The notes under the pieces: model-generated | The model's database searches: none | Seen by the model: only the letters and a program-made list of their open reading frames with translations | What the model was told of the DNA's origin: nothing | NCBI GenBank assembly: GCA_040285745.1 | Contig: JAUFOR010000002.1 | Span: forward strand, 1,178,001-1,242,000 | DNA: 64,000 bases | DNA from: Barthelona sp. PCE | Lineage: Eukaryota | Direction: 5' to 3' | Translations under genes and position numbers: made by a program | Shown here: positions 1 through 64,000 of the stretch, piece by piece | Position numbering within the stretch: position 1 is the first letter of the stretch | Layout of the letters: each line of letters opens with the position of its first letter

Positions 1-203
1 CTTAAAAATAGTAAAAAATAACAAATGTTAATGAGTGAGAAAATCGAAACGATGATTTTTTTCATTAAGTAAAGTTTGCTGTATATTTACAGGTTCTAAA
101 ATTATAACTTAAACATTTTGGTAACTATAGAATTCGTCATTTTCAATAAACTACAGCAAATACCTAATTTTTATACTCATGAATATTGAATAATCGCTTG
201 TTT

Positions 204-2113
204 CTAATAGGAACCCATCTGAGTTGGTAATTTAATATGCGAGAATCCACCATGCACATCAAAATTAACGTTTTGAATAACATCTAACATATTAATCCTT
301 TTCTGAGTAATCTCATATTTGCAAAAGTCTTCATCGAAGTACATTGAATCCACAACCATTTCGTACTGAGTAAGGTGATTGTGAATACGCAGAATCTCAC
401 GGGGTCTTCCAGCGGTGAACCAGCAATTACTACTTTCAGCAACATTCCATTGCAAATCGCTTAAAAGCTTAACAACTTTGCCATCGATGAATCTAAACAG
501 TTTGTCACCGATTATAAAACAACCATCATCTATAAATCTTGCCTTTAATTTAAAACTACGGTTGTGAACATTAATTCGAAACAAATTCATTTCATCTTCT
601 GAAACATTACAGAAAAAGCACTCAGTTGATGGATACCCAACCATAATAACTCCTTGCGTCAGACGGAAACAATTTATATGAACGAGTGGGAAAGTATCAT
701 ACCCAAAATACCGATTATGTTCCCATTCATCACCAAGAAAAAAAAATTTTATGAAATTGGAACCACATATCCATAGGTAATCTCCATATAGGCTCATTTT
801 ATATGAAAAACTATATGAACCATTCATATAATCTGCTTCATGAACTAATTCATCATTAATGTATGCATTCTCATTCAAGCCACAACAAGCAATATAGTTT
901 GCATTTGATGTGATATGACCTGCATTGAGTGTTTGTTTTGATATGATGCTCAAAGGAACATTATTACAAAAAGTCTCACAACTATTTTCACCATCAATTG
1001 TTGTGTAGCTGATTATATTCTCATCAGTCATGTTAACCGCATGTAATATCTTTTCGTGCTGAGAATCTCCAACATGAAATAAATGAATTACGTCATCTAT
1101 GTCATGTAGATTGCAAATCATAATACTGCGAAATGACCGGAAATAAGGAAGTTTAAAAAGACTCTCCTGGAATGGAAAGCATTTTGCATTAGATGGTAAA
1201 GCAAACAAAACATCAGTTGCATCAAAAATACTGAACTCAAAAAAACTCCCATTAGTGTATATGTACAATTTACCATTAACATGCAATATGTGAATAATAT
1301 CAATTCCAGACACCTCATACCACACATCACCGTTCTCTTGATCAATACCTATACATTCTCCGAAAGCATCTACGAAGTACCGTCTACTACCTAATAAAAA
1401 AGTATCTGTGAACTTGCCACACTTTAATTCCCGATGATTTGGAACAATAATTGAAATGTTCTCGTGTGAAATTGATGAATCTTTAACTGAAATAGAATAA
1501 TTATTACCATCAATTGAAAAATGTCGTTGATGAGAATTAAAATCCAATACATTCATATTATCTTTAATAAAACCTTCAGGAACGTTCAATAACGGTTCAA
1601 ATTCAATTTCTCCATCATTATTCAACAATAGAACCTGACGATGATTATTTCTACTGTCAAAAAAAAAAACGTTTGAGTTAATATATATTCACAATTGAAA
1701 TTTTCAAATGTTTGAACTTGTTCAGTCTTTAGGCAGTATACTATAAATGGAAATATTGGTACAATTATATATAAATCTGAAACAAAATCAAGAGAATCTG
1801 AAACAGTAAACTTTTTTTGAGTGAACCGATGTTTTTTAACCAAAACCATACTGTCTTCACGCATTTCATAGTACTCAAACACAGGTATATCACTTACTTC
1901 TTCAAAAATAACGAAAAGATTATCTCTGTATGCACACCTCTTCATTATTACATTTTCTCGATCCAAGAGGAATGGTATTTCGGTTTTGTGGTCAAGAGAA
2001 ACATAAAAATGCTTTAAATCCCTTTGAGTAGTGGAAAGAAAAAGAGCGTTGCTTGCTGAGCAACAAATAGGATTGTTTGACCCTGAAGTTAAGATTGAAG
2101 ATTGCCTCGGCAT
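204..2113 (-). CDS. Hypothetical protein (~637 aa, beta-rich, possibly a divergent propeller), split by a frameshift at a T11 run
   Basis: ORFs 1622-2113 and 204-1628 join in frame (TQTFFFF-DSRNNHRQVLLLNNDGE) if the 11-nt homopolymer at 1659-1669 is 12 nt. No family recognised. Confidence 0.7.
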
Positions 2114-2215
2114 GTGTTTTCAGTCACATGTCAATCAAATGAAAGGGAGAAAATATTTCACATAGACATTAATTGTGCATAAGCTACATATTTACATTGC
2201 TGTACAGATTTTTCA

Positions 2216-2659
2216 CTAAAAAGCTGCACGGTCTTGCTTTTTAATAGGATTAACAATAGAGCCCAGACCTTTAGAAGCGCCAACAAACACTCTTTCGATA
2301 ACATCAATCATATCTTGTTCGTTATCAATGACAAAGTCAATCTTATTCCGATCTCCTTCTTCAGAATCAATCAAAATATGTCTTCCTTCAAAGAAGAACA
2401 TTAGATTATGTGGACTATTGAATTCATACATTAGATTAAAGTCAGAGTTATTAGATATGTCAAAATAACCAATGGCAGCAAATCTACATACTTCTTCACT
2501 GATATTATTGATTATTTCTAGAATTATGTTTGCATCAAAATCGCTAGAGTCTGCAAATAACATCACTACTACTCGCTCCTTTACGTGTTTGATCATGGCA
2601 TCAACGTGGTATGCACAGTCGAGTTCAACAACGTGATTAATATCGTAGTTCACGTCCAT
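2216..2659 (-). CDS. DIM1: U5 snRNP thioredoxin-like protein Dim1/TXNL4A
   Basis: Motifs ERVVV, FNLMYE, MFFFEGRHILID, NKIDF, DMIDVIERVFVGASKGLG match Dim1; length 147 aa. Confidence 0.9.
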   Translation of the reverse strand: MDVNYDINHVVELDCAYHVDAMIKHVKERVVVMLFADSSDFDANIILEIINNISEEVCRFAAIGYFDISNNSDFNLMYEFNSPHNLMFFFEGRHILIDSEEGDRNKIDFVIDNEQDMIDVIERVFVGASKGLGSIVNPIKKQDRAAF

Positions 2660-2804
2660 GCGTTTAAATTTTGCCCTGTATTAAGATATTCTATGTACAG
2701 CAGCGCTAAAAAGACGCTTTGAGAAGGTTGAAAAAGGTTAGAAAACGACAATTGCTGTTACATTTTTCACCTTTTGCAGAAATTTTAAAATCGGGATCTT
2801 GTTG

Positions 2805-3814
2805 ATGCGTAACATTCATGTCAGAAGGAAACGACTCCCTCCTGATGAAAAAATATTAGAGATTATTACTCCTTTACTTGAAAAGACTGAAAATGATGCT
2901 CTGCGAAAAACATTCAGGGATGTTTATCCCCCAACACGGCATAGTGTGCTTAATTTCTTAACTGTTGAAGATAATGAGCCTCATAATTATCGAACTATAG
3001 AGACTCGAAATTTGGAGGTTTACCCTTCATGTGTGAACGTTTCAGTGAGTATCCACACAATAGCTCAGAACCGCTTGCTTTAATCGTGCAGTTAGTTCCA
3101 GCTCAACTTCCAGCTCAATTTCAAAAGTTCTTTAGCAGCAAAATTGGCATGATTCAAATATTTTGGGATCCAACACATGTGCCAGAATGCTGTTCTAGAT
3201 ACGAATATGGGGGATCAGTGAACAATTTTGATGGTATTGAAGTTAGGGTGTTAACGAACAGTGATCTTTTGCAACCCATAGAGATAGTGTTTCCCACCAA
3301 TAGCGAGTATAAACAGTTTGTTTCCCCAAAGAAACTGTCAGAATTCATCATTCACGAACAGTATATTGACAGTAATTGGTATCTTACCAGTATTTGCAGT
3401 TGCGAGGATTTACCCAACTGTGATTATTGTATCATGGTTCCAGGCGTCGAGGATTATGACATCATAATTGGAAAGAAGTTGAAAGAAAATATTTCTTATG
3501 ATTTTGATTCAGATTCAGATCAATCATTTCTTGCTTCTGAAAATGGTTCAAGAATGTTTTCAGCTTGTGGTTCATGGGAAGACACTCCACTGTCATTGAT
3601 GGATAGTGATTACATCGCTACAACCAGCGAAATGCTTTCCAATCCATTTTTCTTCACGCTCTGCAACGATTCACCAGTATTTCCTTTTGGTAATTTGGAG
3701 GGAAGTCTTGGGGTTAACTTCAGAATATGTTTTGATAGACTCAATGAAATTGTTGAAGAAGAATATACAGTAGAGGATGTTCAAAGTGTAGTGAGAGTGG
3801 GTTTGACAATGTAA
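2805..3814 (+). CDS. YwqG/DUF1963-family protein, frameshifted near 2987-3010
   Basis: The second frame reads SKFGGLPF...YP...PLALIVQL...LP...GMIQIFWD, the YwqG/DUF1963 N-terminal pattern, which begins upstream of the ORF's ATG at 3029. The upstream ORF 2805-3083 overlaps it. Confidence 0.6.
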
Positions 3815-3956
3815 GTATGGATTCTTTCTTTTTTTTCCGTAAACAAATCCAGATAAATGTGCTCTTCAAGCACGTAAAGGATATTGTATTCCCTAAAAAT
3901 AAGTAAATTGTTTGTTTTCTTATTTCTTCCCTTTTGACACAATAATCAACGTATAA

Positions 3957-4511
3957 ATGTTGTTTAGATTTTTGTATTTGGTGTGTTTATACATGCTACT
4001 ATTCTTCCTTATAGCGTCAGTAGTAGCGGGATGCTTTTATATTTCTAATATGGCTTCGGATAATCATAGAATGTTTAAGAAGATCATTAAATACACCATC
4101 TTTGGGCTTTGGGGACTTCAAGCACTCTTTTTCATTGAAAAATTTCCATTCTTCAATGTTGTGCTGAGTTGCTGTAGTTATTATCTTTTTTGGAAGATGA
4201 ATGAGTCACACCCATATGTTCGTTTCGGCACAGGTCTGATAGAGTTTAATATGGTGCTCGTTCTATTCACTTGGTATCGCTGGTGGACTTTTCTTCGCAT
4301 TGAGTTTTATAGTACGCTTTTGGAGACGTTAAGTATTTGTTTTGTTGTTGTATTCCTGCTACCGATACTTTTCCTAGTATCTACACATACTAGCAGATCA
4401 TTATTACCTGAATATGAGGATAAAAAATCAGCTCCAGCATTTGCTCAATTTTTGAAGAAGGTCTCCTCAAAATTCTCAAAGAAACGGGATATTCCCACTC
4501 TAGGTCTGTGA
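3957..4511 (+). CDS. TEX261/Svp26 (Erv26) family ER-Golgi membrane adaptor
   Basis: Several TM helices; pattern GCFYIS...KKIIKY...FP...WW.F...LLPILFLVS...LP. Confidence 0.7.
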   Translation: MLFRFLYLVCLYMLLFFLIASVVAGCFYISNMASDNHRMFKKIIKYTIFGLWGLQALFFIEKFPFFNVVLSCCSYYLFWKMNESHPYVRFGTGLIEFNMVLVLFTWYRWWTFLRIEFYSTLLETLSICFVVVFLLPILFLVSTHTSRSLLPEYEDKKSAPAFAQFLKKVSSKFSKKRDIPTLGL

Positions 4512-4608
4512 GGTAATAAGTTAAATATGTTGTTACACTTGTTATTAAAAGATGATCTGGTAGATTTACTATTTATATTGAAAGTATTAAAGAAGTAAAA
4601 AATTGGCC

Positions 4609-5811
4609 TTACCAATCATTTGCGCTGATTGTTTGCTTAGATTCTTCCCTTTTTTCAAAGGTTGTATGTGACAAGTCTTCTAGATCATTCTCTATAATGA
4701 TATCCAAGACTGACTTACTTAAAATGCTTTCAAAGGGCAGTTCTTGAGATTTATAATCATCAATCATCCTATGCAAATTGCTGATGTTGTACATCAAAGC
4801 TTGACCTCCACCGTTGAGACATCCATGAGGGCATGCACTGGCCTCAATAACCTTTAAACCTTTGAGCTGATTTGAATCTAGAGCTAGTAGTGCGTTAATG
4901 AGAGCTTGGAAACCGTATGCTTTAACAACACATGCTTCACCATCACGCTTAACAGAGAAATCATCTGACTTGCTTGTCTCAGACCATTCTACAGTTGCAT
5001 CTCCTTCTAAATACTGATAGACCAAATCAGAAAAACCACCACTGTTACCATATGCTACGTTCCACTCCTCAGTCATGTCACTCACATCATTCTCCCTAAC
5101 GTATTCTCTTATTGGCATTTTCTGGGTTTTATCAATCAAACTGATGAGCTCTGTAGTTGTGAGAACCATATCTACCATATTTTTTCCTTGTCTTCTCAGC
5201 TCAGGTCGAATTGCCTCCAGCTTTCTGTCATGGCAACACTGGATGGAGACGTGGTATGCATTGCTGTTGTTCTTCTTTGAGAGAATTCCTGCGATGATTA
5301 ACGGTGATACTTGTGGCACAAGAAGATCAAGTGTTCCTGGATGGAATTTTTCTACGTAACAGACCCAACCGGGGCAGTATGAGCTAATGAGAGGCTTGCC
5401 TGGCTCATATACTTTATCATAATGCATTAAAAATAATCTTTGAGAAATTAGTTGCTCTGTAGAAAGATCTGAAAAGCTGACGTCTTGATGTAGAGTCTGG
5501 AATAACTTCACAATGTGAAGGTATGCGTCACGGGGTTCCATCGCTAGATGTGTAGCAATACTGAAAACAGATTGAGGGCTGATGGAAACAAAGAGTTTTT
5601 CTTCTTCTTTCATCTTTTCAATCAATATATCGCTTGATTGAGTCTCCAAAAGAATGGATTCTGCTGATGTGATGCACCCTGAGCACGCCAGACAGTCATC
5701 TACCGTTATTCTAATGGACTTACCCGTTTTTGATTGTGTTAATTCAACATCACATTGCTCTACAACGGTGTGCAGGTCCGAAATATCCCCCAAACGTATC
5801 CCAAACGACAT
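4609..5811 (-). CDS. NAR1: Cytosolic Fe-S assembly factor Nar1/NARFL (hydrogenase-like)
   Basis: DCLACSGCITSAESIL, SYCPGWVCYVEK, CHDRKLEA, SACPHGCLNGGGQ and a C-terminal W. Confidence 0.95.
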   Translation of the reverse strand: MSFGIRLGDISDLHTVVEQCDVELTQSKTGKSIRITVDDCLACSGCITSAESILLETQSSDILIEKMKEEEKLFVSISPQSVFSIATHLAMEPRDAYLHIVKLFQTLHQDVSFSDLSTEQLISQRLFLMHYDKVYEPGKPLISSYCPGWVCYVEKFHPGTLDLLVPQVSPLIIAGILSKKNNSNAYHVSIQCCHDRKLEAIRPELRRQGKNMVDMVLTTTELISLIDKTQKMPIREYVRENDVSDMTEEWNVAYGNSGGFSDLVYQYLEGDATVEWSETSKSDDFSVKRDGEACVVKAYGFQALINALLALDSNQLKGLKVIEASACPHGCLNGGGQALMYNISNLHRMIDDYKSQELPFESILSKSVLDIIIENDLEDLSHTTFEKREESKQTISANDW

Positions 5812-6223
5812 TGATGATGTTTTAGTGGATAAAATAAAAAAATAAAAGAAAGAAAGGAGGAGAAATTGAAGAAGTAAAGAACTTTTCGTGTTGTGACATC
5901 ACTGTCTTTTTATCAAGTTTGGGGAAAAACTAGCCAGACACGTAGCTGATTATTGTGCTAAAGAAAAACTATTATGGCTTAAATGGATTAGGATCATCCT
6001 TAATTAATTTCCTTTGAAATTTTGGGCTAAGAGCTATTTCAACAGAGTACATATGTTGGTGGAGTTTGTTCAAAAACATTCAACCTGCATAATGTGTTTC
6101 TCTACCAGATAATTTATTTTCCTGCTTTTAACAGGATAAGGCGAATTTAAATGGGCAAAATGTTCCTTAGTTCAGATAAAAACACTATAACTGTCTGATA
6201 CACAAATTATTACCTCATTCACA

Positions 6224-6889
6224 ATGTTCATTCCTTTAGAAGCCAACCCAGAAGTGTTCACAGAGTTCATTTCATCCCTAGGTGCCGGAACAACTTTTGT
6301 TTTTGAAGATATGTGGGCCCTTGACGACGAATTACTTCCAATGATGAATCCTACAGCTGCTAAGGCTGTAATCTTTTTATATGACATCAACGAAAAGCAA
6401 CTGGTGCATGAGCGTGATAACTTTCAGTTTAGTAATTCCAGCGAGGCAATTTTTGTTAAGCAATATATTGGCAATGCTTGTGGTACAATCGCACTACTTC
6501 ACAGCATAATTAATCAGACTGATGTGGAGTTCGAGGAGGGATCTCTGCTCCATAACCTCAAAGCTTCCTTTGTTGAAGGTAAAACAGCAGAAGAATTGGG
6601 GCACATGTTAGAAGTTGATGATGATCTTGAAGAACAGCATCAGTTGGCAGGTGCTTCAGGTCAGACTGAGGTCCCTGATGATCTGAACGTTAGCCTTCAC
6701 TTCATTGCTTTTGTGAAGGTTGGTGATCAGCTATTACATTTCGATGGGCGTAAAGAAAATCCTGTTTTACATGGAACTACAACAGAAGATCGTTTTCTGT
6801 ACGACGCAGCTGCTGCCATGAAGGGCATGATGGCTGTAGATCCTGAAAATCCTAATTTTAGCATCATTATGATGAAGAAGCGTGAATAA
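6224..6889 (+). CDS. Ubiquitin C-terminal hydrolase (UCH-L3-like, peptidase C12)
   Basis: PLEANPEVF, KQYIGNACGTIALLH, LHFIAFV, FDGRK. Confidence 0.95.
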   Translation: MFIPLEANPEVFTEFISSLGAGTTFVFEDMWALDDELLPMMNPTAAKAVIFLYDINEKQLVHERDNFQFSNSSEAIFVKQYIGNACGTIALLHSIINQTDVEFEEGSLLHNLKASFVEGKTAEELGHMLEVDDDLEEQHQLAGASGQTEVPDDLNVSLHFIAFVKVGDQLLHFDGRKENPVLHGTTTEDRFLYDAAAAMKGMMAVDPENPNFSIIMMKKRE

Positions 6890-6961
6890 ATTTGCTATTG
6901 TATTTGTGTACCTTTACATATTTTTGTGATTTTTAACATCACGCAGGGACTTTAAAAAACA

Positions 6962-7516
6962 ATGGATAGTACAGAATTAGTCAGAATTGTTAAATTGGAG
7001 GAGTTACAGGCAATACAGCCCGATACTGCTATTGTACTTACAAAAGAAGAGCAGGAGGCAGTTGATATGGCCAGAGATTTCTTTTTAATCAAAGAAAAGG
7101 ACTCAGATAAAACCATAGTTATGAAACATGAAAACTCGACAGTTCGTCTTAAAAGGACAATAATTGATCCTTTAGAGCAAAGCAAACACCGTTTGGACCA
7201 TAGAGGAACTGACTTAGCTGATGTTATTGAGAAACAACCTATTTTACAATCGAAGCGCTACGATAGTGGTCATTATGACAAGAAACTATGGAATATAAAG
7301 GGAGCAGTGTCAAAATATAAAGGTTCAAAGGGAAAGTACATAGATTTTTCCAAGGCAAAGGTCAGGAAAGATGTATCTTCTGTTAGTGACAGATTTAACG
7401 CATTCTCAAAGGCGTTAGACGATGTTGAGAGCACTGCTAAACAGGAAACAAATGAAAATAACAACCTGCGAATTTTGGAGCGGAAAAGAACTGCTGCAGA
7501 TCTTTTGGGAGAGTGA
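6962..7516 (+). CDS. Hypothetical protein (184 aa, charged)
   Basis: ATG-started ORF that fills the space between neighbouring genes; no confident family. Confidence 0.6.
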   Translation: MDSTELVRIVKLEELQAIQPDTAIVLTKEEQEAVDMARDFFLIKEKDSDKTIVMKHENSTVRLKRTIIDPLEQSKHRLDHRGTDLADVIEKQPILQSKRYDSGHYDKKLWNIKGAVSKYKGSKGKYIDFSKAKVRKDVSSVSDRFNAFSKALDDVESTAKQETNENNNLRILERKRTAADLLGE

Positions 7517-7733
7517 TTTATTGGTTTATATGATGTATTTATAAGCGTACAGCAACTTGCAATATATATCTATGATTGATGAATTATATTTAAATGAAAA
7601 GTTTTATTTAATTTTCTAATAGTAATTTAGAACCACACATGCACAAGAAATTATAGTTTAAGTAGCATAATTCAACGTAAACAATTGTAAAACAGGTTTA
7701 ACTTTTAATATTCTTTTTCACTGCATTTTTTTT

Positions 7734-8804
7734 ATGCCAGATCCTATAGAATCCATTGTTTCCATCTTTGAGGATAGGCAGCCACTTATTCTTGCACCAA
7801 TGGTTCGATATTGTAACATTCCATGTCGTTTAATCTATCAACGTTGGGGTGCAGACATTACATTCACAGAAGCGATTGTAGCACAAAAAATTATACGGTC
7901 TACAATGCTTTATAATATAGATACATCAAGCTACTCCCTTTTTGATAAGAAAGGTACCAAATATCTAACAAAAAGCGCAGAGGAACGGGCAGTTGTGCTT
8001 CAAATGAGTGTATCCGACCCCTTACTAGCGGTTGAAGCATATCAAAAGGTCCAAGTAATGTTTGAAAACGTGGATATTAATTGTGGCTGTCCTGCTGCAT
8101 TTTCCACCCATTCAGGGGGCGGGGGGTGTCTCATGGACAACGTTGAAGCCATCGAGGCCATCGTTCTTGCTCTCAGACCCCATGTTAAAGGATCACTTTC
8201 ATGCAAGATTCGTGTGTTGCCGGATCCAGAGAAAATGAGGGAATTCACAGAACGCATTTGTAGTACAGGGATTGATTTCCTTTCTGTACACGCTCGTTTT
8301 CCTGGTGACCCGCGTTCCACACCAGTGGAGTTGGATTTATTCAAGGTTTGCCTTGAGGTTGCTCGACTGAGTGGTGTGCCCTGTGTGTACAACGGCAGCA
8401 TAACCGATGTGGAGTCGTTCAACAGTATAAAAGAAACTGTGGAAGCTGACGGGTACATGATTGCAAGAGGAGCTATGTATGACATGGCTGTATTCCATAA
8501 GATCAAGCACCAAGGCAACAATGACAAGGTTCCCACACTGTGTGATCTGTTCAAGATGCACTATGACTCAACAGTTCGGTTTGGAAATCACACAAAGAAT
8601 CTGAAGCGTGTTGTGCAATCTTCAGTATCGAAATCTTTCCGAAAAACGCAATTAATGAGCGAAGTCAACGCCATGAAGACTTTGGAAGACTTTAGTAATC
8701 TTATTTGGACACTTTACAACCAACATGGTTTGGGTAGTAATTATTATTCAGAAATGGAGTTACAACCTGTCATTGAAGAAGAGCAGCAACAAACTGAGCA
8801 GTGA
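7734..8804 (+). CDS. tRNA-dihydrouridine synthase (DUS2-like)
   Basis: ILAPMVR, DINCGCP, SCKIR, SVHAR, YNG, MIARGA. Confidence 0.92.
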   Translation: MPDPIESIVSIFEDRQPLILAPMVRYCNIPCRLIYQRWGADITFTEAIVAQKIIRSTMLYNIDTSSYSLFDKKGTKYLTKSAEERAVVLQMSVSDPLLAVEAYQKVQVMFENVDINCGCPAAFSTHSGGGGCLMDNVEAIEAIVLALRPHVKGSLSCKIRVLPDPEKMREFTERICSTGIDFLSVHARFPGDPRSTPVELDLFKVCLEVARLSGVPCVYNGSITDVESFNSIKETVEADGYMIARGAMYDMAVFHKIKHQGNNDKVPTLCDLFKMHYDSTVRFGNHTKNLKRVVQSSVSKSFRKTQLMSEVNAMKTLEDFSNLIWTLYNQHGLGSNYYSEMELQPVIEEEQQQTEQ

Positions 8805-10506
8805 AGCGGCCTACAAACATCTGCTTTGCGCCAAGATCACGGCAATGACCTTCTTTTATAACTTCTCCTTCATTGCGATCGAAGATTTTATAACGATTGT
8901 CGCGTGAGAACCCAACTACATATCGTCCACACGGTGTGCACTGGACACAAACGGTGTGGTTTTCAAACGTACACAGAGTATTGCGATTTTCTGTTTCTAT
9001 TTCCCACTCAATGATTGAGTCTCCTGTAGTTGTGAATGCAAAACCTTCAATGAGTCGAGAATTAGTGGACATATCAGGATGCACCAATTGTTTAACGGCA
9101 GTGCACGTTTCAAGATCCCAAACAACAAACTGTTTGTTTGAGTGCGTGGTTATGATTCTGTTGTTCGCTTCATCGACAGAAATACTCATTACACGGCTTT
9201 TAGTGCGTCTAGTGAGCTCGAAAACGGTCTCTTCGGTCGCAATGTCAACCTTAACAATAGTGCCGTTTAGCAGACCAACATACACATAATCAGCGCAGTT
9301 TGGAACCACGTGCGTGAAGCTAATGTGCTTTTCCATTTCGATTCTGGCAACTTCAACAGCTCTCGTGGTGTATACTATAAGGTAGTTATTCACACCGGTG
9401 GTAATGATTTCATCATTTGCAGAAAGTTTATACACAGCAGATTTTTTTGGTCTGAAGCGGTAGTTATTGTTGTTTGGTACATCTAAGATGTTAATCACAC
9501 CATTGCCCATGCCATGAACAACTGTGTTTCCGGTCGCAGAGACAGCAGCGGAGAAAATTTGCTTACTCCCTATCTTCTGCTTCTTGATGAAATTGCCTTG
9601 TGGGTTATAAAGAGATATTTTGGCACCGGAATGACCGTATGCCAGGTTTCCATTGGGAGATACGCAGAAGCTTCGTACAAAAGGAACACGAAATTCATCG
9701 ATTGTTTCACCAGCCATATCATATATGAATGTGTGCCCAGTGTATGCGACACAATACACTTTTGCACTGCGAACAAAGACATGGTCAAGTTCACATGTGT
9801 GAGTTATCGTATTATAGCAGTTGTATGTATTAAGATTCCAGAAGCGAGCAGTTCTATCGCGAGAAACAGATATAAGTTTGTCTGAAACAATATGAACGCT
9901 CTCAACCGTACCATCGTGACCATTGAGAGTGTGCACAAATTCACCAGTGGTCTGATCCCAAATGCGAATTGTGCAATCTTTAGAACAACTTGCAATATAT
10001 CTTCCATTGCCACCCGCGGCAATACCATAGATTGGACCTACGTGTCCCTCAAGGACCGCTAAACAGTTGCCATCCAGGTCCCATATGCGAACATCATTAT
10101 CTTCAGAACCTGAAATAACACGTCGACCGTCATGCGAGAAGCATACTGAAGTAACTGTATTTTTATGCCCAACGCATTCAGCATATGATTCCTCTGCTCG
10201 ATTCCAGATGCGTACAGTTGCGTCGTTAGCACCAGATGCCACAATTTCCTTTCTAAAAGCTGCAACAGCACGCACGTGACTGGAGTGACGATGTAGTAAG
10301 AGTAGATTTCGGTTATTGGGGTTCCACATGATAACACTTCCATCCCAGGCACCAAAAAAGACCTCGTTAGAGTCAGGAGAGAAGGTTATTGCTTGATTAA
10401 ACTTTCGATCACCATGCTTTTCATATCTGTAGAAAAACATGTTAGAATCAAGGAGAACATCTCCTTGGGGAAGATCACATGGGATATTGGGGAGGTTTTC
10501 AGCCAT
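8770..10506 (-). CDS. WD40 repeat protein (probably two propellers)
   Basis: Multiple GH...WD/WN repeats, e.g. GHKNTVTSVCFS...SGSEDNDVRIWD. Confidence 0.9.
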   Translation of the reverse strand: MAENLPNIPCDLPQGDVLLDSNMFFYRYEKHGDRKFNQAITFSPDSNEVFFGAWDGSVIMWNPNNRNLLLLHRHSSHVRAVAAFRKEIVASGANDATVRIWNRAEESYAECVGHKNTVTSVCFSHDGRRVISGSEDNDVRIWDLDGNCLAVLEGHVGPIYGIAAGGNGRYIASCSKDCTIRIWDQTTGEFVHTLNGHDGTVESVHIVSDKLISVSRDRTARFWNLNTYNCYNTITHTCELDHVFVRSAKVYCVAYTGHTFIYDMAGETIDEFRVPFVRSFCVSPNGNLAYGHSGAKISLYNPQGNFIKKQKIGSKQIFSAAVSATGNTVVHGMGNGVINILDVPNNNNYRFRPKKSAVYKLSANDEIITTGVNNYLIVYTTRAVEVARIEMEKHISFTHVVPNCADYVYVGLLNGTIVKVDIATEETVFELTRRTKSRVMSISVDEANNRIITTHSNKQFVVWDLETCTAVKQLVHPDMSTNSRLIEGFAFTTTGDSIIEWEIETENRNTLCTFENHTVCVQCTPCGRYVVGFSRDNRYKIFDRNEGEVIKEGHCRDLGAKQMFVGRFTAQFVAALLQ

Positions 10507-10881
10507 TCAAGTATCGTATTATATTATTGAATAAAGGTTAGAAATTTTTTTTCAAGCTGACCCAATTATCATCTTGTTCGTACTCATCTTTTAAGTGGAT
10601 AATGTTACTATTTAAACACATTTGAGGAATTCAAATTGTCAAATAGTGCATTTGAGCGATGGTTTATGAGAAATAATTGTAATGGCAATTTGTGTGGTTA
10701 TGAGCTGGTGATTCAATCTATTAGCACACTACCACACCAAAAAAGTTTAGTAAGGTTGTGTTTTGATCGTAAAACTGGTTGAGAAAATCTAACCTCATTC
10801 TCATACTATACTGTTTTTAAAGCTGATCACCAAGCAAACCATCTATTCCTGATCAATTTATCAAACAGAAAGCTTTTCAAT

Positions 10882-12453
10882 ATGAAACCTTCAACAAAAA
10901 AATCAATGCCAGTTCTGTTTGCAACCTTTTGTGTAATGTTGGGCTTTTACTTCGTCATTCCGCTCCTACCAGAGGAGATAGACAAGTTAGATGGAGGTGA
11001 ATTTGTATATGGTGCAGTTTTTGCAATATATGCCTTATTTGCAGCACTTTCATCATATATCTTTGGTAGGATATCAGTTTCCTACGGTGTACGCAAGATG
11101 TTTACAATCTGTTTAATTGGTTTAACAATAGCAGTCGTTTTTCATTCATTTGCAAACTCTATACCTGCCCATGCAGCTTCACGTGCAGGCCAAGGTTGCT
11201 TCTCCGCCATAATGGCACTGTCCTTCACGTACTGCAGTCTTGTTGCAGCGGAAGACGACGTTGTTGAATCACAGTTAATGTCATATCTCAATGGAGTTTC
11301 CTCTCTTGCAGGTTTGATCGGTCCATTGGCAGCCACATGGCTGTATACAAAAGCTGATAAATCTTTTATGAAGACCCTATGGATCGCAGCGGTTATTATG
11401 CTTATATCAGCAATTTATTCTTTCTTCTTTTTGAAAGAGCCAATGAAAATTGTAACACCGAAACATTCATCTTCAGATCTCATGCCACCGATCCGTGAGC
11501 CGGTTAATGCAGATGAGTATGCTGATAGAGTGGATGATTTCATGAAGGAGTACGAGGAGACGCGCACTGCGCTCCGTCATGTTTTAATTATTGCTTATTG
11601 TTGCTTATGGGGTATTCTCTCATCAGTTGAGTCCCTCGTGGGCATCTGGTTGTACGAGATCGCAGATACAGACTACTATTCAAAGACTATTGCTATTGCT
11701 GCAGTCTCAACTTTTATAGTTCAGGCGTTTATTGTCCCCCCTGTCGTTAAGGCATGGGGAATCATGCGTGTGGCACTCACAGCATCCTTGATGATGATTA
11801 TACCTGCGTATTTCAGCTTCCACACAGAGAAATTGGTGGTTAGAGTTTCACTAGCAGCAGCAACATCATCATTTGCATTCTGCTCTTCAACAGTAACAGT
11901 CATGATTGGAAGAACTAGTAATGACAAAGGTAAGATATTTGGCAGCATGCAAGCCTTTGTATGGTTGGCCCGTTGGGTATTTCCCACCTTTGGAGGTTTT
12001 TTGTTGGAGATTGATCCATATATTCTTGGTTTCATGATTATTTTCGTTGGTATTTTAGCTTTATTCCTTTTGATTCATGTGCAGTACAAAGACATAAAGA
12101 AATACTTAAATGTTGATGATGAAGCTCACGAATCTACATACACTGCCAATTTAGATGAAGTTGTTGTCACTCCAATACTTCCAAATTTACCGGAGATAGT
12201 AACAAATGAAACAGTTGAAGATATCTTAGAAAGAGAACGTTCTTGTGGTCCTTCTCCATTTAGGGAACAAGATGTAGAGGAATATTTCTGTAATTCTGAA
12301 GAAGAAGAAACTGAGATAGAAGATTGTACTCATTACGCTATTGCTGATCAACATTATTCATCTCATCAAGTAGATTTGCCAATTGATGAAGAAGGAGATT
12401 ATACTATGAGTATACCTGAACAATTGTTACCGAATAATGTCAACCCGTTCTAA
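10882..12453 (+). CDS. Major facilitator superfamily transporter (TetA/MFSD-like) with acidic tail
   Basis: About 12 TM helices; motif A-like GRISVSYGVRK; GLIGPL in TM5. Confidence 0.88.
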   Translation: MKPSTKKSMPVLFATFCVMLGFYFVIPLLPEEIDKLDGGEFVYGAVFAIYALFAALSSYIFGRISVSYGVRKMFTICLIGLTIAVVFHSFANSIPAHAASRAGQGCFSAIMALSFTYCSLVAAEDDVVESQLMSYLNGVSSLAGLIGPLAATWLYTKADKSFMKTLWIAAVIMLISAIYSFFFLKEPMKIVTPKHSSSDLMPPIREPVNADEYADRVDDFMKEYEETRTALRHVLIIAYCCLWGILSSVESLVGIWLYEIADTDYYSKTIAIAAVSTFIVQAFIVPPVVKAWGIMRVALTASLMMIIPAYFSFHTEKLVVRVSLAAATSSFAFCSSTVTVMIGRTSNDKGKIFGSMQAFVWLARWVFPTFGGFLLEIDPYILGFMIIFVGILALFLLIHVQYKDIKKYLNVDDEAHESTYTANLDEVVVTPILPNLPEIVTNETVEDILERERSCGPSPFREQDVEEYFCNSEEEETEIEDCTHYAIADQHYSSHQVDLPIDEEGDYTMSIPEQLLPNNVNPF

Positions 12454-12469
12454 TATCAATTGTTATTGA

Positions 12470-13525
12470 TTACTCCGTTCTTATGATTATATAACTCTTC
12501 TTGGAAGCATCATATGTTAATATATGTTTGTTTTGATATTTTTTGATAACTGGTTTGATCGAGTGTATTGATAGCTTTTCAATCATTTCTCCATTGTTTT
12601 TCTTTAACTTCTTTAGACTACCAACCTCATCAACGGTAAATATATAATTGGTAAATACTAAAATGTTGTAAATACATAATGAATAACATTGCTTTTCATA
12701 TACAACATCATCTACCACATAAACCAATGTGCCGTTACGTGTACCAAACGCAAGCTCGCCGTTATACCCTGCAATACATGTTACTTCACCACAATGCAAT
12801 GGTAGTAGATCTAGTGAAAAATTTTCTAGCGTAAGAAGATACATATTGTTATCACAAAGTAGAGCCAGTGCCTCCTCCAAAACAACAACTGATGTGATTG
12901 CACTTGGTGCATTACGTGATAAAATGACAGTCTCATCAACAACAAAAACTATTGACCCATTTACGCAACAGAACACGATGTATTCATTCACTACAGTACA
13001 CGCGGTAACACTGGAGCTCATTTGCATTTTTGATATTTGTTCGAAAGAGGATAAATCGTAGTAGAATGCTGTTGTGTCAATACAAAGGATACAGCGATTT
13101 TTAGCCTCGTCGATCGCCAGAACGAACTTCTCCGAGTCCGTTGCAAGCCTTTCGTTGTAAGAAACGCGTACTAAATCAGAAATCGAAAATCTCCACAAGG
13201 CAGGCTTTACACCGTGAACGCTAATCACGGAATTGCCATGTGTATCCAACGCTCTTACAGGAAAGACGTTATTTCCGATGGTATTCATGATGGATAAACC
13301 CAAAAACGGTGATGATATCAGACTATTGTTTGCAACATTCCCCAGAGATTGTTCTAACAATGAATCAACCGCGTTCCATCTCGTCTCTAGTACATTTTGA
13401 TGCTCTTCAATACCAGAATCAACCTCAACTCCGAGTATTGTGGAAACTGTGTTCAAAAGATCCTGAGGTACTTTATATTTCTGTAAATGCGCAATTAAAG
13501 CTGTGTTTAGATCACAAGGAGGCAT
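12470..13525 (-). CDS. Divergent LIS1/PAC1-like protein (LisH-like N-terminus plus degenerate WD propeller)
   Basis: N-terminal DLNTALIAHL...VLETRWNAV resembles LIS1 ELNRAIADYL...LLEKKWTSV; the rest is beta-rich. Confidence 0.5.
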   Translation of the reverse strand: MPPCDLNTALIAHLQKYKVPQDLLNTVSTILGVEVDSGIEEHQNVLETRWNAVDSLLEQSLGNVANNSLISSPFLGLSIMNTIGNNVFPVRALDTHGNSVISVHGVKPALWRFSISDLVRVSYNERLATDSEKFVLAIDEAKNRCILCIDTTAFYYDLSSFEQISKMQMSSSVTACTVVNEYIVFCCVNGSIVFVVDETVILSRNAPSAITSVVVLEEALALLCDNNMYLLTLENFSLDLLPLHCGEVTCIAGYNGELAFGTRNGTLVYVVDDVVYEKQCYSLCIYNILVFTNYIFTVDEVGSLKKLKKNNGEMIEKLSIHSIKPVIKKYQNKHILTYDASKKSYIIIRTE

Positions 13526-13602
13526 GAAATTAAGTCCCTTTAAAATGAAAGGGTGTTTTATTTTGTTACACTAGTATTCGAAAAGGATATCGTACGATTA
13601 AC

Positions 13603-14274
13603 ATGTCATTCAACCACGATGTCAACACTATGCGTTGGAGCCAAAGTCCAACAGAGGTTCGTGAACCATTTGATCGTAAGCGTAGTTTTGCGCAAAGGAG
13701 AACCAATCCATCAAGGAATTCGTACAACAACGGTGGCATGCCCCGCAAGATGGAGCGTTCAGTATCAAACAATAGTCGATCAAAGTTCCAAAACTTTGTT
13801 CTTCATCCTGAGTTTGGTCATACCCCTCCTGATGCAGTTTGGGAAGCATGGCAACTGGAGACATTACAGGATGCTAAGGCTGTTTTTATGACGAGCTTCA
13901 ACGAGGGATTAAAGGATGATATGATTTTGATTCAGAAGTATCATCCTCAGCATGCAAGAGTTCCATTTCCACTTCAAAAGGAGTTGGATAGTAATAAGAA
14001 CAGAGTCATTGATGATTTGATGTTGGAAAATAGCCCTGTAGAGTTTAAGTGCACACAGTGTCAAATGATTGCTTCAAAGGATGAAATTGCCACCCATATT
14101 GCAACAGAACACAAAGATGTCCTCGACCAACATTTGCAAAGTGTGTATGATGATATTTATGCTCGTCATTACTTTTTGAGGGAGTATCAACCCAAATTTA
14201 ACAGTAGTCAAGGACGTATTGTTTACAGGGATCCAGCAATCCTTCTCTTTGGAGCAAAGACAAAGATTAAATGA
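13603..14274 (+). CDS. Miniaturised SERRATE/Ars2-like protein with C2H2 finger
   Basis: QKYHP (DUF3546-like), FKCTQC...HIATEH zinc finger, C-terminal VYRDP resembling the Ars2 YRDLD cap-binding-complex motif. Confidence 0.6.
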   Translation: MSFNHDVNTMRWSQSPTEVREPFDRKRSFAQRRTNPSRNSYNNGGMPRKMERSVSNNSRSKFQNFVLHPEFGHTPPDAVWEAWQLETLQDAKAVFMTSFNEGLKDDMILIQKYHPQHARVPFPLQKELDSNKNRVIDDLMLENSPVEFKCTQCQMIASKDEIATHIATEHKDVLDQHLQSVYDDIYARHYFLREYQPKFNSSQGRIVYRDPAILLFGAKTKIK

Positions 14275-14290
14275 TTGTGATATGATCAGA

Positions 14291-15004
14291 TCAATTTTTT
14301 TTTGGATTTAGATAGATTTTAGTAATTGATTTTTCATACATTAATTCAGAATCTTCATCCCACCAAAGATATTCAGGCACCTCTTCTTCACCTATTGGAT
14401 CAAATACATTGTTGTAGAATTTGTCTTTTTCTTGTAATTTGAGTTGGTGTCTGCGGTGAAATTCTAAATTACCAAACCACACCGGCAGCGAGATTTTCTC
14501 CTCATCAATGACACAGTAGCTCATATTATTTTGTTTTCCTCGTGATATCCATACATTAAGGCATGCATTATAGTATATTTTAACAAACGTAGCATCGTTT
14601 CTTGTCATTAGAACCATTGGATGATGAGCCCAACCAATAGAATTGTCCAGCTTGATTCGTTGTGGAAGACCTCTCCATTGGTTGTTAGTTAAGTCGCCAA
14701 TTTTTGATTTGTTAACATGAATAGATGAATTGCGTGGCTCACGCACTTTGCACTGTTGTATGATGTTGTCCAGCTCATTATTCTGAACCCATGTTTGGAA
14801 CAATCGCTTCATTGTCCTGTGACTGTTAATTATTTGCATTGCCTCTACACGCTGTTTCCCAAGCCTGCGGTTGTCCAACATGCTACAATTGATTTCGAAC
14901 AGTTCTGAGAGCTCATCATGAGCTTCTTTATAGCAACCGTTTTGGAGAAGAGCTCGTATCCGGTCTAAACTGTTTGTTTGTATGAGCGGTAGGAAGAGCT
15001 GCAT
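14291..15004 (-). CDS. Hypothetical protein (237 aa)
   Basis: ATG-started ORF in a tightly packed position; no family recognised. Confidence 0.6.
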   Translation of the reverse strand: MQLFLPLIQTNSLDRIRALLQNGCYKEAHDELSELFEINCSMLDNRRLGKQRVEAMQIINSHRTMKRLFQTWVQNNELDNIIQQCKVREPRNSSIHVNKSKIGDLTNNQWRGLPQRIKLDNSIGWAHHPMVLMTRNDATFVKIYYNACLNVWISRGKQNNMSYCVIDEEKISLPVWFGNLEFHRRHQLKLQEKDKFYNNVFDPIGEEEVPEYLWWDEDSELMYEKSITKIYLNPKKN

Positions 15005-15222
15005 TGTTTCGTGGAGTTAATGTGTTTAAAAATGAAATTGAAGCAATAAAAGGTATAGAAACCAAATATAGTAATATCTTTTTAGATTTATTTCATGGTT
15101 GTGCTTTGTAAAACAGAGGTTTCATCCATGAAGTTTGTAAATACTATAAATTGGTTGAAGAGAAATTTGTTTTCAATTCTTGCATCTATTTCACCAGTTT
15201 TTTGGGATTTAAATCAACGCAA

Positions 15223-17274
15223 ATGAGCTTATATGGATCTAGAAGTCCATCTTCGCTCAAATCTTTGTCGAAATCTAAGCTTACAAATTATCCGTTTGCT
15301 TTAAACAGTAAGAAACGTGACGGGATTGTTTTCAGTCCTCAGGTTTATCGTTCAATGCAAGGGACACTCCACTCTGATGGAAAAGTTACTTTATCTCCAA
15401 AGCAGGATTACCCCAAAGGTCTTTTACCACGTTGTCCTCTTGAAAAGCAGTCAGGCATGTGTACCATGCGCGACAACGAGTATCACATGATGAATTATCA
15501 GCATGTATGTGAATCAATTGGTAATTGTGAAATGTTAGAAGATCATAACCATTTGCGACTTTTTTACCATGAAGAATCGCACACGTCGTGGCGTACAGTG
15601 ACGCCAAAGAACCTCTCATCGACAATAGCGCTTCAGTTGGACGAATTTAATGCTGATTCAGACAGTGATACACCACAACCTGTAACCTTACCACTTTCTG
15701 TATTGAAACGTAAAAAAACAAAGTACTCTCACGAGGAAGACGAGGGAGTGTGTCCGTTCGGCGAGGACTGTGAGTTCTTGAACCACGACGAGCACATGGA
15801 GAGATATCAACACCCATGGTTGGAAGAGGGTAGTGAGAAGGAAGACCCTTACGAAATGGCAAAGACAGCGCTCATTGCTACACCGTTGAAGGAGCGGGTG
15901 TTCCACTCGTGGCAGTCATCTCTTGAGATGGAAGAGATGTCTAAGTATGATAAAGACTGCGCAACATATGATATATTGCCGAAGCAAGTACCCTTTCATC
16001 ACAGTTACCCTTTGGAGCTCTTTGAGCCTGATTTCATAGACGATGCGCCGAAGGTATTATTGGAGTGTAAGTTAGGAACACACAGAGTTAGATTGGTACA
16101 AGGAGATCCCCTATTGACGACGGTTCCGGTAGTTATATTGCCGCAGAACACTCTATGTTACTCCCACGATGAGGCAGTGATACGAATCTGCGAGCAAATG
16201 GCGCCAAAGGCACAGAGAGAGTTGCAGAAATTGCAAAGGAATCAACATGAAGTGGGGGAAGTCATCACACAATCAGCTGATGGATTTGCAGAGTTCTTGG
16301 TCCACAGCGTGCTACCCGTGTGCTTCCCAAGCTCTGAATCGGATTTGAACGAGATTCAGTCCATGTTGAACAGTGTTTATCGCGACAGTTTTGTCAGCGC
16401 GTTGTCATGGTCACAGACTGTTGGAATTATTCCATTTGGAGTTGACGATGTTAATAACCTTGCTGGGATGAGCGGAAAGGCACTCATCAGTAGTATTTGG
16501 GAACTTTTGTTCTTTGGTCTTGAGGATGCTGTTTGCATTGATATTTTATGTTATTCAAAAGCACAAATTATTGAGGTAGGTCAGTTTTGGCTTCACATGA
16601 CGAGTTCTGCAGTTTTATTTGAAAAAGAAGTTGATAAAGAAGCAGTTAACAATGTGCATAAATTTTTTGAAGAGTTTGATGTTAAGAGTATTCTGGCCAA
16701 TAATGATGATAAGTTAGTTTTGAGCGGTTACTCCAGCGTAGATGAGGATAGTGAAGAGGAAGTCAAGCTTCCTGAAAAAGATGCAGAAGCAAAAGAACTT
16801 GTTGATGAGGAAGATGTTGATCAACCTTCAATTCCACAAGTGACTGAGCAGATGCTGAAAGAATTGCGGGAAATGCAGGAAGAGCTTTTGGAGTCGGGTT
16901 CCGAATCTGAGCTCTCGATAGACGATGATGAGTACATAACAGACAGTGTCAGTGATCCGAATTTGCCAGAGATTGTTGAAACTAATATTCAAGTGCTTGG
17001 TAACAATGAAACAACAACAGATGATGAAGAACAGGTTGTGACAGGATTAGAAATGAGTGATCTATCAAGTGTTGAATCCATTAATGATAACAGTGAAAGT
17101 GAAGAAGAAGAAATTGTTTCCGAAGAAGATGAAAGTGATTATTTTATAGTCAACCCAATTCAGCCAGAATTAAGTACTAAAGATTTACTCTATTTCAAAG
17201 AAATGGATAGTTCTGATGCAGAAACAGAAAGTATGCTAAGTTCTTACATCAATTTTCCAATTAGAAGACGTTAA
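15223..17274 (+). CDS. Protein with PBZ-like CCHH zinc fingers, a macro-like domain and an acidic tail
   Basis: CPFGEDCEFLNHDEHMERYQHP plus two similar Cx5-7C..H..H motifs; VRLVQGD...VVILPQN...GEVITQ...FLVHSVLP macrodomain pattern. Confidence 0.65.
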   Translation: MSLYGSRSPSSLKSLSKSKLTNYPFALNSKKRDGIVFSPQVYRSMQGTLHSDGKVTLSPKQDYPKGLLPRCPLEKQSGMCTMRDNEYHMMNYQHVCESIGNCEMLEDHNHLRLFYHEESHTSWRTVTPKNLSSTIALQLDEFNADSDSDTPQPVTLPLSVLKRKKTKYSHEEDEGVCPFGEDCEFLNHDEHMERYQHPWLEEGSEKEDPYEMAKTALIATPLKERVFHSWQSSLEMEEMSKYDKDCATYDILPKQVPFHHSYPLELFEPDFIDDAPKVLLECKLGTHRVRLVQGDPLLTTVPVVILPQNTLCYSHDEAVIRICEQMAPKAQRELQKLQRNQHEVGEVITQSADGFAEFLVHSVLPVCFPSSESDLNEIQSMLNSVYRDSFVSALSWSQTVGIIPFGVDDVNNLAGMSGKALISSIWELLFFGLEDAVCIDILCYSKAQIIEVGQFWLHMTSSAVLFEKEVDKEAVNNVHKFFEEFDVKSILANNDDKLVLSGYSSVDEDSEEEVKLPEKDAEAKELVDEEDVDQPSIPQVTEQMLKELREMQEELLESGSESELSIDDDEYITDSVSDPNLPEIVETNIQVLGNNETTTDDEEQVVTGLEMSDLSSVESINDNSESEEEEIVSEEDESDYFIVNPIQPELSTKDLLYFKEMDSSDAETESMLSSYINFPIRRR

Positions 17275-17293
17275 AGAATTTTGGCACAATAAA

Positions 17294-18592
17294 CTACAGG
17301 TCCCACTCCAATACTATTTGTTTCAAAGTTGCACGTGCTTGCGAAATATTATTCCGTGCTTTACGTCTATGCACTCGCTTAGATTCACTAAGCTTCATGC
17401 TACCAGTCAGGCCAGTACTCTGTTTAGCCTTTGATGAGGCGGTTGGCTGGAACAATCTAGAAGTGGAATTTCTGTACCGACTCTTTGATTGTGACTCTCC
17501 AATCTTTTTAACTGATACTTTCTGTCTTTGATGCTGTTTCCGCACAGCAACACCGCTTGACGGGAGTGGTGCAGAACCAGGCCTCTTCCTTCGATTCTGT
17601 CTCGCTCTTACCGGAGGCTCCTTTGCTAAATGTGGCAAAGTAGGTTTGTTTGATATCTGGGGTAAAGATGGAGTAGTCCTTATCCTTCTGAAATCCGTAC
17701 TCTTACTGCCAAAGCCACTACTCGACTCAATGCGGGGCTCTCGTTCACTAATAGCAGCGGTCACACTGGGACGCGCAATAGTGGGTGGTGCAGTGGAAGG
17801 CCTCTCGACAACAACCAATATTGGTCCGGATTTGTTCGGTCTCCCTTTGATAGAAGCTATGCCATCTAGACTATAGCCGGCACCACCACTTCTAATCAAG
17901 TTTCCTTCTCTTTTTGAGTCAGCCCAACTAATTGATTTCTGTCTAAAATACACTTTCCCTGTTTGTTTAACCTGTGGGGGAGGTCTGGGATACATCAGCA
18001 CCGATGGAGCTGGGATTCTAAACCCATTAGTGGAATTATGCAGCGTATTGTACAGAACAATGGCTTTGGAAGAAAGCTGATCCTCATTAACGTTGGGTAT
18101 CAGCACGGTGTCTATGTTTCTGTTGTATGCCATGATGTGCTGAAGATAATTTGGTTTTAAACGAGGTGGAACATGATAGGAAATATATTTGAGACAATCC
18201 GCACCACACCAATTTAGTGTTGCACCCATGTAAGCCACGAGGCATGCAATGCAGCGGCCATGGCCCTCCACTGAATGTATAAGAACAGTACCACTGCCAC
18301 GAATAGCTGAATCAATGAACTCAACAATCTTTAGAACGGTCTTTTCCTCAAATAAATCTGTTGCAACCTCTCTGTTCCAGGAAAAAGACAGGTATTGAAT
18401 ACCGAATTGAGCAAAATTATTTGGTACATCGTCACTACAACAATTAATTATGTGCGTTATGCAATTGGCAAAGATGAAATCTGCTCTTTGTGATGACGCA
18501 AGACCCCCTATATGTATGCCATCAAGTACTCTTATGCTTGGCAGGACTACATTAACATCGTCCAAATGTAGAATTTGGGGTTGCGCAAACAT
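17294..18592 (-). CDS. Dual-specificity phosphatase-like protein (catalytic Cys replaced by Ser) with basic low-complexity tail
   Basis: GIHIG, ITHIINC, VLIHSVEGHGRC in place of HCxxGxxR. Confidence 0.85.
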   Translation of the reverse strand: MFAQPQILHLDDVNVVLPSIRVLDGIHIGGLASSQRADFIFANCITHIINCCSDDVPNNFAQFGIQYLSFSWNREVATDLFEEKTVLKIVEFIDSAIRGSGTVLIHSVEGHGRCIACLVAYMGATLNWCGADCLKYISYHVPPRLKPNYLQHIMAYNRNIDTVLIPNVNEDQLSSKAIVLYNTLHNSTNGFRIPAPSVLMYPRPPPQVKQTGKVYFRQKSISWADSKREGNLIRSGGAGYSLDGIASIKGRPNKSGPILVVVERPSTAPPTIARPSVTAAISEREPRIESSSGFGSKSTDFRRIRTTPSLPQISNKPTLPHLAKEPPVRARQNRRKRPGSAPLPSSGVAVRKQHQRQKVSVKKIGESQSKSRYRNSTSRLFQPTASSKAKQSTGLTGSMKLSESKRVHRRKARNNISQARATLKQIVLEWDL

Positions 18593-18721
18593 TAAATATT
18601 CATATAATAGTACAAACTACGGTTCAAATCGTAAGGTAAATGATGTCAAAACTTTCGTACCCCGATCGAGTTCAAAAGAAAGAAGTGATATTAATAATAA
18701 CACCTATTTAGCAGAAATTTT

Positions 18722-20011
18722 ATGAAGGCAGCTGTGTTAGTTCTTGGAGAGCTGGGTCGAAGCCCCAGAATGCAGTATCATTGCCTGTCTTTAGCGAAAA
18801 GAAAAGCTGACGTTACTTTTATAGGCTATCCAGGATCAAATCCTCATCCAGAAATTATTGAAAACCATCGCATAACACAGAGGTACTTGCGCAGACCTCT
18901 AAAAAGGAGCGTACATGGATTGTTTTTTCCATTCTTAGCATTCTATAAGATTTTGTATCAATTCTTTAGCGTTCTGTGGGCTCTTTTACGGACCGATTTT
19001 GATCTATTGGTTATTCAAAATCCTCCTTGCATTCCTGTATTTTTTAGCGTCTTTTTTTACAAACTGTTAACGTTTTACAAGCGTTCAAAATACAAGATCT
19101 TGATTGATTGGCATAATCTCGGGTATTCTCTTCTTGGGTTACACCTAAGAGGTGCTTTAAGAAAGATAATAATGCCAATAGTCACTCTATATGAACATAT
19201 TTTTGGTCGTTGGGTTGGAGATTATCATATATGCGTGAGTCAGAAGTTTAAAGAATACTTGCAAGAGCGTCAAATTGATGCCACAGTCTTGTATGATCGT
19301 CCAAATTCTTTATTTCAACCACTATCCTTTGACGAGAAGAGAGATTTTTTTACAAAATACAAGAGCTTGTTATGTTTAGAGGATAATCACTTTGTCAGAA
19401 TAGACGCAAGCAGACAAACAGGACCTATTCGTATTGTATCTCCATATATTTTTGTAACTCCAACAAGCTATACTCCTGATGAAGATGTCAAAATGTTCCT
19501 TCGTGCTGCAGACATGCTTTCAGACTGCGAGTTTGAAGTTAGGTGTGTTATAACAGGTAAGGGACCGATGTATGATGAGATAGCTGAACTTGTTTCTGAG
19601 TTCAACGAAAAACACACAAATGTCAAATTTTCTCAAGCGTTTCTCCCAATAGAAGACTACCCCAAGCTGCTCAGCTGCGCAGACATGGGTGTCAGCTTCC
19701 ATTATAGTTCCAGTGGAATCGATCTACCTATGAAAGTTGTTGATATGTTTGGTGTAGGTCTACCCAGCGCTTCTATTGAATTTCCTGCTCTTCCTGAGCT
19801 TATCAGAGACAACGAGACAGGGTTTGTATTTAAGAACGAGGAGGACCTGAGCAATACAATGAAGATTTGTGCTCTTGATCCAGAATATTTAGCTGAAATC
19901 AGTCATAACATGAAGGAAGATGAGCATTCTTGTGATTGGGACACCCAATGGGACGCAAAAATGCCTGAATTGTTGAGTTTCTTTGAGGATATTTCCGTGA
20001 AGAATGATTAA
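18722..20011 (+). CDS. ALG1: Chitobiosyldiphosphodolichol beta-mannosyltransferase
   Basis: VLGELGRSPRMQYH, QNPP, IDWHN, LYDRP, TSYTPDED, SSSGIDLPMKVVDMFG. Confidence 0.97.
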   Translation: MKAAVLVLGELGRSPRMQYHCLSLAKRKADVTFIGYPGSNPHPEIIENHRITQRYLRRPLKRSVHGLFFPFLAFYKILYQFFSVLWALLRTDFDLLVIQNPPCIPVFFSVFFYKLLTFYKRSKYKILIDWHNLGYSLLGLHLRGALRKIIMPIVTLYEHIFGRWVGDYHICVSQKFKEYLQERQIDATVLYDRPNSLFQPLSFDEKRDFFTKYKSLLCLEDNHFVRIDASRQTGPIRIVSPYIFVTPTSYTPDEDVKMFLRAADMLSDCEFEVRCVITGKGPMYDEIAELVSEFNEKHTNVKFSQAFLPIEDYPKLLSCADMGVSFHYSSSGIDLPMKVVDMFGVGLPSASIEFPALPELIRDNETGFVFKNEEDLSNTMKICALDPEYLAEISHNMKEDEHSCDWDTQWDAKMPELLSFFEDISVKND

Positions 20012-20349
20012 TTTTTGTAATCGAAATGCAAAAGTAGAGTTTTTATTAAAGAGTAAATATACTTTCCATTGTCTCAGAAACAATTTTTCGGTTTCAGTTC
20101 CTGAAAAGAAATGAAATATGCTCAAAAGTTCGTTAGAATCTCATTGATGATAGTAAAACGGTATTCAGCTTCATATTGTGATGCTTAACTTTTCAATATC
20201 CACATAAACACGGCAGAAATTATCAGCAAAATTGCATTGCAATCTACAGTTTTGCTTTTACTTTATTCTCTTATTTGGGCATTTTTGAACTGCGTATTTT
20301 GGCTTATTTTTGTTTTTTGCAACGGGAACTTACATTTAGACGCTATTTT

Positions 20350-21183
20350 ATGATATACCAACATTCTGATCCTACGAACTCTGCTGAGCATGGCACTTTT
20401 AGGTTCATATATCCTAAGAACGACGTCCAGGAATCGTGTTATCTGCTGATCAGCTCAGACTGGTCAAGAAGAATCCCAATGTACCGTCGTGGGAGAAAAG
20501 AGCACTATCAGTGTCTTGTTCAGCTGAACATGAACACTGTTTACGAGTTCAGGTTCTTCGTGGATGGAAACTTCACATCTTTGCACTGGTGGAACCATCG
20601 TGGCACGTATAACAACAACGTTCTTTACACAAGTGTTCCACCAATTGCATACAGTCAGATCATCAGGGAAGATGCCGTTGATGACCCTGTATGGGACATC
20701 CGGATGTTATTTGGTGAAGAGATGGATGAATGTATGAGAGAAGTTGATTTTTTGTTCAATCATGCCATTCATGAGGGTAAAAACCACGCTAAATACCACG
20801 GACATGCTGTCTACATAACTGGAAACTGGGATAACTGGAAAACACCACATTTAATGGACAATTTATCGCATACATCATGGCGTACATGTTTTACCTTACC
20901 ACCAGCTACTTATGAGTTCAAGTTTTGCAACGAGGACAAGACATGTTGGTGGGTAAACCCTGATTACCCAACTGTGCACACTGAAGAAGGATTTGTCAAT
21001 AATGTCCTGACTGTTGATGCGGAATATGAATATCGTTTAGACATGTTACATTCATCACCGTTGGGGCAAAAGGGCCAGCTGAATTTACAAAGAGCGCATG
21101 GTGTTACTCCAGCTGTGAAGAATCTCTTTACAGAGGTAGAAGGTGCCGGTTTAGGTGCTAGTCCAATTGAGAATTGGATGTAA
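20350..21183 (+). CDS. Tandem CBM48/AMPK-beta-type glycogen-binding domain protein
   Basis: Two repeats of xDW...M...YEF(R/K)F.V...NNVL, e.g. VYITGNWDNW...YEFKF...GFVNNVL. Confidence 0.75.
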   Translation: MIYQHSDPTNSAEHGTFRFIYPKNDVQESCYLLISSDWSRRIPMYRRGRKEHYQCLVQLNMNTVYEFRFFVDGNFTSLHWWNHRGTYNNNVLYTSVPPIAYSQIIREDAVDDPVWDIRMLFGEEMDECMREVDFLFNHAIHEGKNHAKYHGHAVYITGNWDNWKTPHLMDNLSHTSWRTCFTLPPATYEFKFCNEDKTCWWVNPDYPTVHTEEGFVNNVLTVDAEYEYRLDMLHSSPLGQKGQLNLQRAHGVTPAVKNLFTEVEGAGLGASPIENWM

Positions 21184-21283
21184 AGCTTTACTATTGTTTT
21201 TGATTTTGCTCTTGTCATGTCAGACTGAGTAACCTTATTAATTGATTGATTTTTAATTGATATTAAATTGATGTAGAAAAAAA

Positions 21284-21916
21284 TTAGAGCATATCTTCCT
21301 TAATGAAGCGGTTTCCTTCTGAACTTTCATTGTTGTAGTAATATCTCAATCGGCCAAAGCGGGTCTTGCTATTGGATTCCGTTTCTGTTTCAGCTGTAGC
21401 TGCGATAACCTTTCGTTGTGAAGGAACAGCCGCAGATGTTGTTTGTGTGACTTTGGCAGCAGTCTCGTAATAAGCAGCATCCCTGCGCTCGTCTTCAGTG
21501 ATCTCTTGACAGTCTAACACCTTTAAATTGGGGAATTTTCCTGCACAAAACTTCCTAAAACGAACATACCTTAATCTGGCATCCTGATCAGAAACAGGTG
21601 CAAGAAAGTCATTGCAGGGGTTGAAAAGAAGAGATAGATACTCCAACTGCGGTGCTTTTAATGCCAAATCCTCAATAAATTCAACATTCTCAAGATAATT
21701 CTTATTCAAACTGAGAGTCTTTAAATGAGGCAAAATATGTGGTAGTTCCAAGTCTGTGAGCCCATTCTCATCAAGAGTAAGCGTCTCTAGATTTTCAAAC
21801 TGAAGAGATTCCAAATTTGACAGTTGGTTACCTGTTAAATCCAAGCTGATCACGCTTAGCGGATCTGTTATCTCAGGTACATTCCCCAATGCTTGCCCTA
21901 TGAACTGATGAGTCAT
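21284..21916 (-). CDS. Leucine-rich repeat protein, LRMDA/C10orf11-like
   Basis: LRRs, NPC LRR-cap, LKVLD and a C-terminal Y...SEGNRFI signature. Start at 21916 assumed (ORF open to 22030). Confidence 0.85.
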   Translation of the reverse strand: MTHQFIGQALGNVPEITDPLSVISLDLTGNQLSNLESLQFENLETLTLDENGLTDLELPHILPHLKTLSLNKNYLENVEFIEDLALKAPQLEYLSLLFNPCNDFLAPVSDQDARLRYVRFRKFCAGKFPNLKVLDCQEITEDERRDAAYYETAAKVTQTTSAAVPSQRKVIAATAETETESNSKTRFGRLRYYYNNESSEGNRFIKEDML

Positions 21917-22144
21917 GAGTTGTGTGTTGAAAAGGGTGTTTTTTTTGTATTTGTTTGTAGCATCCTTTTGCCAAACAGTCCAACTGTTTGTGATCATCAA
22001 GTTTGGTAGGGGCGTCGATTTACTGTACATTTCAGCGTTTTTTGGCTTACTATGTACAATTTATTTTGTTATTGGATTTATTTTAGGTAAAGGGCTTCTT
22101 TAAAAATGTTTCTCAATCCAAACCTTTGTAGACAGCAATGATAA

Positions 22145-22272
22145 TCATACAACCCCAAGTGAAGAATGGTGTTGAATTGTCATCCTTTTGTATCAGTGGT
22201 TAAGTAACTGGAATTAAAATTTCTTCACTGAATGTGGTTGTATTCTGTAAGTTAATTTTGGCTATTTAGCAA
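22145..22272 (+). ncRNA. Candidate U5-like Sm-class snRNA
   Basis: Nested perfect stems 22147-54/22236-43 and 22158-66/22221-29, central CCTTTT (22184-89), then an Sm-type AATTTTGG (22254-61) and a terminal mini-hairpin GCTATTTAGC. Confidence 0.4.
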
Positions 22273-22320
22273 TCATTACACTGTAAGGCAGATTCCCAAA
22301 ATTATACTGAAGTAGGTTTA

Positions 22321-22537
22321 CTGACGTCGGGGAACGCTCACACGGGAAGGATCGCCTTCAGGTTTGGAGTGTGTTTCGTCCAGGAATTGGATTAATACCC
22401 TTTTTTTAAAAAGGGGAAAAATTAAATATGTCGGGTTCCAGGAACACCATCCACACAAGAAGGTTCACTTCGCCCCCCTCCGTGGTTTATTACCCCAAGT
22501 AAAGTCTGAAGGCTAGTGCCTATGTCTCCGATATTGG
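22321..22537 (+). ncRNA. Candidate structured ncRNA of unknown class
   Basis: GC-richer non-coding block with long-range nested pairings TCGGGGA/TCTCCGA and GCCTTCAGGTTT/AAGTCTGAAGGC, plus internal hairpins. Confidence 0.4.
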
Positions 22538-22805
22538 AAAATGAGTTTTCAGCACAAATAAAGATAATTGTACCGTAAGATAGCATCTATGACACGAAGG
22601 ATTGTAATGACGACACGCAAAGTTACAATTGCAAAGGTCCAAAAAAGTGGACCCAAAGATGGTGTTGAAAAAGCGGTTCTTATGCTTTTGCCGGACCGAA
22701 ATTTGGATTAAAAATCGACAGTTAGTTAAAATTTACTCTCCAACCCTCTTCTAATATGCTTTTTGCAATATATCTTTTTCTTCAACTTTTTTTTGTGTCT
22801 CAATC

Positions 22806-25442
22806 ATGTCAGTTGTACATTATTGGGAAGGTAAAGCCAAAATGTACGCTAAAGCTGTTTGGAAGCATCCTTTCATTTTTGCTTTTGTTGGTATCGTGTT
22901 AGGTGTGTTTTTATCTTTGAATTTTGCAAACATAGAGAGCAATAACGAAATGTCAAGCATGCTTCCTGAAGGCGTTGCGACAATTACTATGTTGCAAGAT
23001 AGCAACTCCTTATTTGCTGCAGGAGGATCTCTTGCTTTCTTAGTTTCTGTTTGGGACGATAACAATAACGTCATCACCAAGGATTATCTTCTTGCAGTTT
23101 GGGATCTTTTGGAGGATGTCAAGTGGTCTAATCACACAACTGATTACTGCATGCTTGTCTCTGGTTCCACAGATATTTGTCTCGAACCAGGACCCTTAAT
23201 GCTTTGGGACAATCGCACCGAGCTTGCTAATGATCCAGATGTTCTTGCAACAATTAATGCTCGCGAAGGTTCTGCTACGAAATTGGGAATTGTTTTTGCG
23301 AGAGAAGATTATTTTGGAGAAATAGTTGAATCAGGCGGAGATATTGTTTCAGCACACGGCTTCATAATTAATGTTGTATTAAAGAAGACCAGTAGTTCAT
23401 ATGATTACATTGATGTTATGTATGACAGTTTTTCAAAACATAATTTTGCAGGGACTGTATTATCTGATGCTAGAAAAGGAGCCTTATCGATGACCGTTTT
23501 CCAAGATGAAATGAACAAAGAATTGGAATCGAGCGGTTCACTGATGGCTGGTGGTTTTGTGATTATGATTATCTTTTTGTTTATCGTTAACGGTGGTTAT
23601 AATTGGGTTACTTCTCGTCACTTGCTCACAATTGCTGGTATCTCAATCATTGGGCTTTCTATTCTCAGTGGTTATGGTGCTGCAGCCTATTTTGGTGCAT
23701 ACAGTAATCCTCTTTCAGTAGCAGCAGCGCTTCTTGTTCTTGGTCTTTCTGCAGACGCAATTCTTCTCGAAAATGCTGCCGCAGAAGCCGCTCACCGTAG
23801 ATATGGTTTTGGAACAGAAGCTGGATTCGTAGATATGATTTCGCACGCACTTCCTCCTATTATTATGACTAATATCTCAGATGCTTGTGCATTTGCCGTT
23901 GGTCTCTCGAGTAATATTCTCAACATTCGCGACTTTAGTATTTTAGCGTCATCGTGCTCTATATTGTGTCTCCTCTTCCATTCTTTGATTTATGTACCTT
24001 TATTATCATTGGATGAGCGCAGAATAGGTGCAGGTCGCAACTCTTTGATGCCATGCATTCGTCACGACATTACCGAGCTTGAAAAGAAGCTTATGGTTGA
24101 TGTTACTAAGAGTGTTACTCTTGACGAAAATGTTTCATCAGATTCGGATAAAGTCAAGGAAGAAATTGCAATGCCATTGAAGAAACAAGGATTTTGGTAC
24201 AATTATAGCCGTTTTATTTCACATCCATTTGTACGAATCCTTATTTGGCTGGTATTCTTCGGTGGGTGTGCGTATGGTGTCTATCATGCCAATAGTCTCA
24301 GTACAGATCTACCTGAGTATGAGCTGTTACCACAGAATTCTCCCACACGTCACTTTATGTTTGATATGGACAAGTTCGCATCAGGTCTTGAGCCCAGTAT
24401 AGTTTGTGTTAATTGTCGATATTATGATAAAGATATACAGGCGCAGTTCAATACAATCATTAACGCATTCAATTCGTCGTCTGCTTGCAAGATTGAATCG
24501 ATAGGATCACAGTTATTCAAGTCCCTTGCTGCCTCTTTGGCTATCAATCCTTCGTTAGCCACGTGTATGGACGGTTCAATGTTTCCTCTGAACCAGACGT
24601 GTATGGATTTGGTTCTTGGTACAATTTTGTCAGTTGAACTGTATGAGCAGGCTTTCGGTTCTTCCATTGCCCTTGGTACGGCTGGAGATTTTTCCACCAT
24701 GAAGGCCTTCCGTGTTACAATCAGTTCGGAGGATTTCGAAGGAGATGAGGCAGGTAACGATCTACTTAGTGCGTTTATGGAAGTATTTGAAGGTGAAACT
24801 GTGCAGAATGCTCTTGATGTCATTAAACAGTCTCCATTGGACTCTACAAAGGAGGTTAAACTGCTCCTCGCTGATAGCATGGCTCCATATCTGGAACAAG
24901 CCGCTACAACAATCCCAACAGCCTTAACAAGTGTAGGATATGGTTTAGGCATTATTTTCTTGGTGTCTACACTGTTCTTAGGTCATCCCATTCTTTGCGC
25001 TTTACTTGTTTTCCTTATTCTTGTGTTAGATGGTAATATAGTTGCTATTATGATTATTCGTGGTCAAAATTTCACTACTGTAACTAGCATTTGTGTTTTA
25101 GTTTCATGTGGTGTGGCAATTGATTTATCTGCACATGTTTTGCATTTATTTATGGCTAAAAGACAGCAATATTCATCAACAAAGGATGTGTTGCAATCAT
25201 GTTTCACAAGATTAGGTGCAGCTGTTATTAACAGTGCGTTTACAACCTGGTTGGGTATTAGTTTATGTTTGTTTGGCAATTTCTTATTCCTTTCTTTCTT
25301 CTGGTCAATGACATACATTGTTGGTGGAGGTTTATTAGTTGCTATGGTTATCTTACCTACTTTTCTTTCATTATTCCCAGATGCCAAATATGATATGACA
25401 AAGAAAGTTGAGCTAGAACCTGCAAGACAAATTGTTGTTTAA
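22806..25442 (+). CDS. Patched/NPC1-family RND membrane protein with sterol-sensing domain
   Basis: 1+5+1+5 TM layout with two large loops; LGLSADAILL, GVAIDLSAH, LSLDERR, ELLPQNSP. Confidence 0.88.
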   Translation: MSVVHYWEGKAKMYAKAVWKHPFIFAFVGIVLGVFLSLNFANIESNNEMSSMLPEGVATITMLQDSNSLFAAGGSLAFLVSVWDDNNNVITKDYLLAVWDLLEDVKWSNHTTDYCMLVSGSTDICLEPGPLMLWDNRTELANDPDVLATINAREGSATKLGIVFAREDYFGEIVESGGDIVSAHGFIINVVLKKTSSSYDYIDVMYDSFSKHNFAGTVLSDARKGALSMTVFQDEMNKELESSGSLMAGGFVIMIIFLFIVNGGYNWVTSRHLLTIAGISIIGLSILSGYGAAAYFGAYSNPLSVAAALLVLGLSADAILLENAAAEAAHRRYGFGTEAGFVDMISHALPPIIMTNISDACAFAVGLSSNILNIRDFSILASSCSILCLLFHSLIYVPLLSLDERRIGAGRNSLMPCIRHDITELEKKLMVDVTKSVTLDENVSSDSDKVKEEIAMPLKKQGFWYNYSRFISHPFVRILIWLVFFGGCAYGVYHANSLSTDLPEYELLPQNSPTRHFMFDMDKFASGLEPSIVCVNCRYYDKDIQAQFNTIINAFNSSSACKIESIGSQLFKSLAASLAINPSLATCMDGSMFPLNQTCMDLVLGTILSVELYEQAFGSSIALGTAGDFSTMKAFRVTISSEDFEGDEAGNDLLSAFMEVFEGETVQNALDVIKQSPLDSTKEVKLLLADSMAPYLEQAATTIPTALTSVGYGLGIIFLVSTLFLGHPILCALLVFLILVLDGNIVAIMIIRGQNFTTVTSICVLVSCGVAIDLSAHVLHLFMAKRQQYSSTKDVLQSCFTRLGAAVINSAFTTWLGISLCLFGNFLFLSFFWSMTYIVGGGLLVAMVILPTFLSLFPDAKYDMTKKVELEPARQIVV

Positions 25443-25472
25443 AAAATAAATATTATCTTTTGTATAAATCAA

Positions 25473-26114
25473 TTAGAGCTTTACAGAAAACAGATGAGTG
25501 TGGCCATTTTCAAAAACATCTATACTATGTACTTCTTCCCATTCACCAGTATCATTATTGTGATAAAACTTTGGTTTTAGATTGATAAAATCTTTGAAAT
25601 AGACACTCATAAATGAAGAAACGAAAGTTTCAAATTGATCACAATAAACTGTGATAGTTTCAAAACTCGTTAACTTTGGATACTGTTTTGTGGGCATTAG
25701 TGTACAATAAGATGATTTCTTCCTTAAAAGAAAATGAAAAGAGTCGTTAGATAAAGTTTTTATCTTTCGATTATGAATATCTGTAATTGTTGAACCTTTT
25801 TCCCTTTTATCGTCGTTTTCGTGTTGCAAATGGTACAGTCCTGGTAAGGATTTGACAGAATCAGGGATAATATCGTTTTGTGTAGTCTGTTTTAATTCTT
25901 CTCTCAAAAGAGGCGGTGCGGGAATGTCCATATCCCTTAAATCAAAGATAGCTTTCTGAAAGGGATCTTCAGACACCTTAGGAGGCCCCACATTACTTAA
26001 ATCAGGATAAAATCCGCTGGGAAAGAAGAATGATGCAACTGGAGGTGCTTCGATCGGAGGCGGGATGAATTCCACGTCGGGAAGCATGATAGGTGAATTA
26101 TCGTCCACGTCCAT
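25473..26114 (-). CDS. Hypothetical protein, Pro-rich N-terminus
   Basis: ORF of about 213 aa from the ATG at 26114; no family recognised. Confidence 0.55.
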   Translation of the reverse strand: MDVDDNSPIMLPDVEFIPPPIEAPPVASFFFPSGFYPDLSNVGPPKVSEDPFQKAIFDLRDMDIPAPPLLREELKQTTQNDIIPDSVKSLPGLYHLQHENDDKREKGSTITDIHNRKIKTLSNDSFHFLLRKKSSYCTLMPTKQYPKLTSFETITVYCDQFETFVSSFMSVYFKDFINLKPKFYHNNDTGEWEEVHSIDVFENGHTHLFSVKL

Positions 26115-26178
26115 TATGAAATGGATAATAAATATGTCTACGCTTTTAAAACCCATTTTCTACAATCATGATTTGATT

Positions 26179-26595
26179 ATGGACTTTAAAAAAGCATTAA
26201 ACAAACCCCATGCTGATTTATCAACACTCATGGGCAAACTTACACCTCCACAAGAATTTTTTGAGGTATTAGAGAACGAAAACAGGATTAAAAAGAAGGC
26301 TCTAGATGATGAAATAGAAGTTATATTGCTTCCAAAGGGTAAAAAAAGTATTCCTGCATACCTGATTGATGATTCTGAAGAAGATATTTTTTCTGACATT
26401 TCAGAGTCTGATTCAGAAGCTGAGAATGACATTCCTCTTGCAGAGGGCGTTACTCTTGTTCCACTTCAGCCATTTTCGGATACTCTGTCAGGTATCACAA
26501 TGGATGTTCCCTTAAAAGAGCGTAATTTGGGAGGGAGGGATCCAGGCAAAGTTTTGAATCCTGAATTTTCCGGTAATCTTACTGTTTTTGCCTAA
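26179..26595 (+). CDS. Hypothetical acidic protein
   Basis: ATG at 26179 avoids overlap with the divergent neighbour. Confidence 0.5.
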   Translation: MDFKKALNKPHADLSTLMGKLTPPQEFFEVLENENRIKKKALDDEIEVILLPKGKKSIPAYLIDDSEEDIFSDISESDSEAENDIPLAEGVTLVPLQPFSDTLSGITMDVPLKERNLGGRDPGKVLNPEFSGNLTVFA

Positions 26596-26744
26596 ATGAA
26601 CAGATTCCCGTTTTTTTTTTATATGTTTTGATTTTTTGATTTTTGATCCCATTTTATGGACGGAATATAGGCATGCCCAACATAAACATCATCCAATAAA
26701 AATAATGAGCTGCTTTTAGCATTATCCTCTTTCTTTATAGTGAG

Positions 26745-28799
26745 ATGACTGATAAGATAGATAGTCTCATTGAGGGCATTTTGAATAAGCACAAGAACCT
26801 AGCAATGACGGTGGAAGACCTACCGCGTGGCGAAGAGCGACAACTCGCTTTAAGTTACGACGTTTATGAACAATTCAGTGAATCTACAAGCGCACGGCTA
26901 TTAAACGTTGTCAACCAGATGAAACGACTTGCATCAAGTGGTTTTGAGGATGGTGAACAATTGAATAATACTTTCAGTGATTTTGACAGTGTTTTAGATG
27001 ATTTTCCTCAGTTAAGCGAGTTTTTAGACGATATATACACTCGTATCGATTCATATTTGTACGAAAACGTAACACACAAAAAGAATGAAAGTTTTGAGAA
27101 CAGTGTTGTTCGTGAAGCACAAAGAACCAAGCCTCAGATGGCATACGGTTTCCACATCGACAACTCGCTTGAACCCTGGAGTCATAAGCTCACGGAGAAG
27201 CCTAACGCTATGGTGTCACTTGAAGAGAGTGATAACAATCATCCTTACCTCAAAGAAATTGAGAGTTTTTCTGCCCCTGAAGATTGGTTCAAGCAGAAGC
27301 CCGTGCCCCCGCTGCCAGCACTCCATGAAACACGTTTTGTATGGGTGAGCACACCTGAACAGCTCACTGATTTGATTAATGTACTCAATTCAGTGGAAGT
27401 GTTTGCTTTAGATCTGGAACACCACTCATACCGTACGTATTACGGCATCACATGTTTGTTGCAGATATCAACGATGGATACAGACTTTATTATTGACACA
27501 CTGTCACTCTGGCATCACATGCAAATGTTTTTAGACCCCTTTACCAACCCGAAGATCTTAAAGATTGTGCATGGTTGTAACAACGATATTCTCTGGCTGC
27601 AGCGTGACTTCTCCCTTTATCTTGTTGGTGTTTTTGATACAGGTCAGGCAGCACGTGTCTTGGGGTTGAACAGCTTCTCACTTTCATTTTTGCTAAAGTT
27701 ACACCACAATGTTATCACTGACAAGCGTTTCCAGATGGCGGACTGGCGTCGTCGCCCCTTAACGGAAGAGCTGGTCAAGTATGCAAGGACTGATACTCAT
27801 TATTTAATTAATTCTTTCTTCAAACTGCGATTATCTCTCACGGAGAACCAAATGCAGCGTATATTCATGCTAAGTCAGCAGGTATGCGGTATTCCGTATG
27901 TTAAGGCAGAGTTTAACACAAAAGATTATCAGCGAATGTTTAAGCCATCCGTTCTTCGTACTTTGGATCGCAGACAACACGCCCTGGCTGAGAAGCTATA
28001 CGAGTGGAGAGATTCTATCGCGAGGGACTGTGACGAATCGCCTGATTATGTCATCCCAGCGCGTTCATTCCGAACACTGACGTTGGAACACAAGATCACT
28101 TCTATTGACAACATGTTCCGTGTTTGTGAACCAGTCCCTCCCCTTGTTCGAATCTATGCAGAGGAGCTTTTTTCTGTAATTACGAATTATGACCAACGTG
28201 CCTCAATCACATCCAGTATTTCCAGTGTAAGCAGCTTTGAAACGTATATTCCTACATCAGAGACTGTCGAGTCACTGAATAAGAAGCGTGCTATTAGCGT
28301 AATGGAAGGCGTTAAGATTCACAACGCATTGAATTTGGAAATCATTGACACAAGTCAGGAATTAAAACAATTTTACGATGAACATGGAACGAGATTAAGC
28401 ACGAGCACTTTACTAACATCAGCAGAAGGAGGACCAACTACTCAGAGTATCCACCAAGAGCTAGGGGAAGTTTACGACATGGCGATAAGCACAATGCCAT
28501 TGGCTTATTCAAAAGAAGTCATGGCAAGATTGGAGCGTCTAGGAAATCGATTAATTGCAGTAGATAATGAGAAACCAAAAAATAACAGTATAACGGACGA
28601 ATTGGTTAACAAACATTTACCTAAAGCAATTGATGATGTTTTTAGAAATGCTAGAAGTACAAACTCAACATCTAATACTGTTAAAACGATCCGAAAATCT
28701 GTTGTTAAACAGAATAATACGATAAAAAATACACAACGTACACGGAAAAAAAAGGTGCCTCAGTATAGAGATAGTATTAAAGTGAGAAGAAATAAATAA
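26745..28799 (+). CDS. RRP6: Exosome exonuclease Rrp6/EXOSC10
   Basis: ALDLEHHSYRTYYGITCLLQIST, DILWLQRDF, ADWRRRPL, YARTDTHYL and HRDC (WRDSIARDCDESPDYV). Confidence 0.97.
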   Translation: MTDKIDSLIEGILNKHKNLAMTVEDLPRGEERQLALSYDVYEQFSESTSARLLNVVNQMKRLASSGFEDGEQLNNTFSDFDSVLDDFPQLSEFLDDIYTRIDSYLYENVTHKKNESFENSVVREAQRTKPQMAYGFHIDNSLEPWSHKLTEKPNAMVSLEESDNNHPYLKEIESFSAPEDWFKQKPVPPLPALHETRFVWVSTPEQLTDLINVLNSVEVFALDLEHHSYRTYYGITCLLQISTMDTDFIIDTLSLWHHMQMFLDPFTNPKILKIVHGCNNDILWLQRDFSLYLVGVFDTGQAARVLGLNSFSLSFLLKLHHNVITDKRFQMADWRRRPLTEELVKYARTDTHYLINSFFKLRLSLTENQMQRIFMLSQQVCGIPYVKAEFNTKDYQRMFKPSVLRTLDRRQHALAEKLYEWRDSIARDCDESPDYVIPARSFRTLTLEHKITSIDNMFRVCEPVPPLVRIYAEELFSVITNYDQRASITSSISSVSSFETYIPTSETVESLNKKRAISVMEGVKIHNALNLEIIDTSQELKQFYDEHGTRLSTSTLLTSAEGGPTTQSIHQELGEVYDMAISTMPLAYSKEVMARLERLGNRLIAVDNEKPKNNSITDELVNKHLPKAIDDVFRNARSTNSTSNTVKTIRKSVVKQNNTIKNTQRTRKKKVPQYRDSIKVRRNK

Positions 28800-28801
28800 A
28801 A

Positions 28802-30223
28802 TTAAAGTAATAAATTGTGATTGCGAAAAACGCTAATGATTGTGTCTAATAAATCTTTGGGATATGATTCTGATTGACTAATTGAGTTTTTGATACATAC
28901 CTTACCGTGATTGATTGAGACTGAGAAAGTATCATTGATAAGTAAATGATCTTCTTCCTTTATCACATTAGCGATATGCGGGGATGAGTTCAGTATTGAT
29001 TGTACAAAATCTAATGAAGGGGTGACGGGCAATACTACAGCTTCGCTTGTTTTAGTTGATAGTTGGGAGTTGAAACGACCATTGATATATTTAGAACTAC
29101 TGTTCAGTCTAGTATACAATACAGCATTGTCATCATCACCTAAAACTAGCATTTTGGAGTCATTAAGTAAAACATTTTGGGTACGTACAGGAACCAATTC
29201 TTCATTAAATACAATATCACCAATAACTTCCTTAACATCATCACAATGAAGAACACGTTTAAAGTCTGTTGGCGCATAAGAGGTACCGTTTATACCAAAA
29301 TTCTGGAATTTTAAATCTTTAGCAATGTGGCCATCATTAGTATACACTTCCAATCCCAAATCAAGACAATACTTCTTATACGTACCACGTGTCATTAGTA
29401 AAAGACCTGCTGAGGGTAATATAGGGGGTTCAAATATGTGAAAACAACGAAAAGTTAATTGTTTAAAAAGTATACTTAAAATTTGTTTAAACTGAGGACA
29501 CAAATATGTTTTAAACATAAGAAGCAACAGCAATACACGGTGTAAATACTCATCAACCACTAATGTGACGCTACGATCATATCCTAAGTGAATTAATGAA
29601 CGGAGAAGGTCACTTGGATCTTCCACCAAAAAAGCTGTTCGTCTATTTAATAGATCATTTTTTGTGATCCCAACAAACAAACGGGTGTCAAATCTAACGA
29701 GCGTATTCTTGAAATAAAGAATTTGGCGTACTGGAACTGGTGGTAGTGAGGGTAGAGAAAAATGCGGATATGGGTAATCTAAAACAAGCAGTGGAATTTC
29801 AGTAAATGAGTCATTGAAGAACGTGAAACCCACGTTAGACACTGATAAACCACAAAATATGTCGCATTTAGCAATAATGCTATTGGTTAGTGCTATTTCT
29901 TCTCCAAAATTAACTCCACACAGTCTATCCCACCATAAAGGACGTATACGCTCAGGGTAGAAGGTATCAATATCATATATTTCGATAAAAAATTGAGGTA
30001 AGAATATTAAACCATTAAAGGTTGTGTTATTCATAAGTTTCTCAATGTATTTGAGCGATGATAGGGAAGTTATGAGAACTGATGATATGTTTTGACAATG
30101 TACGGAAAGTAAATCAGTCTGAAAACCTTCTTTTGAATCGCTTAGCACTAAAAACGAAAATTGATCGTCCTGGAATAGATGAGTATCATCACCAAAGCAT
30201 TTCAGTGTCGCATTCCTTATCAT
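28802..30223 (-). CDS. Divergent inactive metallo-beta-lactamase/beta-CASP-like protein (INTS9/CPSF100-like, tentative)
   Basis: 473-aa ORF; ISSVLITSLSSL...TTFNGLIF weakly resembles the INTS9 N-terminal region. Confidence 0.35.
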   Translation of the reverse strand: MIRNATLKCFGDDTHLFQDDQFSFLVLSDSKEGFQTDLLSVHCQNISSVLITSLSSLKYIEKLMNNTTFNGLIFLPQFFIEIYDIDTFYPERIRPLWWDRLCGVNFGEEIALTNSIIAKCDIFCGLSVSNVGFTFFNDSFTEIPLLVLDYPYPHFSLPSLPPVPVRQILYFKNTLVRFDTRLFVGITKNDLLNRRTAFLVEDPSDLLRSLIHLGYDRSVTLVVDEYLHRVLLLLLMFKTYLCPQFKQILSILFKQLTFRCFHIFEPPILPSAGLLLMTRGTYKKYCLDLGLEVYTNDGHIAKDLKFQNFGINGTSYAPTDFKRVLHCDDVKEVIGDIVFNEELVPVRTQNVLLNDSKMLVLGDDDNAVLYTRLNSSSKYINGRFNSQLSTKTSEAVVLPVTPSLDFVQSILNSSPHIANVIKEEDHLLINDTFSVSINHGKVCIKNSISQSESYPKDLLDTIISVFRNHNLLL

Positions 30224-30882
30224 AGGCCCAAAAAGGAGAGCAAAAAAGAATTACAATTCATATTTTTTGCACATATAGTAGTCATATTGGCACTGGTTGT
30301 TGAATTCAAAACGTATCCCGAGATTAATGAACAAATATATCCTTATGATCATCAGAAGGAAAGAATTTGAATCCGCGTAAAAGTTAGCTTTAATTAACTT
30401 TTGGTTAGTTAGATTTCTGCAACTCCTTCCAGTTGAGTTGAAGCATGCGCTTTTCAAAATAGAATCTACAGATATTTAATTTTTGCAGGTTGTCATTTAG
30501 TAGCATTGTAGCAGTTATAATGTTCAGTTTGGGAGTTTGAGATAGATATTTATCGCTGTTTAGATGTCGGTTGGTACATTCATTTATTCTAGAATTGGGA
30601 ATTTAATAATAATTGTTTATTACGTTATCTTACACAGTTTGTTTCAACATTTTCAAGGTCTTATGCACTACTCATGTCGATGAAAAGTTTGAAGTGTTGC
30701 TGAGCTTAAGTGTCAAGATTTTTGATCTTATCTTGTTACTCTGAATATAAGTAAGTAAGTAAATTTTAAACATTAAGTTTTACTTGGCTATTCTCAGAAA
30801 CACTGTATCAAACATATTTTATTATATTGTAATCATATTAGAACGTATTATTTATTTCTACTTTGTTCAAAACTTTTTTCTA

Positions 30883-32046
30883 ATGAAAAAAAAGCAGGAA
30901 ATACTGGTGCAGATGATTGTAATCTGCTTATTTACTGTTCTTGCATGTACAACATCACTTGGGGCTTCATATTCAAAGAAAAGCATTATAGACAGCAGAA
31001 CTAAGGACTTTAGCTCTTTCAAGGACATGAAATTGGGCAAAGATGAAAAGTTGGACATCGTATATATGTGGGTTAACGGTTCTGACCCTGATTTTATCAG
31101 GGAAATTCAAAAGTATCGTCCTTCATCAGAAGAGAGCAATCCACAACGGTTCCAGGACAACTACGAACTGTTCTTCTCACTTCGTAGTTTACATAAGTAT
31201 GTACCGTTTGTTAATAATATTTATATCGTCACTAACGGTCAAGTTCCATTTTGGCTGAATACCAGCGCCCCAAATATCAAGGTTGTGCCGCATAAGGACA
31301 TCTTTACCGACCCAACAGTACTACCAGTCTTTAATAGTCAGGCTATTGAAGGAAATATTCACAATATTGCAAATTTAACAGATTACTATATATTATTGAA
31401 CGATGATATGTTTTTTAGAGGAAAGAATGGTACACCATTGGGATATCATGATTTCTTCACACCAGAAGGGAAAATGAAAGTGTATTTTGAAGTGTATCCG
31501 ATTCCAAATTGGTTATATTATAGAACACATGAGAAATTTTTGAAATATACTATTGATGTTGTGAATGGTGTTGTGCCCAACCCAAGAAGAGAAGTTCCAT
31601 ATACATTGCATACACCTAGGATATATAATAAGCATTGGACAAATTTTTTCCTTTCTTTATCTCCAGAAGAACATGCAAAGGTTTCAGCCAGACGTTTCCG
31701 AAAGAAAGATAATATCGATGTGATTTTGTATCTGAGTCTAATTATGGATAGATTCAGTGAAGCATATATTCCTATTTCGGAAACAAATTACATGGATTAT
31801 GATGAAGTAGCACTTAGGAATTCTGTTGACTATGAAACAGACCTGTTTAAAATGAGGAAGACGGTTGATGAATGGCCTACTAATGGTTTTACAATTCAAG
31901 ATTACGTTGATTATGATAAACCTTTAGATACGATAATTCGTGGACGTAAAGTGATGCGAATGTTTATGAAGTTAGAGTTTTCAGAACCATCTCCTTGGGA
32001 AAATAAGGATTTTACCTTTTCTGCAGAGTTTTGGGAAGGTCAGTAA
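30883..32046 (+). CDS. Stealth-family sugar-1-phosphate transferase with N-terminal anchor
   Basis: CR1 DIVYMWVNGSDP; CR2 RFQDNYELFFSLRSL...FNSQAIE...LNDDMFF; CR3 HTP...RFR; CR4 FTIQD...PSPWE. Confidence 0.93.
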   Translation: MKKKQEILVQMIVICLFTVLACTTSLGASYSKKSIIDSRTKDFSSFKDMKLGKDEKLDIVYMWVNGSDPDFIREIQKYRPSSEESNPQRFQDNYELFFSLRSLHKYVPFVNNIYIVTNGQVPFWLNTSAPNIKVVPHKDIFTDPTVLPVFNSQAIEGNIHNIANLTDYYILLNDDMFFRGKNGTPLGYHDFFTPEGKMKVYFEVYPIPNWLYYRTHEKFLKYTIDVVNGVVPNPRREVPYTLHTPRIYNKHWTNFFLSLSPEEHAKVSARRFRKKDNIDVILYLSLIMDRFSEAYIPISETNYMDYDEVALRNSVDYETDLFKMRKTVDEWPTNGFTIQDYVDYDKPLDTIIRGRKVMRMFMKLEFSEPSPWENKDFTFSAEFWEGQ

Positions 32047-32184
32047 ATTGAAACGTATTATTAACAATTTTAGTGGTTAAATTGAGGGTGATCATCAGCA
32101 AAATAGGACTTACGATAATTTAACTGTGAAAGCAACAATTTTCGCTCGTATAGAAAAAAATATCCCTTTACAAACGCTATTCTA

Positions 32185-32784
32185 ATGTTTGGAAGCTTCT
32201 TTAGCAACCCATTTGAGAACGACCCGTTTTTCAACCCTTCGTTGAGACAAAGACATGGTCAACAACAACATCAACAGCCAACTGTAATTGAAGAGTTGGA
32301 TGAAAATGGAAATGTTGTTGAAAGAACTGAGCTGCAACCCCGCCTAAGCCAAGTACAGCAACGTCGTTCACCTTTTGGGAATAGCTTTTTTTCGGGCTTT
32401 TCAGGCTTTTTTGATGATGATGTTTTTTCATCCAATTTTGACAATTTAGAAGAAGGATTTGATAACCAGGGTGCCACCACATCATATTCTTCATGTAGAA
32501 GTACTTATTCTAATGTTAATGGAGTAACTCAAAGCACCAGATCAGCATATGATTCTAATAGTGGTGTCACTGTCAGCACAGAGACACGCCAGATCGGTGA
32601 TCGTGCGGTCCATCGTAGAACTATTCGGGATAACGAGGGAAATGAGGAAAAAACTGAACGTTTTGATAACATTAATGATCACGAACGTGATCTCTTTGAT
32701 GCAGAATGGCAGAACATGTCATTTCCCGAGTGGAGAGATAGGTTTAACAATCGTCGTAATACAAACAGGCAAATTATGGAATAA
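32185..32784 (+). CDS. Myeloid leukemia factor (MLF) family protein
   Basis: DPFF, SYSS, AYDSNSG, RQIGDRA, FDAEW. Confidence 0.85.
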   Translation: MFGSFFSNPFENDPFFNPSLRQRHGQQQHQQPTVIEELDENGNVVERTELQPRLSQVQQRRSPFGNSFFSGFSGFFDDDVFSSNFDNLEEGFDNQGATTSYSSCRSTYSNVNGVTQSTRSAYDSNSGVTVSTETRQIGDRAVHRRTIRDNEGNEEKTERFDNINDHERDLFDAEWQNMSFPEWRDRFNNRRNTNRQIME

Positions 32785-32842
32785 ATTTTTTGTTTTACAT
32801 TGTTTACCTTTTTCGTAATGTTACAGCATTAAACACAAGCAT

Positions 32843-34360
32843 ATGAGTGAGATTAGTTCAGATCTAACCTCAGAAATGGATCAAATAACGGATCTTGCAA
32901 GTGATTATGATAAAATGGAATGTTTGAGTGATAACGACTCGGTTATGGCTGAAGAGGAAATGTCAGTATCTCTGGTTAACAGGATTTTGGGTGGTTTAAG
33001 TAATTTAAGCAGCATACCAGGAACAGTACAACAAATACCTGAACAATTATTGAATTTTTTTGTTCAGCGCTTTTTTCAACGTTCTTCTGCCCAAGAAACC
33101 GATTTTCAGTGTTGGATTTGTCTTCAACACACAGTGGATGAGTTTGATGAACTTGTTTCACCATGCAATTGTTGTGGAGGAACAAAATGGGTTCACAGAA
33201 ACTGTTTATTTGCATATCTATCTTCAACAAACCAGGATCCATTCTCACATCCTCCTCCCAAGTGTCCTATATGTCTTTCAGAATACGAAGGTCATCTTCC
33301 ATTTTCTTTACGACGCTCCATCCAATCATTGTGCAAAGATATTCCACTGAGCATTAATATCTTTCTTCTGTTCTTTTCGTTTGTATTATTGTTGATTCCT
33401 TGGTTATATTTTCAGTATTTAAGATCCTCTTGGCGAGTGATATGGATGTTGTTTCTGTTGATCTCTTCTTTTTTTGTTTACATGTATTCAACGTTGGGAA
33501 TCATGCGAAAACTAGCAAAGTTATGGGTGTATATTGCCTTGATAATAATATTTGGATTTATTGATGCTTTTATTGTTTATATTGCAAACACGGAAATTCA
33601 CCAACGTTCTTTTTCCACTTTCCTTAATTCACCACTATTCGATACGGTATTTGACTTTTACTCCCTATCATGTGGTGCATTTTGGCTTTCATGCGTTGAT
33701 TTAGTGTATGAGAGTTTATATAGAGCATGGAATGAAAGCGCAAATACGATTAAATATATTCGGCAGTACAGTGATTTCGACGAAGATCCATTGGCTTATG
33801 CGTTGTCTCTTCGAACAGCCCCACCATCAGTTCGGTGTTTATATATATTCGTAATATCATTTTGCTTGTGGATACCGTGCATGTTTTCCCCATTTTTCCT
33901 CCCATTATTGCAAATAGGAACAGTTTTACACGCAACAATCCTCATAATCCTCGCATGTATAAAGCATGAAGGAGACAGATCTATCGGAAAACACAGAAGT
34001 GTCAATCTTTTTTGCTTGTTGTTACACACAACTAGCTGGTTGGCGCTTATCATATGTCGTATGTTAGATATTCAAACGATAATGAGATTCAATTTAACAA
34101 TCGAAACACATCCCCCTACTCGATATTTTTTCATGTATACATGGCTTGTAAGTGTTTGCTTTTGGTTTTGTATAGTTACATTTTTACCCCAATTTTTCAG
34201 AACAGGAGGTACACGCACATTATTAATATCCCACAGTGTAGATAATTTCAGAACCCTATCTCGAGGAAATTCCCCCACACTCAGTCCTCACATCCCCACA
34301 GACCTGATTAATTATTTTAGCAGAGAGAACACACCATTTGAATTGGAACTAGATGAATAA
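32843..34360 (+). CDS. Membrane RING-CH (MARCH-type) E3 ligase
   Basis: CWIC...SPCNCCGGTKWVHRNCL...CPIC followed by multiple TM helices. Confidence 0.88.
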   Translation: MSEISSDLTSEMDQITDLASDYDKMECLSDNDSVMAEEEMSVSLVNRILGGLSNLSSIPGTVQQIPEQLLNFFVQRFFQRSSAQETDFQCWICLQHTVDEFDELVSPCNCCGGTKWVHRNCLFAYLSSTNQDPFSHPPPKCPICLSEYEGHLPFSLRRSIQSLCKDIPLSINIFLLFFSFVLLLIPWLYFQYLRSSWRVIWMLFLLISSFFVYMYSTLGIMRKLAKLWVYIALIIIFGFIDAFIVYIANTEIHQRSFSTFLNSPLFDTVFDFYSLSCGAFWLSCVDLVYESLYRAWNESANTIKYIRQYSDFDEDPLAYALSLRTAPPSVRCLYIFVISFCLWIPCMFSPFFLPLLQIGTVLHATILIILACIKHEGDRSIGKHRSVNLFCLLLHTTSWLALIICRMLDIQTIMRFNLTIETHPPTRYFFMYTWLVSVCFWFCIVTFLPQFFRTGGTRTLLISHSVDNFRTLSRGNSPTLSPHIPTDLINYFSRENTPFELELDE

Positions 34361-34418
34361 AAACTAATATTAATCAGGTATTTTACATACATTAAGGTGA
34401 CAAATCATTTTAATCATT

Positions 34419-36644
34419 TTAATTAGTTGTAGTCTTTGAAGGTTTCAAAAGAATAGCACTAGTCTTCTCAGCGAAAGCAAAGACCTCTTCCATTTGTCCA
34501 ATTTGCTTCTTTAGCAGTAACTCTTCTTGAGAATTGCTGCCTTCCTCACCCTCTTCAGGTTCTTTCTCGAGGTTCTCTGCATCTTCGAAATCAAGCGGTA
34601 CTTGATACTCCTTCTTTGCACCACCAGCAGAAGAATCAGTGTTGGGCTGAATACGAAGGTTGGGTGAAAGTTTGAATGAACGGATCCAACCATGATCATC
34701 ACCAACAATGATGATATTACCAGAAGAGTTGAAAGCAATCTTTGTGAGTTGACCCTTCTCAATAACTTGCTGTGCACACAGAGGACTGTGAAGATCCTTA
34801 GAAAGATCAAAAACGTAAACTTTACCCATCGATGTACAACAAGCAAAGATAGTAGAGTTAATAGGGGACCATGCAATATCATTAACAGCTGAACCAAGGT
34901 CAAATTCTAACAGTGACTGCATGGTAGTGTGATCAAAGAGCTTAACGATCCAATCAGAACCGCATGTGAGAACTGCCTTGGGATGGAACGGATTGAAAGC
35001 AATAGAATACATTGAGATAAGGTGAGCACGTACACTGGATAGATAATTGTTGGAGTAAGAGAGGGAGCACTTAAATAGATGACCTTCCTCAGATCCAACG
35101 AGGAATAACTGCTGGTTCCTGGGATCGAAAGCCATACATGACAATGATGCAGGAAGTGACCTATCGACGGGGTTGAAACTCTCCTCAGTTGTGTTGGTGG
35201 TTGACACGGAAGGACCAAGCTGGGGAAGTCGACAAAGAAGTTGGGGTTTGAGCTCATCACCCAACTGCCACTCCATGATTTGACCATCTGATGACAGGGA
35301 AACAAAAGAAAGAGAGCGAGAAACAGCGACGCGACGCCACTGGATGTTCCAGACAGGCTCAGTATGCTTACCTGTCAAGGCACTTGATTTTGCGACAAGT
35401 TTACCAGACACACAGTCATAAACGGCAACGGAACCATCGTACATACCAGCGCAGAGGAGTGAAGGGCGCTTGGGGTGGAAATCCAAGCACAAAACACCAG
35501 AAGTAGCGTTTATCATTAGATGAGGATGTTGAGGATTCTTGAGAGAGAACAGACAGATCATACCCCATCCTTGACGCATAAAGTCGTACGAACCGAATGA
35601 AGCAGCAAACATATCAGTATATCTCGGATTCCAGACAATGGATGTGATACAGCGCATCGACTTCTTCAATTTCATAGAACGGAGTGGTGAGAAACGCCAC
35701 AAAGGAAGCAATGAACCTTGGTTGGCATCGAATTGATCAGCTGCGTGATCATAGAACACATAATCATGAGAAATTTCAGCGTAACAGTTTTGCAAAACCA
35801 TGCGCTCAAGAATGCGGGCAGCACGCTTCATTGATTGACTCTCCAATGTTCCCTTTTCGGTATCCTCATCTTCTTCATCTTCATTCTTCATAGGTTGATT
35901 TTTATGAAGATCCTGGGTATATTCATCAAAAATACTCCACTGAGTAGCATGACCAACAAATAAACTCTTCTTGGGAACCTCAGTTTCGGTTCCCACAGAC
36001 TTCTTAGGGTGCCAGTAGCTGAGCGTCTGTGTACCACGTTCAATAAAGTTAAAACTGTTAACATCCAAACCGTGCTTCTGATCACTGTTCAAAAAAGCTT
36101 GTTGTTGCTTTGCTTCTTCGGAATTCAAAGAAACATAGTTGGCATGCTGTGTGAAGTGCACAGCAACATGACTTACGGATGCATCGATTCTAAATTCATT
36201 AATCGGTTTTCCTTCAGGTCCAGAACTACGCACAAAACGGGTAAGATTATCTGGTGCGTTGGGGTTGTTCGCTGTAAGAACTCTCTGATGGGATACCAAA
36301 AGCTCATCCTCAGAGATTTTGAGTTGATTAGGTGGTTTGATGAATTCCTAAAAGTTAGAATAATGTAATAAGGTGGGGAGCCTCTTCTATTCACAAACGG
36401 TCAACATAGATCTTTACCTGATGGTATCTCAATGTTGTGAGTGTAAACGTTGTGGCAGACGTGAATGTGCTTTTTTTAAACAAACACGTCTTTTGGGGAC
36501 ACATACAATGCGCTCGTCGCGATTGAAGCGGCTCAAATGGCTGCCAATCTGACTCTGGTTCTTCTTCAAACGTGTCGACTTCACTGCTGAAGCGCCAGGT
36601 TTCGGTTGCTTGGCAGGTGTCTTCTTAGGTGTCCTTGTACTCAT
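34419..36644 (-). CDS. DNAI1: Axonemal outer-arm dynein intermediate chain (DNAI1/IC78-like); exons 36507-36644 and 34419-36347
   Basis: Spliced product reads ...RDERI-EFIKPPNQLKISEDELLVSHQRVLTANNPNAP; also FNFIERGTQT, ILERMVLQN, LLPLWRF and WD repeats. Confidence 0.92.
36348..36506 (-). other. 159-nt phase-0 spliceosomal intron
   Basis: GTATGT 5' splice site and TTCTAACTTTTAG branch/3' splice site. Removal joins a 46-codon exon in frame to the dynein IC ORF and restores the conserved KPPxQL motif. Confidence 0.9.
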
Positions 36645-37135
36645 TTTTCTTTATGAATAGAAACAAAACTGAGATAGAGAAGGAATATATAAGTGAAAAC
36701 GAATTTGGTGTTTTGTTTGGAAGTATTCATTCGTTACAAGGGGATTAAATATATAAATATTTGCATCTAAACCCACTAGATAGTCTGGAAATACTTTTTT
36801 GATAGGTTTTTTTTTTGTTGGTTTGTATGGCGTTATTTGGTACTTTAAAGCACATTCCACAGTATAAACTTCATCTAATACCACAATTTACCGGTAAGAG
36901 TTCCACTATCATTCGTATATTCGGAACTATTCGGTCTACTTCAGAAAAGCAAATATTCGAGGATTTATAAAGTAAATAGAACTTTAACATTTATTTGGAC
37001 CATTTTTTCCTCTAAAAACTTTGAAAATTTGAACAGCTCGACTTCTAAATTCTTCACCCATTTATTCGCTGAAGATCGTTCAGAGTTGATTTTTACTCGC
37101 TTTACACACAAATTTAGAAAAACTTTACCTAATAT

Positions 37136-37756
37136 ATGAAAAATTGCAGAATTATATTTGTACTTATCTTTTTCTTGGGTTTCAGCATAGCATTTGACTG
37201 TTCAATCACAGAAGATGGGTCATTTCCCGCGTACGGCCAGTGTCCTGGTCCTACAGCACGTGCACGCCTTAGAGCAAGTAATCTTGATGTTTCAAATGGT
37301 GGATGTCCTGCAACCACAGTTATGTATTATCCAGAGGATGACATGTCGCTCCCATCCAAATGCGGTGAGTGTATACCAGGGAAAACATTTGTTGATGATT
37401 CGACAGCGTTGTGTGCTGTCGATGAGTTTTGTAGCGATGAAGGAAAATGTGTTAAAATGAAACAAAGCGTGTTCCATGGCAAGTACTGCCCATATGAGGC
37501 TGGAGGTGCAACAAAGAACGGTATTTGCGGTCCTGGATTGAGATGTATTCAACATATGTGTTTACCTTGTAGATCAGGGGAGAAACGGTCAAATGGGTTG
37601 GCATGCGTGGCAAATTCATGGACGCTGGATCCTTATACATCATATTTAGTTTCACCACCTGGTATGGTAGCTGTTTGTAACGCTGTTTTGCTTTTAGTTT
37701 TTTTATTTATTCTTGTTGGCATCAAACGGGAGAACAAGAAATTAAAAAATGATTAA
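37136..37756 (+). CDS. Small cysteine-rich single-pass surface protein
   Basis: Signal peptide, Cys-rich ectodomain (CGEC, CLPC), C-terminal TM and basic tail. Confidence 0.75.
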   Translation: MKNCRIIFVLIFFLGFSIAFDCSITEDGSFPAYGQCPGPTARARLRASNLDVSNGGCPATTVMYYPEDDMSLPSKCGECIPGKTFVDDSTALCAVDEFCSDEGKCVKMKQSVFHGKYCPYEAGGATKNGICGPGLRCIQHMCLPCRSGEKRSNGLACVANSWTLDPYTSYLVSPPGMVAVCNAVLLLVFLFILVGIKRENKKLKND

Positions 37757-38058
37757 TGTACATAAATTTGAGTAAATGATAATTTAATTTTTTTTTCTCT
37801 GTTATTTTACAATATTACCTAATTTCCTCAGCTTTAGGAGTGTTATATGATGAATTACCCACGATATCGGCTACCTTTTTCTATATAATAATTGTATTTG
37901 ATTGTTACTTTCTTTCTCATGTTCTAATTCTTTAATTTTTCTATTACCGTTTCTGTCAGGTATTTCACAAAGGTTATATCAGTTTTTCGCACAGATAGTA
38001 CTTTTCTAATTGTGCAGTAGTGATTTAAAATTTTTTAACCTTTTTATTGTTTATTTTC

Positions 38059-41000
38059 ATGGGCGAAGACATTGATACTGGGGAGTACGACTATAATGAG
38101 GACGAAGAAAGCTTCCAAAATGAAGACACAAGTTATTATGACGAAAATGGTAATTTAGTAGTAGAAAATGGATACTACGATGAATCCGGAAACTATATAG
38201 AGCGTGAAGGGGAATGTGACGATGAAAGCGGCGAGTATGATCCAGAAAATGAAGAGTACGCCGAAGGTGGTGTTGATGACTTTGAAGAAGGTTGTGGAGA
38301 GTATTTAGAGAACAATGATGACGATTGTGATTATATTGATGGCTCAGGTGAAGAAGTTGATGGTGAAGAGGGTTACTACGGTGAAGAAGGAAATTTTGTT
38401 GAGTATGAGGGTAACAATGAGGATGAGGGTTACTATGATGAGGAAGGAAACTTCGTAGAGTATGAGGACGATGCAAATTATGAAAATGAGGGTTATGACA
38501 GTGATTTAGGTTTTTTTTGTGATTCTGAAGTTGATGGTGAAGAATATTGTGAGGATGACCCCGAAATTGTGTATAATGAAGTGCTTCAGCTGATTGGAGA
38601 TGAATTATTTGAGATGTTAGCCGCACCAGATGAATATAATGACGTTACAAAAAATATATCTAGTAGAAAGGAGGATGTGCTTAAATCACAAAAGGGACTT
38701 GAAACTATTAAATCTAATGTAACTAAGATGAAAAAGTTGTTGAAATCTGCTAAGAAAAGAAATGTGAAGCGTGAATTATATCAACAATATTTAATTTCTC
38801 CTGAAGCATATTGTAAGAATATTGATGTTATTGATGGCAATAACAAACGTGCAACGGCAGTGATCAATTGTGTTGCAAAGGCTGTTGATGTTGATAGTTT
38901 AGCAGAAAAGTCAATGGAAGTTATCTCGGTTGATGATTTTGAATCTTTTGATTTATGGTATGAAAAAGCATTTGAACATTTGAAGGTGCTTCTTGCTTCT
39001 CAAAGGAAGCAGCTTAAGTTAGCAAACACGTTTACAGCGAAGTCATTGAACGATGTTACTGGTTATATACAATCATCACAAAAGATCAACGAATATGTTG
39101 AGTATCATTGCAAGTATTCAGCCAACACAGAAGTAGATGAACAAGCGGAAATAGAACGTGTTCTGAAGGATGAACAGGAACGTGCTGTGAAGGAAGCTGA
39201 GGCTGAACGCAGGAAACAAGAGCTGAAGATGCAGGCAATTATTTTTCGTGAGGAGGAGAAAGCTAGAATTCAAGCAGAAGAAGATATGATGCGTGTCCAA
39301 GCTCAGCTTGATGAGGAAAATGAGAAGCAAAGAGAAAAAATGAGACAAGAGCTTGAAGAAGAACGTCAACGTATTATTGATGAGCAGAAACAAGAAGAAG
39401 AAGAGAGTAATGAAGCCTTTGAGAGAGAAAAAGAGCGGTTAAGGCAGCTAGAGGAGAAGAAGAGGATCATGTTTGCGCGCCAGGAGGAATTTAGGCGCCA
39501 GGAAGAAGTCAAAGCTGCTGCAAGATTTGAAGAGGAGCGTAAACAGAGGGAATTAAAGGCAAAACAGGAACAAGAAGAGTTTGAGAGACGTCAAGCTGAG
39601 CTTTTAACCAAGAGAGGTCGTAAGAAGGCAGCTTTAGAGGCTTTCTTAAAGGAGATGCTTGAAAAATTGCTTGAAGCCGGTTTATCTGAAAAGGATGCCC
39701 ATAATCACCTTGGTTGTTACAGCATTCATAACTTTAACCGTGAAGAAATCCTGAGAAATGTAGAAAAAAGAATTGAGAAAATTGAGCAAGAAGAGCAAGA
39801 CCGTTGGGATGATTATCAACAAGATAGCAGCGTATTGAGGCGTATAGACGAAACAGATGCTGTGCCGTGTATCATTCCCAATCGTGATGATTGTTGCACA
39901 GATGTAAGAACAGTGCACAAGTCTGGGTTATTTACACAATCTGTAATGAGCAAGCAACAGATGGCTGATGGTCTGTCATACACACCCTCATTCGAGCGCA
40001 TGTCAGAGGGGGTTTTTGCAAATGTTCCGCTGTTCAATGGAGCACCTTCTATTGTTGATGTTAAACAGACATCGTATTCTGGGAATTGTTTCCTCATAGC
40101 AGGCCTTATCGGTATTGCAGACAGGTATCCCCAGATGATAGTTGACATTTTTGAAGAGGTTGATGAGCCAAACGGTTATTACCGAATTAAGATGTTTGAT
40201 TTAGCTGGTATTCCAATTGTATTAGAATTAGATGATTACTACGCGATACATCCCGAGGGAGGTTCAATCATGAATGATAAAACTGTTGCACGATGGCCTG
40301 AGCTGCTGATGAAGGCGTATTCAGTAATGTTGGGAGGATTTGCTAAGGTTGTTAATGGAGGATCGGTTGGAGACGTTTTTACTGCATTTACAGGAGCAGT
40401 TGGTGATTTCTTTATGTACAGTGATCGATTTTCAGGAAAAAAAAATGCTGAATTATTTAGAATCACGAAAAGATACATGGAAAATGGTGCATTATTAGCA
40501 TCATGTTCAACAGATACGGCACATTTGACTGAAAGTGATGGTTTCGTTCGTGATCACGCATATTCTATTTTAGATATGCAAGTAGTCGATCGTAAAGCAC
40601 TCGTAAAAGTTGCTAATCCCTGGATAACGGGTGGTGAGCTGGATGATTCTGCCAACAAGTACGCAGATGAAAATCTGTCAGCTGACATTCTTCATGCATT
40701 TAATCATACAGCTAATGATCAAGATGGAATGTTTTTAATGAATTTTGATGCCTTCAGGCAGAATCTAGGTTGTATATTTGTGAATCATATTTTGGGAGAT
40801 GGACGTTTTAATGCTACTGTGAAGGATAAATGGGATGAAGAAAATAATGGTGCATTTGATGACTACTTGAAGGTGCCCTATTATGAATTGAAACCAAGAA
40901 AGAAAACTAAGGTTTCAGTTCTCGTTCGGGCAACTAATGAAAGTGAGAATTTAGAGACTGTATCAGTGGTAGTACATGTGTATGATCGTAAGGAAGAATT

Positions 41001-41211
41001 TAAGGCACCATACGATTTCAGTGATCACCAGTTGGATTACAAAGCCTTTTCCAGTGAAGAGAATGGACATTTTTGCCAATTTGAATTCACCGCAGATCCA
41101 AGTCGGAAAAAGTATTTAATTGTTCCAACATCATACGAAAGTGATGTGACCGCGGATTTAACAATCACATTCAGTGCAGACGAAGACTTTACGGTTTATA
41201 AGTGCAAATAA
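38059..41211 (+). CDS. Calpain-like cysteine protease with acidic Tyr repeats and a coiled coil
   Basis: Catalytic motifs KQ...GNCFL, DHAYSIL, VANPW; LDDY, WPELLMKAY; domain III-like YLIVPTSYE. Confidence 0.9.
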   Translation: MGEDIDTGEYDYNEDEESFQNEDTSYYDENGNLVVENGYYDESGNYIEREGECDDESGEYDPENEEYAEGGVDDFEEGCGEYLENNDDDCDYIDGSGEEVDGEEGYYGEEGNFVEYEGNNEDEGYYDEEGNFVEYEDDANYENEGYDSDLGFFCDSEVDGEEYCEDDPEIVYNEVLQLIGDELFEMLAAPDEYNDVTKNISSRKEDVLKSQKGLETIKSNVTKMKKLLKSAKKRNVKRELYQQYLISPEAYCKNIDVIDGNNKRATAVINCVAKAVDVDSLAEKSMEVISVDDFESFDLWYEKAFEHLKVLLASQRKQLKLANTFTAKSLNDVTGYIQSSQKINEYVEYHCKYSANTEVDEQAEIERVLKDEQERAVKEAEAERRKQELKMQAIIFREEEKARIQAEEDMMRVQAQLDEENEKQREKMRQELEEERQRIIDEQKQEEEESNEAFEREKERLRQLEEKKRIMFARQEEFRRQEEVKAAARFEEERKQRELKAKQEQEEFERRQAELLTKRGRKKAALEAFLKEMLEKLLEAGLSEKDAHNHLGCYSIHNFNREEILRNVEKRIEKIEQEEQDRWDDYQQDSSVLRRIDETDAVPCIIPNRDDCCTDVRTVHKSGLFTQSVMSKQQMADGLSYTPSFERMSEGVFANVPLFNGAPSIVDVKQTSYSGNCFLIAGLIGIADRYPQMIVDIFEEVDEPNGYYRIKMFDLAGIPIVLELDDYYAIHPEGGSIMNDKTVARWPELLMKAYSVMLGGFAKVVNGGSVGDVFTAFTGAVGDFFMYSDRFSGKKNAELFRITKRYMENGALLASCSTDTAHLTESDGFVRDHAYSILDMQVVDRKALVKVANPWITGGELDDSANKYADENLSADILHAFNHTANDQDGMFLMNFDAFRQNLGCIFVNHILGDGRFNATVKDKWDEENNGAFDDYLKVPYYELKPRKKTKVSVLVRATNESENLETVSVVVHVYDRKEEFKAPYDFSDHQLDYKAFSSEENGHFCQFEFTADPSRKKYLIVPTSYESDVTADLTITFSADEDFTVYKCK
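38130..38470 (+). repeat. Coding repeats (G)YY(D/G)ExGN in the calpain N-terminus
   Basis: YYDENGN, GYYDESGN, GYYGEEGNFVEYE, GYYDEEGNFVEYE; the last two are near-identical at DNA level with a 57-nt period. Confidence 0.8.
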
Positions 41212-41505
41212 GTTTGCGAAACGCCCTGATCAGGAAGATCCTGCAATTGATTTTGAGCGAAGAATGGAATAGAACGTATGCGGGTGTATTTTGATTTCTC
41301 ACCATTTACAGTTTCCTATTTATTTTATTGTATTATTAGCAATTGAAATACTACTATTTTTCAGATATGGACTTCCAAACTCTGAAGAAGGTAGCCCGTA
41401 TGCGGCACCATATCCGATCTGAGATCTCTGTAAAGCATATTTTTACATTCCTTTTAACTACCCGTTAGGATGAGACTCTGGAATAAAATCAAATTACATT
41501 AACAT

Positions 41506-42747
41506 TTACTTGGCAAGGTTGGCCTCGATCTTCTCGGGGACCTGCTCGAAGGCAGAAAGAAGAGAGCAGGCGGCCATGACGAAAGGCTTGTTCTTGGCCT
41601 CACTATACATACCAACACGTTGGGCAGCGAAGACGGGGGCTTCCCACTCACCCTTCTTACAGTTGGCAGAGTCCTTGCCTACCTCACCCTTGTACTCGAC
41701 ATCGGCGGGAAGACAGTGCATACCAATAGCACCGGGCTTAGCGAGGGCCCAGCGCTCCTCGGTAAGGGTCCAATCAGTGTGGTTGTTGTTGCGCTCAATG
41801 GCAATCTTTTCAAGCTCCTCGAGGTTGGCGGTACCAGCACGGTACTCCTCACCACGGGCACGGGCAAGATCCTGGGCTACCCAAGACTTAACGTAGACAA
41901 TGTCAGCATCGACAAGAGCGGAATCCATATCATAGGTGATGGTGAACTTACCATCGGACTCCTTGGTCTGCTTCTCGGCAACCTCAATGACGTTGTCAAG
42001 GAGAAGGAAATCCTCGGAAGGGATGGCGAGGTGCATGTCAACACCATAACGAGTCAGGAGACCGATAATACCCTGGGGGACAGAAAGAGGCTTTCCGTAT
42101 GAGGCGGAGTAGCCCCATGACATACAGAACTTCTTGCCACGGAGATTCTCGAGGGAGCCAAAGTGGTGAACACAGTGCATGAGATCTGAAAGTGCCTGGG
42201 TGTAGTGATCGACATCAGATTGCAAATTGATAAAGATGGGCTTTTTGTCGAGAATACTGCGGTTGGCAAACTTGTTGCTGAATCCGTACTCGAGGGCACT
42301 GATAACCTCTTCCATATATGTTTCGCCGGAGCCTAAATAGATGTCATCCCTGATTCCATAAACACGGCAGAGGAACGATAAACAATTGACCGTTTCGATT
42401 AAAGACTCACCGTGGGCGGCCTGACTTTTCTTGCTGTCATACTCATACAGACCTAATCCAACGAGTGCCATGCTTGTGGCGAAGGCAGACTTAGTTCTAG
42501 TTGATGCGTCTCTGAACTCATAGACAGCAGAACCACCCTTAAAAAGTTTAATGGCATCAGTACGCTCCTGCTCGTAAAGAGACTGGATGAAATCAGCCAT
42601 AACAACAATGGCTTCAATATCATCATAAGAATGATCCCATGTGCGAAGATGATGACGACCAAATAAATTATAGTTCAAAGCCTTCAGCTTCTCAATGTAT
42701 TGTTCATTGGTAGGATGAACAAAAGTGTCGGGGTTATAATCGGACAT
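41506..42747 (-). CDS. ygeW: Knotted carbamoyltransferase, YgeW family (bacterial type)
   Basis: FRDASTRT, SQAAHGE, GIRDDIYLGSG, NLQSDVDHYTQ, WGYSASYGKPLSVPQG, ADIVYVKSW and MHCLPAD closely follow YgeW and differ from OTCase/ATCase. Confidence 0.9.
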   Translation of the reverse strand: MSDYNPDTFVHPTNEQYIEKLKALNYNLFGRHHLRTWDHSYDDIEAIVVMADFIQSLYEQERTDAIKLFKGGSAVYEFRDASTRTKSAFATSMALVGLGLYEYDSKKSQAAHGESLIETVNCLSFLCRVYGIRDDIYLGSGETYMEEVISALEYGFSNKFANRSILDKKPIFINLQSDVDHYTQALSDLMHCVHHFGSLENLRGKKFCMSWGYSASYGKPLSVPQGIIGLLTRYGVDMHLAIPSEDFLLLDNVIEVAEKQTKESDGKFTITYDMDSALVDADIVYVKSWVAQDLARARGEEYRAGTANLEELEKIAIERNNNHTDWTLTEERWALAKPGAIGMHCLPADVEYKGEVGKDSANCKKGEWEAPVFAAQRVGMYSEAKNKPFVMAACSLLSAFEQVPEKIEANLAK

Positions 42748-43272
42748 ATTAGATTGGGGAAGAGAGTAAGAAAAAGTTAAGTAATAAAAAAGTGCCATAA
42801 CATTGAATAAAACACATCAGACCAGTGTACATCATAGAAAATTGTCGTATTGCACAATATTTGACATGTTAAAACAAATATTAAGCTTTATATAGCGATA
42901 TTTTTTATAAAAAAGTGACCCTATTCAATTTTTCTTATATATTGTGAAGTTTTCGACAACTTTATTCACAGTATATCGCTATTTATGTGTCCAAATTACG
43001 TTATATTGTCATTGTGCAAATATTATTCTAGTTGTAGTTTTTCGTTGATTCAGGTGTTAATCTTAGAAATTCTGGAAATGTACAATTTTCTTCTGATCAT
43101 TAGTACCAAATTTTTAAGTGTTTCAATGTTTTTGATGTTGAAAAAAGAATTTCCTCATTTTTGAGTTTATGTTGCTTTATAAGACGTGATGTGGTGTGTA
43201 GATGTGCATGTCTCACATTGTTTATATTCAGAAGCTCATTTAATGGTGTTTTTGACTTTCTTACCTAATTCG

Positions 43273-44196
43273 ATGTCAACTGATAACTCACCAGTTACAG
43301 AAGATCCCAACAAACGTTTAGTTGAAAGTTTGGTTGGCATGACTGTTGAGTCAACCTCAACATCTGAAGCCATTTCTGAATTGGCAGATGCATTTTTAGC
43401 ATCAAAGAATATAGTGTTTTGCACAGGGGCAGGTCTCAGCGTTGCTTCTGGTATCAGCTTATACCGTTCGGATTCTGAACCGAATGCTATTTGGAACAAT
43501 TATGTTGAAACAACAGGCAGATTGGAGACCATGCGTAAAATGGGTGTTACTAAGTGGTTCAACGAATTTCTGATGGATAGCCACTATAATGATAGTTTCC
43601 TTAACGCTATTCCAAACGCAGGACATGATGCTATTACCGAATTGACAAGAATCTTTCCAAACACAAGTGTTATTACTCAAAACGTTGATAACTTGCATAA
43701 AAAGTCCGGTATGGAGTATTCTCAATTGTACGAGGTTCACGGGAACTTGACTGGTTGGAGATGTCTTAACCGTAATTGTAAGCATCACAAAAAAGAAGTT
43801 CTGCGCCTTAATCTTGATGACTATATCATTCCAGGTTCATCAGACCCATTAAGGTACGACCCTAAATGTCCATTATGTGATTCGCATGCTACTCCGAACG
43901 TTCTCTGGTTTGACATGAGCTACGGTGACATTTATATGGCTGGGGGTCACACTTTCGATGATATTGTTCGTTTAATAAGCGCTGCTGATGTCGTATGTTT
44001 TGTTGGAACTTCAAACTCTGTGGGAATTACAGGTCATATAGAACATATTGTGTATGATCAGAATAAGCTGGCTTTTGATTTTAACATTAGTAGTGAGACA
44101 ACTCTTGTACGATCAAAGCTTATTCAGGGGCCTGCAGCTGAAACACTTCCTGCTTTAGTGAATTTGCTGAAAGAAAGAGCTCCTGACCGTTTCTAA
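43273..44196 (+). CDS. Sir2-family NAD-dependent deacylase
   Basis: TGAGLSVASGI, PNAGH, ITQNVDNLH, EVHG, Zn-binding cysteines, PNVLWF, VGTS. Confidence 0.92.
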   Translation: MSTDNSPVTEDPNKRLVESLVGMTVESTSTSEAISELADAFLASKNIVFCTGAGLSVASGISLYRSDSEPNAIWNNYVETTGRLETMRKMGVTKWFNEFLMDSHYNDSFLNAIPNAGHDAITELTRIFPNTSVITQNVDNLHKKSGMEYSQLYEVHGNLTGWRCLNRNCKHHKKEVLRLNLDDYIIPGSSDPLRYDPKCPLCDSHATPNVLWFDMSYGDIYMAGGHTFDDIVRLISAADVVCFVGTSNSVGITGHIEHIVYDQNKLAFDFNISSETTLVRSKLIQGPAAETLPALVNLLKERAPDRF

Positions 44197-44225
44197 CAAG
44201 TGTTAAACAAAAACTTTATTAAATA

Positions 44226-45425
44226 TTAAACACGGCCACAAATCAGACCGAGAACAACAGCTAAAATGGTTCCAATAACTGTAATCCAACTAAACAGTGA
44301 TATGTTGCCAGCACAACCCTGACGGGAATGGGCAGCATTGATATCGAATCTACTCATGTAATTTCTTGTATGAGTTGATCCTTCAATCATATCCTGTAAA
44401 TAACGGCCATCGAATACTAAAACAGTACCATTGTTCATGTTGGCAAACACACCGCCCTGAACGCTAGATGATCGGGAAACATTGTCTTCAAGAACGGCGC
44501 TTTCAAGCATGAAACTATCATAGTAAACTCTTCCATTTGAACTGGATGCGAAAACTCTCAAAGCTTCATCAACAAAAATTCCACAACCTTCTTGCAAACT
44601 GGTTCCTCTGCTCATGGTATATTCAAAGTTGGGATTCCATGTTATGACACTTGAACCATCTTTCAGCGCACCACTAATAAAATCAATGGGAACAACCTTA
44701 ACTTCACCGCTACAATAAGTACGATAAAACAAAAACTGGCCATCACAAGAAACATCAACTGCGACAACACCTCTATACGTGGAAGAGCATGAATCATCAG
44801 TTACTGTATAAGAAGCACAACTGTTATCTCGGCATGCAATGATACGTCCTGCACTGCTGGATCCACCTGCTGCAATAAATGTAATGTCATTATCAATGGC
44901 ATAGGCTATATCATTAGGCCACAGATTGTTCAATACACCTTCAATACTTACAGAATGACCTGTCAATGTTCCAGTTTTAACACTCAGTCTCTTGTACGTG
45001 GCGTCACCATAGTCTGTGCCTGCAACAGTGTTGACATCGATGAAATGCATAATATCATTGCGATCAATGTGCATTGCGCTGACACTTCGTAGAGAACCAG
45101 TTCCAACAGCGTTCATCTCAGTTGTAGGGAATGGTACACCGCCGAAATTGGAGCTTGATGTTGTGTTGGTAATCTTCGCAATTGTTGCTGGAATACTTTC
45201 AACAGATGAAGGAGTTCCATATGTTCTTGGAATAGTAACATAGAGGTTGCTGTTCGAATCGAACTGTCCACTGCTGATGTATGCGAAACGATAACCGTCA
45301 GAGTTATACGTAGCTGATGATAACTCACCAAAGTCAATCTTTTCAACAGACATCTTCAAATATGCTTCAAGACAAAATCCAACGGATACAAGACATAGTA
45401 AGGCAAAAATATTTCTAAAACGCAT
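44226..45425 (-). CDS. Secreted or membrane-anchored beta-propeller, yellow/major royal jelly-like (tentative)
   Basis: Signal peptide; LYVTIPR...PATIA, SVSAMHID...HFID, NDIA, VAVD...LFY; C-terminal hydrophobic anchor. Confidence 0.55.
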   Translation of the reverse strand: MRFRNIFALLCLVSVGFCLEAYLKMSVEKIDFGELSSATYNSDGYRFAYISSGQFDSNSNLYVTIPRTYGTPSSVESIPATIAKITNTTSSSNFGGVPFPTTEMNAVGTGSLRSVSAMHIDRNDIMHFIDVNTVAGTDYGDATYKRLSVKTGTLTGHSVSIEGVLNNLWPNDIAYAIDNDITFIAAGGSSSAGRIIACRDNSCASYTVTDDSCSSTYRGVVAVDVSCDGQFLFYRTYCSGEVKVVPIDFISGALKDGSSVITWNPNFEYTMSRGTSLQEGCGIFVDEALRVFASSSNGRVYYDSFMLESAVLEDNVSRSSSVQGGVFANMNNGTVLVFDGRYLQDMIEGSTHTRNYMSRFDINAAHSRQGCAGNISLFSWITVIGTILAVVLGLICGRV

Positions 45426-45629
45426 TAATATCTAAACGATATAAGAGAGAAAAACGAAAACAAAGTAAAGTAGCTTTCAGAGTATCTTAACCTTCTTCAA
45501 CCGGCTCAATTCCATGATTTCTAACTTTGTAACTGAAAATTGTTCGGTAGTAATAACATATGAGATTGTTTCAGAATTTCTTCCCTTCTCTTTTCAACAT
45601 TGACTTTTTCACGTTGTTGAACGTAGCAT

Positions 45630-46871
45630 ATGAAGTTATCGCAAGCATTCCAACCTCCGTTACCCTGCCCGCATTTGTATAGTATTTCAATTCCATATTT
45701 GTTTGATTGGATAGGTGATTATGACTTCCAAGAGCATCTTGAGCAAGGAAAACTGTCATGCAGACACTGCACAACCAAACATAAGCAGCAACTTTGGGCA
45801 TGTTTAACAACAGGTTGTACAGAAATTTGTTGTATGAAGCATATATCTCGGCATTTTGTTGAAACGAATGATGGGAAGTCAGACCATATCACTTTTGGTA
45901 ACAGTTTTGAGAGCTGTAGTGATGAACATAGTATTATTATGAATCTTTTTACAGGTTCCTTGTATTGTTTGAAATGTGAAAAAGAAATTTGCAGTTATGA
46001 ATATGATGATGTAGAGATCTTTGAACTGGTGCACAAGATTCGATCATGCTTAACGAATCCTGTTGATTTAGATGAAGAGTTTATGACAGAAGCACGACAG
46101 CAACGTATTGAAGAACGTATAGAACGTAAAAAGCAGGAAGAAATTAAAAAAGAAGAGGAAAAGAAAGAGAGAAAGAGACAAAAAGTTGAAGCAAAGAAAG
46201 CTGAACGTCGTGATAATCGATCTAAAAAACGTCAAATTATCAAAAAGATTACAACTTCCAACCCCCTTATCATGCCACCTCAGGATAAATTCAGAGCAGA
46301 GTCGCGTGTAACTACAGGCTCACTCATGCTCAAGCATGGTCGTCGTGGTACTCCTAATCAACGTTACATTTTTGTTACAAAGGAGATGGATTCGATATGT
46401 TGGCGAGACCCAAGAGGAACAAAGATCAAGGGCTCAATTGATGTTGCCGACATTGTTGAGGTCCTCGAGGGCCAGCAGACAAAGGTGTTTGCTCGTAATT
46501 CAGGTCGACCGAATCGTGAAGAGTATTCTTTCAGTATTATCGGCACAAATAGGACTTTAGATCTTGAAGCTGCTACAAAGAATCAAGCCAGAGAGTGGAT
46601 TTCTTCCCTACGTTATCTGATGGCAAAGAATGATCCAACAAAGCAAAAAGAAGCTGAGGAATTTGGTAAGAATAATCCTGGTGGTGTTACAGCATTGATA
46701 GAAAAGATTGATGCCGAAGAACTCAACGATGACATTGTGAGTAACTTCTCTGGTCTTAGTTCAGATGATATTGTACAAAAAGCAAAGAATGCCAGTATGG
46801 TTGTCAATAATGAGAGTTTCTTTGAAGAAATGGAGAACTACCATGATGCAAAGTTCGAGGAAGAAGAGTAA
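45630..46871 (+). CDS. ZnF-UBP + coiled coil + PH-domain protein
   Basis: CPHL...CRHC...WACL..GC...H...HF...H...YCLKC (ZnF-UBP); LKHGRRGTP...WRDP...GQQTKVF...RTLDL...W (PLC-like PH). Confidence 0.8.
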   Translation: MKLSQAFQPPLPCPHLYSISIPYLFDWIGDYDFQEHLEQGKLSCRHCTTKHKQQLWACLTTGCTEICCMKHISRHFVETNDGKSDHITFGNSFESCSDEHSIIMNLFTGSLYCLKCEKEICSYEYDDVEIFELVHKIRSCLTNPVDLDEEFMTEARQQRIEERIERKKQEEIKKEEEKKERKRQKVEAKKAERRDNRSKKRQIIKKITTSNPLIMPPQDKFRAESRVTTGSLMLKHGRRGTPNQRYIFVTKEMDSICWRDPRGTKIKGSIDVADIVEVLEGQQTKVFARNSGRPNREEYSFSIIGTNRTLDLEAATKNQAREWISSLRYLMAKNDPTKQKEAEEFGKNNPGGVTALIEKIDAEELNDDIVSNFSGLSSDDIVQKAKNASMVVNNESFFEEMENYHDAKFEEEE

Positions 46872-46948
46872 AGTGAATGTTTCTGGTAATTTTTTGTTAT
46901 ATTTTTTTGAACTTTACTTTCTTTGTATATTATTTTTTAGGGCATTTA

Positions 46949-47338
46949 ATGAGCCAAATCGATACCCCCATAACATCCACACAATCTGAACCAGTATTTG
47001 AATCAATCACACCGCAACACAACACATCAGCAGCACAGCTTCAGAATAGTCCGATAGAAAGTCTTAGAAAAACTGCTAAGGATACAATTGGAGTGACAAT
47101 TGATGTCAAATCACCAATTTCAAGTCTTTTAAAAAAAACTACAGAGTTAGGTCACACTAGACTATCGTCTAAAGTTGTTGAGGTTGTTGTGGAATCAATG
47201 AACGATAAGCTCTTTGAGTACCAGGCCGCCCTTGAAGATCAGGAGACTCGAAGGAAACGAGAACTTCAAGAAAGAATGGAAGAAGCTCAAAAGCTAAGGG
47301 AAGCAAGAATGAAGAAGTCTAGAATGACATTTGAATAA
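46949..47338 (+). CDS. Hypothetical protein with C-terminal coiled coil
   Basis: About 129 aa from the ATG at 46949. Confidence 0.55.
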   Translation: MSQIDTPITSTQSEPVFESITPQHNTSAAQLQNSPIESLRKTAKDTIGVTIDVKSPISSLLKKTTELGHTRLSSKVVEVVVESMNDKLFEYQAALEDQETRRKRELQERMEEAQKLREARMKKSRMTFE

Positions 47339-47361
47339 TTTGCACACTTACAGCAGTACTT

Positions 47362-48609
47362 TTACAAACTTTCCTCGAGCATTGCAATTGTTTTTAATTG
47401 TAATCTTGCAATAAAATCATTTTCTGCCTTTAAATCTAGTTCAATTTCGTTTTCATATGAAGCAAGCTTTTCAATTAACTGTAATAAACGTTCTCTAGAT
47501 GAAATAACAATCTCAATCTCAGATTCCTCCATGCATTCAGACTGTATATCAATGGTTTCTTCCTCAGAAGATGGATTCTCATCACTTTCCTCATCCTCTA
47601 TAACCGGTGCAGTGCTCAATGATCGTTGCATCTCAACAAACTCCTTAGCATCAATCATGAGCTGTTCCTGTATCTCAGGCTTGTCTGTGACACCAAATGT
47701 GAGTGGTGCAGCAGCAAATATGGCATCCATGCTTGTTCCAGGATCGCTGTCCTCACTTTCTTCACTTTCTTCAGATGAATTCTCATCATATACATCATCG
47801 TATACATCATCATCTTCGTATTCGACAGCATAGTCAACTTCCTCATCTTCCATAGCATCTTCTTGTTCCACAGCATCTTCTTGTTCGGCTGATTCTTCAA
47901 TTAATTCTTCTTTGGGTCCCGCCTGACTGTATGTAACGAATTCCTGCGCTTCCTTCAAAAGCTGATCCCTGATCTCTGGTACTTCCGTTCCGCCAAATGT
48001 TAGAGGGGCTGCAGCTAAGATTGTACTCATATCCAACCCCGGATCACTTTCTTCACTTTCTTCTTCCTCGTCATATACTTCCTCATATTCATCCTCATAT
48101 TCAATAAATTCATCTTCAACTTCATCATCGATGGGATCTTCTACTTCATAGAATGATTCAGAAACTTCCACTTCATTGAATGGTTTGGCGATTTGGCCTT
48201 CTGCCAAGTCAATTAAATTGGTATTTGAGTTGGTTGTTACACTAACTTCCGTTTCCGGACTTTCTACAATTGTAACTTTGATCTCTTCAGCTTCAGGTAT
48301 TTCAACTTCTTCAACCTCTTCAACAACGTGAACATCTGCTTCCATTTGCTCTTCAATGATTTCAATAGGTGATTCATGCTCAGAACTGTGAACTGAAATA
48401 ACATCCACTTCTTCTTTTGGTGTTTCTTGAATTACAACCGGCTCAATGACATCCAGCCTATCTGATTCAATGTCTGACAATATCAACTCAGTGTCAATAT
48501 CCCTTTTGTGATGTGATTGATGGTTTTTTGATACAGAAGAAACGTCAAAACCGCTTGATGTCTTCATCAGCAGGTCCCCAAGATCGGATTCAATCTCTAA
48601 CTCACTCAT
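47362..48609 (-). CDS. Highly acidic protein with an internal 100-aa duplication
   Basis: Two copies of SDPG...AAAPLTFG...PEI..QL...A.EFV, 300 nt apart. Confidence 0.7.
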   Translation of the reverse strand: MSELEIESDLGDLLMKTSSGFDVSSVSKNHQSHHKRDIDTELILSDIESDRLDVIEPVVIQETPKEEVDVISVHSSEHESPIEIIEEQMEADVHVVEEVEEVEIPEAEEIKVTIVESPETEVSVTTNSNTNLIDLAEGQIAKPFNEVEVSESFYEVEDPIDDEVEDEFIEYEDEYEEVYDEEEESEESDPGLDMSTILAAAPLTFGGTEVPEIRDQLLKEAQEFVTYSQAGPKEELIEESAEQEDAVEQEDAMEDEEVDYAVEYEDDDVYDDVYDENSSEESEESEDSDPGTSMDAIFAAAPLTFGVTDKPEIQEQLMIDAKEFVEMQRSLSTAPVIEDEESDENPSSEEETIDIQSECMEESEIEIVISSRERLLQLIEKLASYENEIELDLKAENDFIARLQLKTIAMLEESL

Positions 48610-48777
48610 AAAGTGAAATAATTGTGTGTGTAAAGGTGTTTTTTTGGAAAACAGATGCTTTCTCTTTTTCTACTTTACTGCATCTGTTTGCAACTTGTAG
48701 CCTTCTGTAGCTTCTCTTAGCTTTACCTATTTTTTTCATTGTCACCACTTTTATTGCTTTTTTTATTTCATGTCCCG

Positions 48778-49554
48778 ATGCTTTCAAGTATAGACGTTAT
48801 TAAACTTTGTTGTTACCTCTTGATCCTTTGTTATCTCTTGCTCTTAATCTTGGCAACGAACAGATTAATTGGACATCTCAAAACACATTCTTTAACGTTT
48901 TTTACGTTATCCAGACTTTTTCACACATTAGTAATTATAAGTTGTGTTATCAGAGTATTTGTATTCATCAGAGTACTTCAACAAGCTCCAAATAGTGGTT
49001 TTATGAGTTTTTTTATGGATAATATTCCTGCACTTCTGTCTCTAAGTATTTTTGGTCTGATCATTGTTTATTGGACAAGTGAATATAAGTGCTTAGAAAC
49101 CACAGCATACGCTAAGTCTTCAACATATCGTTTTTATTCCATAATTTTAAGTATTGTATTTACTTTCCAAATAATATTGTGGATTTCGGCATGGTTGTTT
49201 CCAAATATGGCAGATTATTTATTTGCCTTGGACGATATTTTATTTCTTATCATTACATTAGTATTTACTGTACTTTTCTTATTTACTGGTGCAAAGCTTA
49301 GTCAAAAAGTTCGAAATTTAGCTTTACCTTTAGGTCCCAACAACCGTCGTCAGTCTCATTATTTGTTTATCACAATTATATGTTTTGTATCGTTCCTTCT
49401 AAGGTTTATATTGATGAGTATGTGTGTTGTTAATGTTGATTATCTTCGAATTCCTCTTGTTTTTATGTTTTACTTTATCCTTGATCTAATCCCTCTTTAT
49501 ACATGGACATTATTATTGAATCAGACTCCAGTCAGAGGTGAATATTTCACATAG
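48778..49554 (+). CDS. TOM1/THH1/GPR137-like 7TM protein
   Basis: Seven hydrophobic segments; LFH...VIR, IPALL...LIIVYW, FLLR, LDLIP. Confidence 0.7.
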   Translation: MLSSIDVIKLCCYLLILCYLLLLILATNRLIGHLKTHSLTFFTLSRLFHTLVIISCVIRVFVFIRVLQQAPNSGFMSFFMDNIPALLSLSIFGLIIVYWTSEYKCLETTAYAKSSTYRFYSIILSIVFTFQIILWISAWLFPNMADYLFALDDILFLIITLVFTVLFLFTGAKLSQKVRNLALPLGPNNRRQSHYLFITIICFVSFLLRFILMSMCVVNVDYLRIPLVFMFYFILDLIPLYTWTLLLNQTPVRGEYFT

Positions 49555-49653
49555 TATTGAATTAGTTGTTAATAAATCAAATAGTTAGGAGAAATGATTG
49601 CTTTTTCAATTCATTCCTCATTCACTTTTTTTGCATATTGAAGCACATACATA

Positions 49654-50121
49654 ATGGAAACTGCACACACACAGGGAAAGGACTTGTTAAAGAAGATGTT
49701 TGCAAGCGAAAATGATGAGAACATAATTGTACCTCTTCCTTCTGATGGTAAGAAGAGATTTAACGTGACCAATATTTCGGACCCGGTTGATCTGGAGGAG
49801 GCACGCGCACTCAAAATGAATTCATCAACTTTACTTGAACTTGACGATCTTTTGGATCGTACAACCGACATTCTAGATGCTCTCGAGCAGGAGCAGAAGG
49901 AAATCGACGAGGCAATGGAGAAGGGTCTGGATGTTAGTTCATTTAATATTGAATATCAAAGCGATGAAGAAACTGAAATGGTTGAAATTGATAATGATAA
50001 TGATAGTGAGCGTGTTGTTCTTGATGTCATCCCGGGTGCTTTTGAACTTCGTCAAGACAGAGATTTGGAGGTGGACGGCTTGCGTCTACCTGGTGGACGA
50101 ATTCTGGATCCACCCACATAA
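49654..50121 (+). CDS. Acidic hypothetical protein, possibly DUF4598/NOPCHAP1-like
   Basis: FNIE...VVLDVIPGAFE resembles the IE...IEMDxxxGVxE pattern of that family. Confidence 0.45.
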   Translation: METAHTQGKDLLKKMFASENDENIIVPLPSDGKKRFNVTNISDPVDLEEARALKMNSSTLLELDDLLDRTTDILDALEQEQKEIDEAMEKGLDVSSFNIEYQSDEETEMVEIDNDNDSERVVLDVIPGAFELRQDRDLEVDGLRLPGGRILDPPT

Positions 50122-50366
50122 AATACGTAATTTCACATTTCCAAACAGACTTTGAGCCAATTCCTGAACGGAACACTGCACATTTTTGAAGGTTAGTCTT
50201 CCATGAGCGTTTCCTGATATTAGTAAATCTTTTTTAGTGATGTGAAACTATTCATTTAGGAACATATTCCAGAAAGATCATCCAAAAATCCGTAACGTTA
50301 TCTGTACAAGTGTGCATATTCGTATGATACTGAATTGGATCATATTTCAATTTTTCTTCTTTTAGC

Positions 50367-50885
50367 ATGTCTAACACAAGATTTATATATTTTACCAGAG
50401 GCGGAAATACCGAGGCTCTTGCAATGCACATGAATTTGCAGGTTGATGATTCAAGCATTGATAAACTTGAAGGTAATACCTTTGAAAATGTTTTTTGTGG
50501 GTTTTTAAGGGCAGGAAGAGCAGCTATGGGAAATAGAACTGAAGAAGTTGAGCTTCCTATTACCGATATTGATGAAAATGACACGTTAGTTCTTCTATCT
50601 CCAATTTGGGGAGGCAGATGGCCACCTGCAGTCAACGGTGCGCTTGAAAAGATTGCCCAATTACCAGGAAACAACAAGGTATATGTTGTCGGTCGCTGTG
50701 GTGGTAGTGCATCAACCAATGCATTTGATATATGCAGAGAAAAATTAGGAGAGAAATTCGTTGCTTATCTTCGTGTTTCTGATAGTGATGCTGTCGATTT
50801 AAACACCAATGAGTTTGTGAACGATTTTATTCATCTTATTCAGGCAAGGGAAATTCCAGAAGATCAAATGCTCAACCGCAGTTAA
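50367..50885 (+). CDS. Flavodoxin-like protein (bacterial type)
   Basis: IYFTRGGNTEALA FMN-phosphate loop; LLSPIWGG; CGG. Confidence 0.85.
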   Translation: MSNTRFIYFTRGGNTEALAMHMNLQVDDSSIDKLEGNTFENVFCGFLRAGRAAMGNRTEEVELPITDIDENDTLVLLSPIWGGRWPPAVNGALEKIAQLPGNNKVYVVGRCGGSASTNAFDICREKLGEKFVAYLRVSDSDAVDLNTNEFVNDFIHLIQAREIPEDQMLNRS

Positions 50886-50922
50886 CAATGTATATATGTA
50901 TATAAATAAATATTTTCTTTAA

Positions 50923-53415
50923 TTATTCAGCTGCTTGATCAAGGTTTCTTTTATGTAGAATCACTTCTTTCTTCAAATCATGATTAGAAAGAGGAAGCAA
51001 TCGCTCTATCTCTAGAATATCACTTTTTCGATCATCAGCATAAAGCACACTAATAAAGTGACAAAGTGCTGGTTCATAATCCTTACTCAAGAGTACTGCT
51101 CTTAGACGTATAATTAACAGACCATAACTGCATTTTCCTTGAACACAATGTCGAAATAATGAAAAAATATCGCGAATAACTGTTTGAGGAATACGCACTC
51201 TAAAAAAATCCATTACTTGCTTATTACGCCGTTCTTTACCCATCTTTACGAGATTTGCTTTGATACGTGATGATATATCACTGCCTCCTACATGCATGGG
51301 GTGTGAAGCATTGGAAAATGATGTGCGTAAAACTTGTTTTTTCGCCAACAATCCTTCATTTTGTTTCCTTCGATGCTTTGCTGCAACACGACGACGTGCT
51401 ACTTTTGAAAGAAATGAAGAAAACTGTTCAAAATCTGGCAGATCATTTGCCCAACTGTTCAGATCAGTAATCATTTGTGCTGCAGTGTGTGTTCGGATGT
51501 TCTGGGATATCCAAAGTGATAATCTACCTGTAAGGTTGCTATATCTTTGATCCAAGAGGATGATGTATGCATAGTCGTTGATATGTCTCAAAACACGTCC
51601 ACATGCCTGATTCACAGCTGTTATCGCAGTTTCCTGATACCATTGGGCACCTAAACCTCTTCTTCGTTCTTCTAAAAATTGTTTGCGAATATTAACATAT
51701 GGATCGTGTAACGAAACGTAAGGTACTCCAACAATGACAGCTATACGGCCTAGCTCATCTTTGAAATCAATTCCTTCACTGAGACGACCACGCATAACTG
51801 TAAATAGTGTTGTACGACCATGCTCCAAGATCATTCCAGCAAAATCTGAAGCTACATCATCAGAATTATCAAACATATGGGGGATGCTCTTGCCTGCGAG
51901 TGTTTTGGCAGCAAATTTTTTAAAAACTTCAAGAAAAGCATAACTTGGAAAAAAGAATAAAATACCACCACGACCTCTTTTATCGATATTAATAACGTTG
52001 TCCAATAACGCATTTAAATACTCTGGCTTGTTTCTATTAGCATACACACCTCTCAGCACAGGATTCGAAACAACACTAACTCCAAACTGGTTTTTTGGTA
52101 CAACATGTGAAGCGCGGAATTGTGTACGGAATTTAAGGTTATAAGATGACTCCAGCACATCAAAGTTGCCCAAAGTTCCTGAAATAAGTACCAAATGAGT
52201 GTTTTTTGATTGCAATATTCCTAGACGGTGGAGAGCAACACTGGGTGCAAAACACCAAAGTTTTAACAATCTTCCTTTCTCTCGATCTGCGTGATCCGGC
52301 TCCATTACAACGATTTTAAATGCATCAGAAAGTAGCTCATGAGTCTTTTCAAATTTCCTTAAAAAATCACTCAACTGTTCCAGAAATACTGCACCAATAT
52401 CATTCAATGCAACCTGTTCTCCGAGATGTCCTTGCATGAATCCTCTTATTGTATCAGCAAAAATTTCAAATTGTGAAATCGAAAGTCCGCATTTTGCAAA
52501 CATTTCCATGAATGCTTCAGGAGGCAATAGAACAAAATTCTTACCTTTGGGGATCTCAATGTTTTGAATTTCAATGTATAACACCATTAAAAATTTAATA
52601 AGTTGTAAAACAAACTCCTTTTTATCCTCACTTTTCGTAAATCGATCATCACTTAAAATTGCAGCTGCAGCCTGTGTATAAGCACTATAAATAACAATAC
52701 TTTCATTTGAAATACATGTATCCTCGAAATTATGTGCCTCATCAATAACAACAATTGAATTCGTCATTATTTCACTCTCAGACCGTAGTAAATAATTATA
52801 AGGAGACAATACAAGATCTGTATTACCAAATACGCTCTGAGAAAAATAATATGGACACATTCCTTCTTCTCGACATTGAGTCTTCATATCTTCAATATCC
52901 GTACACGACATCGGAGTCAATGAACGTGCTTGTACAGTTCCTCTGAAAAAATTACAATTATTCACGTTGCAGAACTGATTAATGGTGTATTCACTACGTT
53001 TTGGGACGTTTGAGTTGATACACATGCGCTTCTTACTGGCCAAAACACACACAGAAGGGCTGTATGGTAATTTTGAAAGTTCCTTAATAGTTTGATCAAG
53101 TTGTGTATGTGTTCGTGCTGCAAAAACAATCTTCACGGGAATTTTGTGATTGTATACACTGCTATCGACCTTGTCTACTCGGCGAGGTATGTTGTCTCGG
53201 CGAGCTAGTGAGTCTTGTACAGCTAGAAGGGATGATAACACACATAGTGTTTTTCCTGTTCCTGTTGGAGATTCTAATGCAACATGGTGGCCCCGGCTCA
53301 CTCCTGTAACAAGTGATTGTATGAACTCTTCCTGTTGTGGGTAGGGTTTAAAGGGAAATTCTACAACAACTTGACCCACCGTAATTCTGTGGAATGTGTT
53401 TGCATTTTCGCTCAT
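50923..53415 (-). CDS. XPD-family Fe-S DNA helicase, RTEL1/FANCJ-like
   Basis: FPFKPYPQQ, LESPTGTGKTL, RTHTQL, Fe-S cysteines, CPYY, IDEAHN, SGTL, FFPSY, GRLSEGIDF, NQACGRVLRH. Confidence 0.93.
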   Translation of the reverse strand: MSENANTFHRITVGQVVVEFPFKPYPQQEEFIQSLVTGVSRGHHVALESPTGTGKTLCVLSSLLAVQDSLARRDNIPRRVDKVDSSVYNHKIPVKIVFAARTHTQLDQTIKELSKLPYSPSVCVLASKKRMCINSNVPKRSEYTINQFCNVNNCNFFRGTVQARSLTPMSCTDIEDMKTQCREEGMCPYYFSQSVFGNTDLVLSPYNYLLRSESEIMTNSIVVIDEAHNFEDTCISNESIVIYSAYTQAAAAILSDDRFTKSEDKKEFVLQLIKFLMVLYIEIQNIEIPKGKNFVLLPPEAFMEMFAKCGLSISQFEIFADTIRGFMQGHLGEQVALNDIGAVFLEQLSDFLRKFEKTHELLSDAFKIVVMEPDHADREKGRLLKLWCFAPSVALHRLGILQSKNTHLVLISGTLGNFDVLESSYNLKFRTQFRASHVVPKNQFGVSVVSNPVLRGVYANRNKPEYLNALLDNVINIDKRGRGGILFFFPSYAFLEVFKKFAAKTLAGKSIPHMFDNSDDVASDFAGMILEHGRTTLFTVMRGRLSEGIDFKDELGRIAVIVGVPYVSLHDPYVNIRKQFLEERRRGLGAQWYQETAITAVNQACGRVLRHINDYAYIILLDQRYSNLTGRLSLWISQNIRTHTAAQMITDLNSWANDLPDFEQFSSFLSKVARRRVAAKHRRKQNEGLLAKKQVLRTSFSNASHPMHVGGSDISSRIKANLVKMGKERRNKQVMDFFRVRIPQTVIRDIFSLFRHCVQGKCSYGLLIIRLRAVLLSKDYEPALCHFISVLYADDRKSDILEIERLLPLSNHDLKKEVILHKRNLDQAAE

Positions 53416-53623
53416 ATTACCTGAAATAAGTGCCCATGTACAAACAAAAGTGTACAGAAAAGGAATACAACGCAATTATAGCGATTTTCTTCTGTATAGA
53501 TTTTTTATTCCTCTTTACTTTTTAAACAAGTGTCAATTCTGATTGACACATCCACCAAAAGTGCCACTGTATAACTAGATTAAAAAAGGGGTTGTGGTTT
53601 TTTTTTTTCCTTTTTCAAAAGCA

Positions 53624-54202
53624 ATGGGGTTGCAACCGTTTCATAATCATACTGAGATTATTCGGGAGGCGCTGAATTTCTGTTTAAACTTGGAAGAAAG
53701 CATTTTTTTGGAAGAGTTCCTACTCTATTCTAAACACGTTTCTTGGGTTCTTAGAGGATTTAATTCGGGCTTTTTAAACTTTATAGCTCAGGACATTTTA
53801 GGAAACGTTGGGAAGATTCAGAGATCTTCAGAAAATCACAGAATTAATGATTTCGAACAACTAGTCCAGTTTGAACAAAGAGAAAACATAAGCAAACGGG
53901 ACGATTCTGCATATAGTGGGTCGATTTGGCTCAGTAGGGCACTTTTATTTTTTGTTAATTTTTTTGAATTACTGCTATCAAATAGAACACTTTCTTCATC
54001 AAAATCAGCACAGTATGTGTATAAGGACACACTTAAAACACATCATAACTTCTTTATTCGGAAAATTATTTCAGTTGGTATTAAAACTAGCATTCCATCT
54101 CGTAAAGATATTTTAAGTTATTTTAAGAACGACGAGGACGCTATTTTTCTCTTGGTTGATGTTGGAAAACGCGTTATTGATAAATTAGAGCTTGTAAATT
54201 AA
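53624..54202 (+). CDS. Glycolipid transfer protein (GLTP) family
   Basis: DILGN, SGSIWLSRALLF, YKDTLKTHHNFFIRK, PSR. Confidence 0.85.
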   Translation: MGLQPFHNHTEIIREALNFCLNLEESIFLEEFLLYSKHVSWVLRGFNSGFLNFIAQDILGNVGKIQRSSENHRINDFEQLVQFEQRENISKRDDSAYSGSIWLSRALLFFVNFFELLLSNRTLSSSKSAQYVYKDTLKTHHNFFIRKIISVGIKTSIPSRKDILSYFKNDEDAIFLLVDVGKRVIDKLELVN

Positions 54203-54226
54203 TTTTTCACCAAATTCACATAGTTT

Positions 54227-55225
54227 ATGGGTTCTTTCACAAATTTTTTGTTAATTAGAGAGTCTGAAGATAGCGGGGTTGAATGGAAGGTTGTTTTTTC
54301 ATACATTTTTGTTTTGTCGAGTTATTTCCTCATGTTTGATCCATTCACACAATTCAGTATTGTCATACCACTCATAATGATTACCCTTCTTGTTACAGCC
54401 ATTTACTTGAAGTCCGGACAGTATATTCGCAACTTTGAGAATGAAGGAGAAATGCGCGAATCTCTTTATATTACTACACCTTCAATTATCACCAAGTTGC
54501 TGAACAAGATTGGCCTTGGTGATGAAAGTGAAGGTATTTTCCGTTGGGAACCAACTAAACCAGCAATTGTAATGTTTGCTTTTTGTAACCCTGCACTAAT
54601 TTTATTTTTCATTTCATTCCGTCACTTATGGCACATGCGACTGTCTGGCGTCATGAGATTTAGTGAATATACATTTTTATTTGGGTTTGCATTCTTTTTT
54701 GGTGTAATAGTTTTACTTTTACATTCTAAATTAAGTTCTACTATTACAGCTACTAACTTCCAATATGATTCGTGCGTCGATATTGAAAGAAATTACTACA
54801 TTGAACAGTTAAATGATAAAGAAAGAGATGTTATCAGATTGAATTCAAATGTTCGTAAATTATCACAATTTATTAAACGTTTAAAGCTCAAGGACAGAGT
54901 TATTGAGGAAGAAGGTGAAGAAGAATTTCCAGTTGTTGAAGAAAAAAGAATAATTACTAAAACGCCTGCTGATCGTAATAGATTCGGTCCTACATTGGTT
55001 GCTACAGCTAAACAACGCAAACAAAGGCCCCGTAAAGTGAAGCATGTTGAGCAAGAGGAAGTTGTTGAAGAAGAAGACAGTATGGAAGTTGAAGAAGTAA
55101 TTGATTCACTCGATACGAACATTCCCAGTAAGACAGAGGATTCTCCTTACAACCGTCTGCCAAAAGGCTTTTCAATGATGAAGAAGTCTCAAAATAAGCC
55201 AAGATTTGGAATTTTCAAAAAATAG
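54227..55225 (+). CDS. Membrane protein with coiled coil, possibly Nur1/Mug154 (DUF2418)-like
   Basis: TM segments; Y..F and WEP...MFAFCNP pattern; basic/acidic tail. The start could be 54332. Confidence 0.45.
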   Translation: MGSFTNFLLIRESEDSGVEWKVVFSYIFVLSSYFLMFDPFTQFSIVIPLIMITLLVTAIYLKSGQYIRNFENEGEMRESLYITTPSIITKLLNKIGLGDESEGIFRWEPTKPAIVMFAFCNPALILFFISFRHLWHMRLSGVMRFSEYTFLFGFAFFFGVIVLLLHSKLSSTITATNFQYDSCVDIERNYYIEQLNDKERDVIRLNSNVRKLSQFIKRLKLKDRVIEEEGEEEFPVVEEKRIITKTPADRNRFGPTLVATAKQRKQRPRKVKHVEQEEVVEEEDSMEVEEVIDSLDTNIPSKTEDSPYNRLPKGFSMMKKSQNKPRFGIFKK

Positions 55226-55230
55226 AATCG

Positions 55231-58200
55231 GGATTCAAATTGTTTCCAGTCTAAAATTTCAGTGCAGACAGTAAAGAAATCCATTTAAATTGCAGAACAT
55301 ATAAGGTTGGTATAAATTTCGTTTGAGGGTGAGTCATAAAAAAATTGCGCAAATGATTTTTGATCTTTTATCACTTTTCTACACAGCTTATTAATCGATT
55401 TTTGATGGAAGATTTACCTAAACTAACTGGTAATTACATTAACTTTCTCAAAATAGACTTTTCAAGCTATATCCAAGATTATTATGCTAATAATCTTCTG
55501 ACAAAAGAAAAGATAGATGTTGACCGTTGCTCATCTATTTTATACAATGCTTTGACACGATTGGGTACGTCTGGGCTTGAACCAATTCAAAACGTTATTC
55601 TCACAGTTCTGACATCTCAGCGTAAAAATATCAACCGTAATACCTCCAAACCACAGATTCCTAATGACTCATGTTGTATTTTTGCAACTCAAAAACGTGC
55701 TTTTGAAAATGCTTGTGGATATTTTCACATCGATCCAGATGGTATTACAGAACTTCAGGATATGGTTGAAATGTTTGTCTCTACTGTCAAAGACAACATA
55801 ATAGCATTTGGAGAATTTTGTTATGATGTGGATAATAACCGAATCAAATATATTGCAAAGTATCCTGCAACCATGGGTATCTTTCGTTTATGTGACCGTT
55901 TTAGCTGCTGTGGAGAATATGTAATGCCCGAACTACGTGAAACATTTGAAAATTTTTTAAAGCAGGGTTCTAAAGGAAACTTGATGAAAGAGGATTTCAC
56001 TCCATTTTTCACAAATTATAGGCGAACAATGCACACCGCAGGTAAGAAGATAATTCATTTTTACCCTTTGAGTTCAGAAATTTCGGTTTGTAAGGAAACA
56101 TACAGGCAGATTTATCTTGTACCAAAGAATATTACCCCTAAGCTTATTCCGGAAGGGTGCCCCGATTCGTGGCCGAAGAAGAATTCAATTTCAATCAAAG
56201 GTATAACAACTTATGGGGAAAATCAAGAGCAAGCCCAATACCTAACAGTGTTAATGTGGTTATCAACATGTAAGTATTCCCAAGTAACACCACCTACATA
56301 TGTTACTGAAATACTTGCATCATTAAATGATAGTAAGATGAATCTTCTCAAATTCAGGAACTCATCTGCAAAATTTTGTGCTGACTATCTGAGCTTTTCA
56401 AAGTTGCAAACTGGGGTATTAAATTTATCTCCGTCAAACAGACAAACAACGTTTTTAAAATATCCTTATGTTTTGGAGCAAGCCCACCATGTAATTAAAA
56501 AGTCTATTTGCAACCATTTGAGAAGAAGTTCCAAAAAAGCAGTTCTAATGATCGACAAGTGGTCGACAAACAAAGAAAAAAATAGTGTGCTTGCAATTCT
56601 CTTGAAGGTACCTCATGAGATTGATGATCTGACTCTACCTGAATGGGTGCATAGTGGAGTGTTTTTGTGGCAGGTTTCAGATAAAAAGCAACATATTATC
56701 AAGAAGCGGTCAGTTGATTTTGGAAATATGATTTCTGAACGTTTGAGGGGCAAGTGGATTTTACTAGACCTTTACACAGAGATTGGAAGAAAATCTTATG
56801 ATGTTTTTTTTGCATTGCTCACTACTTTGCTTCGTTTTCGTCTTCATGAAATACCTATTTCATTTCAAGCTGACCGTGGAAAAGTGGAGCGTAAAGCACT
56901 TTCACTTTTATTGGAGCATTTAGAAGGTAAATCAACAAAAGATACCATTAAGTTTATTGAGAACAAGATAGATTCCATTGCCTGGCAATTTACAACCGAT
57001 GAAGAGTTGTTCTGTGAGTTCTTCACTGCTCATGACTTTTATTTTCATATGAAACGACTTAACTCAACTTTTGAAGATCTCCGCAATTCATATTTGAAGA
57101 AGATGTTTTACAATTGGTATCAAAATGATTGTTATTCTACAACTTCAGCACACGGTTTAAAAATGTATTCGTGTGCATTTTATATGTTATCAAATTTTCT
57201 AAGAACTTTCTTTCCTACTTTACAGCAAACTATCAAAGTTCATCAAAGAGGTTGTGTTCTTGGTAAGTTTAACAAGTTGTTTGATACATTTTTCAATCAA
57301 TTTAAGTTAAGAGTAGAAAATTTCGTTTTTCTTCACAAAGATAATATGTTTTTAGAGGATGTGTTTGAATTATTCAAGAAAGAATATTGTTTTGCATTAG
57401 AAAAAGACGGAATTAATTGCTCAATGATGGTTACGAAGAAAATGTTCAAAACTTTGATGAAAGGAGGTGTGTCTAACAACATAGTTGAGAATTACAGTGA
57501 GAGGCATTTCGATATTGCATTCGAAGCACTTCAGGAAGATGAAAACGTGATGAATGAATTCGAGGAATGGAGAAAATCCCGTGTTGTTAGTTTTACTTTC
57601 GAAGATATCAAAGATCATTTCAAACAATGTTTTGTTAAGCTTAATGAATTGTATCACGAAGGATTGGCCTTTGTGAGGTCATGGAGACATCTTTACGGTA
57701 AAGCAATGGTTGTTTTCAAAATTCTTTTTGAGGAAGCCTATGGAAAGGGTGATGCGTATTTAAGAGATAACAGCGCCAAGGCATTTGCCATATGTGAGAT
57801 TTTCAAGACCATAAAGATATTTATTACCACAGAAGGGTGTGATCATCATAATATCATCAGGGATATGTTTGAAAATGAAGAGATTTCTCTATTGCTGTTC
57901 TTTTGTGATGTTATTGAGGGTTTGAAGGCTATAATGACCACTATAGAAGCTGATGACTATCGCATGGTGGATGCAGGAAAGCTTATTGCAAGGTTTGTGT
58001 TGATGCTCAGAAATAAGAATTTAATTGAATACGTTGACATTGAGACTGCGACAACCATCAAAGGTGAATGTAGATATAAGGGCAACATGAAAGCATACTT
58101 TGAAGATACAGTGCCTAAAAAAGTTCTAACCAGAAAAGATGAAGAAAGACAGCCTGACACAGATAGCGACAATGAGAGAAGAATGTCAAGCGGATATGAT

Positions 58201-59136
58201 CATAAAATAGGAGCATGTGCTGAATGCTATAACGACAAAGATTTTGCTATTGAGTACAATTACAATCCACCCCACTTTAGCTCTGACACTGATTTAGAGA
58301 CTATTGACAGGCTCAATAGGGTTAGAAATTTGTTTAATTCATGTTTAATGCACTGTATTAGCAGATGTATGAATGAATATGACTTTACAGGAACGATTGT
58401 GTCTCCCATACCTTATTCTTTCTTTTACATTGGTTCTAAGCTTTCAAATGTTATGAAAGAAAGTATGTTATGGAATTCGTCGAGAGTATATGATGTTCCG
58501 GCAACAACTTGCCCTGTTGAACGTTTTTTTTCTCAGGCTAGCATTAGAGAGATGAAATCTGGACATTCTTCCCATTTTTCAACTCGTGTTATGAAGATGA
58601 AGCTGCATCGCTCACTTCCATACATTCTTATTAGAGATGATGTATCCACCACTGTTTTAGATGAATTTGTTGACGTTAATAGATTCAAATGGGAGCTCTT
58701 GCAGCGACGCAGAAGCGAAAAAGAGGAAGAAGATGTTGATCAACCTCCTGTTAAACTGCAAAGAAAGGAAGATTTTGATGATTTTGAAGAAGATGTTTCT
58801 GACATTTCAGATTCTTAAAATGATGATTCAATTTGTGAAGATGATAATATTTTTGGAATATACACCTATTCAGAATCCGAATAGTCTACTCTTAAATAGT
58901 ATTTTTGAATAATTGTATAAATGAATATTTTTGACGTTCTAATTATGACTATGTATTATGCACATGTGTGCTATTTTATGTATATTGACAGAAAACACGG
59001 GAGTAAACATATTATTATATTTTTTTGATAAGTAGAAATTTTCTCACTTTCCCTCTATTTTTCACATTCAATGTAAGGCGCTGGTGCTCCTCCCTAAATT
59101 TTGAATTTATTACCTTCTACGGCAAAATTTGAATCC
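55231..59136 (+). mobile_element. Putative hAT-like DNA transposon bounded by an 11-bp inverted repeat
   Basis: GGATTCAAATT (55231-41) and AATTTGAATCC (59126-36) flank the transposase; no exact 8-bp target-site duplication (TSD). Confidence 0.4.
55405..58818 (+). CDS. hAT-superfamily DDE transposase-like protein (~1137 aa)
   Basis: First Asp in LMIDKWST, second Asp in QADRG, possible xxxH motif (TSAH), C-terminal VPATTCPVERFFS with the catalytic Glu. Confidence 0.8.
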   Translation: MEDLPKLTGNYINFLKIDFSSYIQDYYANNLLTKEKIDVDRCSSILYNALTRLGTSGLEPIQNVILTVLTSQRKNINRNTSKPQIPNDSCCIFATQKRAFENACGYFHIDPDGITELQDMVEMFVSTVKDNIIAFGEFCYDVDNNRIKYIAKYPATMGIFRLCDRFSCCGEYVMPELRETFENFLKQGSKGNLMKEDFTPFFTNYRRTMHTAGKKIIHFYPLSSEISVCKETYRQIYLVPKNITPKLIPEGCPDSWPKKNSISIKGITTYGENQEQAQYLTVLMWLSTCKYSQVTPPTYVTEILASLNDSKMNLLKFRNSSAKFCADYLSFSKLQTGVLNLSPSNRQTTFLKYPYVLEQAHHVIKKSICNHLRRSSKKAVLMIDKWSTNKEKNSVLAILLKVPHEIDDLTLPEWVHSGVFLWQVSDKKQHIIKKRSVDFGNMISERLRGKWILLDLYTEIGRKSYDVFFALLTTLLRFRLHEIPISFQADRGKVERKALSLLLEHLEGKSTKDTIKFIENKIDSIAWQFTTDEELFCEFFTAHDFYFHMKRLNSTFEDLRNSYLKKMFYNWYQNDCYSTTSAHGLKMYSCAFYMLSNFLRTFFPTLQQTIKVHQRGCVLGKFNKLFDTFFNQFKLRVENFVFLHKDNMFLEDVFELFKKEYCFALEKDGINCSMMVTKKMFKTLMKGGVSNNIVENYSERHFDIAFEALQEDENVMNEFEEWRKSRVVSFTFEDIKDHFKQCFVKLNELYHEGLAFVRSWRHLYGKAMVVFKILFEEAYGKGDAYLRDNSAKAFAICEIFKTIKIFITTEGCDHHNIIRDMFENEEISLLLFFCDVIEGLKAIMTTIEADDYRMVDAGKLIARFVLMLRNKNLIEYVDIETATTIKGECRYKGNMKAYFEDTVPKKVLTRKDEERQPDTDSDNERRMSSGYDHKIGACAECYNDKDFAIEYNYNPPHFSSDTDLETIDRLNRVRNLFNSCLMHCISRCMNEYDFTGTIVSPIPYSFFYIGSKLSNVMKESMLWNSSRVYDVPATTCPVERFFSQASIREMKSGHSSHFSTRVMKMKLHRSLPYILIRDDVSTTVLDEFVDVNRFKWELLQRRRSEKEEEDVDQPPVKLQRKEDFDDFEEDVSDISDS

Positions 59137-59166
59137 TAAATCTGTAAAATCATTTTCTTCCTTTTT

Positions 59167-61482
59167 ATGTTTAAGAAACGCCGAAAAAGGGGCAAAGTCA
59201 ATGGAGAGGGCAAAGTTGATGAAAAAAATTCAATAGTGTTGTCTAGTTGTGATACTAACATTGGTTTTAGTGATATACCGGTCGATGTATTTGCCCAAGG
59301 GCTGAAAAAAGCACAGCGTGTTGATGTGAGTGTATCTAAAAAGCCTAAACTGAGTAAGGAAGCATTATTTGCAAATTTAAACCCTATAGCTGGGGATTTT
59401 GTTTTTGAAGACGGTCAGAATGATGAGATTCTCTTCTATCCCGTTGATGACCTTGTCAAGTCTACCACGAAGGAGCAACGAGTATCATTTATTTCTGATA
59501 TTGACCTCGGTTTTTTTGATACAATCAAAGAGGGTAGTGAAGCGGTTGAAAAGGCCATGTCTGAGGACAGAGAAGTACGAAAAGCAACCATATTAAAGAA
59601 TACATTGAAAACGACAAAAAGAAATTTTTCAGATCATCTTCCTATTGATGCGTTCAGGGATCATATTATTGATCTTGTTAAAAGAAACCAAGTTACAATC
59701 ATCACAGCCCAAACAGGTAGTGGAAAATCTACTAGATTACCTGTTTTCCTAGCTGCATCATTCTGTGACAGTGTCGTTTGCACTCAACCTAGACGTGTTG
59801 CATGTATTTCTCTCGCACGACATGTAAGGAACACGATGGAGAGCAGCGGTATGCCATACGAGGTAAGGCATGCTGTGCGCTTTGATGACCAGACTACTCC
59901 AAGGACGAATATTTCTTACATGACAGATGGATTACTGCTGAAACATATGGAGGCGGACATAGATCTGTCACAATACGATGCAGTAATCATCGACGAAGCA
60001 CATGAGCGCTCAGTCAACACAGATTTACTGGTATCCCTATTAGGTCAACTCATTGGCAGGAATTCTGAGCTTCGGGTAATAATAACTTCTGCGACTGCTG
60101 ACGTTGAGCTTTACAAAGGTTACTTCCCAGAGGCACCTGTTGTTGACGTACCAGGACGACTTTATACCATAGAAGAACGATTTTCTGAAGTTATTTTCCC
60201 AGATTACGTTGTTGCAGCTGCTCAGCAAGCTATAGAATTGCATAAAGAGGAAAAAACAGGTCATATATTGTGTTTTTTACCAGGTCAAGCTGAAATAGAA
60301 ACTGCAGTTTCTTTGTGTGAAGATCACATTGAAAGAGAGGTAAAAACAAACCCTCAGTTTGTAACACCGTTTGTACTGCCTTTGTACGGTGGACTACGGC
60401 CCGAGGAGCAGCAAAAGGTGCTAATCAATACACAAAGAAGGAAAATAATTTTCACAACAAACCTCGCTGAAACATCACTCACTATTCCTGAAGTAACCAC
60501 GGTGATTGACAGTGGGACAATGCGTGTTTCTTCATATTCTTCTTCATTAGGTGTTCAATCGCTGTTAACTGTTCCTGCATCACGAGCTATATGTACACAA
60601 AGAGCAGGTCGTGCTGGAAGAACACGTGCTGGTGTGTGCATTCACATGTTCCCCAAGCGCGTGTTCCAATTAGAACTTTTATCGCAAGTTCCACCTGAAA
60701 TTTTGAGATGCGACATATGTGATGTGGTATTACGTCTTCTTTCGCTTAGCGTTGACCCCCTAAAGTTCAATTACGTCACATCTCCGATAAGAGCTAATCT
60801 ACAACGCGCGATTGCAGAACTAACTCTTGTTGGAGCACTTCACAATGGTTTACTCACACCGTTAGGCGAGGAGATATCACGTTTCCCACTCAATCCACTG
60901 GATGCACGCTTACTTGTGGTTGGAAAGCATTTGGGAGTGGGTGAGGAGATGGCCATAATTATTGCTTTATCAACAACAGGAAGATTTACATTATCAGAGA
61001 AGGCTATTTCTCGCTTTTACACTGAATCAAGTGATCACCTAACACTCATAAAGTGCTTTGAATCATATGAGGTGATTGGTAGTGAAAGAGAACGTAAGCA
61101 ATGGGCGTCTCATATTGATCTGCCATTCGGTGCACTGGAAACAGCTAAAAGTATTAAAGATCAGCTGGTAAGGTTGATGAGACTATCCAGACAACCTTTT
61201 GTGACTGAATTACACCGGGAAATGCTTGTCAAACAGGCATTGGCTGTCGGTATGTTCACAAAAGCTGCGAGAATTAAAAGCACGAACGTTTACATCGCAT
61301 ACAGATCAATGTTAGAATGTGAAATTGCGAGAAATAGCGTAGTTAATGGATCTTCACCTAAGTATATTGTTTACAACAAGCTTCTCGTCACTGCCAAACG
61401 CAAAACATTACATATAATCACCGAAGTCCATCCCCATTGGTTAGATTCAGCCACAGATATGTACCGCTTGCTTAAAATTTAA
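59167..61482 (+). CDS. Spliceosomal DEAH-box RNA helicase (Prp16/Prp22-like)
   Basis: QTGSGKST, TQPRRVA, YMTDG, IIDEAHERS, TSAT, TNLAETSLTI, QRAGRAGR, HA2 domain SDHLTL. Confidence 0.92.
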   Translation: MFKKRRKRGKVNGEGKVDEKNSIVLSSCDTNIGFSDIPVDVFAQGLKKAQRVDVSVSKKPKLSKEALFANLNPIAGDFVFEDGQNDEILFYPVDDLVKSTTKEQRVSFISDIDLGFFDTIKEGSEAVEKAMSEDREVRKATILKNTLKTTKRNFSDHLPIDAFRDHIIDLVKRNQVTIITAQTGSGKSTRLPVFLAASFCDSVVCTQPRRVACISLARHVRNTMESSGMPYEVRHAVRFDDQTTPRTNISYMTDGLLLKHMEADIDLSQYDAVIIDEAHERSVNTDLLVSLLGQLIGRNSELRVIITSATADVELYKGYFPEAPVVDVPGRLYTIEERFSEVIFPDYVVAAAQQAIELHKEEKTGHILCFLPGQAEIETAVSLCEDHIEREVKTNPQFVTPFVLPLYGGLRPEEQQKVLINTQRRKIIFTTNLAETSLTIPEVTTVIDSGTMRVSSYSSSLGVQSLLTVPASRAICTQRAGRAGRTRAGVCIHMFPKRVFQLELLSQVPPEILRCDICDVVLRLLSLSVDPLKFNYVTSPIRANLQRAIAELTLVGALHNGLLTPLGEEISRFPLNPLDARLLVVGKHLGVGEEMAIIIALSTTGRFTLSEKAISRFYTESSDHLTLIKCFESYEVIGSERERKQWASHIDLPFGALETAKSIKDQLVRLMRLSRQPFVTELHREMLVKQALAVGMFTKAARIKSTNVYIAYRSMLECEIARNSVVNGSSPKYIVYNKLLVTAKRKTLHIITEVHPHWLDSATDMYRLLKI

Positions 61483-61507
61483 ACAACTGCAATAAAAACA
61501 ATGCAAT

Positions 61508-64000
61508 TTATTCCCAATCAAAAGGATCAATGAGAGGCTCCTCATCTTCATAGAGGGGACGTGTACAAATCCAGCGACGCGACTCCATCAGCTCAACAAT
61601 TTTTTCTGCAACCATCAAATTCAAGCCTGAAATAGATCTGGCATCAGCAATGGTCAAATAACCTAGTTCCCAACATCGATCAACGTATAGTTCCTTGACA
61701 GCCAAATAGTGGTCAGGAACAACTCTCCATTTCTCACAAAGCTCACGCTCATCAGGCTCAAGGCTCATAGAAAGTGGGTATGGTCCCAAATCAAGGAACG
61801 CACCGAAGGTAGGAGTGGCTGAAGTAAGACAAGCGCAAGCAACGGCGACTGCCTCAAAATCATATGAAGATTCCATAACAAGATCGAGAGTACGTGTACC
61901 ACCCTTGACAACAAGAGATAGTGAACGCTCATCTTGATCAGGATCTATTGCTGCTTGACGGTGGAATACTTCGGTATGTTGACCGAGGATGATTCTAGTG
62001 ACGTCCTTGAGTTCAACGTAATGATCCTTACCCTTATCAGAAATGTCTCCCTTGGGATCACGCCAACATAGACGCGTCCTATCTTGGTTCAAGTGTACAT
62101 ACCTAAGATGAGGCTTACCTGAACGACCAAACTTGATTGCAATGATACCTGCATTTTGTACATACTCGATAATACGTTCATAGAGATCGATAGTTGACTG
62201 ATGACCGAATGCACTTTCATACTCCTCATCTTCCATTTCCTCATCACGTCCTCTTCTGAGCAGCATTTCAGGATTACGTTCAACACGGTTTTGACCAAGA
62301 TCATCGATTTGATCATTATCAATCCAATCATCACCAGGTAGTTTTGATCGAAGCTCCATAATAACATATTCCAGTTCTTCTCTCTTCTTCTTTTCATCCT
62401 CAAGCTGGTTCTGAAGATCCTCATACATAGCCTCCAGTTCAGGATTGACAACCTGTTGTACAGATTCTTCTGGTGGTGGTGGTGGTGGAAGTTCCTCAAG
62501 CCTCTCCTTAAGTTCAGACTCTTTCTTCTTTAACTCGTTCTGAAGCTTTTTAATCTTCTTATCCTTCTTCTTCAAGTCAGCCTTACTTGATTCCATACGT
62601 TTTTTCAAACGAGCAAGCTCTTCCTCAACCTTTTGTAATTTTGCAATTTTTTTACGCAACTCCTTCTTCAGACCTTCTACTTCATCGTTAAACTGGTTTT
62701 GGGCCTCACCTCTGTTAGATTTCATGGTTTCTACAGCATCTTCCAACTCAGTAACACGTTTTAGTGCTTTAGAAAGAGAAATACGAAGGTGCTCATGTTC
62801 GCGTTCATTTTCATTAGATTCAGAACTCTGGTTGCGCAACTGATTCTTTAGATCTTTAATCTTATCTTCAAACTTACGACGTGCTTCACTAAAGTCATGA
62901 ACCAGTTTCTCCTGCTTTGCTTGAGCATCTGTTCTGAACTTCTTCAATACATTTTCTTGCTCACGTTCGTATTCCTGCTTGTACTCATCAAACTCTTCTT
63001 TCAACTCCTCTCTCAATTCATCAAGTTCAAGTTTCAAGTTACTATCAACACTCCTCTTGCGATCATTCTCGAGTCTAGCCAACTCTGTCTTCAATTTCTT
63101 GATTATGAGCGTGATTTGACGCTCAAATTGAGGATTATGCACATCATGATCATCAAACTGAGTACTATAGCCATATACTTCCATGCAAACACGCAGTTCA
63201 GCCTCCAGCCTGATAATTTCATCACTGTTGACCTCATCAGGAACGCTACCGCTAGAAAACTGACTGTTTAAAGAACTTGTTGAAGCAGTGCTACTGGCAC
63301 GAACTCGGGAAGCCTCAGGAAGAATGTCTGAGAATGAAGGGTTCTTATGCGACAACCTTCTTGTGAATTCTAGTGAAATAGCACCACATGGGTCTGTTGG
63401 GGGAAGACATAAACAAAAAAGACAATTACTGTATCCAGATAATGCTGGTTCAAGATATCTCGTCAATAAACACCCTTCTGTGGGAATGGAAAGCTTACCT
63501 TGGTTCATTGCAGCGATACAGCAACCAAGTTTATCAAGAGTAGATGAGACAAACCTAATTTCTTGAGTTTTTTTTGATTTCGACGATGGTTCCGGTGGTA
63601 CACATTCTAAAAAGTACAAAGATGAAGATATTTTCACAGTGGGAGAGATGGGATCAGGTCTTGTGATAATAATGCGAAGCAAAAAAAAAGAATTATCCTT
63701 TCGCTTATGTTGTGAAACTTTCTCGAGAAAAGCTGCTGCTGCGAGCTCATTGGTGATCTTCACGCTCTCTACGTTACGTAATTCAACTTCTTCTGAACGT
63801 GTGTTGACAGATACAGGTTGACTTCCGTTAAGAACATCAAAGAATGTATCACAAAAGTATTCAACGGCCTGTACATGGAGCTCTACGTCATCTTCCAACT
63901 CAGCAAAAATTTGTCCAATGGCCTGATAAGCGAGACCCTCTTGTCCACGACGATAATCAAATAAAGTTGTTGATTTTCCGCCTGTTGCAGGTCCAAAACC
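61508..64000 (-). CDS. Kinesin-like protein (5' partial) with degenerate motor, coiled coil, PH domain and SWIRM-like C-terminus
   Basis: Frame open to the window edge: GFGPATGGKST P-loop; LTRYLEPALSG..CLFCLCLPP; KFGRSGKPH PH domain; ERELCEKWRVVPDHYLAVKE. Confidence 0.75.
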   Translation of the reverse strand, partial: GFGPATGGKSTTLFDYRRGQEGLAYQAIGQIFAELEDDVELHVQAVEYFCDTFFDVLNGSQPVSVNTRSEEVELRNVESVKITNELAAAAFLEKVSQHKRKDNSFFLLRIIITRPDPISPTVKISSSLYFLECVPPEPSSKSKKTQEIRFVSSTLDKLGCCIAAMNQGKLSIPTEGCLLTRYLEPALSGYSNCLFCLCLPPTDPCGAISLEFTRRLSHKNPSFSDILPEASRVRASSTASTSSLNSQFSSGSVPDEVNSDEIIRLEAELRVCMEVYGYSTQFDDHDVHNPQFERQITLIIKKLKTELARLENDRKRSVDSNLKLELDELREELKEEFDEYKQEYEREQENVLKKFRTDAQAKQEKLVHDFSEARRKFEDKIKDLKNQLRNQSSESNENEREHEHLRISLSKALKRVTELEDAVETMKSNRGEAQNQFNDEVEGLKKELRKKIAKLQKVEEELARLKKRMESSKADLKKKDKKIKKLQNELKKKESELKERLEELPPPPPPEESVQQVVNPELEAMYEDLQNQLEDEKKKREELEYVIMELRSKLPGDDWIDNDQIDDLGQNRVERNPEMLLRRGRDEEMEDEEYESAFGHQSTIDLYERIIEYVQNAGIIAIKFGRSGKPHLRYVHLNQDRTRLCWRDPKGDISDKGKDHYVELKDVTRIILGQHTEVFHRQAAIDPDQDERSLSLVVKGGTRTLDLVMESSYDFEAVAVACACLTSATPTFGAFLDLGPYPLSMSLEPDERELCEKWRVVPDHYLAVKELYVDRCWELGYLTIADARSISGLNLMVAEKIVELMESRRWICTRPLYEDEEPLIDPFDWE

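What the first reader, a model, noticed from the sequence alone, without database searches (positions are those of the whole stretch)
41506..42747. Bacterial YgeW-type knotted carbamoyltransferase in a eukaryotic chromosome: possible laterally acquired anaerobic purine catabolism
Seen: an intact ORF with YgeW-specific motifs (GIRDD.Y.G.G, YGKPLSVPQG, KSW, HCLPAD) between a calpain and a sirtuin. Its 3' two-thirds are visibly GC-richer than the flanks with many C/G-ending codons, consistent with high expression or foreign origin. Known: ygeW belongs to the gut-anaerobe uric acid/purine degradation cluster (ygeW, ygeX, ygeY, hyuA, ssnA, carbamate kinase), where carbamoyl phosphate can yield ATP. 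Inference: this protist may get ATP from purine or ureide breakdown by feeding a carbamate kinase. I am not aware of this route being established in eukaryotes.
Basis: partly seen in the sequence, partly recalled or inferred. Interest (0 to 1): 0.85.

Follow-up and report, generated by a model that had tools for sequence, protein, structure and literature searches.

The report
Bacterial-type YgeW carbamoyltransferase in a protist
A compact eukaryotic chromosome carries one intact, host-adapted gene of bacterial origin for a YgeW-type carbamoyltransferase, an enzyme gut bacteria use to make ATP from uric acid; a Trichomonas precedent is in print, and whether the rest of the pathway exists here is unknown.

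Summary
Window 41506-42747 (minus strand) is an intact 413-codon ORF between a calpain gene and a Sir2 gene, with all four quoted motifs and a GC3-rich 3' two-thirds.

By HMM score, fold and phylogeny it belongs to the YgeW clade and not to OTCase or ATCase. It is very divergent:
- 42-48% identity to every bacterial YgeW sampled.
- Scores below both NCBIfam equivalog cut-offs.
- The only member of its 50%-identity cluster among about 15 billion proteins.
- A 6-8-fold long tree branch, with the donor unresolved.

All 18 published ligand-binding residues of E. coli YgeW are kept. Only the Pro of HPxQ is changed, to Tyr.

The codon bias is a preference for pyrimidine-ending codons, not plain GC enrichment. 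The flanks are AT-rich spacers like the neighbours'. This argues for a fixed, probably well-expressed lateral transfer and against contamination.

The metabolic inference is untested. None of the 43 other window ORFs scanned is a pathway partner, no whole genome is held and no sequencing run was listed.

The idea is not new for eukaryotes. A 2015 review already reports a YgeW-type enzyme in Trichomonas vaginalis and proposes ATP generation with carbamate kinase.

Verdict: a real, moderately interesting new member of a known kind.

The parts
41506..42747 (-). Coding sequence of a 413-aa YgeW-clade carbamoyltransferase (stop TAA at 41506-41508)
   Evidence: ORF and translation. NCBIfam YgeW 374.9 and 372.9 bits. 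Pfam OTCace_N plus OTCace. PDB 2yfk 325 bits and 3q98 307 bits. Model pLDDT 88.7, with TM 0.85-0.87 (query-normalised) to the YgeW structures.
42748..42798 (-). Possible 17-codon 5' extension from an upstream in-frame ATG (MALFYYLTFSYSLPQSN); more likely 5' leader
   Evidence: One search lists the 430-aa frame. The stretch is T-rich like the leaders of neighbouring genes. Bacterial homologues align only from residue 9-18 of the 413-aa form. The true start is not determined.
42493..42504 (-). Codons for S82-T83-R84-T85, the SxRT carbamoyl-phosphate motif (STRTK here, STRTR in bacteria)
   Evidence: Alignments. Mapping to E. coli S71-T74.
42196..42207 (-). Codons for H181-Y182-T183-Q184: the HPxQ motif with Pro replaced by Tyr
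   Evidence: Pro is 100% conserved in 196 bacterial YgeW, and the window protein has Tyr. His and Gln are kept.
41701..41718 (-). Codons for H344-C-L-P-A-D349 (HxLP motif plus Asp)
42265..42279 (-). Lineage-specific 5-residue insertion (S157-A161) relative to all bacterial YgeW aligned
   Evidence: Alignments.
41674..41697 (-). Lineage-specific 8-residue insertion (E351-K358) just after HCLPAD. This is the lowest-confidence part of the model (10-residue block means 55-77).
   Evidence: Alignments. pLDDT blocks.
41212..41505 (.). AT-rich spacer between the calpain stop and the YgeW-like stop (convergent genes)
   Evidence: GC 0.36-0.37. No bacterial flanking gene and no flanking repeat of note.
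42799..43185 (.). AT-rich divergent spacer between the YgeW-like gene and the Sir2 gene
   Evidence: GC 0.27-0.32. Pyrimidine-rich leader like other genes of the window.
38047..41211 (+). Neighbour: calpain-family cysteine protease (context, eukaryotic)
   Evidence: Pfam Peptidase_C2 81 bits.
43186..44196 (+). Neighbour: Sir2-family deacetylase (context)
   Evidence: Pfam SIR2 89 bits.

Best explanation
A bacterial ygeW gene was transferred long ago into the nuclear genome of an intron-poor, fast-evolving eukaryote. There it became a stand-alone, host-adapted gene.

The product keeps the YgeW fold, the carbamoyl-phosphate site and the putative second-substrate pocket. So it most likely still catalyses the YgeW reaction, which is phosphorolysis of a ureido group of 2,3-diureidopropanoate or a very similar N-carbamoyl-diaminopropionate compound. 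That reaction yields carbamoyl phosphate, which a carbamate kinase encoded elsewhere would convert to ATP, CO2 and NH3.

Shown here: family, fold, conserved ligand residues, eukaryotic context and codon adaptation. Inferred: substrate, reaction direction, coupling to carbamate kinase, expression, and the source of the substrate (the organism's own purine breakdown or intermediates from bacteria).
For: Family:
- YgeW HMMs score 375 and 373 bits, against 98 for the next family.
- The two solved YgeW proteins are the best PDB matches by sequence (325 and 307 bits; AOTCase 68).
- They are also the best by fold (TM 0.85-0.87 normalised by query and 0.92-0.93 by target, rmsd 2.1-2.4; AOTCase 0.64-0.67). 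The model has pLDDT 88.7 and pTM 0.91. The Atlas's own model gave TM 0.92 to a YgeW cluster.
- In the trees, window protein plus bacterial YgeW form a clade with 97/85 support (43-row careful tree). The branch to OTCase/ATCase has 99-100 support.

Active site:
- All 18 published E. coli ligand residues are identical in the window protein. These are S71, T72, R73, T74, Q98, R122, D124, Q160, H165, Q168, S200, K203, K270, C330, L331, D334, E344 and the Lys of WKP. The list is from PMC4581275.

Ancestral function:
- Two 2025 papers show that E. coli YgeW cleaves a ureido group of the diureidopropanoate made by HyuA, and that with YqeA it yields ATP.
- Two of the bacterial YgeW genes that lie nearest the window protein by path in the 76-row tree sit in such clusters. 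L080 has SsnA-like, YgfK, YgeY and Xdh-like genes. L001 has YgeY and carbamate kinase.

Integration and adaptation:
- The gene lies on a record whose longest contig is 2,128,580 bases.
- All 43 other ORFs scanned are eukaryote-type or unassigned.
- The spacers are AT-rich.
- In four-fold codon families of codons 101-413, third bases are A10, C72, G3, T56. The window background is A .33, C .14, G .12, T .41. GCG, CCG, GGG, GTG, CGG, CGA, CTA and ATA are each used 0 times.
Against: - The scores are below both curated equivalog cut-offs (453 and 500).
- 28 of 131 columns that are at least 97% conserved in 196 bacterial YgeW are changed. These include the Pro of HPxQ (to Tyr), SPSYGKP to SASYGKP, YPKSW to YVKSW and GEV to GEW next to the putative substrate residue E344. 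There are also two insertions. The specificity may therefore have shifted.
- No partner enzyme is among the 43 other window ORFs, unlike the bacterial clusters.
- Carbamate kinase, expression, and the organism's lifestyle and identity are all untested.
- The two 2025 papers disagree on which ureido group YgeW removes.
- No reference set of highly expressed host genes was available, so 'codon adaptation' rests on the shape of the bias alone.
Confidence: 0.5

Rival explanations
1. The gene is a real, expressed transfer, but the enzyme has changed substrate. It would act on another ureido compound such as citrulline, carbamoylputrescine, albizziin or ureidopropionate-like compounds. It may serve as a catabolic transcarbamylase in an arginine-deiminase-like route without any purine pathway.
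For: - The end branch is very long: 2.7-3.6 against a median of 0.4.
- 28 of 131 near-invariant bacterial positions are changed, several beside ligand residues: P182Y, P215A, P286V and V368W.
- An 8-residue insertion follows HCLPAD.
- The scores are below the equivalog cut-offs.
- The gene stands alone, with no pathway neighbour.
Against: - All 8 residues proposed for the second substrate (Q160, K270, D124, S200, K203, L331, D334, E344) are unchanged.
- The host as a whole evolves fast. Its PRP16-like helicase has no relative above 38% identity. The long branch therefore need not mean a new function.
Confidence: 0.2
2. The enzyme works in the synthetic direction. It would carbamoylate a diaminopropionate-type amine with carbamoyl phosphate, for example to make a ureido amino acid, and would not yield energy.
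For: The reaction is reversible, and phosphorolysis is the thermodynamically less favourable direction (PMC6022934 passages). Related transcarbamylases for diaminopropionate carbamoylation exist (PMC4581275).
Against: All characterised YgeW proteins are catabolic and linked to carbamate kinase. No source of carbamoyl phosphate is known for this organism.
Confidence: 0.07
3. The gene is a decaying or functionless remnant of a transfer.
For: High divergence, the Pro-to-Tyr change in a family-wide motif, and no partners nearby.
Against: - The 413-codon frame is intact.
- 103 of 131 near-invariant positions and all ligand residues are kept.
- The codon bias is strong and directional.
- The fold is predicted with confidence.
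Confidence: 0.05
4. The gene is an assembly chimera or bacterial contamination stitched into a eukaryotic contig.
For: The gene is the GC3 outlier of the window. Read support could not be checked.
Against: - The insert would have to be exactly one ORF with junctions inside AT-rich spacers of 294 and about 440 bases, and no bacterial neighbour gene.
- No bacterium among 592 genome loci or the 120 best hits (out of 5.8 billion clusters searched) is more than 48% identical.
- G-ending four-fold codons are almost absent, which is unlike a GC-rich bacterial gene.
- The leader is pyrimidine-rich like its neighbours'.
Confidence: 0.03

Closest known systems
E. coli YgeW (PDB 3Q98) and Enterococcus faecalis YgeW-type transcarbamylase (PDB 2YFK)
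   Same: - Same fold: TM 0.85-0.87 normalised by query and 0.92-0.93 by target.
- The same SxRT and HxLP motifs.
- All 18 published ligand residues.
- The extra N- and C-terminal helices are modelled.
   Different: - 42.6% identity to E. coli YgeW.
- HPTQ is HYTQ.
- Insertions of 5 and 8 residues.
- Scores are below the NCBIfam cut-offs.
- The gene is solitary among eukaryotic genes. In E. coli, ygeW lies with dpaL (ygeX), ygeY, hyuA, arcC (yqeA), ygfK, ssnA and xdh.
Trichomonas vaginalis YgeW-type transcarbamylase (XP_001326968, and a second split copy), as listed in PMC4581275
   Same: It is a eukaryote carrying a YgeW-type gene. The copy rebuilt from the two fragments is stated to be 417 aa, against 413 here. 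The review proposes a catabolic role with carbamate kinase.
   Different: - I could not obtain that sequence, so whether the two share one transfer is untested.
- No hit carries a eukaryote's name or exceeds 48% identity.
- The window protein is alone in its 50% cluster.
- The window's PRP16-like helicase has no relative above 38% identity and no listed hit carrying a trichomonad's name.
Catabolic ornithine transcarbamylase plus carbamate kinase of the arginine deiminase pathway in metamonads and other protists
   Same: The same logic of substrate-level phosphorylation from a ureido group. It is known in Parabasalia, diplomonads and others (PMC5052871 passages).
   Different: It is a different, unknotted branch of the superfamily. 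The window protein scores only 76 bits on the OTCase model and is separated from OTCase by a branch with 99-100 support.
N-acetyl- and N-succinyl-ornithine transcarbamylases (knotted, anabolic)
   Same: They are the next best family by HMM (98 bits) and by fold (TM 0.64-0.67).
   Different: They are much more distant. They lack the YgeW-specific extended 240's loop and terminal helices (PMC4581275).

Membership tests
YgeW (NCBIfam equivalogs NF005538 / TIGR03316) | Whole-protein score at or above the curated cut-off | tested here: not met
   374.9 against 453, and 372.9 against 500. These are still by far the best families (next is 98 bits). I therefore file it as a divergent member of the YgeW clade, not as an equivalog.
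YgeW clade of the transcarbamylase superfamily | Groups with YgeW sequences to the exclusion of OTCase and ATCase in a phylogeny | tested here: met
   - 76-row quick tree: the YgeW side is split from OTCase/ATCase with SH-aLRT 100.
- 43-row careful tree: window plus 34 bacterial YgeW has 97/85 support, and with P0149 100/99.
- The place inside the clade is unresolved. It is sister to all (91/63) or nested. The AU test does not reject nesting with L001, L007, L053, L062 and L080 (p 0.242).
Transcarbamylase superfamily | SxRT, HPxQ and HxLP carbamoyl-phosphate motifs (PMC4581275) | tested here: inconclusive
   STRT and HCLP are present. HPxQ reads HYTQ. His and Gln, the ligand residues, are kept, but the Pro, 100% conserved in 196 bacterial YgeW, is Tyr.
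YgeW | Putative second-substrate residues Q160, K270, D124, S200, K203, L331, D334, E344 (E. coli numbering) | tested here: met
   All 8 are identical after alignment to the E. coli protein of locus L098. The list comes from the review. These residues are proposed, not proven by a substrate complex.
YgeW | YgeW-type fold: knotted C-terminal domain, extra terminal helices, extended 240's loop | tested here: inconclusive
   Overall fold match to 2yfk and 3q98 is TM 0.85-0.87 (query) and 0.92-0.93 (target). The helices H14-23, H292-321 and H387-412 are modelled. The knot itself was not computed.
YgeW / 2,8-dioxopurine (reductive uric acid) pathway | Gene neighbourhood with carbamate kinase, YgeX, YgeY, HyuA, SsnA, YgfK and Xdh | tested here: not met
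   0 of 43 other window ORFs hit such families. Clustering is not expected in a eukaryote, and the rest of the genome could not be searched.
YgeW | Phosphorolysis of 2,3-diureidopropanoate to carbamoyl phosphate | not testable with these tools
   The activity is known only for the E. coli enzyme.

The most novel reading that the evidence does not exclude
This orphan-lineage eukaryote runs all or the lower part of the reductive 2,8-dioxopurine uric-acid pathway. It would use either a set of dispersed, laterally acquired genes or bacterial intermediates taken up from its surroundings, and it would gain ATP through carbamoyl phosphate. That would be the first eukaryotic instance of a pathway so far described only in bacteria. 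Alternatively, the much-altered enzyme has acquired a ureido substrate not yet known for any transcarbamylase.
Probability: 0.2. Interest if true: 0.75.

Novelty: new member of a known kind. Interest (0 to 1): 0.45.

Why it matters
YgeW was assigned a function only in 2025, as the ATP-yielding step of anaerobic uric acid breakdown in gut bacteria. A conserved, codon-adapted copy in a eukaryote suggests that this energy-yielding chemistry has crossed domains at least once, and perhaps twice counting Trichomonas.

It also gives a concrete protein to test for purine- or ureide-based ATP generation in protists. Because animals lack the enzyme, a parasite's copy would also be a possible drug target, as the 2015 review already argued for Trichomonas.

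The extreme divergence with a fully conserved ligand set makes it a useful natural variant for learning which positions of YgeW are truly required.

Tried and rejected
- **Whole genome:** not held, so partner genes could not be searched.
- **Sequencing runs:** none was listed for 40800-43400, and no RNA holder was listed.
- **Pattern scans with the single protein:** no relative found in genome contigs (27 pattern matches, 0 relatives) or in metagenome contigs (37 matches, 0 relatives).
- **Host lineage:**
  - The PRP16-like helicase has only 32-38% identity to animals, plants and fungi alike.
  - Rfam found 0 families and ARAGORN 0 tRNAs.
  - Upstream regions show only T-rich leaders.
  - The lineage stays unidentified. 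I ran no further search on it.
- **Cluster look-ups:** for 20 hits they gave names only for an Olsenella/Enorma YgeW cluster and two JGI labels, none eukaryotic.
- **Trichomonas sequence:** the Trichomonas YgeW-type sequence could not be retrieved, so its relation to this gene is open.
- **Literature:**
  - The 2011 structure paper (PMC3115391) is not held.
  - The search 'knotted carbamoyltransferase' gave 3 irrelevant papers.
  - 'dioxopurine' plus 'protist' gave 0 papers.
  - Neither 2025 pathway paper mentions eukaryotes in its text. Their supplements were not seen and might list non-bacterial hits.
- **Flanking repeats:** only short chance-level matches in 41000-43400, so there is no sign of a mobile element.
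- **Rejected explanation:** 'foreign base composition' as the cause of the high GC3.
- **Rejected as evidence:** the Fe-hydrogenase-like ORF as a sign of anaerobiosis. By my reading from recall, its motifs are Nar1/NARF-type.
Full report
**1. The observation**

The minus strand of the window carries an open frame at 41506-42747, 413 codons ending in TAA. An in-frame ATG 51 bases upstream (42798) would add 17 residues. That stretch is T-rich like the leaders of neighbouring genes, and bacterial homologues align only from residue 9-18. I therefore take 42747 as the likelier start, but it is not proven.

The left neighbour (38047-41211, +) is a calpain and the right neighbour (43186-44196, +) is a Sir2 protein.

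The gene is the compositional outlier of the window. Its GC3 is 0.547, against 0.26-0.44 for the other 42 ORFs of at least 150 aa, while GC at positions 1 and 2 (0.455) is within their range. GC3 rises from 0.34-0.42 in the first 100 codons to 0.52-0.64 afterwards.

**2. The surroundings are eukaryotic**

I scanned 44 window ORFs against Pfam. Besides the carbamoyltransferase they include:
- calpain, Sir2, a PH plus zf-UBP protein
- an XPD/Rad3-type DEAD_2 helicase and a DEAH helicase of PRP16 type
- an Rrp6-like exonuclease with HRDC, a Patched/sterol-sensing protein, RINGv
- UCH (peptidase C12), SKIP/SNW, DIM1, Erv26, an AMPK-beta CBM, GLTP, WD40 proteins and Dus

None is a carbamate kinase, amidohydrolase of SsnA/HyuA type, M20 peptidase, PLP ammonia-lyase or xanthine-dehydrogenase-type protein.

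Genes are densely packed on both strands, with no intron evident. TAA is the commonest stop, so the code is standard. The record holding the protein has a longest contig of 2,128,580 bases.

The PRP16-like helicase has no relative above 38% identity among 5.8 billion clusters, and its hits are a mix of animals, plants and fungi. The host is therefore a fast-evolving lineage without sequenced close kin. I could not name it and did not pursue it further.

The single hydrogenase-like ORF (4609-5811) reads as Nar1/NARF-like. That reading of its motifs is from recall. Nothing in the window speaks to anaerobiosis.

**3. What the protein is**

- *HMMs:* NCBIfam's two YgeW equivalog models are the best hits (374.9 and 372.9 bits over nearly full length). 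N-acetylornithine carbamoyltransferase follows at 98 bits and OTCase at 76. Both YgeW scores are under the curated cut-offs of 453 and 500.
- *Solved structures by sequence:* the two YgeW-type proteins lead (2yfk 325 bits, 3q98 307 bits), and the next is AOTCase at 68.
- *Fold:* an AlphaFold model built on 24 sequences has pLDDT 88.7 and pTM 0.91. It matches 2yfk and 3q98 at TM 0.85-0.87 (query-normalised), 0.92-0.93 (target-normalised) and rmsd 2.1-2.4. AOTCase reaches 0.64-0.67. The Atlas's own model agrees.

**4. How far it is from bacterial YgeW**

- The 120 best hits in 5.8 billion clusters are 42-48% identical. Every hit whose name gives an organism is bacterial.
- In the exhaustive search of 1.84 billion representatives the protein is its own 50% representative. 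The best other entry scores 274 bits.
- A scan of one genome per prokaryote species found 592 relatives among 595 pattern matches. The best 80 are 41-47% identical and span many phyla.
- I aligned it with 196 bacterial YgeW: 78 of the 80 loci, leaving out L002 and L078 whose ORFs are truncated, plus the 118 hits of 380-450 aa. Bacterial pairs are 53-100% identical (median 64%). The window protein is 42-48% identical to all of them.
- Of 131 columns at least 97% conserved in bacteria, 103 are kept and 28 are changed. The changes include R86K (STRTR to STRTK), P182Y (HPTQ to HYTQ), A212G and P215A (WAYSPSYGKP to WGYSASYGKP), P286V (YPKSW to YVKSW), Y342G and V368W.
- There are two insertions: 5 residues at 157-161 and 8 residues at 351-358.

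**5. The active site**

I fetched an E. coli ygeW locus and aligned its protein to the window protein (42.6% identity). I then mapped the residues that the 2015 review lists for E. coli YgeW.

The annotated E. coli protein is one residue shorter at the N-terminus than the published numbering. With that offset, every published letter matched. The exception is the review's 'K363', which I read as the Lys of the WKP motif (364 by the same offset).

All 18 ligand residues are identical in the window protein (S82, T83, R84, T85, Q109, R133, D135, Q176, H181, Q184, S216, K219, K287, C345, L346, D349, E367, K387). Only the non-ligand Pro of HPxQ differs.

**6. Phylogeny**

*76-row quick tree.* The rows were:
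- the window protein
- 48 bacterial YgeW (all non-Bacillota loci and every third Bacillota locus)
- 16 divergent representatives
- 7 OTCases and 4 ATCases (10 of these 11 confirmed by NCBIfam; L092 was labelled by me from its Pfam score and its grouping)

This tree puts the window protein inside the YgeW side, which is split from OTCase/ATCase with support 100. There it sits in a weakly supported group (90-91, not starred) with Bdellovibrionota, Cloacimonadota, Bacteroidota and unclassified sequences.

*43-row careful tree.* This used a hand-picked subset: 34 bacterial YgeW, P0149, 4 OTCases and 3 ATCases. It makes the window protein sister to all 34 bacterial YgeW (91/63). The joint clade has 97/85 support.

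An AU test does not reject the nested alternative (p 0.242). The end branch is 2.7-3.6 changes per column against a median of 0.4, so long-branch effects are likely and the donor cannot be named.

**7. Contaminant or integrated gene**

- The gene is exactly one ORF between AT-rich spacers of 294 and about 440 bases, with no bacterial neighbour and no flanking repeat of note.
- Its codon bias is not general GC enrichment. In four-fold families of codons 101-413 the third bases are A10, C72, G3, T56, against a window background of A .33, C .14, G .12, T .41.
- GCG, CCG, GGG, GTG, CGG, CGA, CTA and ATA are never used, while AAG, GAG and CAG are preferred.
- That shape, C/T-ending in four-fold boxes and G-ending in two-fold purine boxes, is the usual mark of translational selection in AT-rich protists. 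This point is general knowledge and was not tested against this organism's own highly expressed genes.
- With no bacterium above 48% identity, the transfer is old or its donor unsampled. Either way, the gene has been reshaped in the host.
- Unexplained: the first 100 codons escape the bias. The rest-minus-first-100 difference is 0.24, against a mean of -0.006 and a maximum of 0.145 in 28 other genes.

**8. Function**

Two 2025 papers (passages read) reconstituted the reductive 2,8-dioxopurine pathway of uric acid degradation. In it, YgeW phosphorolyses one ureido group of the 2,3-diureidopropanoate made by HyuA. With the carbamate kinase YqeA and ADP, this yields ATP. The papers disagree on whether the 2- or the 3-ureido group is removed.

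Two of the bacterial genes nearest the window protein by path in the 76-row tree lie in such clusters. L080 has SsnA-like, YgfK, YgeY, YgeW, two PLP-type enzymes and an Xdh-like gene. L001 has YgeY, carbamate kinase and YgeW. The E. coli locus shows the classical set. Metagenomic fusions of YgeW with an M20 domain and with an amidohydrolase also exist.

Because the ligand set is intact, the most likely activity here is the same or a closely related phosphorolysis feeding a carbamate kinase. Carbamate kinase is widespread in anaerobic and other protists (PMC5052871, passages), but I could not look for it in this genome. The many changes beside the pocket leave a real chance of altered specificity.

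**9. Comparison with what is known, and novelty**

A eukaryotic YgeW-type gene is already in print. PMC4581275 (passages read) lists Trichomonas vaginalis XP_001326968 as a YgeW-type transcarbamylase and a second, split copy of 417 aa. It proposes that such enzymes use ureido compounds with carbamate kinase to make ATP.

Only that review cites the accession in the held library. Three papers hold both 'YgeW' and 'Trichomonas'. No held paper links 'dioxopurine' and 'protist', and the two pathway papers do not discuss eukaryotes. Supplements were not seen.

The class of finding is therefore known. What is new is:
- a second host, apparently unrelated to sequenced trichomonads;
- the extreme divergence with a conserved ligand set;
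- the fact that the enzyme's bacterial function is now defined, which makes the eukaryotic question testable.

**10. Verdict**

- The identity and lateral origin are well supported.
- The metabolic story is plausible but untested.
- Novelty is that of a new member of a known kind.
- Interest is moderate.

Noticed in passing
window 14291-15004 (-): A 237-aa ORF hits Pfam Pyr_excise (pyrimidine dimer DNA glycosylase; by recall the phage T4 endonuclease V type) at 42 bits. It may be a second gene of foreign origin in this eukaryotic window.
   Followed up: no
window 30784-32046 (+): An ORF with Stealth CR1 and CR2 regions (124 and 40 bits). By recall, this family is known from bacterial capsule phosphotransferases and from eukaryotic GlcNAc-1-phosphotransferase.
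   Followed up: no
window 4609-5811 (-): The Fe-hydrogenase large-subunit-like protein (Pfam 129 bits) has CLACSGC, SYCPGW and ACPHGCLNGGGQ motifs. From recall, I read these as Nar1/NARF type (cytosolic Fe-S assembly) and not as a true hydrogenase.
   Followed up: partly
window 59167-61482 (+), 2216-2659 (-), 6962-7516 (+): Spliceosome parts are encoded (PRP16-like DEAH helicase, DIM1, SKIP/SNW), although none of the 44 ORFs shows an evident intron. The helicase has no relative above 38% identity in 5.8 billion clusters.
   Followed up: partly
window 7734-8804 (+) / 8770-10506 (-); also 12453/12470, 17274/17294, 25442/25473: Convergent genes overlap by 35 bases or end 17-30 bases apart. This is an extremely compact eukaryotic genome.
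   Followed up: no
window 41506-42747 (-), codons 1-100 versus 101-413: The strong C/T-ending codon bias starts only after about codon 100. No other window gene shows such a step. The cause is unknown.
   Followed up: partly
proteins P0121 (963 aa) and P0126 (773 aa) from metagenomes: There are apparent natural fusions of YgeW with an M20 peptidase dimerisation domain (YgeY-like) and with an Amidohydro_1 domain (HyuA/SsnA-like). They could be read-through gene calls.
   Followed up: no
window 44226-45425 (-), 47362-48609 (-), 54227-55225 (+), 55360-58818 (+), and others: 15 of the 44 ORFs scanned have no Pfam family at the thresholds used. This is consistent with an orphan lineage.
   Followed up: no

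Follow-up and report, generated by a model that had tools for sequence, protein, structure and literature searches.

A kinesin-like protein of Barthelona sp. PCE with a degenerate motor head, a coiled-coil stalk and a PH-SWIRM tail

The closest described system is TbPH1 (Tb927.3.2490) of T. brucei, for which Benz et al. (bioRxiv 10.1101/2021.09.29.462327) report a likely inactive kinesin head, a coiled coil and, close to its PH domain, a 'homeodomain-like fold'. According to the available part of this preprint, TbPH1 tightly binds the active kinesin TbKifX2A and is located on the microtubule quartet, its Walker A motif carries the substitutions G93P and T/S95R, and the system is presented as kinetoplastid-specific; Vik1/Cik1 with Kar3 are cited as an analogy. 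Wickstead et al. 2010 (PMC2867816) list KISc-PH kinesins for Leishmania (LmjF16.1580, LmjF30.1450), Trypanosoma (Tb927.6.2880) and Naegleria gruberi (71914, marked as 'divergent'). SWIRM is mentioned in the available text of neither source (0 occurrences in the preprint), and within the titles and abstract openings of the kinesin and SWIRM literature the 'homeodomain-like fold' of TbPH1 was not identified as SWIRM. TbPH1 is the sole studied case with a tail of the PH-SWIRM type.

The locus analyzed here lies at the right edge of the window, i.e., the whole stretch of 64,000 nucleotides from Barthelona sp. PCE (contig JAUFOR010000002.1, positions 1,178,001 to 1,242,000). The gene, whose product is named P0002, comprises 924 codons without introns, 830 of which are inside the window. 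The preliminary description of this DNA had proposed retrieval of the 5' end, which was supplied by the protein database and adds the 94 residues encoded past the right edge, giving the full protein of 924 aa.

61508..64000, minus strand: 3' part of the P0002 gene, 830 codons plus stop, frame open up to the window edge
61508-61510, minus strand: stop codon of the P0002 gene

In P0002, a kinesin head is followed by a stalk with heptad periodicity, interrupted by PPPPPP, and by two tail domains, a PH domain of the PLC type and a SWIRM domain of the Ada2 type; residues 5-889 are colinear with P0007, a relative with a canonical motor (blastp, E=3.6e-43). The preliminary description had found this architecture unfamiliar. 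However, a dead head, a coiled coil, a PH domain and a small helical domain follow each other in the same order in TbPH1, as far as the available part of the source describes it; since that build is published, a claim of novelty for the architecture of P0002 fails. The reading we favor, and hold to be reasonably probable, is that P0002 is a catalytically dead, TbPH1-like pseudokinesin of a kinesin/coiled-coil/PH/SWIRM family to which TbPH1 also belongs, and that it probably works with a partner.

Three other systems show partial likeness. The X2 or 'KISc-PH' kinesins (including TbKifX2C) resemble P0002 in that the motor is N-terminal, the PH domain C-terminal and FHA absent, but the available descriptions give them working motor motifs; X2 membership is, according to the same descriptions, a matter of motor phylogeny, and the P0002 head is too divergent for such a placement. 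Kinesin-3 proteins (Unc104/KIF1A) also have an N-terminal kinesin and a C-terminal PH domain, but they contain FHA and an active motor, whereas in P0002 a SWIRM domain comes after the PH domain. No Pfam match to FHA was obtained for P0002 in the whole-protein scans or in the separate-part scan, and membership of kinesin-3 was rejected for the lack of this domain. Vik1/Cik1 of budding yeast are non-catalytic subunits with a kinesin fold, which pair with the active kinesin Kar3 via a coiled coil; they differ in belonging to the kinesin-14 family, in their C-terminal head and in having neither PH nor SWIRM, and no sequence relation to P0002 exists. To our knowledge, catalytically dead kinesins have rarely been reported.

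The head and the linker behind it were delineated as follows.

63293..64000, minus strand: in-window part of the kinesin-fold head (residues 95-330 of 1-330), from Pfam PF00225 and the ESM Atlas model
63971-63994, minus strand: P-loop GPATGGKS, from the family alignment
63683-63715, minus strand: switch I remnant SQHKRKDNSFF, aligned with NEHSSRSHSIF of kinesin-1, in agreement with the family alignments
63587-63607, minus strand: switch II remnant ECVPPEP, aligned with DLAGSEK/R in kinesin and family alignments
63452..63487, minus strand: L12/alpha5 region IPTEGCLLTRYL, standing where kinesins have (V/I)PYRDSKLTRLL
63158..63292, minus strand: Ser-rich linker behind the head (residues 331-375), read from the sequence

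The Pfam model Kinesin (PF00225) was not detected when P0002 was scanned whole and was found when residues 1-330 were submitted separately (E=1.8e-18; 67 bits, with the cut-off at 29.3; positions 1-308 of the 327 in the profile). For residues 1-335, the ESM Atlas model gives TM values of 0.77-0.83 to kinesin models over 298-321 residues. In this model, the kinesin fold of the head is retained, and the degenerate kinesin of the preliminary description is thereby borne out. Both switches, which the description had called unrecognizable (switch I) and replaced by ECVPPEP (switch II), are indeed lost: KRKDN is found in place of SSRSH and ECVPPE in place of DLAGSE. The SSR of switch I and the Gly of switch II are essential for the ATPase activity of kinesins. 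Since these residues required for ATP hydrolysis are missing, the prediction of a catalytically dead motor in P0002, already made in the preliminary description, is well supported at the level of sequence.

The P-loop had been described before as altered. It has lost the Gln and Thr that distinguish the kinesin form GQTxxGKT and does not conform to GQTxxGK[ST] of competent kinesins, but the general Walker A form GxxxxGK[ST] is retained in GPATGGKS. Since RLRP is also present, nucleotide binding may persist in P0002. A divergent but still active motor or NTPase using this intact Walker A motif would be in line with both elements; with SSR and the switch II Gly missing, with a Ser-rich linker following the head instead of a neck, and with no GK[ST] in the orthologue P0004, we regard it as very improbable. 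On sequence inspection, no recognizable neck linker or neck coil was found in the residues just C-terminal of the head. The P-loop reads GPATGGKS in P0002, GELTSGKS in P0003 and GTSTSGRQ in P0004; due to these differences, the loop is considered unconserved within this clade.

The closest orthologues P0003 and P0004 were used to locate the conserved parts of the protein. Identity of P0002 to P0003 rises from 21% for the head through 36% for the stalk to 49% for PH-SWIRM; the corresponding values for P0004, in which the head is shortened to about 240 residues, are 20%, 38% and 50%. In 40-residue windows up to residue 360, identity is 8-35% (P0003) and 5-28% (P0004), and from residue 521 on it is 38-78% for both. 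Given about 21% identity in the head versus about 50% in the tail among the three closest orthologues, the function of P0002 seems to reside in its tail and distal stalk. The eroding head might also be taken as the sign of a functionless gene in decay. However, the frame of 924 codons is unbroken in a genome of 38% GC and the distal stalk and tail are kept in two orthologues at the identities given, so that decay is judged extremely improbable.

The L12 motif PYRDSKLT of kinesins has a role in microtubule binding. It is replaced by PTEGCLLT in P0002, and differently again in P0003 (QCGRSKVT) and P0004 (WLHHSLLT). Since L12 is not kept and head identity among the orthologues amounts to only about 21%, direct microtubule binding by the head, as in the microtubule linker proposed in the preliminary description, is unsupported, and we consider such binding by the P0002 head itself doubtful. 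The same data bear on a self-sufficient static tether, i.e., a homodimer whose dead heads would bind microtubules in a rigor-like, nucleotide-insensitive manner and whose PH domains would bind membranes. For such a tether speaks that Pfam and the Atlas model cover the kinesin fold across the whole head and that the scaffolds of alpha4 (LDKLGCCIAAM) and alpha5 (LTRYL) are recognizable; the exchange of L12 and the low identity of the head, including its shortening in P0004, are unlike a conserved binding face. Taken with the points from stalk and tail below, the tether is thought unlikely.

For the stalk, heptad periodicity was evaluated with a home-made score, using the 99th percentile of shuffles as the threshold.

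62363..63157, minus strand: stalk, residues 376-640, from the heptad score
62525-63031, minus strand: heptad-periodic segment, residues 418-586, from the heptad score
62339-62425, minus strand: heptad-periodic segment, residues 620-648, from the heptad score
62471-62488, minus strand: PPPPPP break within the stalk, from the sequence
62483..62722, minus strand: Lys-rich conserved distal stalk, residues 521-600, from the orthologue comparison

The score exceeds the threshold in the two segments listed, which agrees with the long coiled coil and the poly-Pro stretch noticed earlier. Pfam matches of the stalk to Filament and Apolipoprotein are weak and under threshold. The distal stalk (residues 521-600) has a net charge of +9 and an identity of 48-50% to P0003 and P0004. 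This Lys-rich part could bind tubulin tails, a point in favor of the static tether. In the pseudokinesin reading, P0002 would not walk; it would dimerize via its stalk, either with itself or with an active kinesin, and such a partner would provide microtubule binding and motility by analogy to TbKifX2A and TbPH1. The complex would then be docked, through the PH-SWIRM tail together with the Lys-rich distal stalk, either to a membrane or to a partner protein.

The tail following the stalk contains these features.

61823..62194, minus strand: PH domain of the PLC type including its N-terminal helix (residues 697-820), from the family profile and the AlphaFold model
61568..61789, minus strand: Ada2-type SWIRM domain, residues 832-905, from the family profile and the AlphaFold model
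61691-61762, minus strand: LEPDERELCEKWRVVPDHYLAVKE, from the sequence
61511..61567, minus strand: acidic C-terminal tail CTRPLYEDEEPLIDPFDWE, common to P0003 and P0004

The PLC-like PH domain named in the preliminary description was recovered by several methods. The family profile matches the PH domain of PLCdelta1 (1mai) with E=1.3e-8, Foldseek ranks 1mai top for the PH domain, and in the AlphaFold tail model the PH domain of PLCgamma2 is matched with Z 16.2 and an rmsd of 2.2 over 119 residues (1mai, Z 13.8). Pfam PH_12 (PF16457) scores 20.4-20.8 bits on P0002, under the curated cut-off of 27, and is matched at E≤0.01 by 21/27 family tails. The Lys ending beta1 and the Arg in beta2 are retained and align with the PLCdelta1 region LKVKSSSWRRER, which would also suit the static tether; predicted membrane binding by the PH domain of P0002 is plausible.

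The Ada2-type SWIRM domain holds up as well. Compared to solved structures, the P0002 tail by itself matches the Ada2alpha SWIRM 2aqe with E=2.5e-5, and the 27-row family profile does so with E=5.1e-13 over chain residues 11-89 of 90. In the AlphaFold tail model, the C-terminus is modelled as SWIRM and superimposes on 2cuj with Z 13.0 and an rmsd of 1.1 Å over 81 residues at 28% identity. Pfam SWIRM (PF04433) reaches 17.1 bits on P0002, under its curated cut-off of 28.6, and is matched at E≤0.01 by 7/27 family tails. Due to the pLDDT of 92.1 and the pTM of 0.86 of the tail model, PH and SWIRM are suggested to form one packed unit.

The SWIRM domains of Ada2/Ada2alpha (2aqe, 2cuj, 2elj) have the same fold and sequence pattern as that of P0002; they sit in a chromatin-modifying complex, whereas the SWIRM of P0002 is acidic and placed in the PH-fused tail of a cytoskeletal motor. 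All SWIRM proteins known to us are chromatin proteins. Together with Ada2 SWIRM domains as the nearest solved relatives, this would fit a chromatin- or DNA-linked role of P0002 through its SWIRM, as in Ada2, Swi3 and LSD1. Against this role, the net charge of the domain is -4 in P0002 and ranges from -7 to +5 among the 27 family tails, a spread which shows that SWIRM is not consistently basic; furthermore, SWIRM is invariably joined to PH and a kinesin stalk in the family members examined, and TbPH1 is cytoskeletal according to the available part of its description (bioRxiv 10.1101/2021.09.29.462327). A chromatin-linked role is thus rated as highly unlikely, and a DNA-binding SWIRM in P0002 was dropped because the domain is acidic. 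In the favored pseudokinesin, SWIRM would act as a protein-binding and not as a DNA-binding module.

Word-indexed homologue searches with whole P0002 or with residues 650-924 gave no match except P0002 itself. The relatives of the tail were obtained by an exhaustive search of representative sequences, which yielded 281 relatives at E≤1e-3. One relative is named to species, Diplonema papillatum, among at least 8 longer matches of the tail alignment search. In this architecture search, as proposed in the preliminary description, most relatives examined have canonical kinesin motors. A Pfam Kinesin match is present in 29/40 relatives scanned and above the cut-off in 28; in the full-length alignment of 39 rows, the three canonical motifs are all present in 22 rows, and 16 rows are degenerate. 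P0007, a canonical relative, lies at about the same distance from KIF3B, kinesin-1, KIFC3 and KIF4 (199-209 bits).

The relative P0122 (959 aa) carries GQKALPKR, i.e., the two Walker A substitutions of TbPH1, one position off. Its tail matches the SWIRM region of P0002 with E=2.7e-6 and aligns throughout the tail family alignment. Judged from the GQKALPKR motif alone, P0122 is likely a TbPH1 orthologue. The domain called a 'homeodomain-like fold' in this type of tail is a genuine SWIRM domain of the Ada2 type and probably packs against the PH domain, which is of the PLC type. TbPH1, as far as its available description goes, has lost the Gly and Thr of Walker A, whereas P0002 keeps Walker A and has lost both switches. 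In a quick tail tree, the clade of P0002, P0003 and P0004 is not sister to P0122 (a weakly supported placement, SH-aLRT 84-90), and the resemblance between P0002 and TbPH1 may have come from parallel motor loss.

In the tail tree of 30 canonical and 17 dead rows, at least 6 state changes are required, and a single dead-headed clade is rejected by the AU test (p=1.6e-7). By this tree, the motor has degenerated at least 6 times in the large family with this tail, where live heads occur interspersed with dead ones. A wider proposal is put forward tentatively, as a possibility that we would not rank as probable: the PH-SWIRM tail might mark an old kinesin family far wider than the 'kinetoplastid-specific' set of X2 and TbPH1, in which the head died at least 6 times and the tail was conserved, with the dead forms being obligate partners of live-headed paralogues and SWIRM a cytoplasmic binder of cargo or cytoskeleton. 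If true, this would amount to a recurrent design of one live and one dead head and to the first role of SWIRM outside chromatin. The results offer a testable handle on the use of pseudo-motors and on a non-chromatin role of SWIRM. For annotation, we suggest naming the gene a kinesin-like PH/SWIRM protein instead of hypothetical.

Some observations concern the window as a whole. It is compact, intron-poor and has 38% GC. By itself, this layout, taken with the 'divergent' KISc-PH entry of Naegleria, would allow no more than a guess at a heterolobosean origin. No lineage-typical promoter motif was evident upstream of 24 ORFs, and the Rfam and tRNA scans of the whole window gave no matches. The strands alternate often among the genes, a layout unlike that of kinetoplastids; P0002 represents a TbPH1-type build in an organism with such a layout. 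Stop codons among the 36 ORFs are TAA (28), TAG (4) and TGA (4). An alternative genetic code was dropped, since all three stops are in use, and the standard code applies.

The minus strand at 61508-64000 holds a single open frame of 830 codons, which continues past the right edge of the window. A 924-aa entry in the protein database (P0002) is letter for letter the whole product of this kinesin-like gene; its 94 N-terminal residues are encoded beyond the window and start with a typical kinesin β1 (…VVYMVTRLRPK). No introns are needed, and P0002 is colinear with a canonical-headed relative, P0007, across residues 5-889 (blastp E=3.6e-43). The gene is real and was correctly observed in the preliminary description.

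Residues 1-330 alone matched Pfam Kinesin with 67 bits (E=1.8e-18, profile positions 1-308 of 327; curated cut-off 29.3 bits); Kinesin was not reported in Pfam scans of the whole protein. An ESM Atlas model of residues 1-335 gave TM values of 0.77-0.83 against kinesin models across 298-321 residues. The head motifs were read from alignments to kinesin-1 and to family members. RLRP is retained and the P-loop, GPATGGKS, keeps the Walker A form, with the kinesin Gln and Thr gone. SQHKRKDN is found where kinesin has NEHSSRSH, ECVPPE where it has DLAGSE, and L12 reads PTEGCLLT instead of PYRDSKLT. The replaced residues are required for ATP hydrolysis and microtubule binding. The Pfam score, the model and the motif alignments bear out the degenerate head described earlier, in which the kinesin fold is present and the catalytic motifs are lost. 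A Ser-rich linker follows directly after the head, with no recognisable neck.

Relatives were collected in an exhaustive search using the last 285 residues of P0002, which returned 281 proteins at E≤1e-3, 44 at ≤1e-10 and three at ≤1e-30; the closest two were P0003 (916 aa) and P0004 (729 aa). Pfam Kinesin was matched in 29 of the 40 relatives scanned (28 above the cut-off) and in 14 of a further 22. The 11 of 40 without a match comprise the degenerate P0003, P0004, P0008, P0022, P0055 and P0064, the short P0005 and P0006, P0025, P0040 (PH-only) and P0043 (a myosin). In a full-length alignment of 39 rows, GQTxxGK[ST], SSRSH and DLAGSE were all present in 22, DLGGSE in one, and 16, P0002 among them, were degenerate. 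A quick tree of 52 tails was scored for head state (30 canonical, 17 dead, i.e. degenerate; the five cut or unclear rows P0023, P0025, P0047, P0119 and P0133 unscored). At least six changes are required; this is a minimum count, and the tree beneath it is rough, having been computed quickly and with several long-branched rows. A single dead clade was rejected on this tree by the AU test (p=1.6e-7). Nested among canonical members, P0018 and P0035 still reach ~310 bits with the motor profile of the family, yet have lost SSRSH and carry an altered DLAGSE (DLVGSN and DLASSE, respectively); they look like recent cases of motor degeneration. In P0051 and P0074, the latter annotated as ‘Kinesin-like protein KIN-7N [Diplonema papillatum]’, a major sperm protein (MSP) domain stands in front of the kinesin, so that the order is MSP, kinesin, PH, SWIRM. 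The motor of P0152-P0155 begins 200-390 residues in, and no MSP match was listed for these at E≤0.001.

Identity between P0002 and P0003 was 21% (head), 36% (stalk) and 49% (PH-SWIRM region); for P0004 the values were 20%, 38% and 50%. In windows of 40 residues, identity to P0003 was 8-35% and to P0004 5-28% as far as residue 360; from residue 521 onwards it was 38-78%. The P-loop, α4 and L12 all vary among the three orthologues, and the head of P0004 is cut down. The windowed identities and these variable elements argue that conservation lies in the distal stalk and tail, and not in the surfaces of the head that meet nucleotide or microtubule. Stalk periodicity was determined as a simple heptad score relative to shuffled windows, and residues 418-586 and 620-648 exceeded the 99th percentile. 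A Lys-rich stretch of the stalk (residues 521-600, net charge +9) belongs to the conserved part, and PPPPPP occupies residues 599-604.

When the P0002 tail alone was searched against solved structures, the Ada2α SWIRM (2aqe) was found with E=2.5e-5 and the PLCδ1 PH domain (1mai) with E=0.1; in Pfam, PH_12 (20.4 bits) and SWIRM (17.1 bits) both stayed under their curated cut-offs. The profile of a 27-row alignment of family tails matched Ada2α SWIRM with E=5.1e-13 (chain residues 11-89 of 90), mouse Ada2-like 2cuj with 8.9e-13, yeast Ada2 with 1.9e-9 and 3.8e-9, and PLCδ1 PH with 1.3e-8. AlphaFold modelled 240 residues from this alignment with pLDDT 92.1 and pTM 0.86; a pTM this high suggests a single packed PH-SWIRM unit. 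With this model, Foldseek ranked 1mai first (E=2.3e-6) and superposed 2cuj at 1.1 Å rmsd across 81 columns, and VIA-align gave Z-scores of 16.2 (PLCγ2 PH), 13.8 (1mai), 13.0 (2cuj) and 10.8 (2aqe). Because profile, Foldseek and VIA-align agree on these structures, the PLC-like PH and Ada2-type SWIRM domains proposed in the preliminary description were both rightly named. The SWIRM of P0002 is acidic (net charge -4) and is not consistently basic across the family. P0002, P0003 and P0004 all end in an acidic tail that contains PLIDPF(D)W (in P0002 at 61511-61567, minus strand). DPF/DPW motifs are known adaptor-ear ligands, and this tail is a candidate docking motif of the short linear type.

The architecture, unrecognised at first, is in print. 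In TbPH1 of Trypanosoma brucei the kinesin domain is N-terminal and judged inactive (substitutions G93P and T/S95R in Walker A); behind it come a coiled coil, then a PH domain at the C-terminus with a ‘homeodomain-like fold’ close by. TbPH1 locates to the microtubule quartet, tightly binds the active kinesin TbKifX2A and also contacts TbKifX2C, a motor plus PH protein (Benz et al., bioRxiv 10.1101/2021.09.29.462327). The word SWIRM is absent from the preprint text. Wickstead et al. (2010, PMC2867816) described ‘KISc-UNC104/PH’ as a monophyletic cluster inside X2 and named as KISc-PH LmjF16.1580, LmjF30.1450, Tb927.6.2880 and a ‘divergent’ Naegleria gruberi protein, 71914. A relative in our set, P0122 (959 aa), has GQKALPKR at residues 87-94, i.e. 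the two TbPH1 substitutions offset by one position; its tail aligns with that of P0002, its helical domain also matches Pfam ‘Ada2b-like C-terminal tri-helical’, and we infer it to be a TbPH1 orthologue. A head judged inactive, coiled coil, PH and helical domain are common to TbPH1 and P0002. P0002 is a TbPH1-type pseudokinesin, of a known but little studied kind, and not a new architecture. In the literature searched, no statement was found that the helical domain of such tails is a SWIRM, nor any description of the tail family as large with many live-headed members. The Ada2-type SWIRM identity and the repeated head death in a wide family add modestly to what is known and merit follow-up.

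P0002 thus combines a kinesin fold lacking catalytic motifs, a periodic stalk and a PH-SWIRM unit, with conservation concentrated in the distal half. Such a protein would neither hydrolyse ATP nor walk. It may possibly be a self-sufficient microtubule-membrane tether, as originally read, a reading weakened by the unconserved L12 and head. As a TbPH1-type pseudokinesin, it would dimerise via its stalk, the likeliest partner being an active kinesin by analogy with TbPH1. The tail would bind membrane lipid, since a Lys at the end of β1 and an Arg in β2 of the PH domain align with the inositol-phosphate-binding strand region of PLCδ1; the SWIRM may additionally bind a protein.

Other genes of the window (coordinates, strand, product)
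7734-8804, +, dihydrouridine synthase ORF
8770-10506, -, WD40 ORF
14291-15004, -, Pyr_excise ORF (pyrimidine dimer DNA glycosylase, Pfam 42 bits), 237 aa
30784-32046, +, Stealth CR1 and CR2 ORF (124 and 40 bits), 420 aa
45630-46871, +, zf-UBP finger and PLC-type PH protein (Pfam PH_12 33.8 bits), 413 aa
55360-58818, +, unexplained ORF, the largest such gene of the window, 1152 aa
59167-61482, +, DEAH-type helicase ORF (Pfam DEAD, Helicase_C, OB_NTP_bind; scores low)

The window is eukaryotic and compact, ~81% covered by ORFs of ≥200 aa (summed lengths), with 38% GC, the standard genetic code, TAA as main stop (28 of 36 ORFs) and common strand switches. The helicase and kinesin-like genes are convergent, with 25 bases between their stop codons. 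HA2 in the helicase ORF and any Pfam family in the 1152-aa ORF gave no match at E≤0.01. The zf-UBP/PH protein is identical to P0087, a match of the kinesin tail search (E=2.2e-7) that was made through the PH domain. Another PH domain of this subtype is thus encoded 15 kb from the kinesin-like gene. Pyr_excise is a mostly bacterial and viral family, and the ORF is possibly a transferred gene in a eukaryotic context. The dihydrouridine synthase and WD40 ORFs are convergent and share 35 bases at their 3’ ends.
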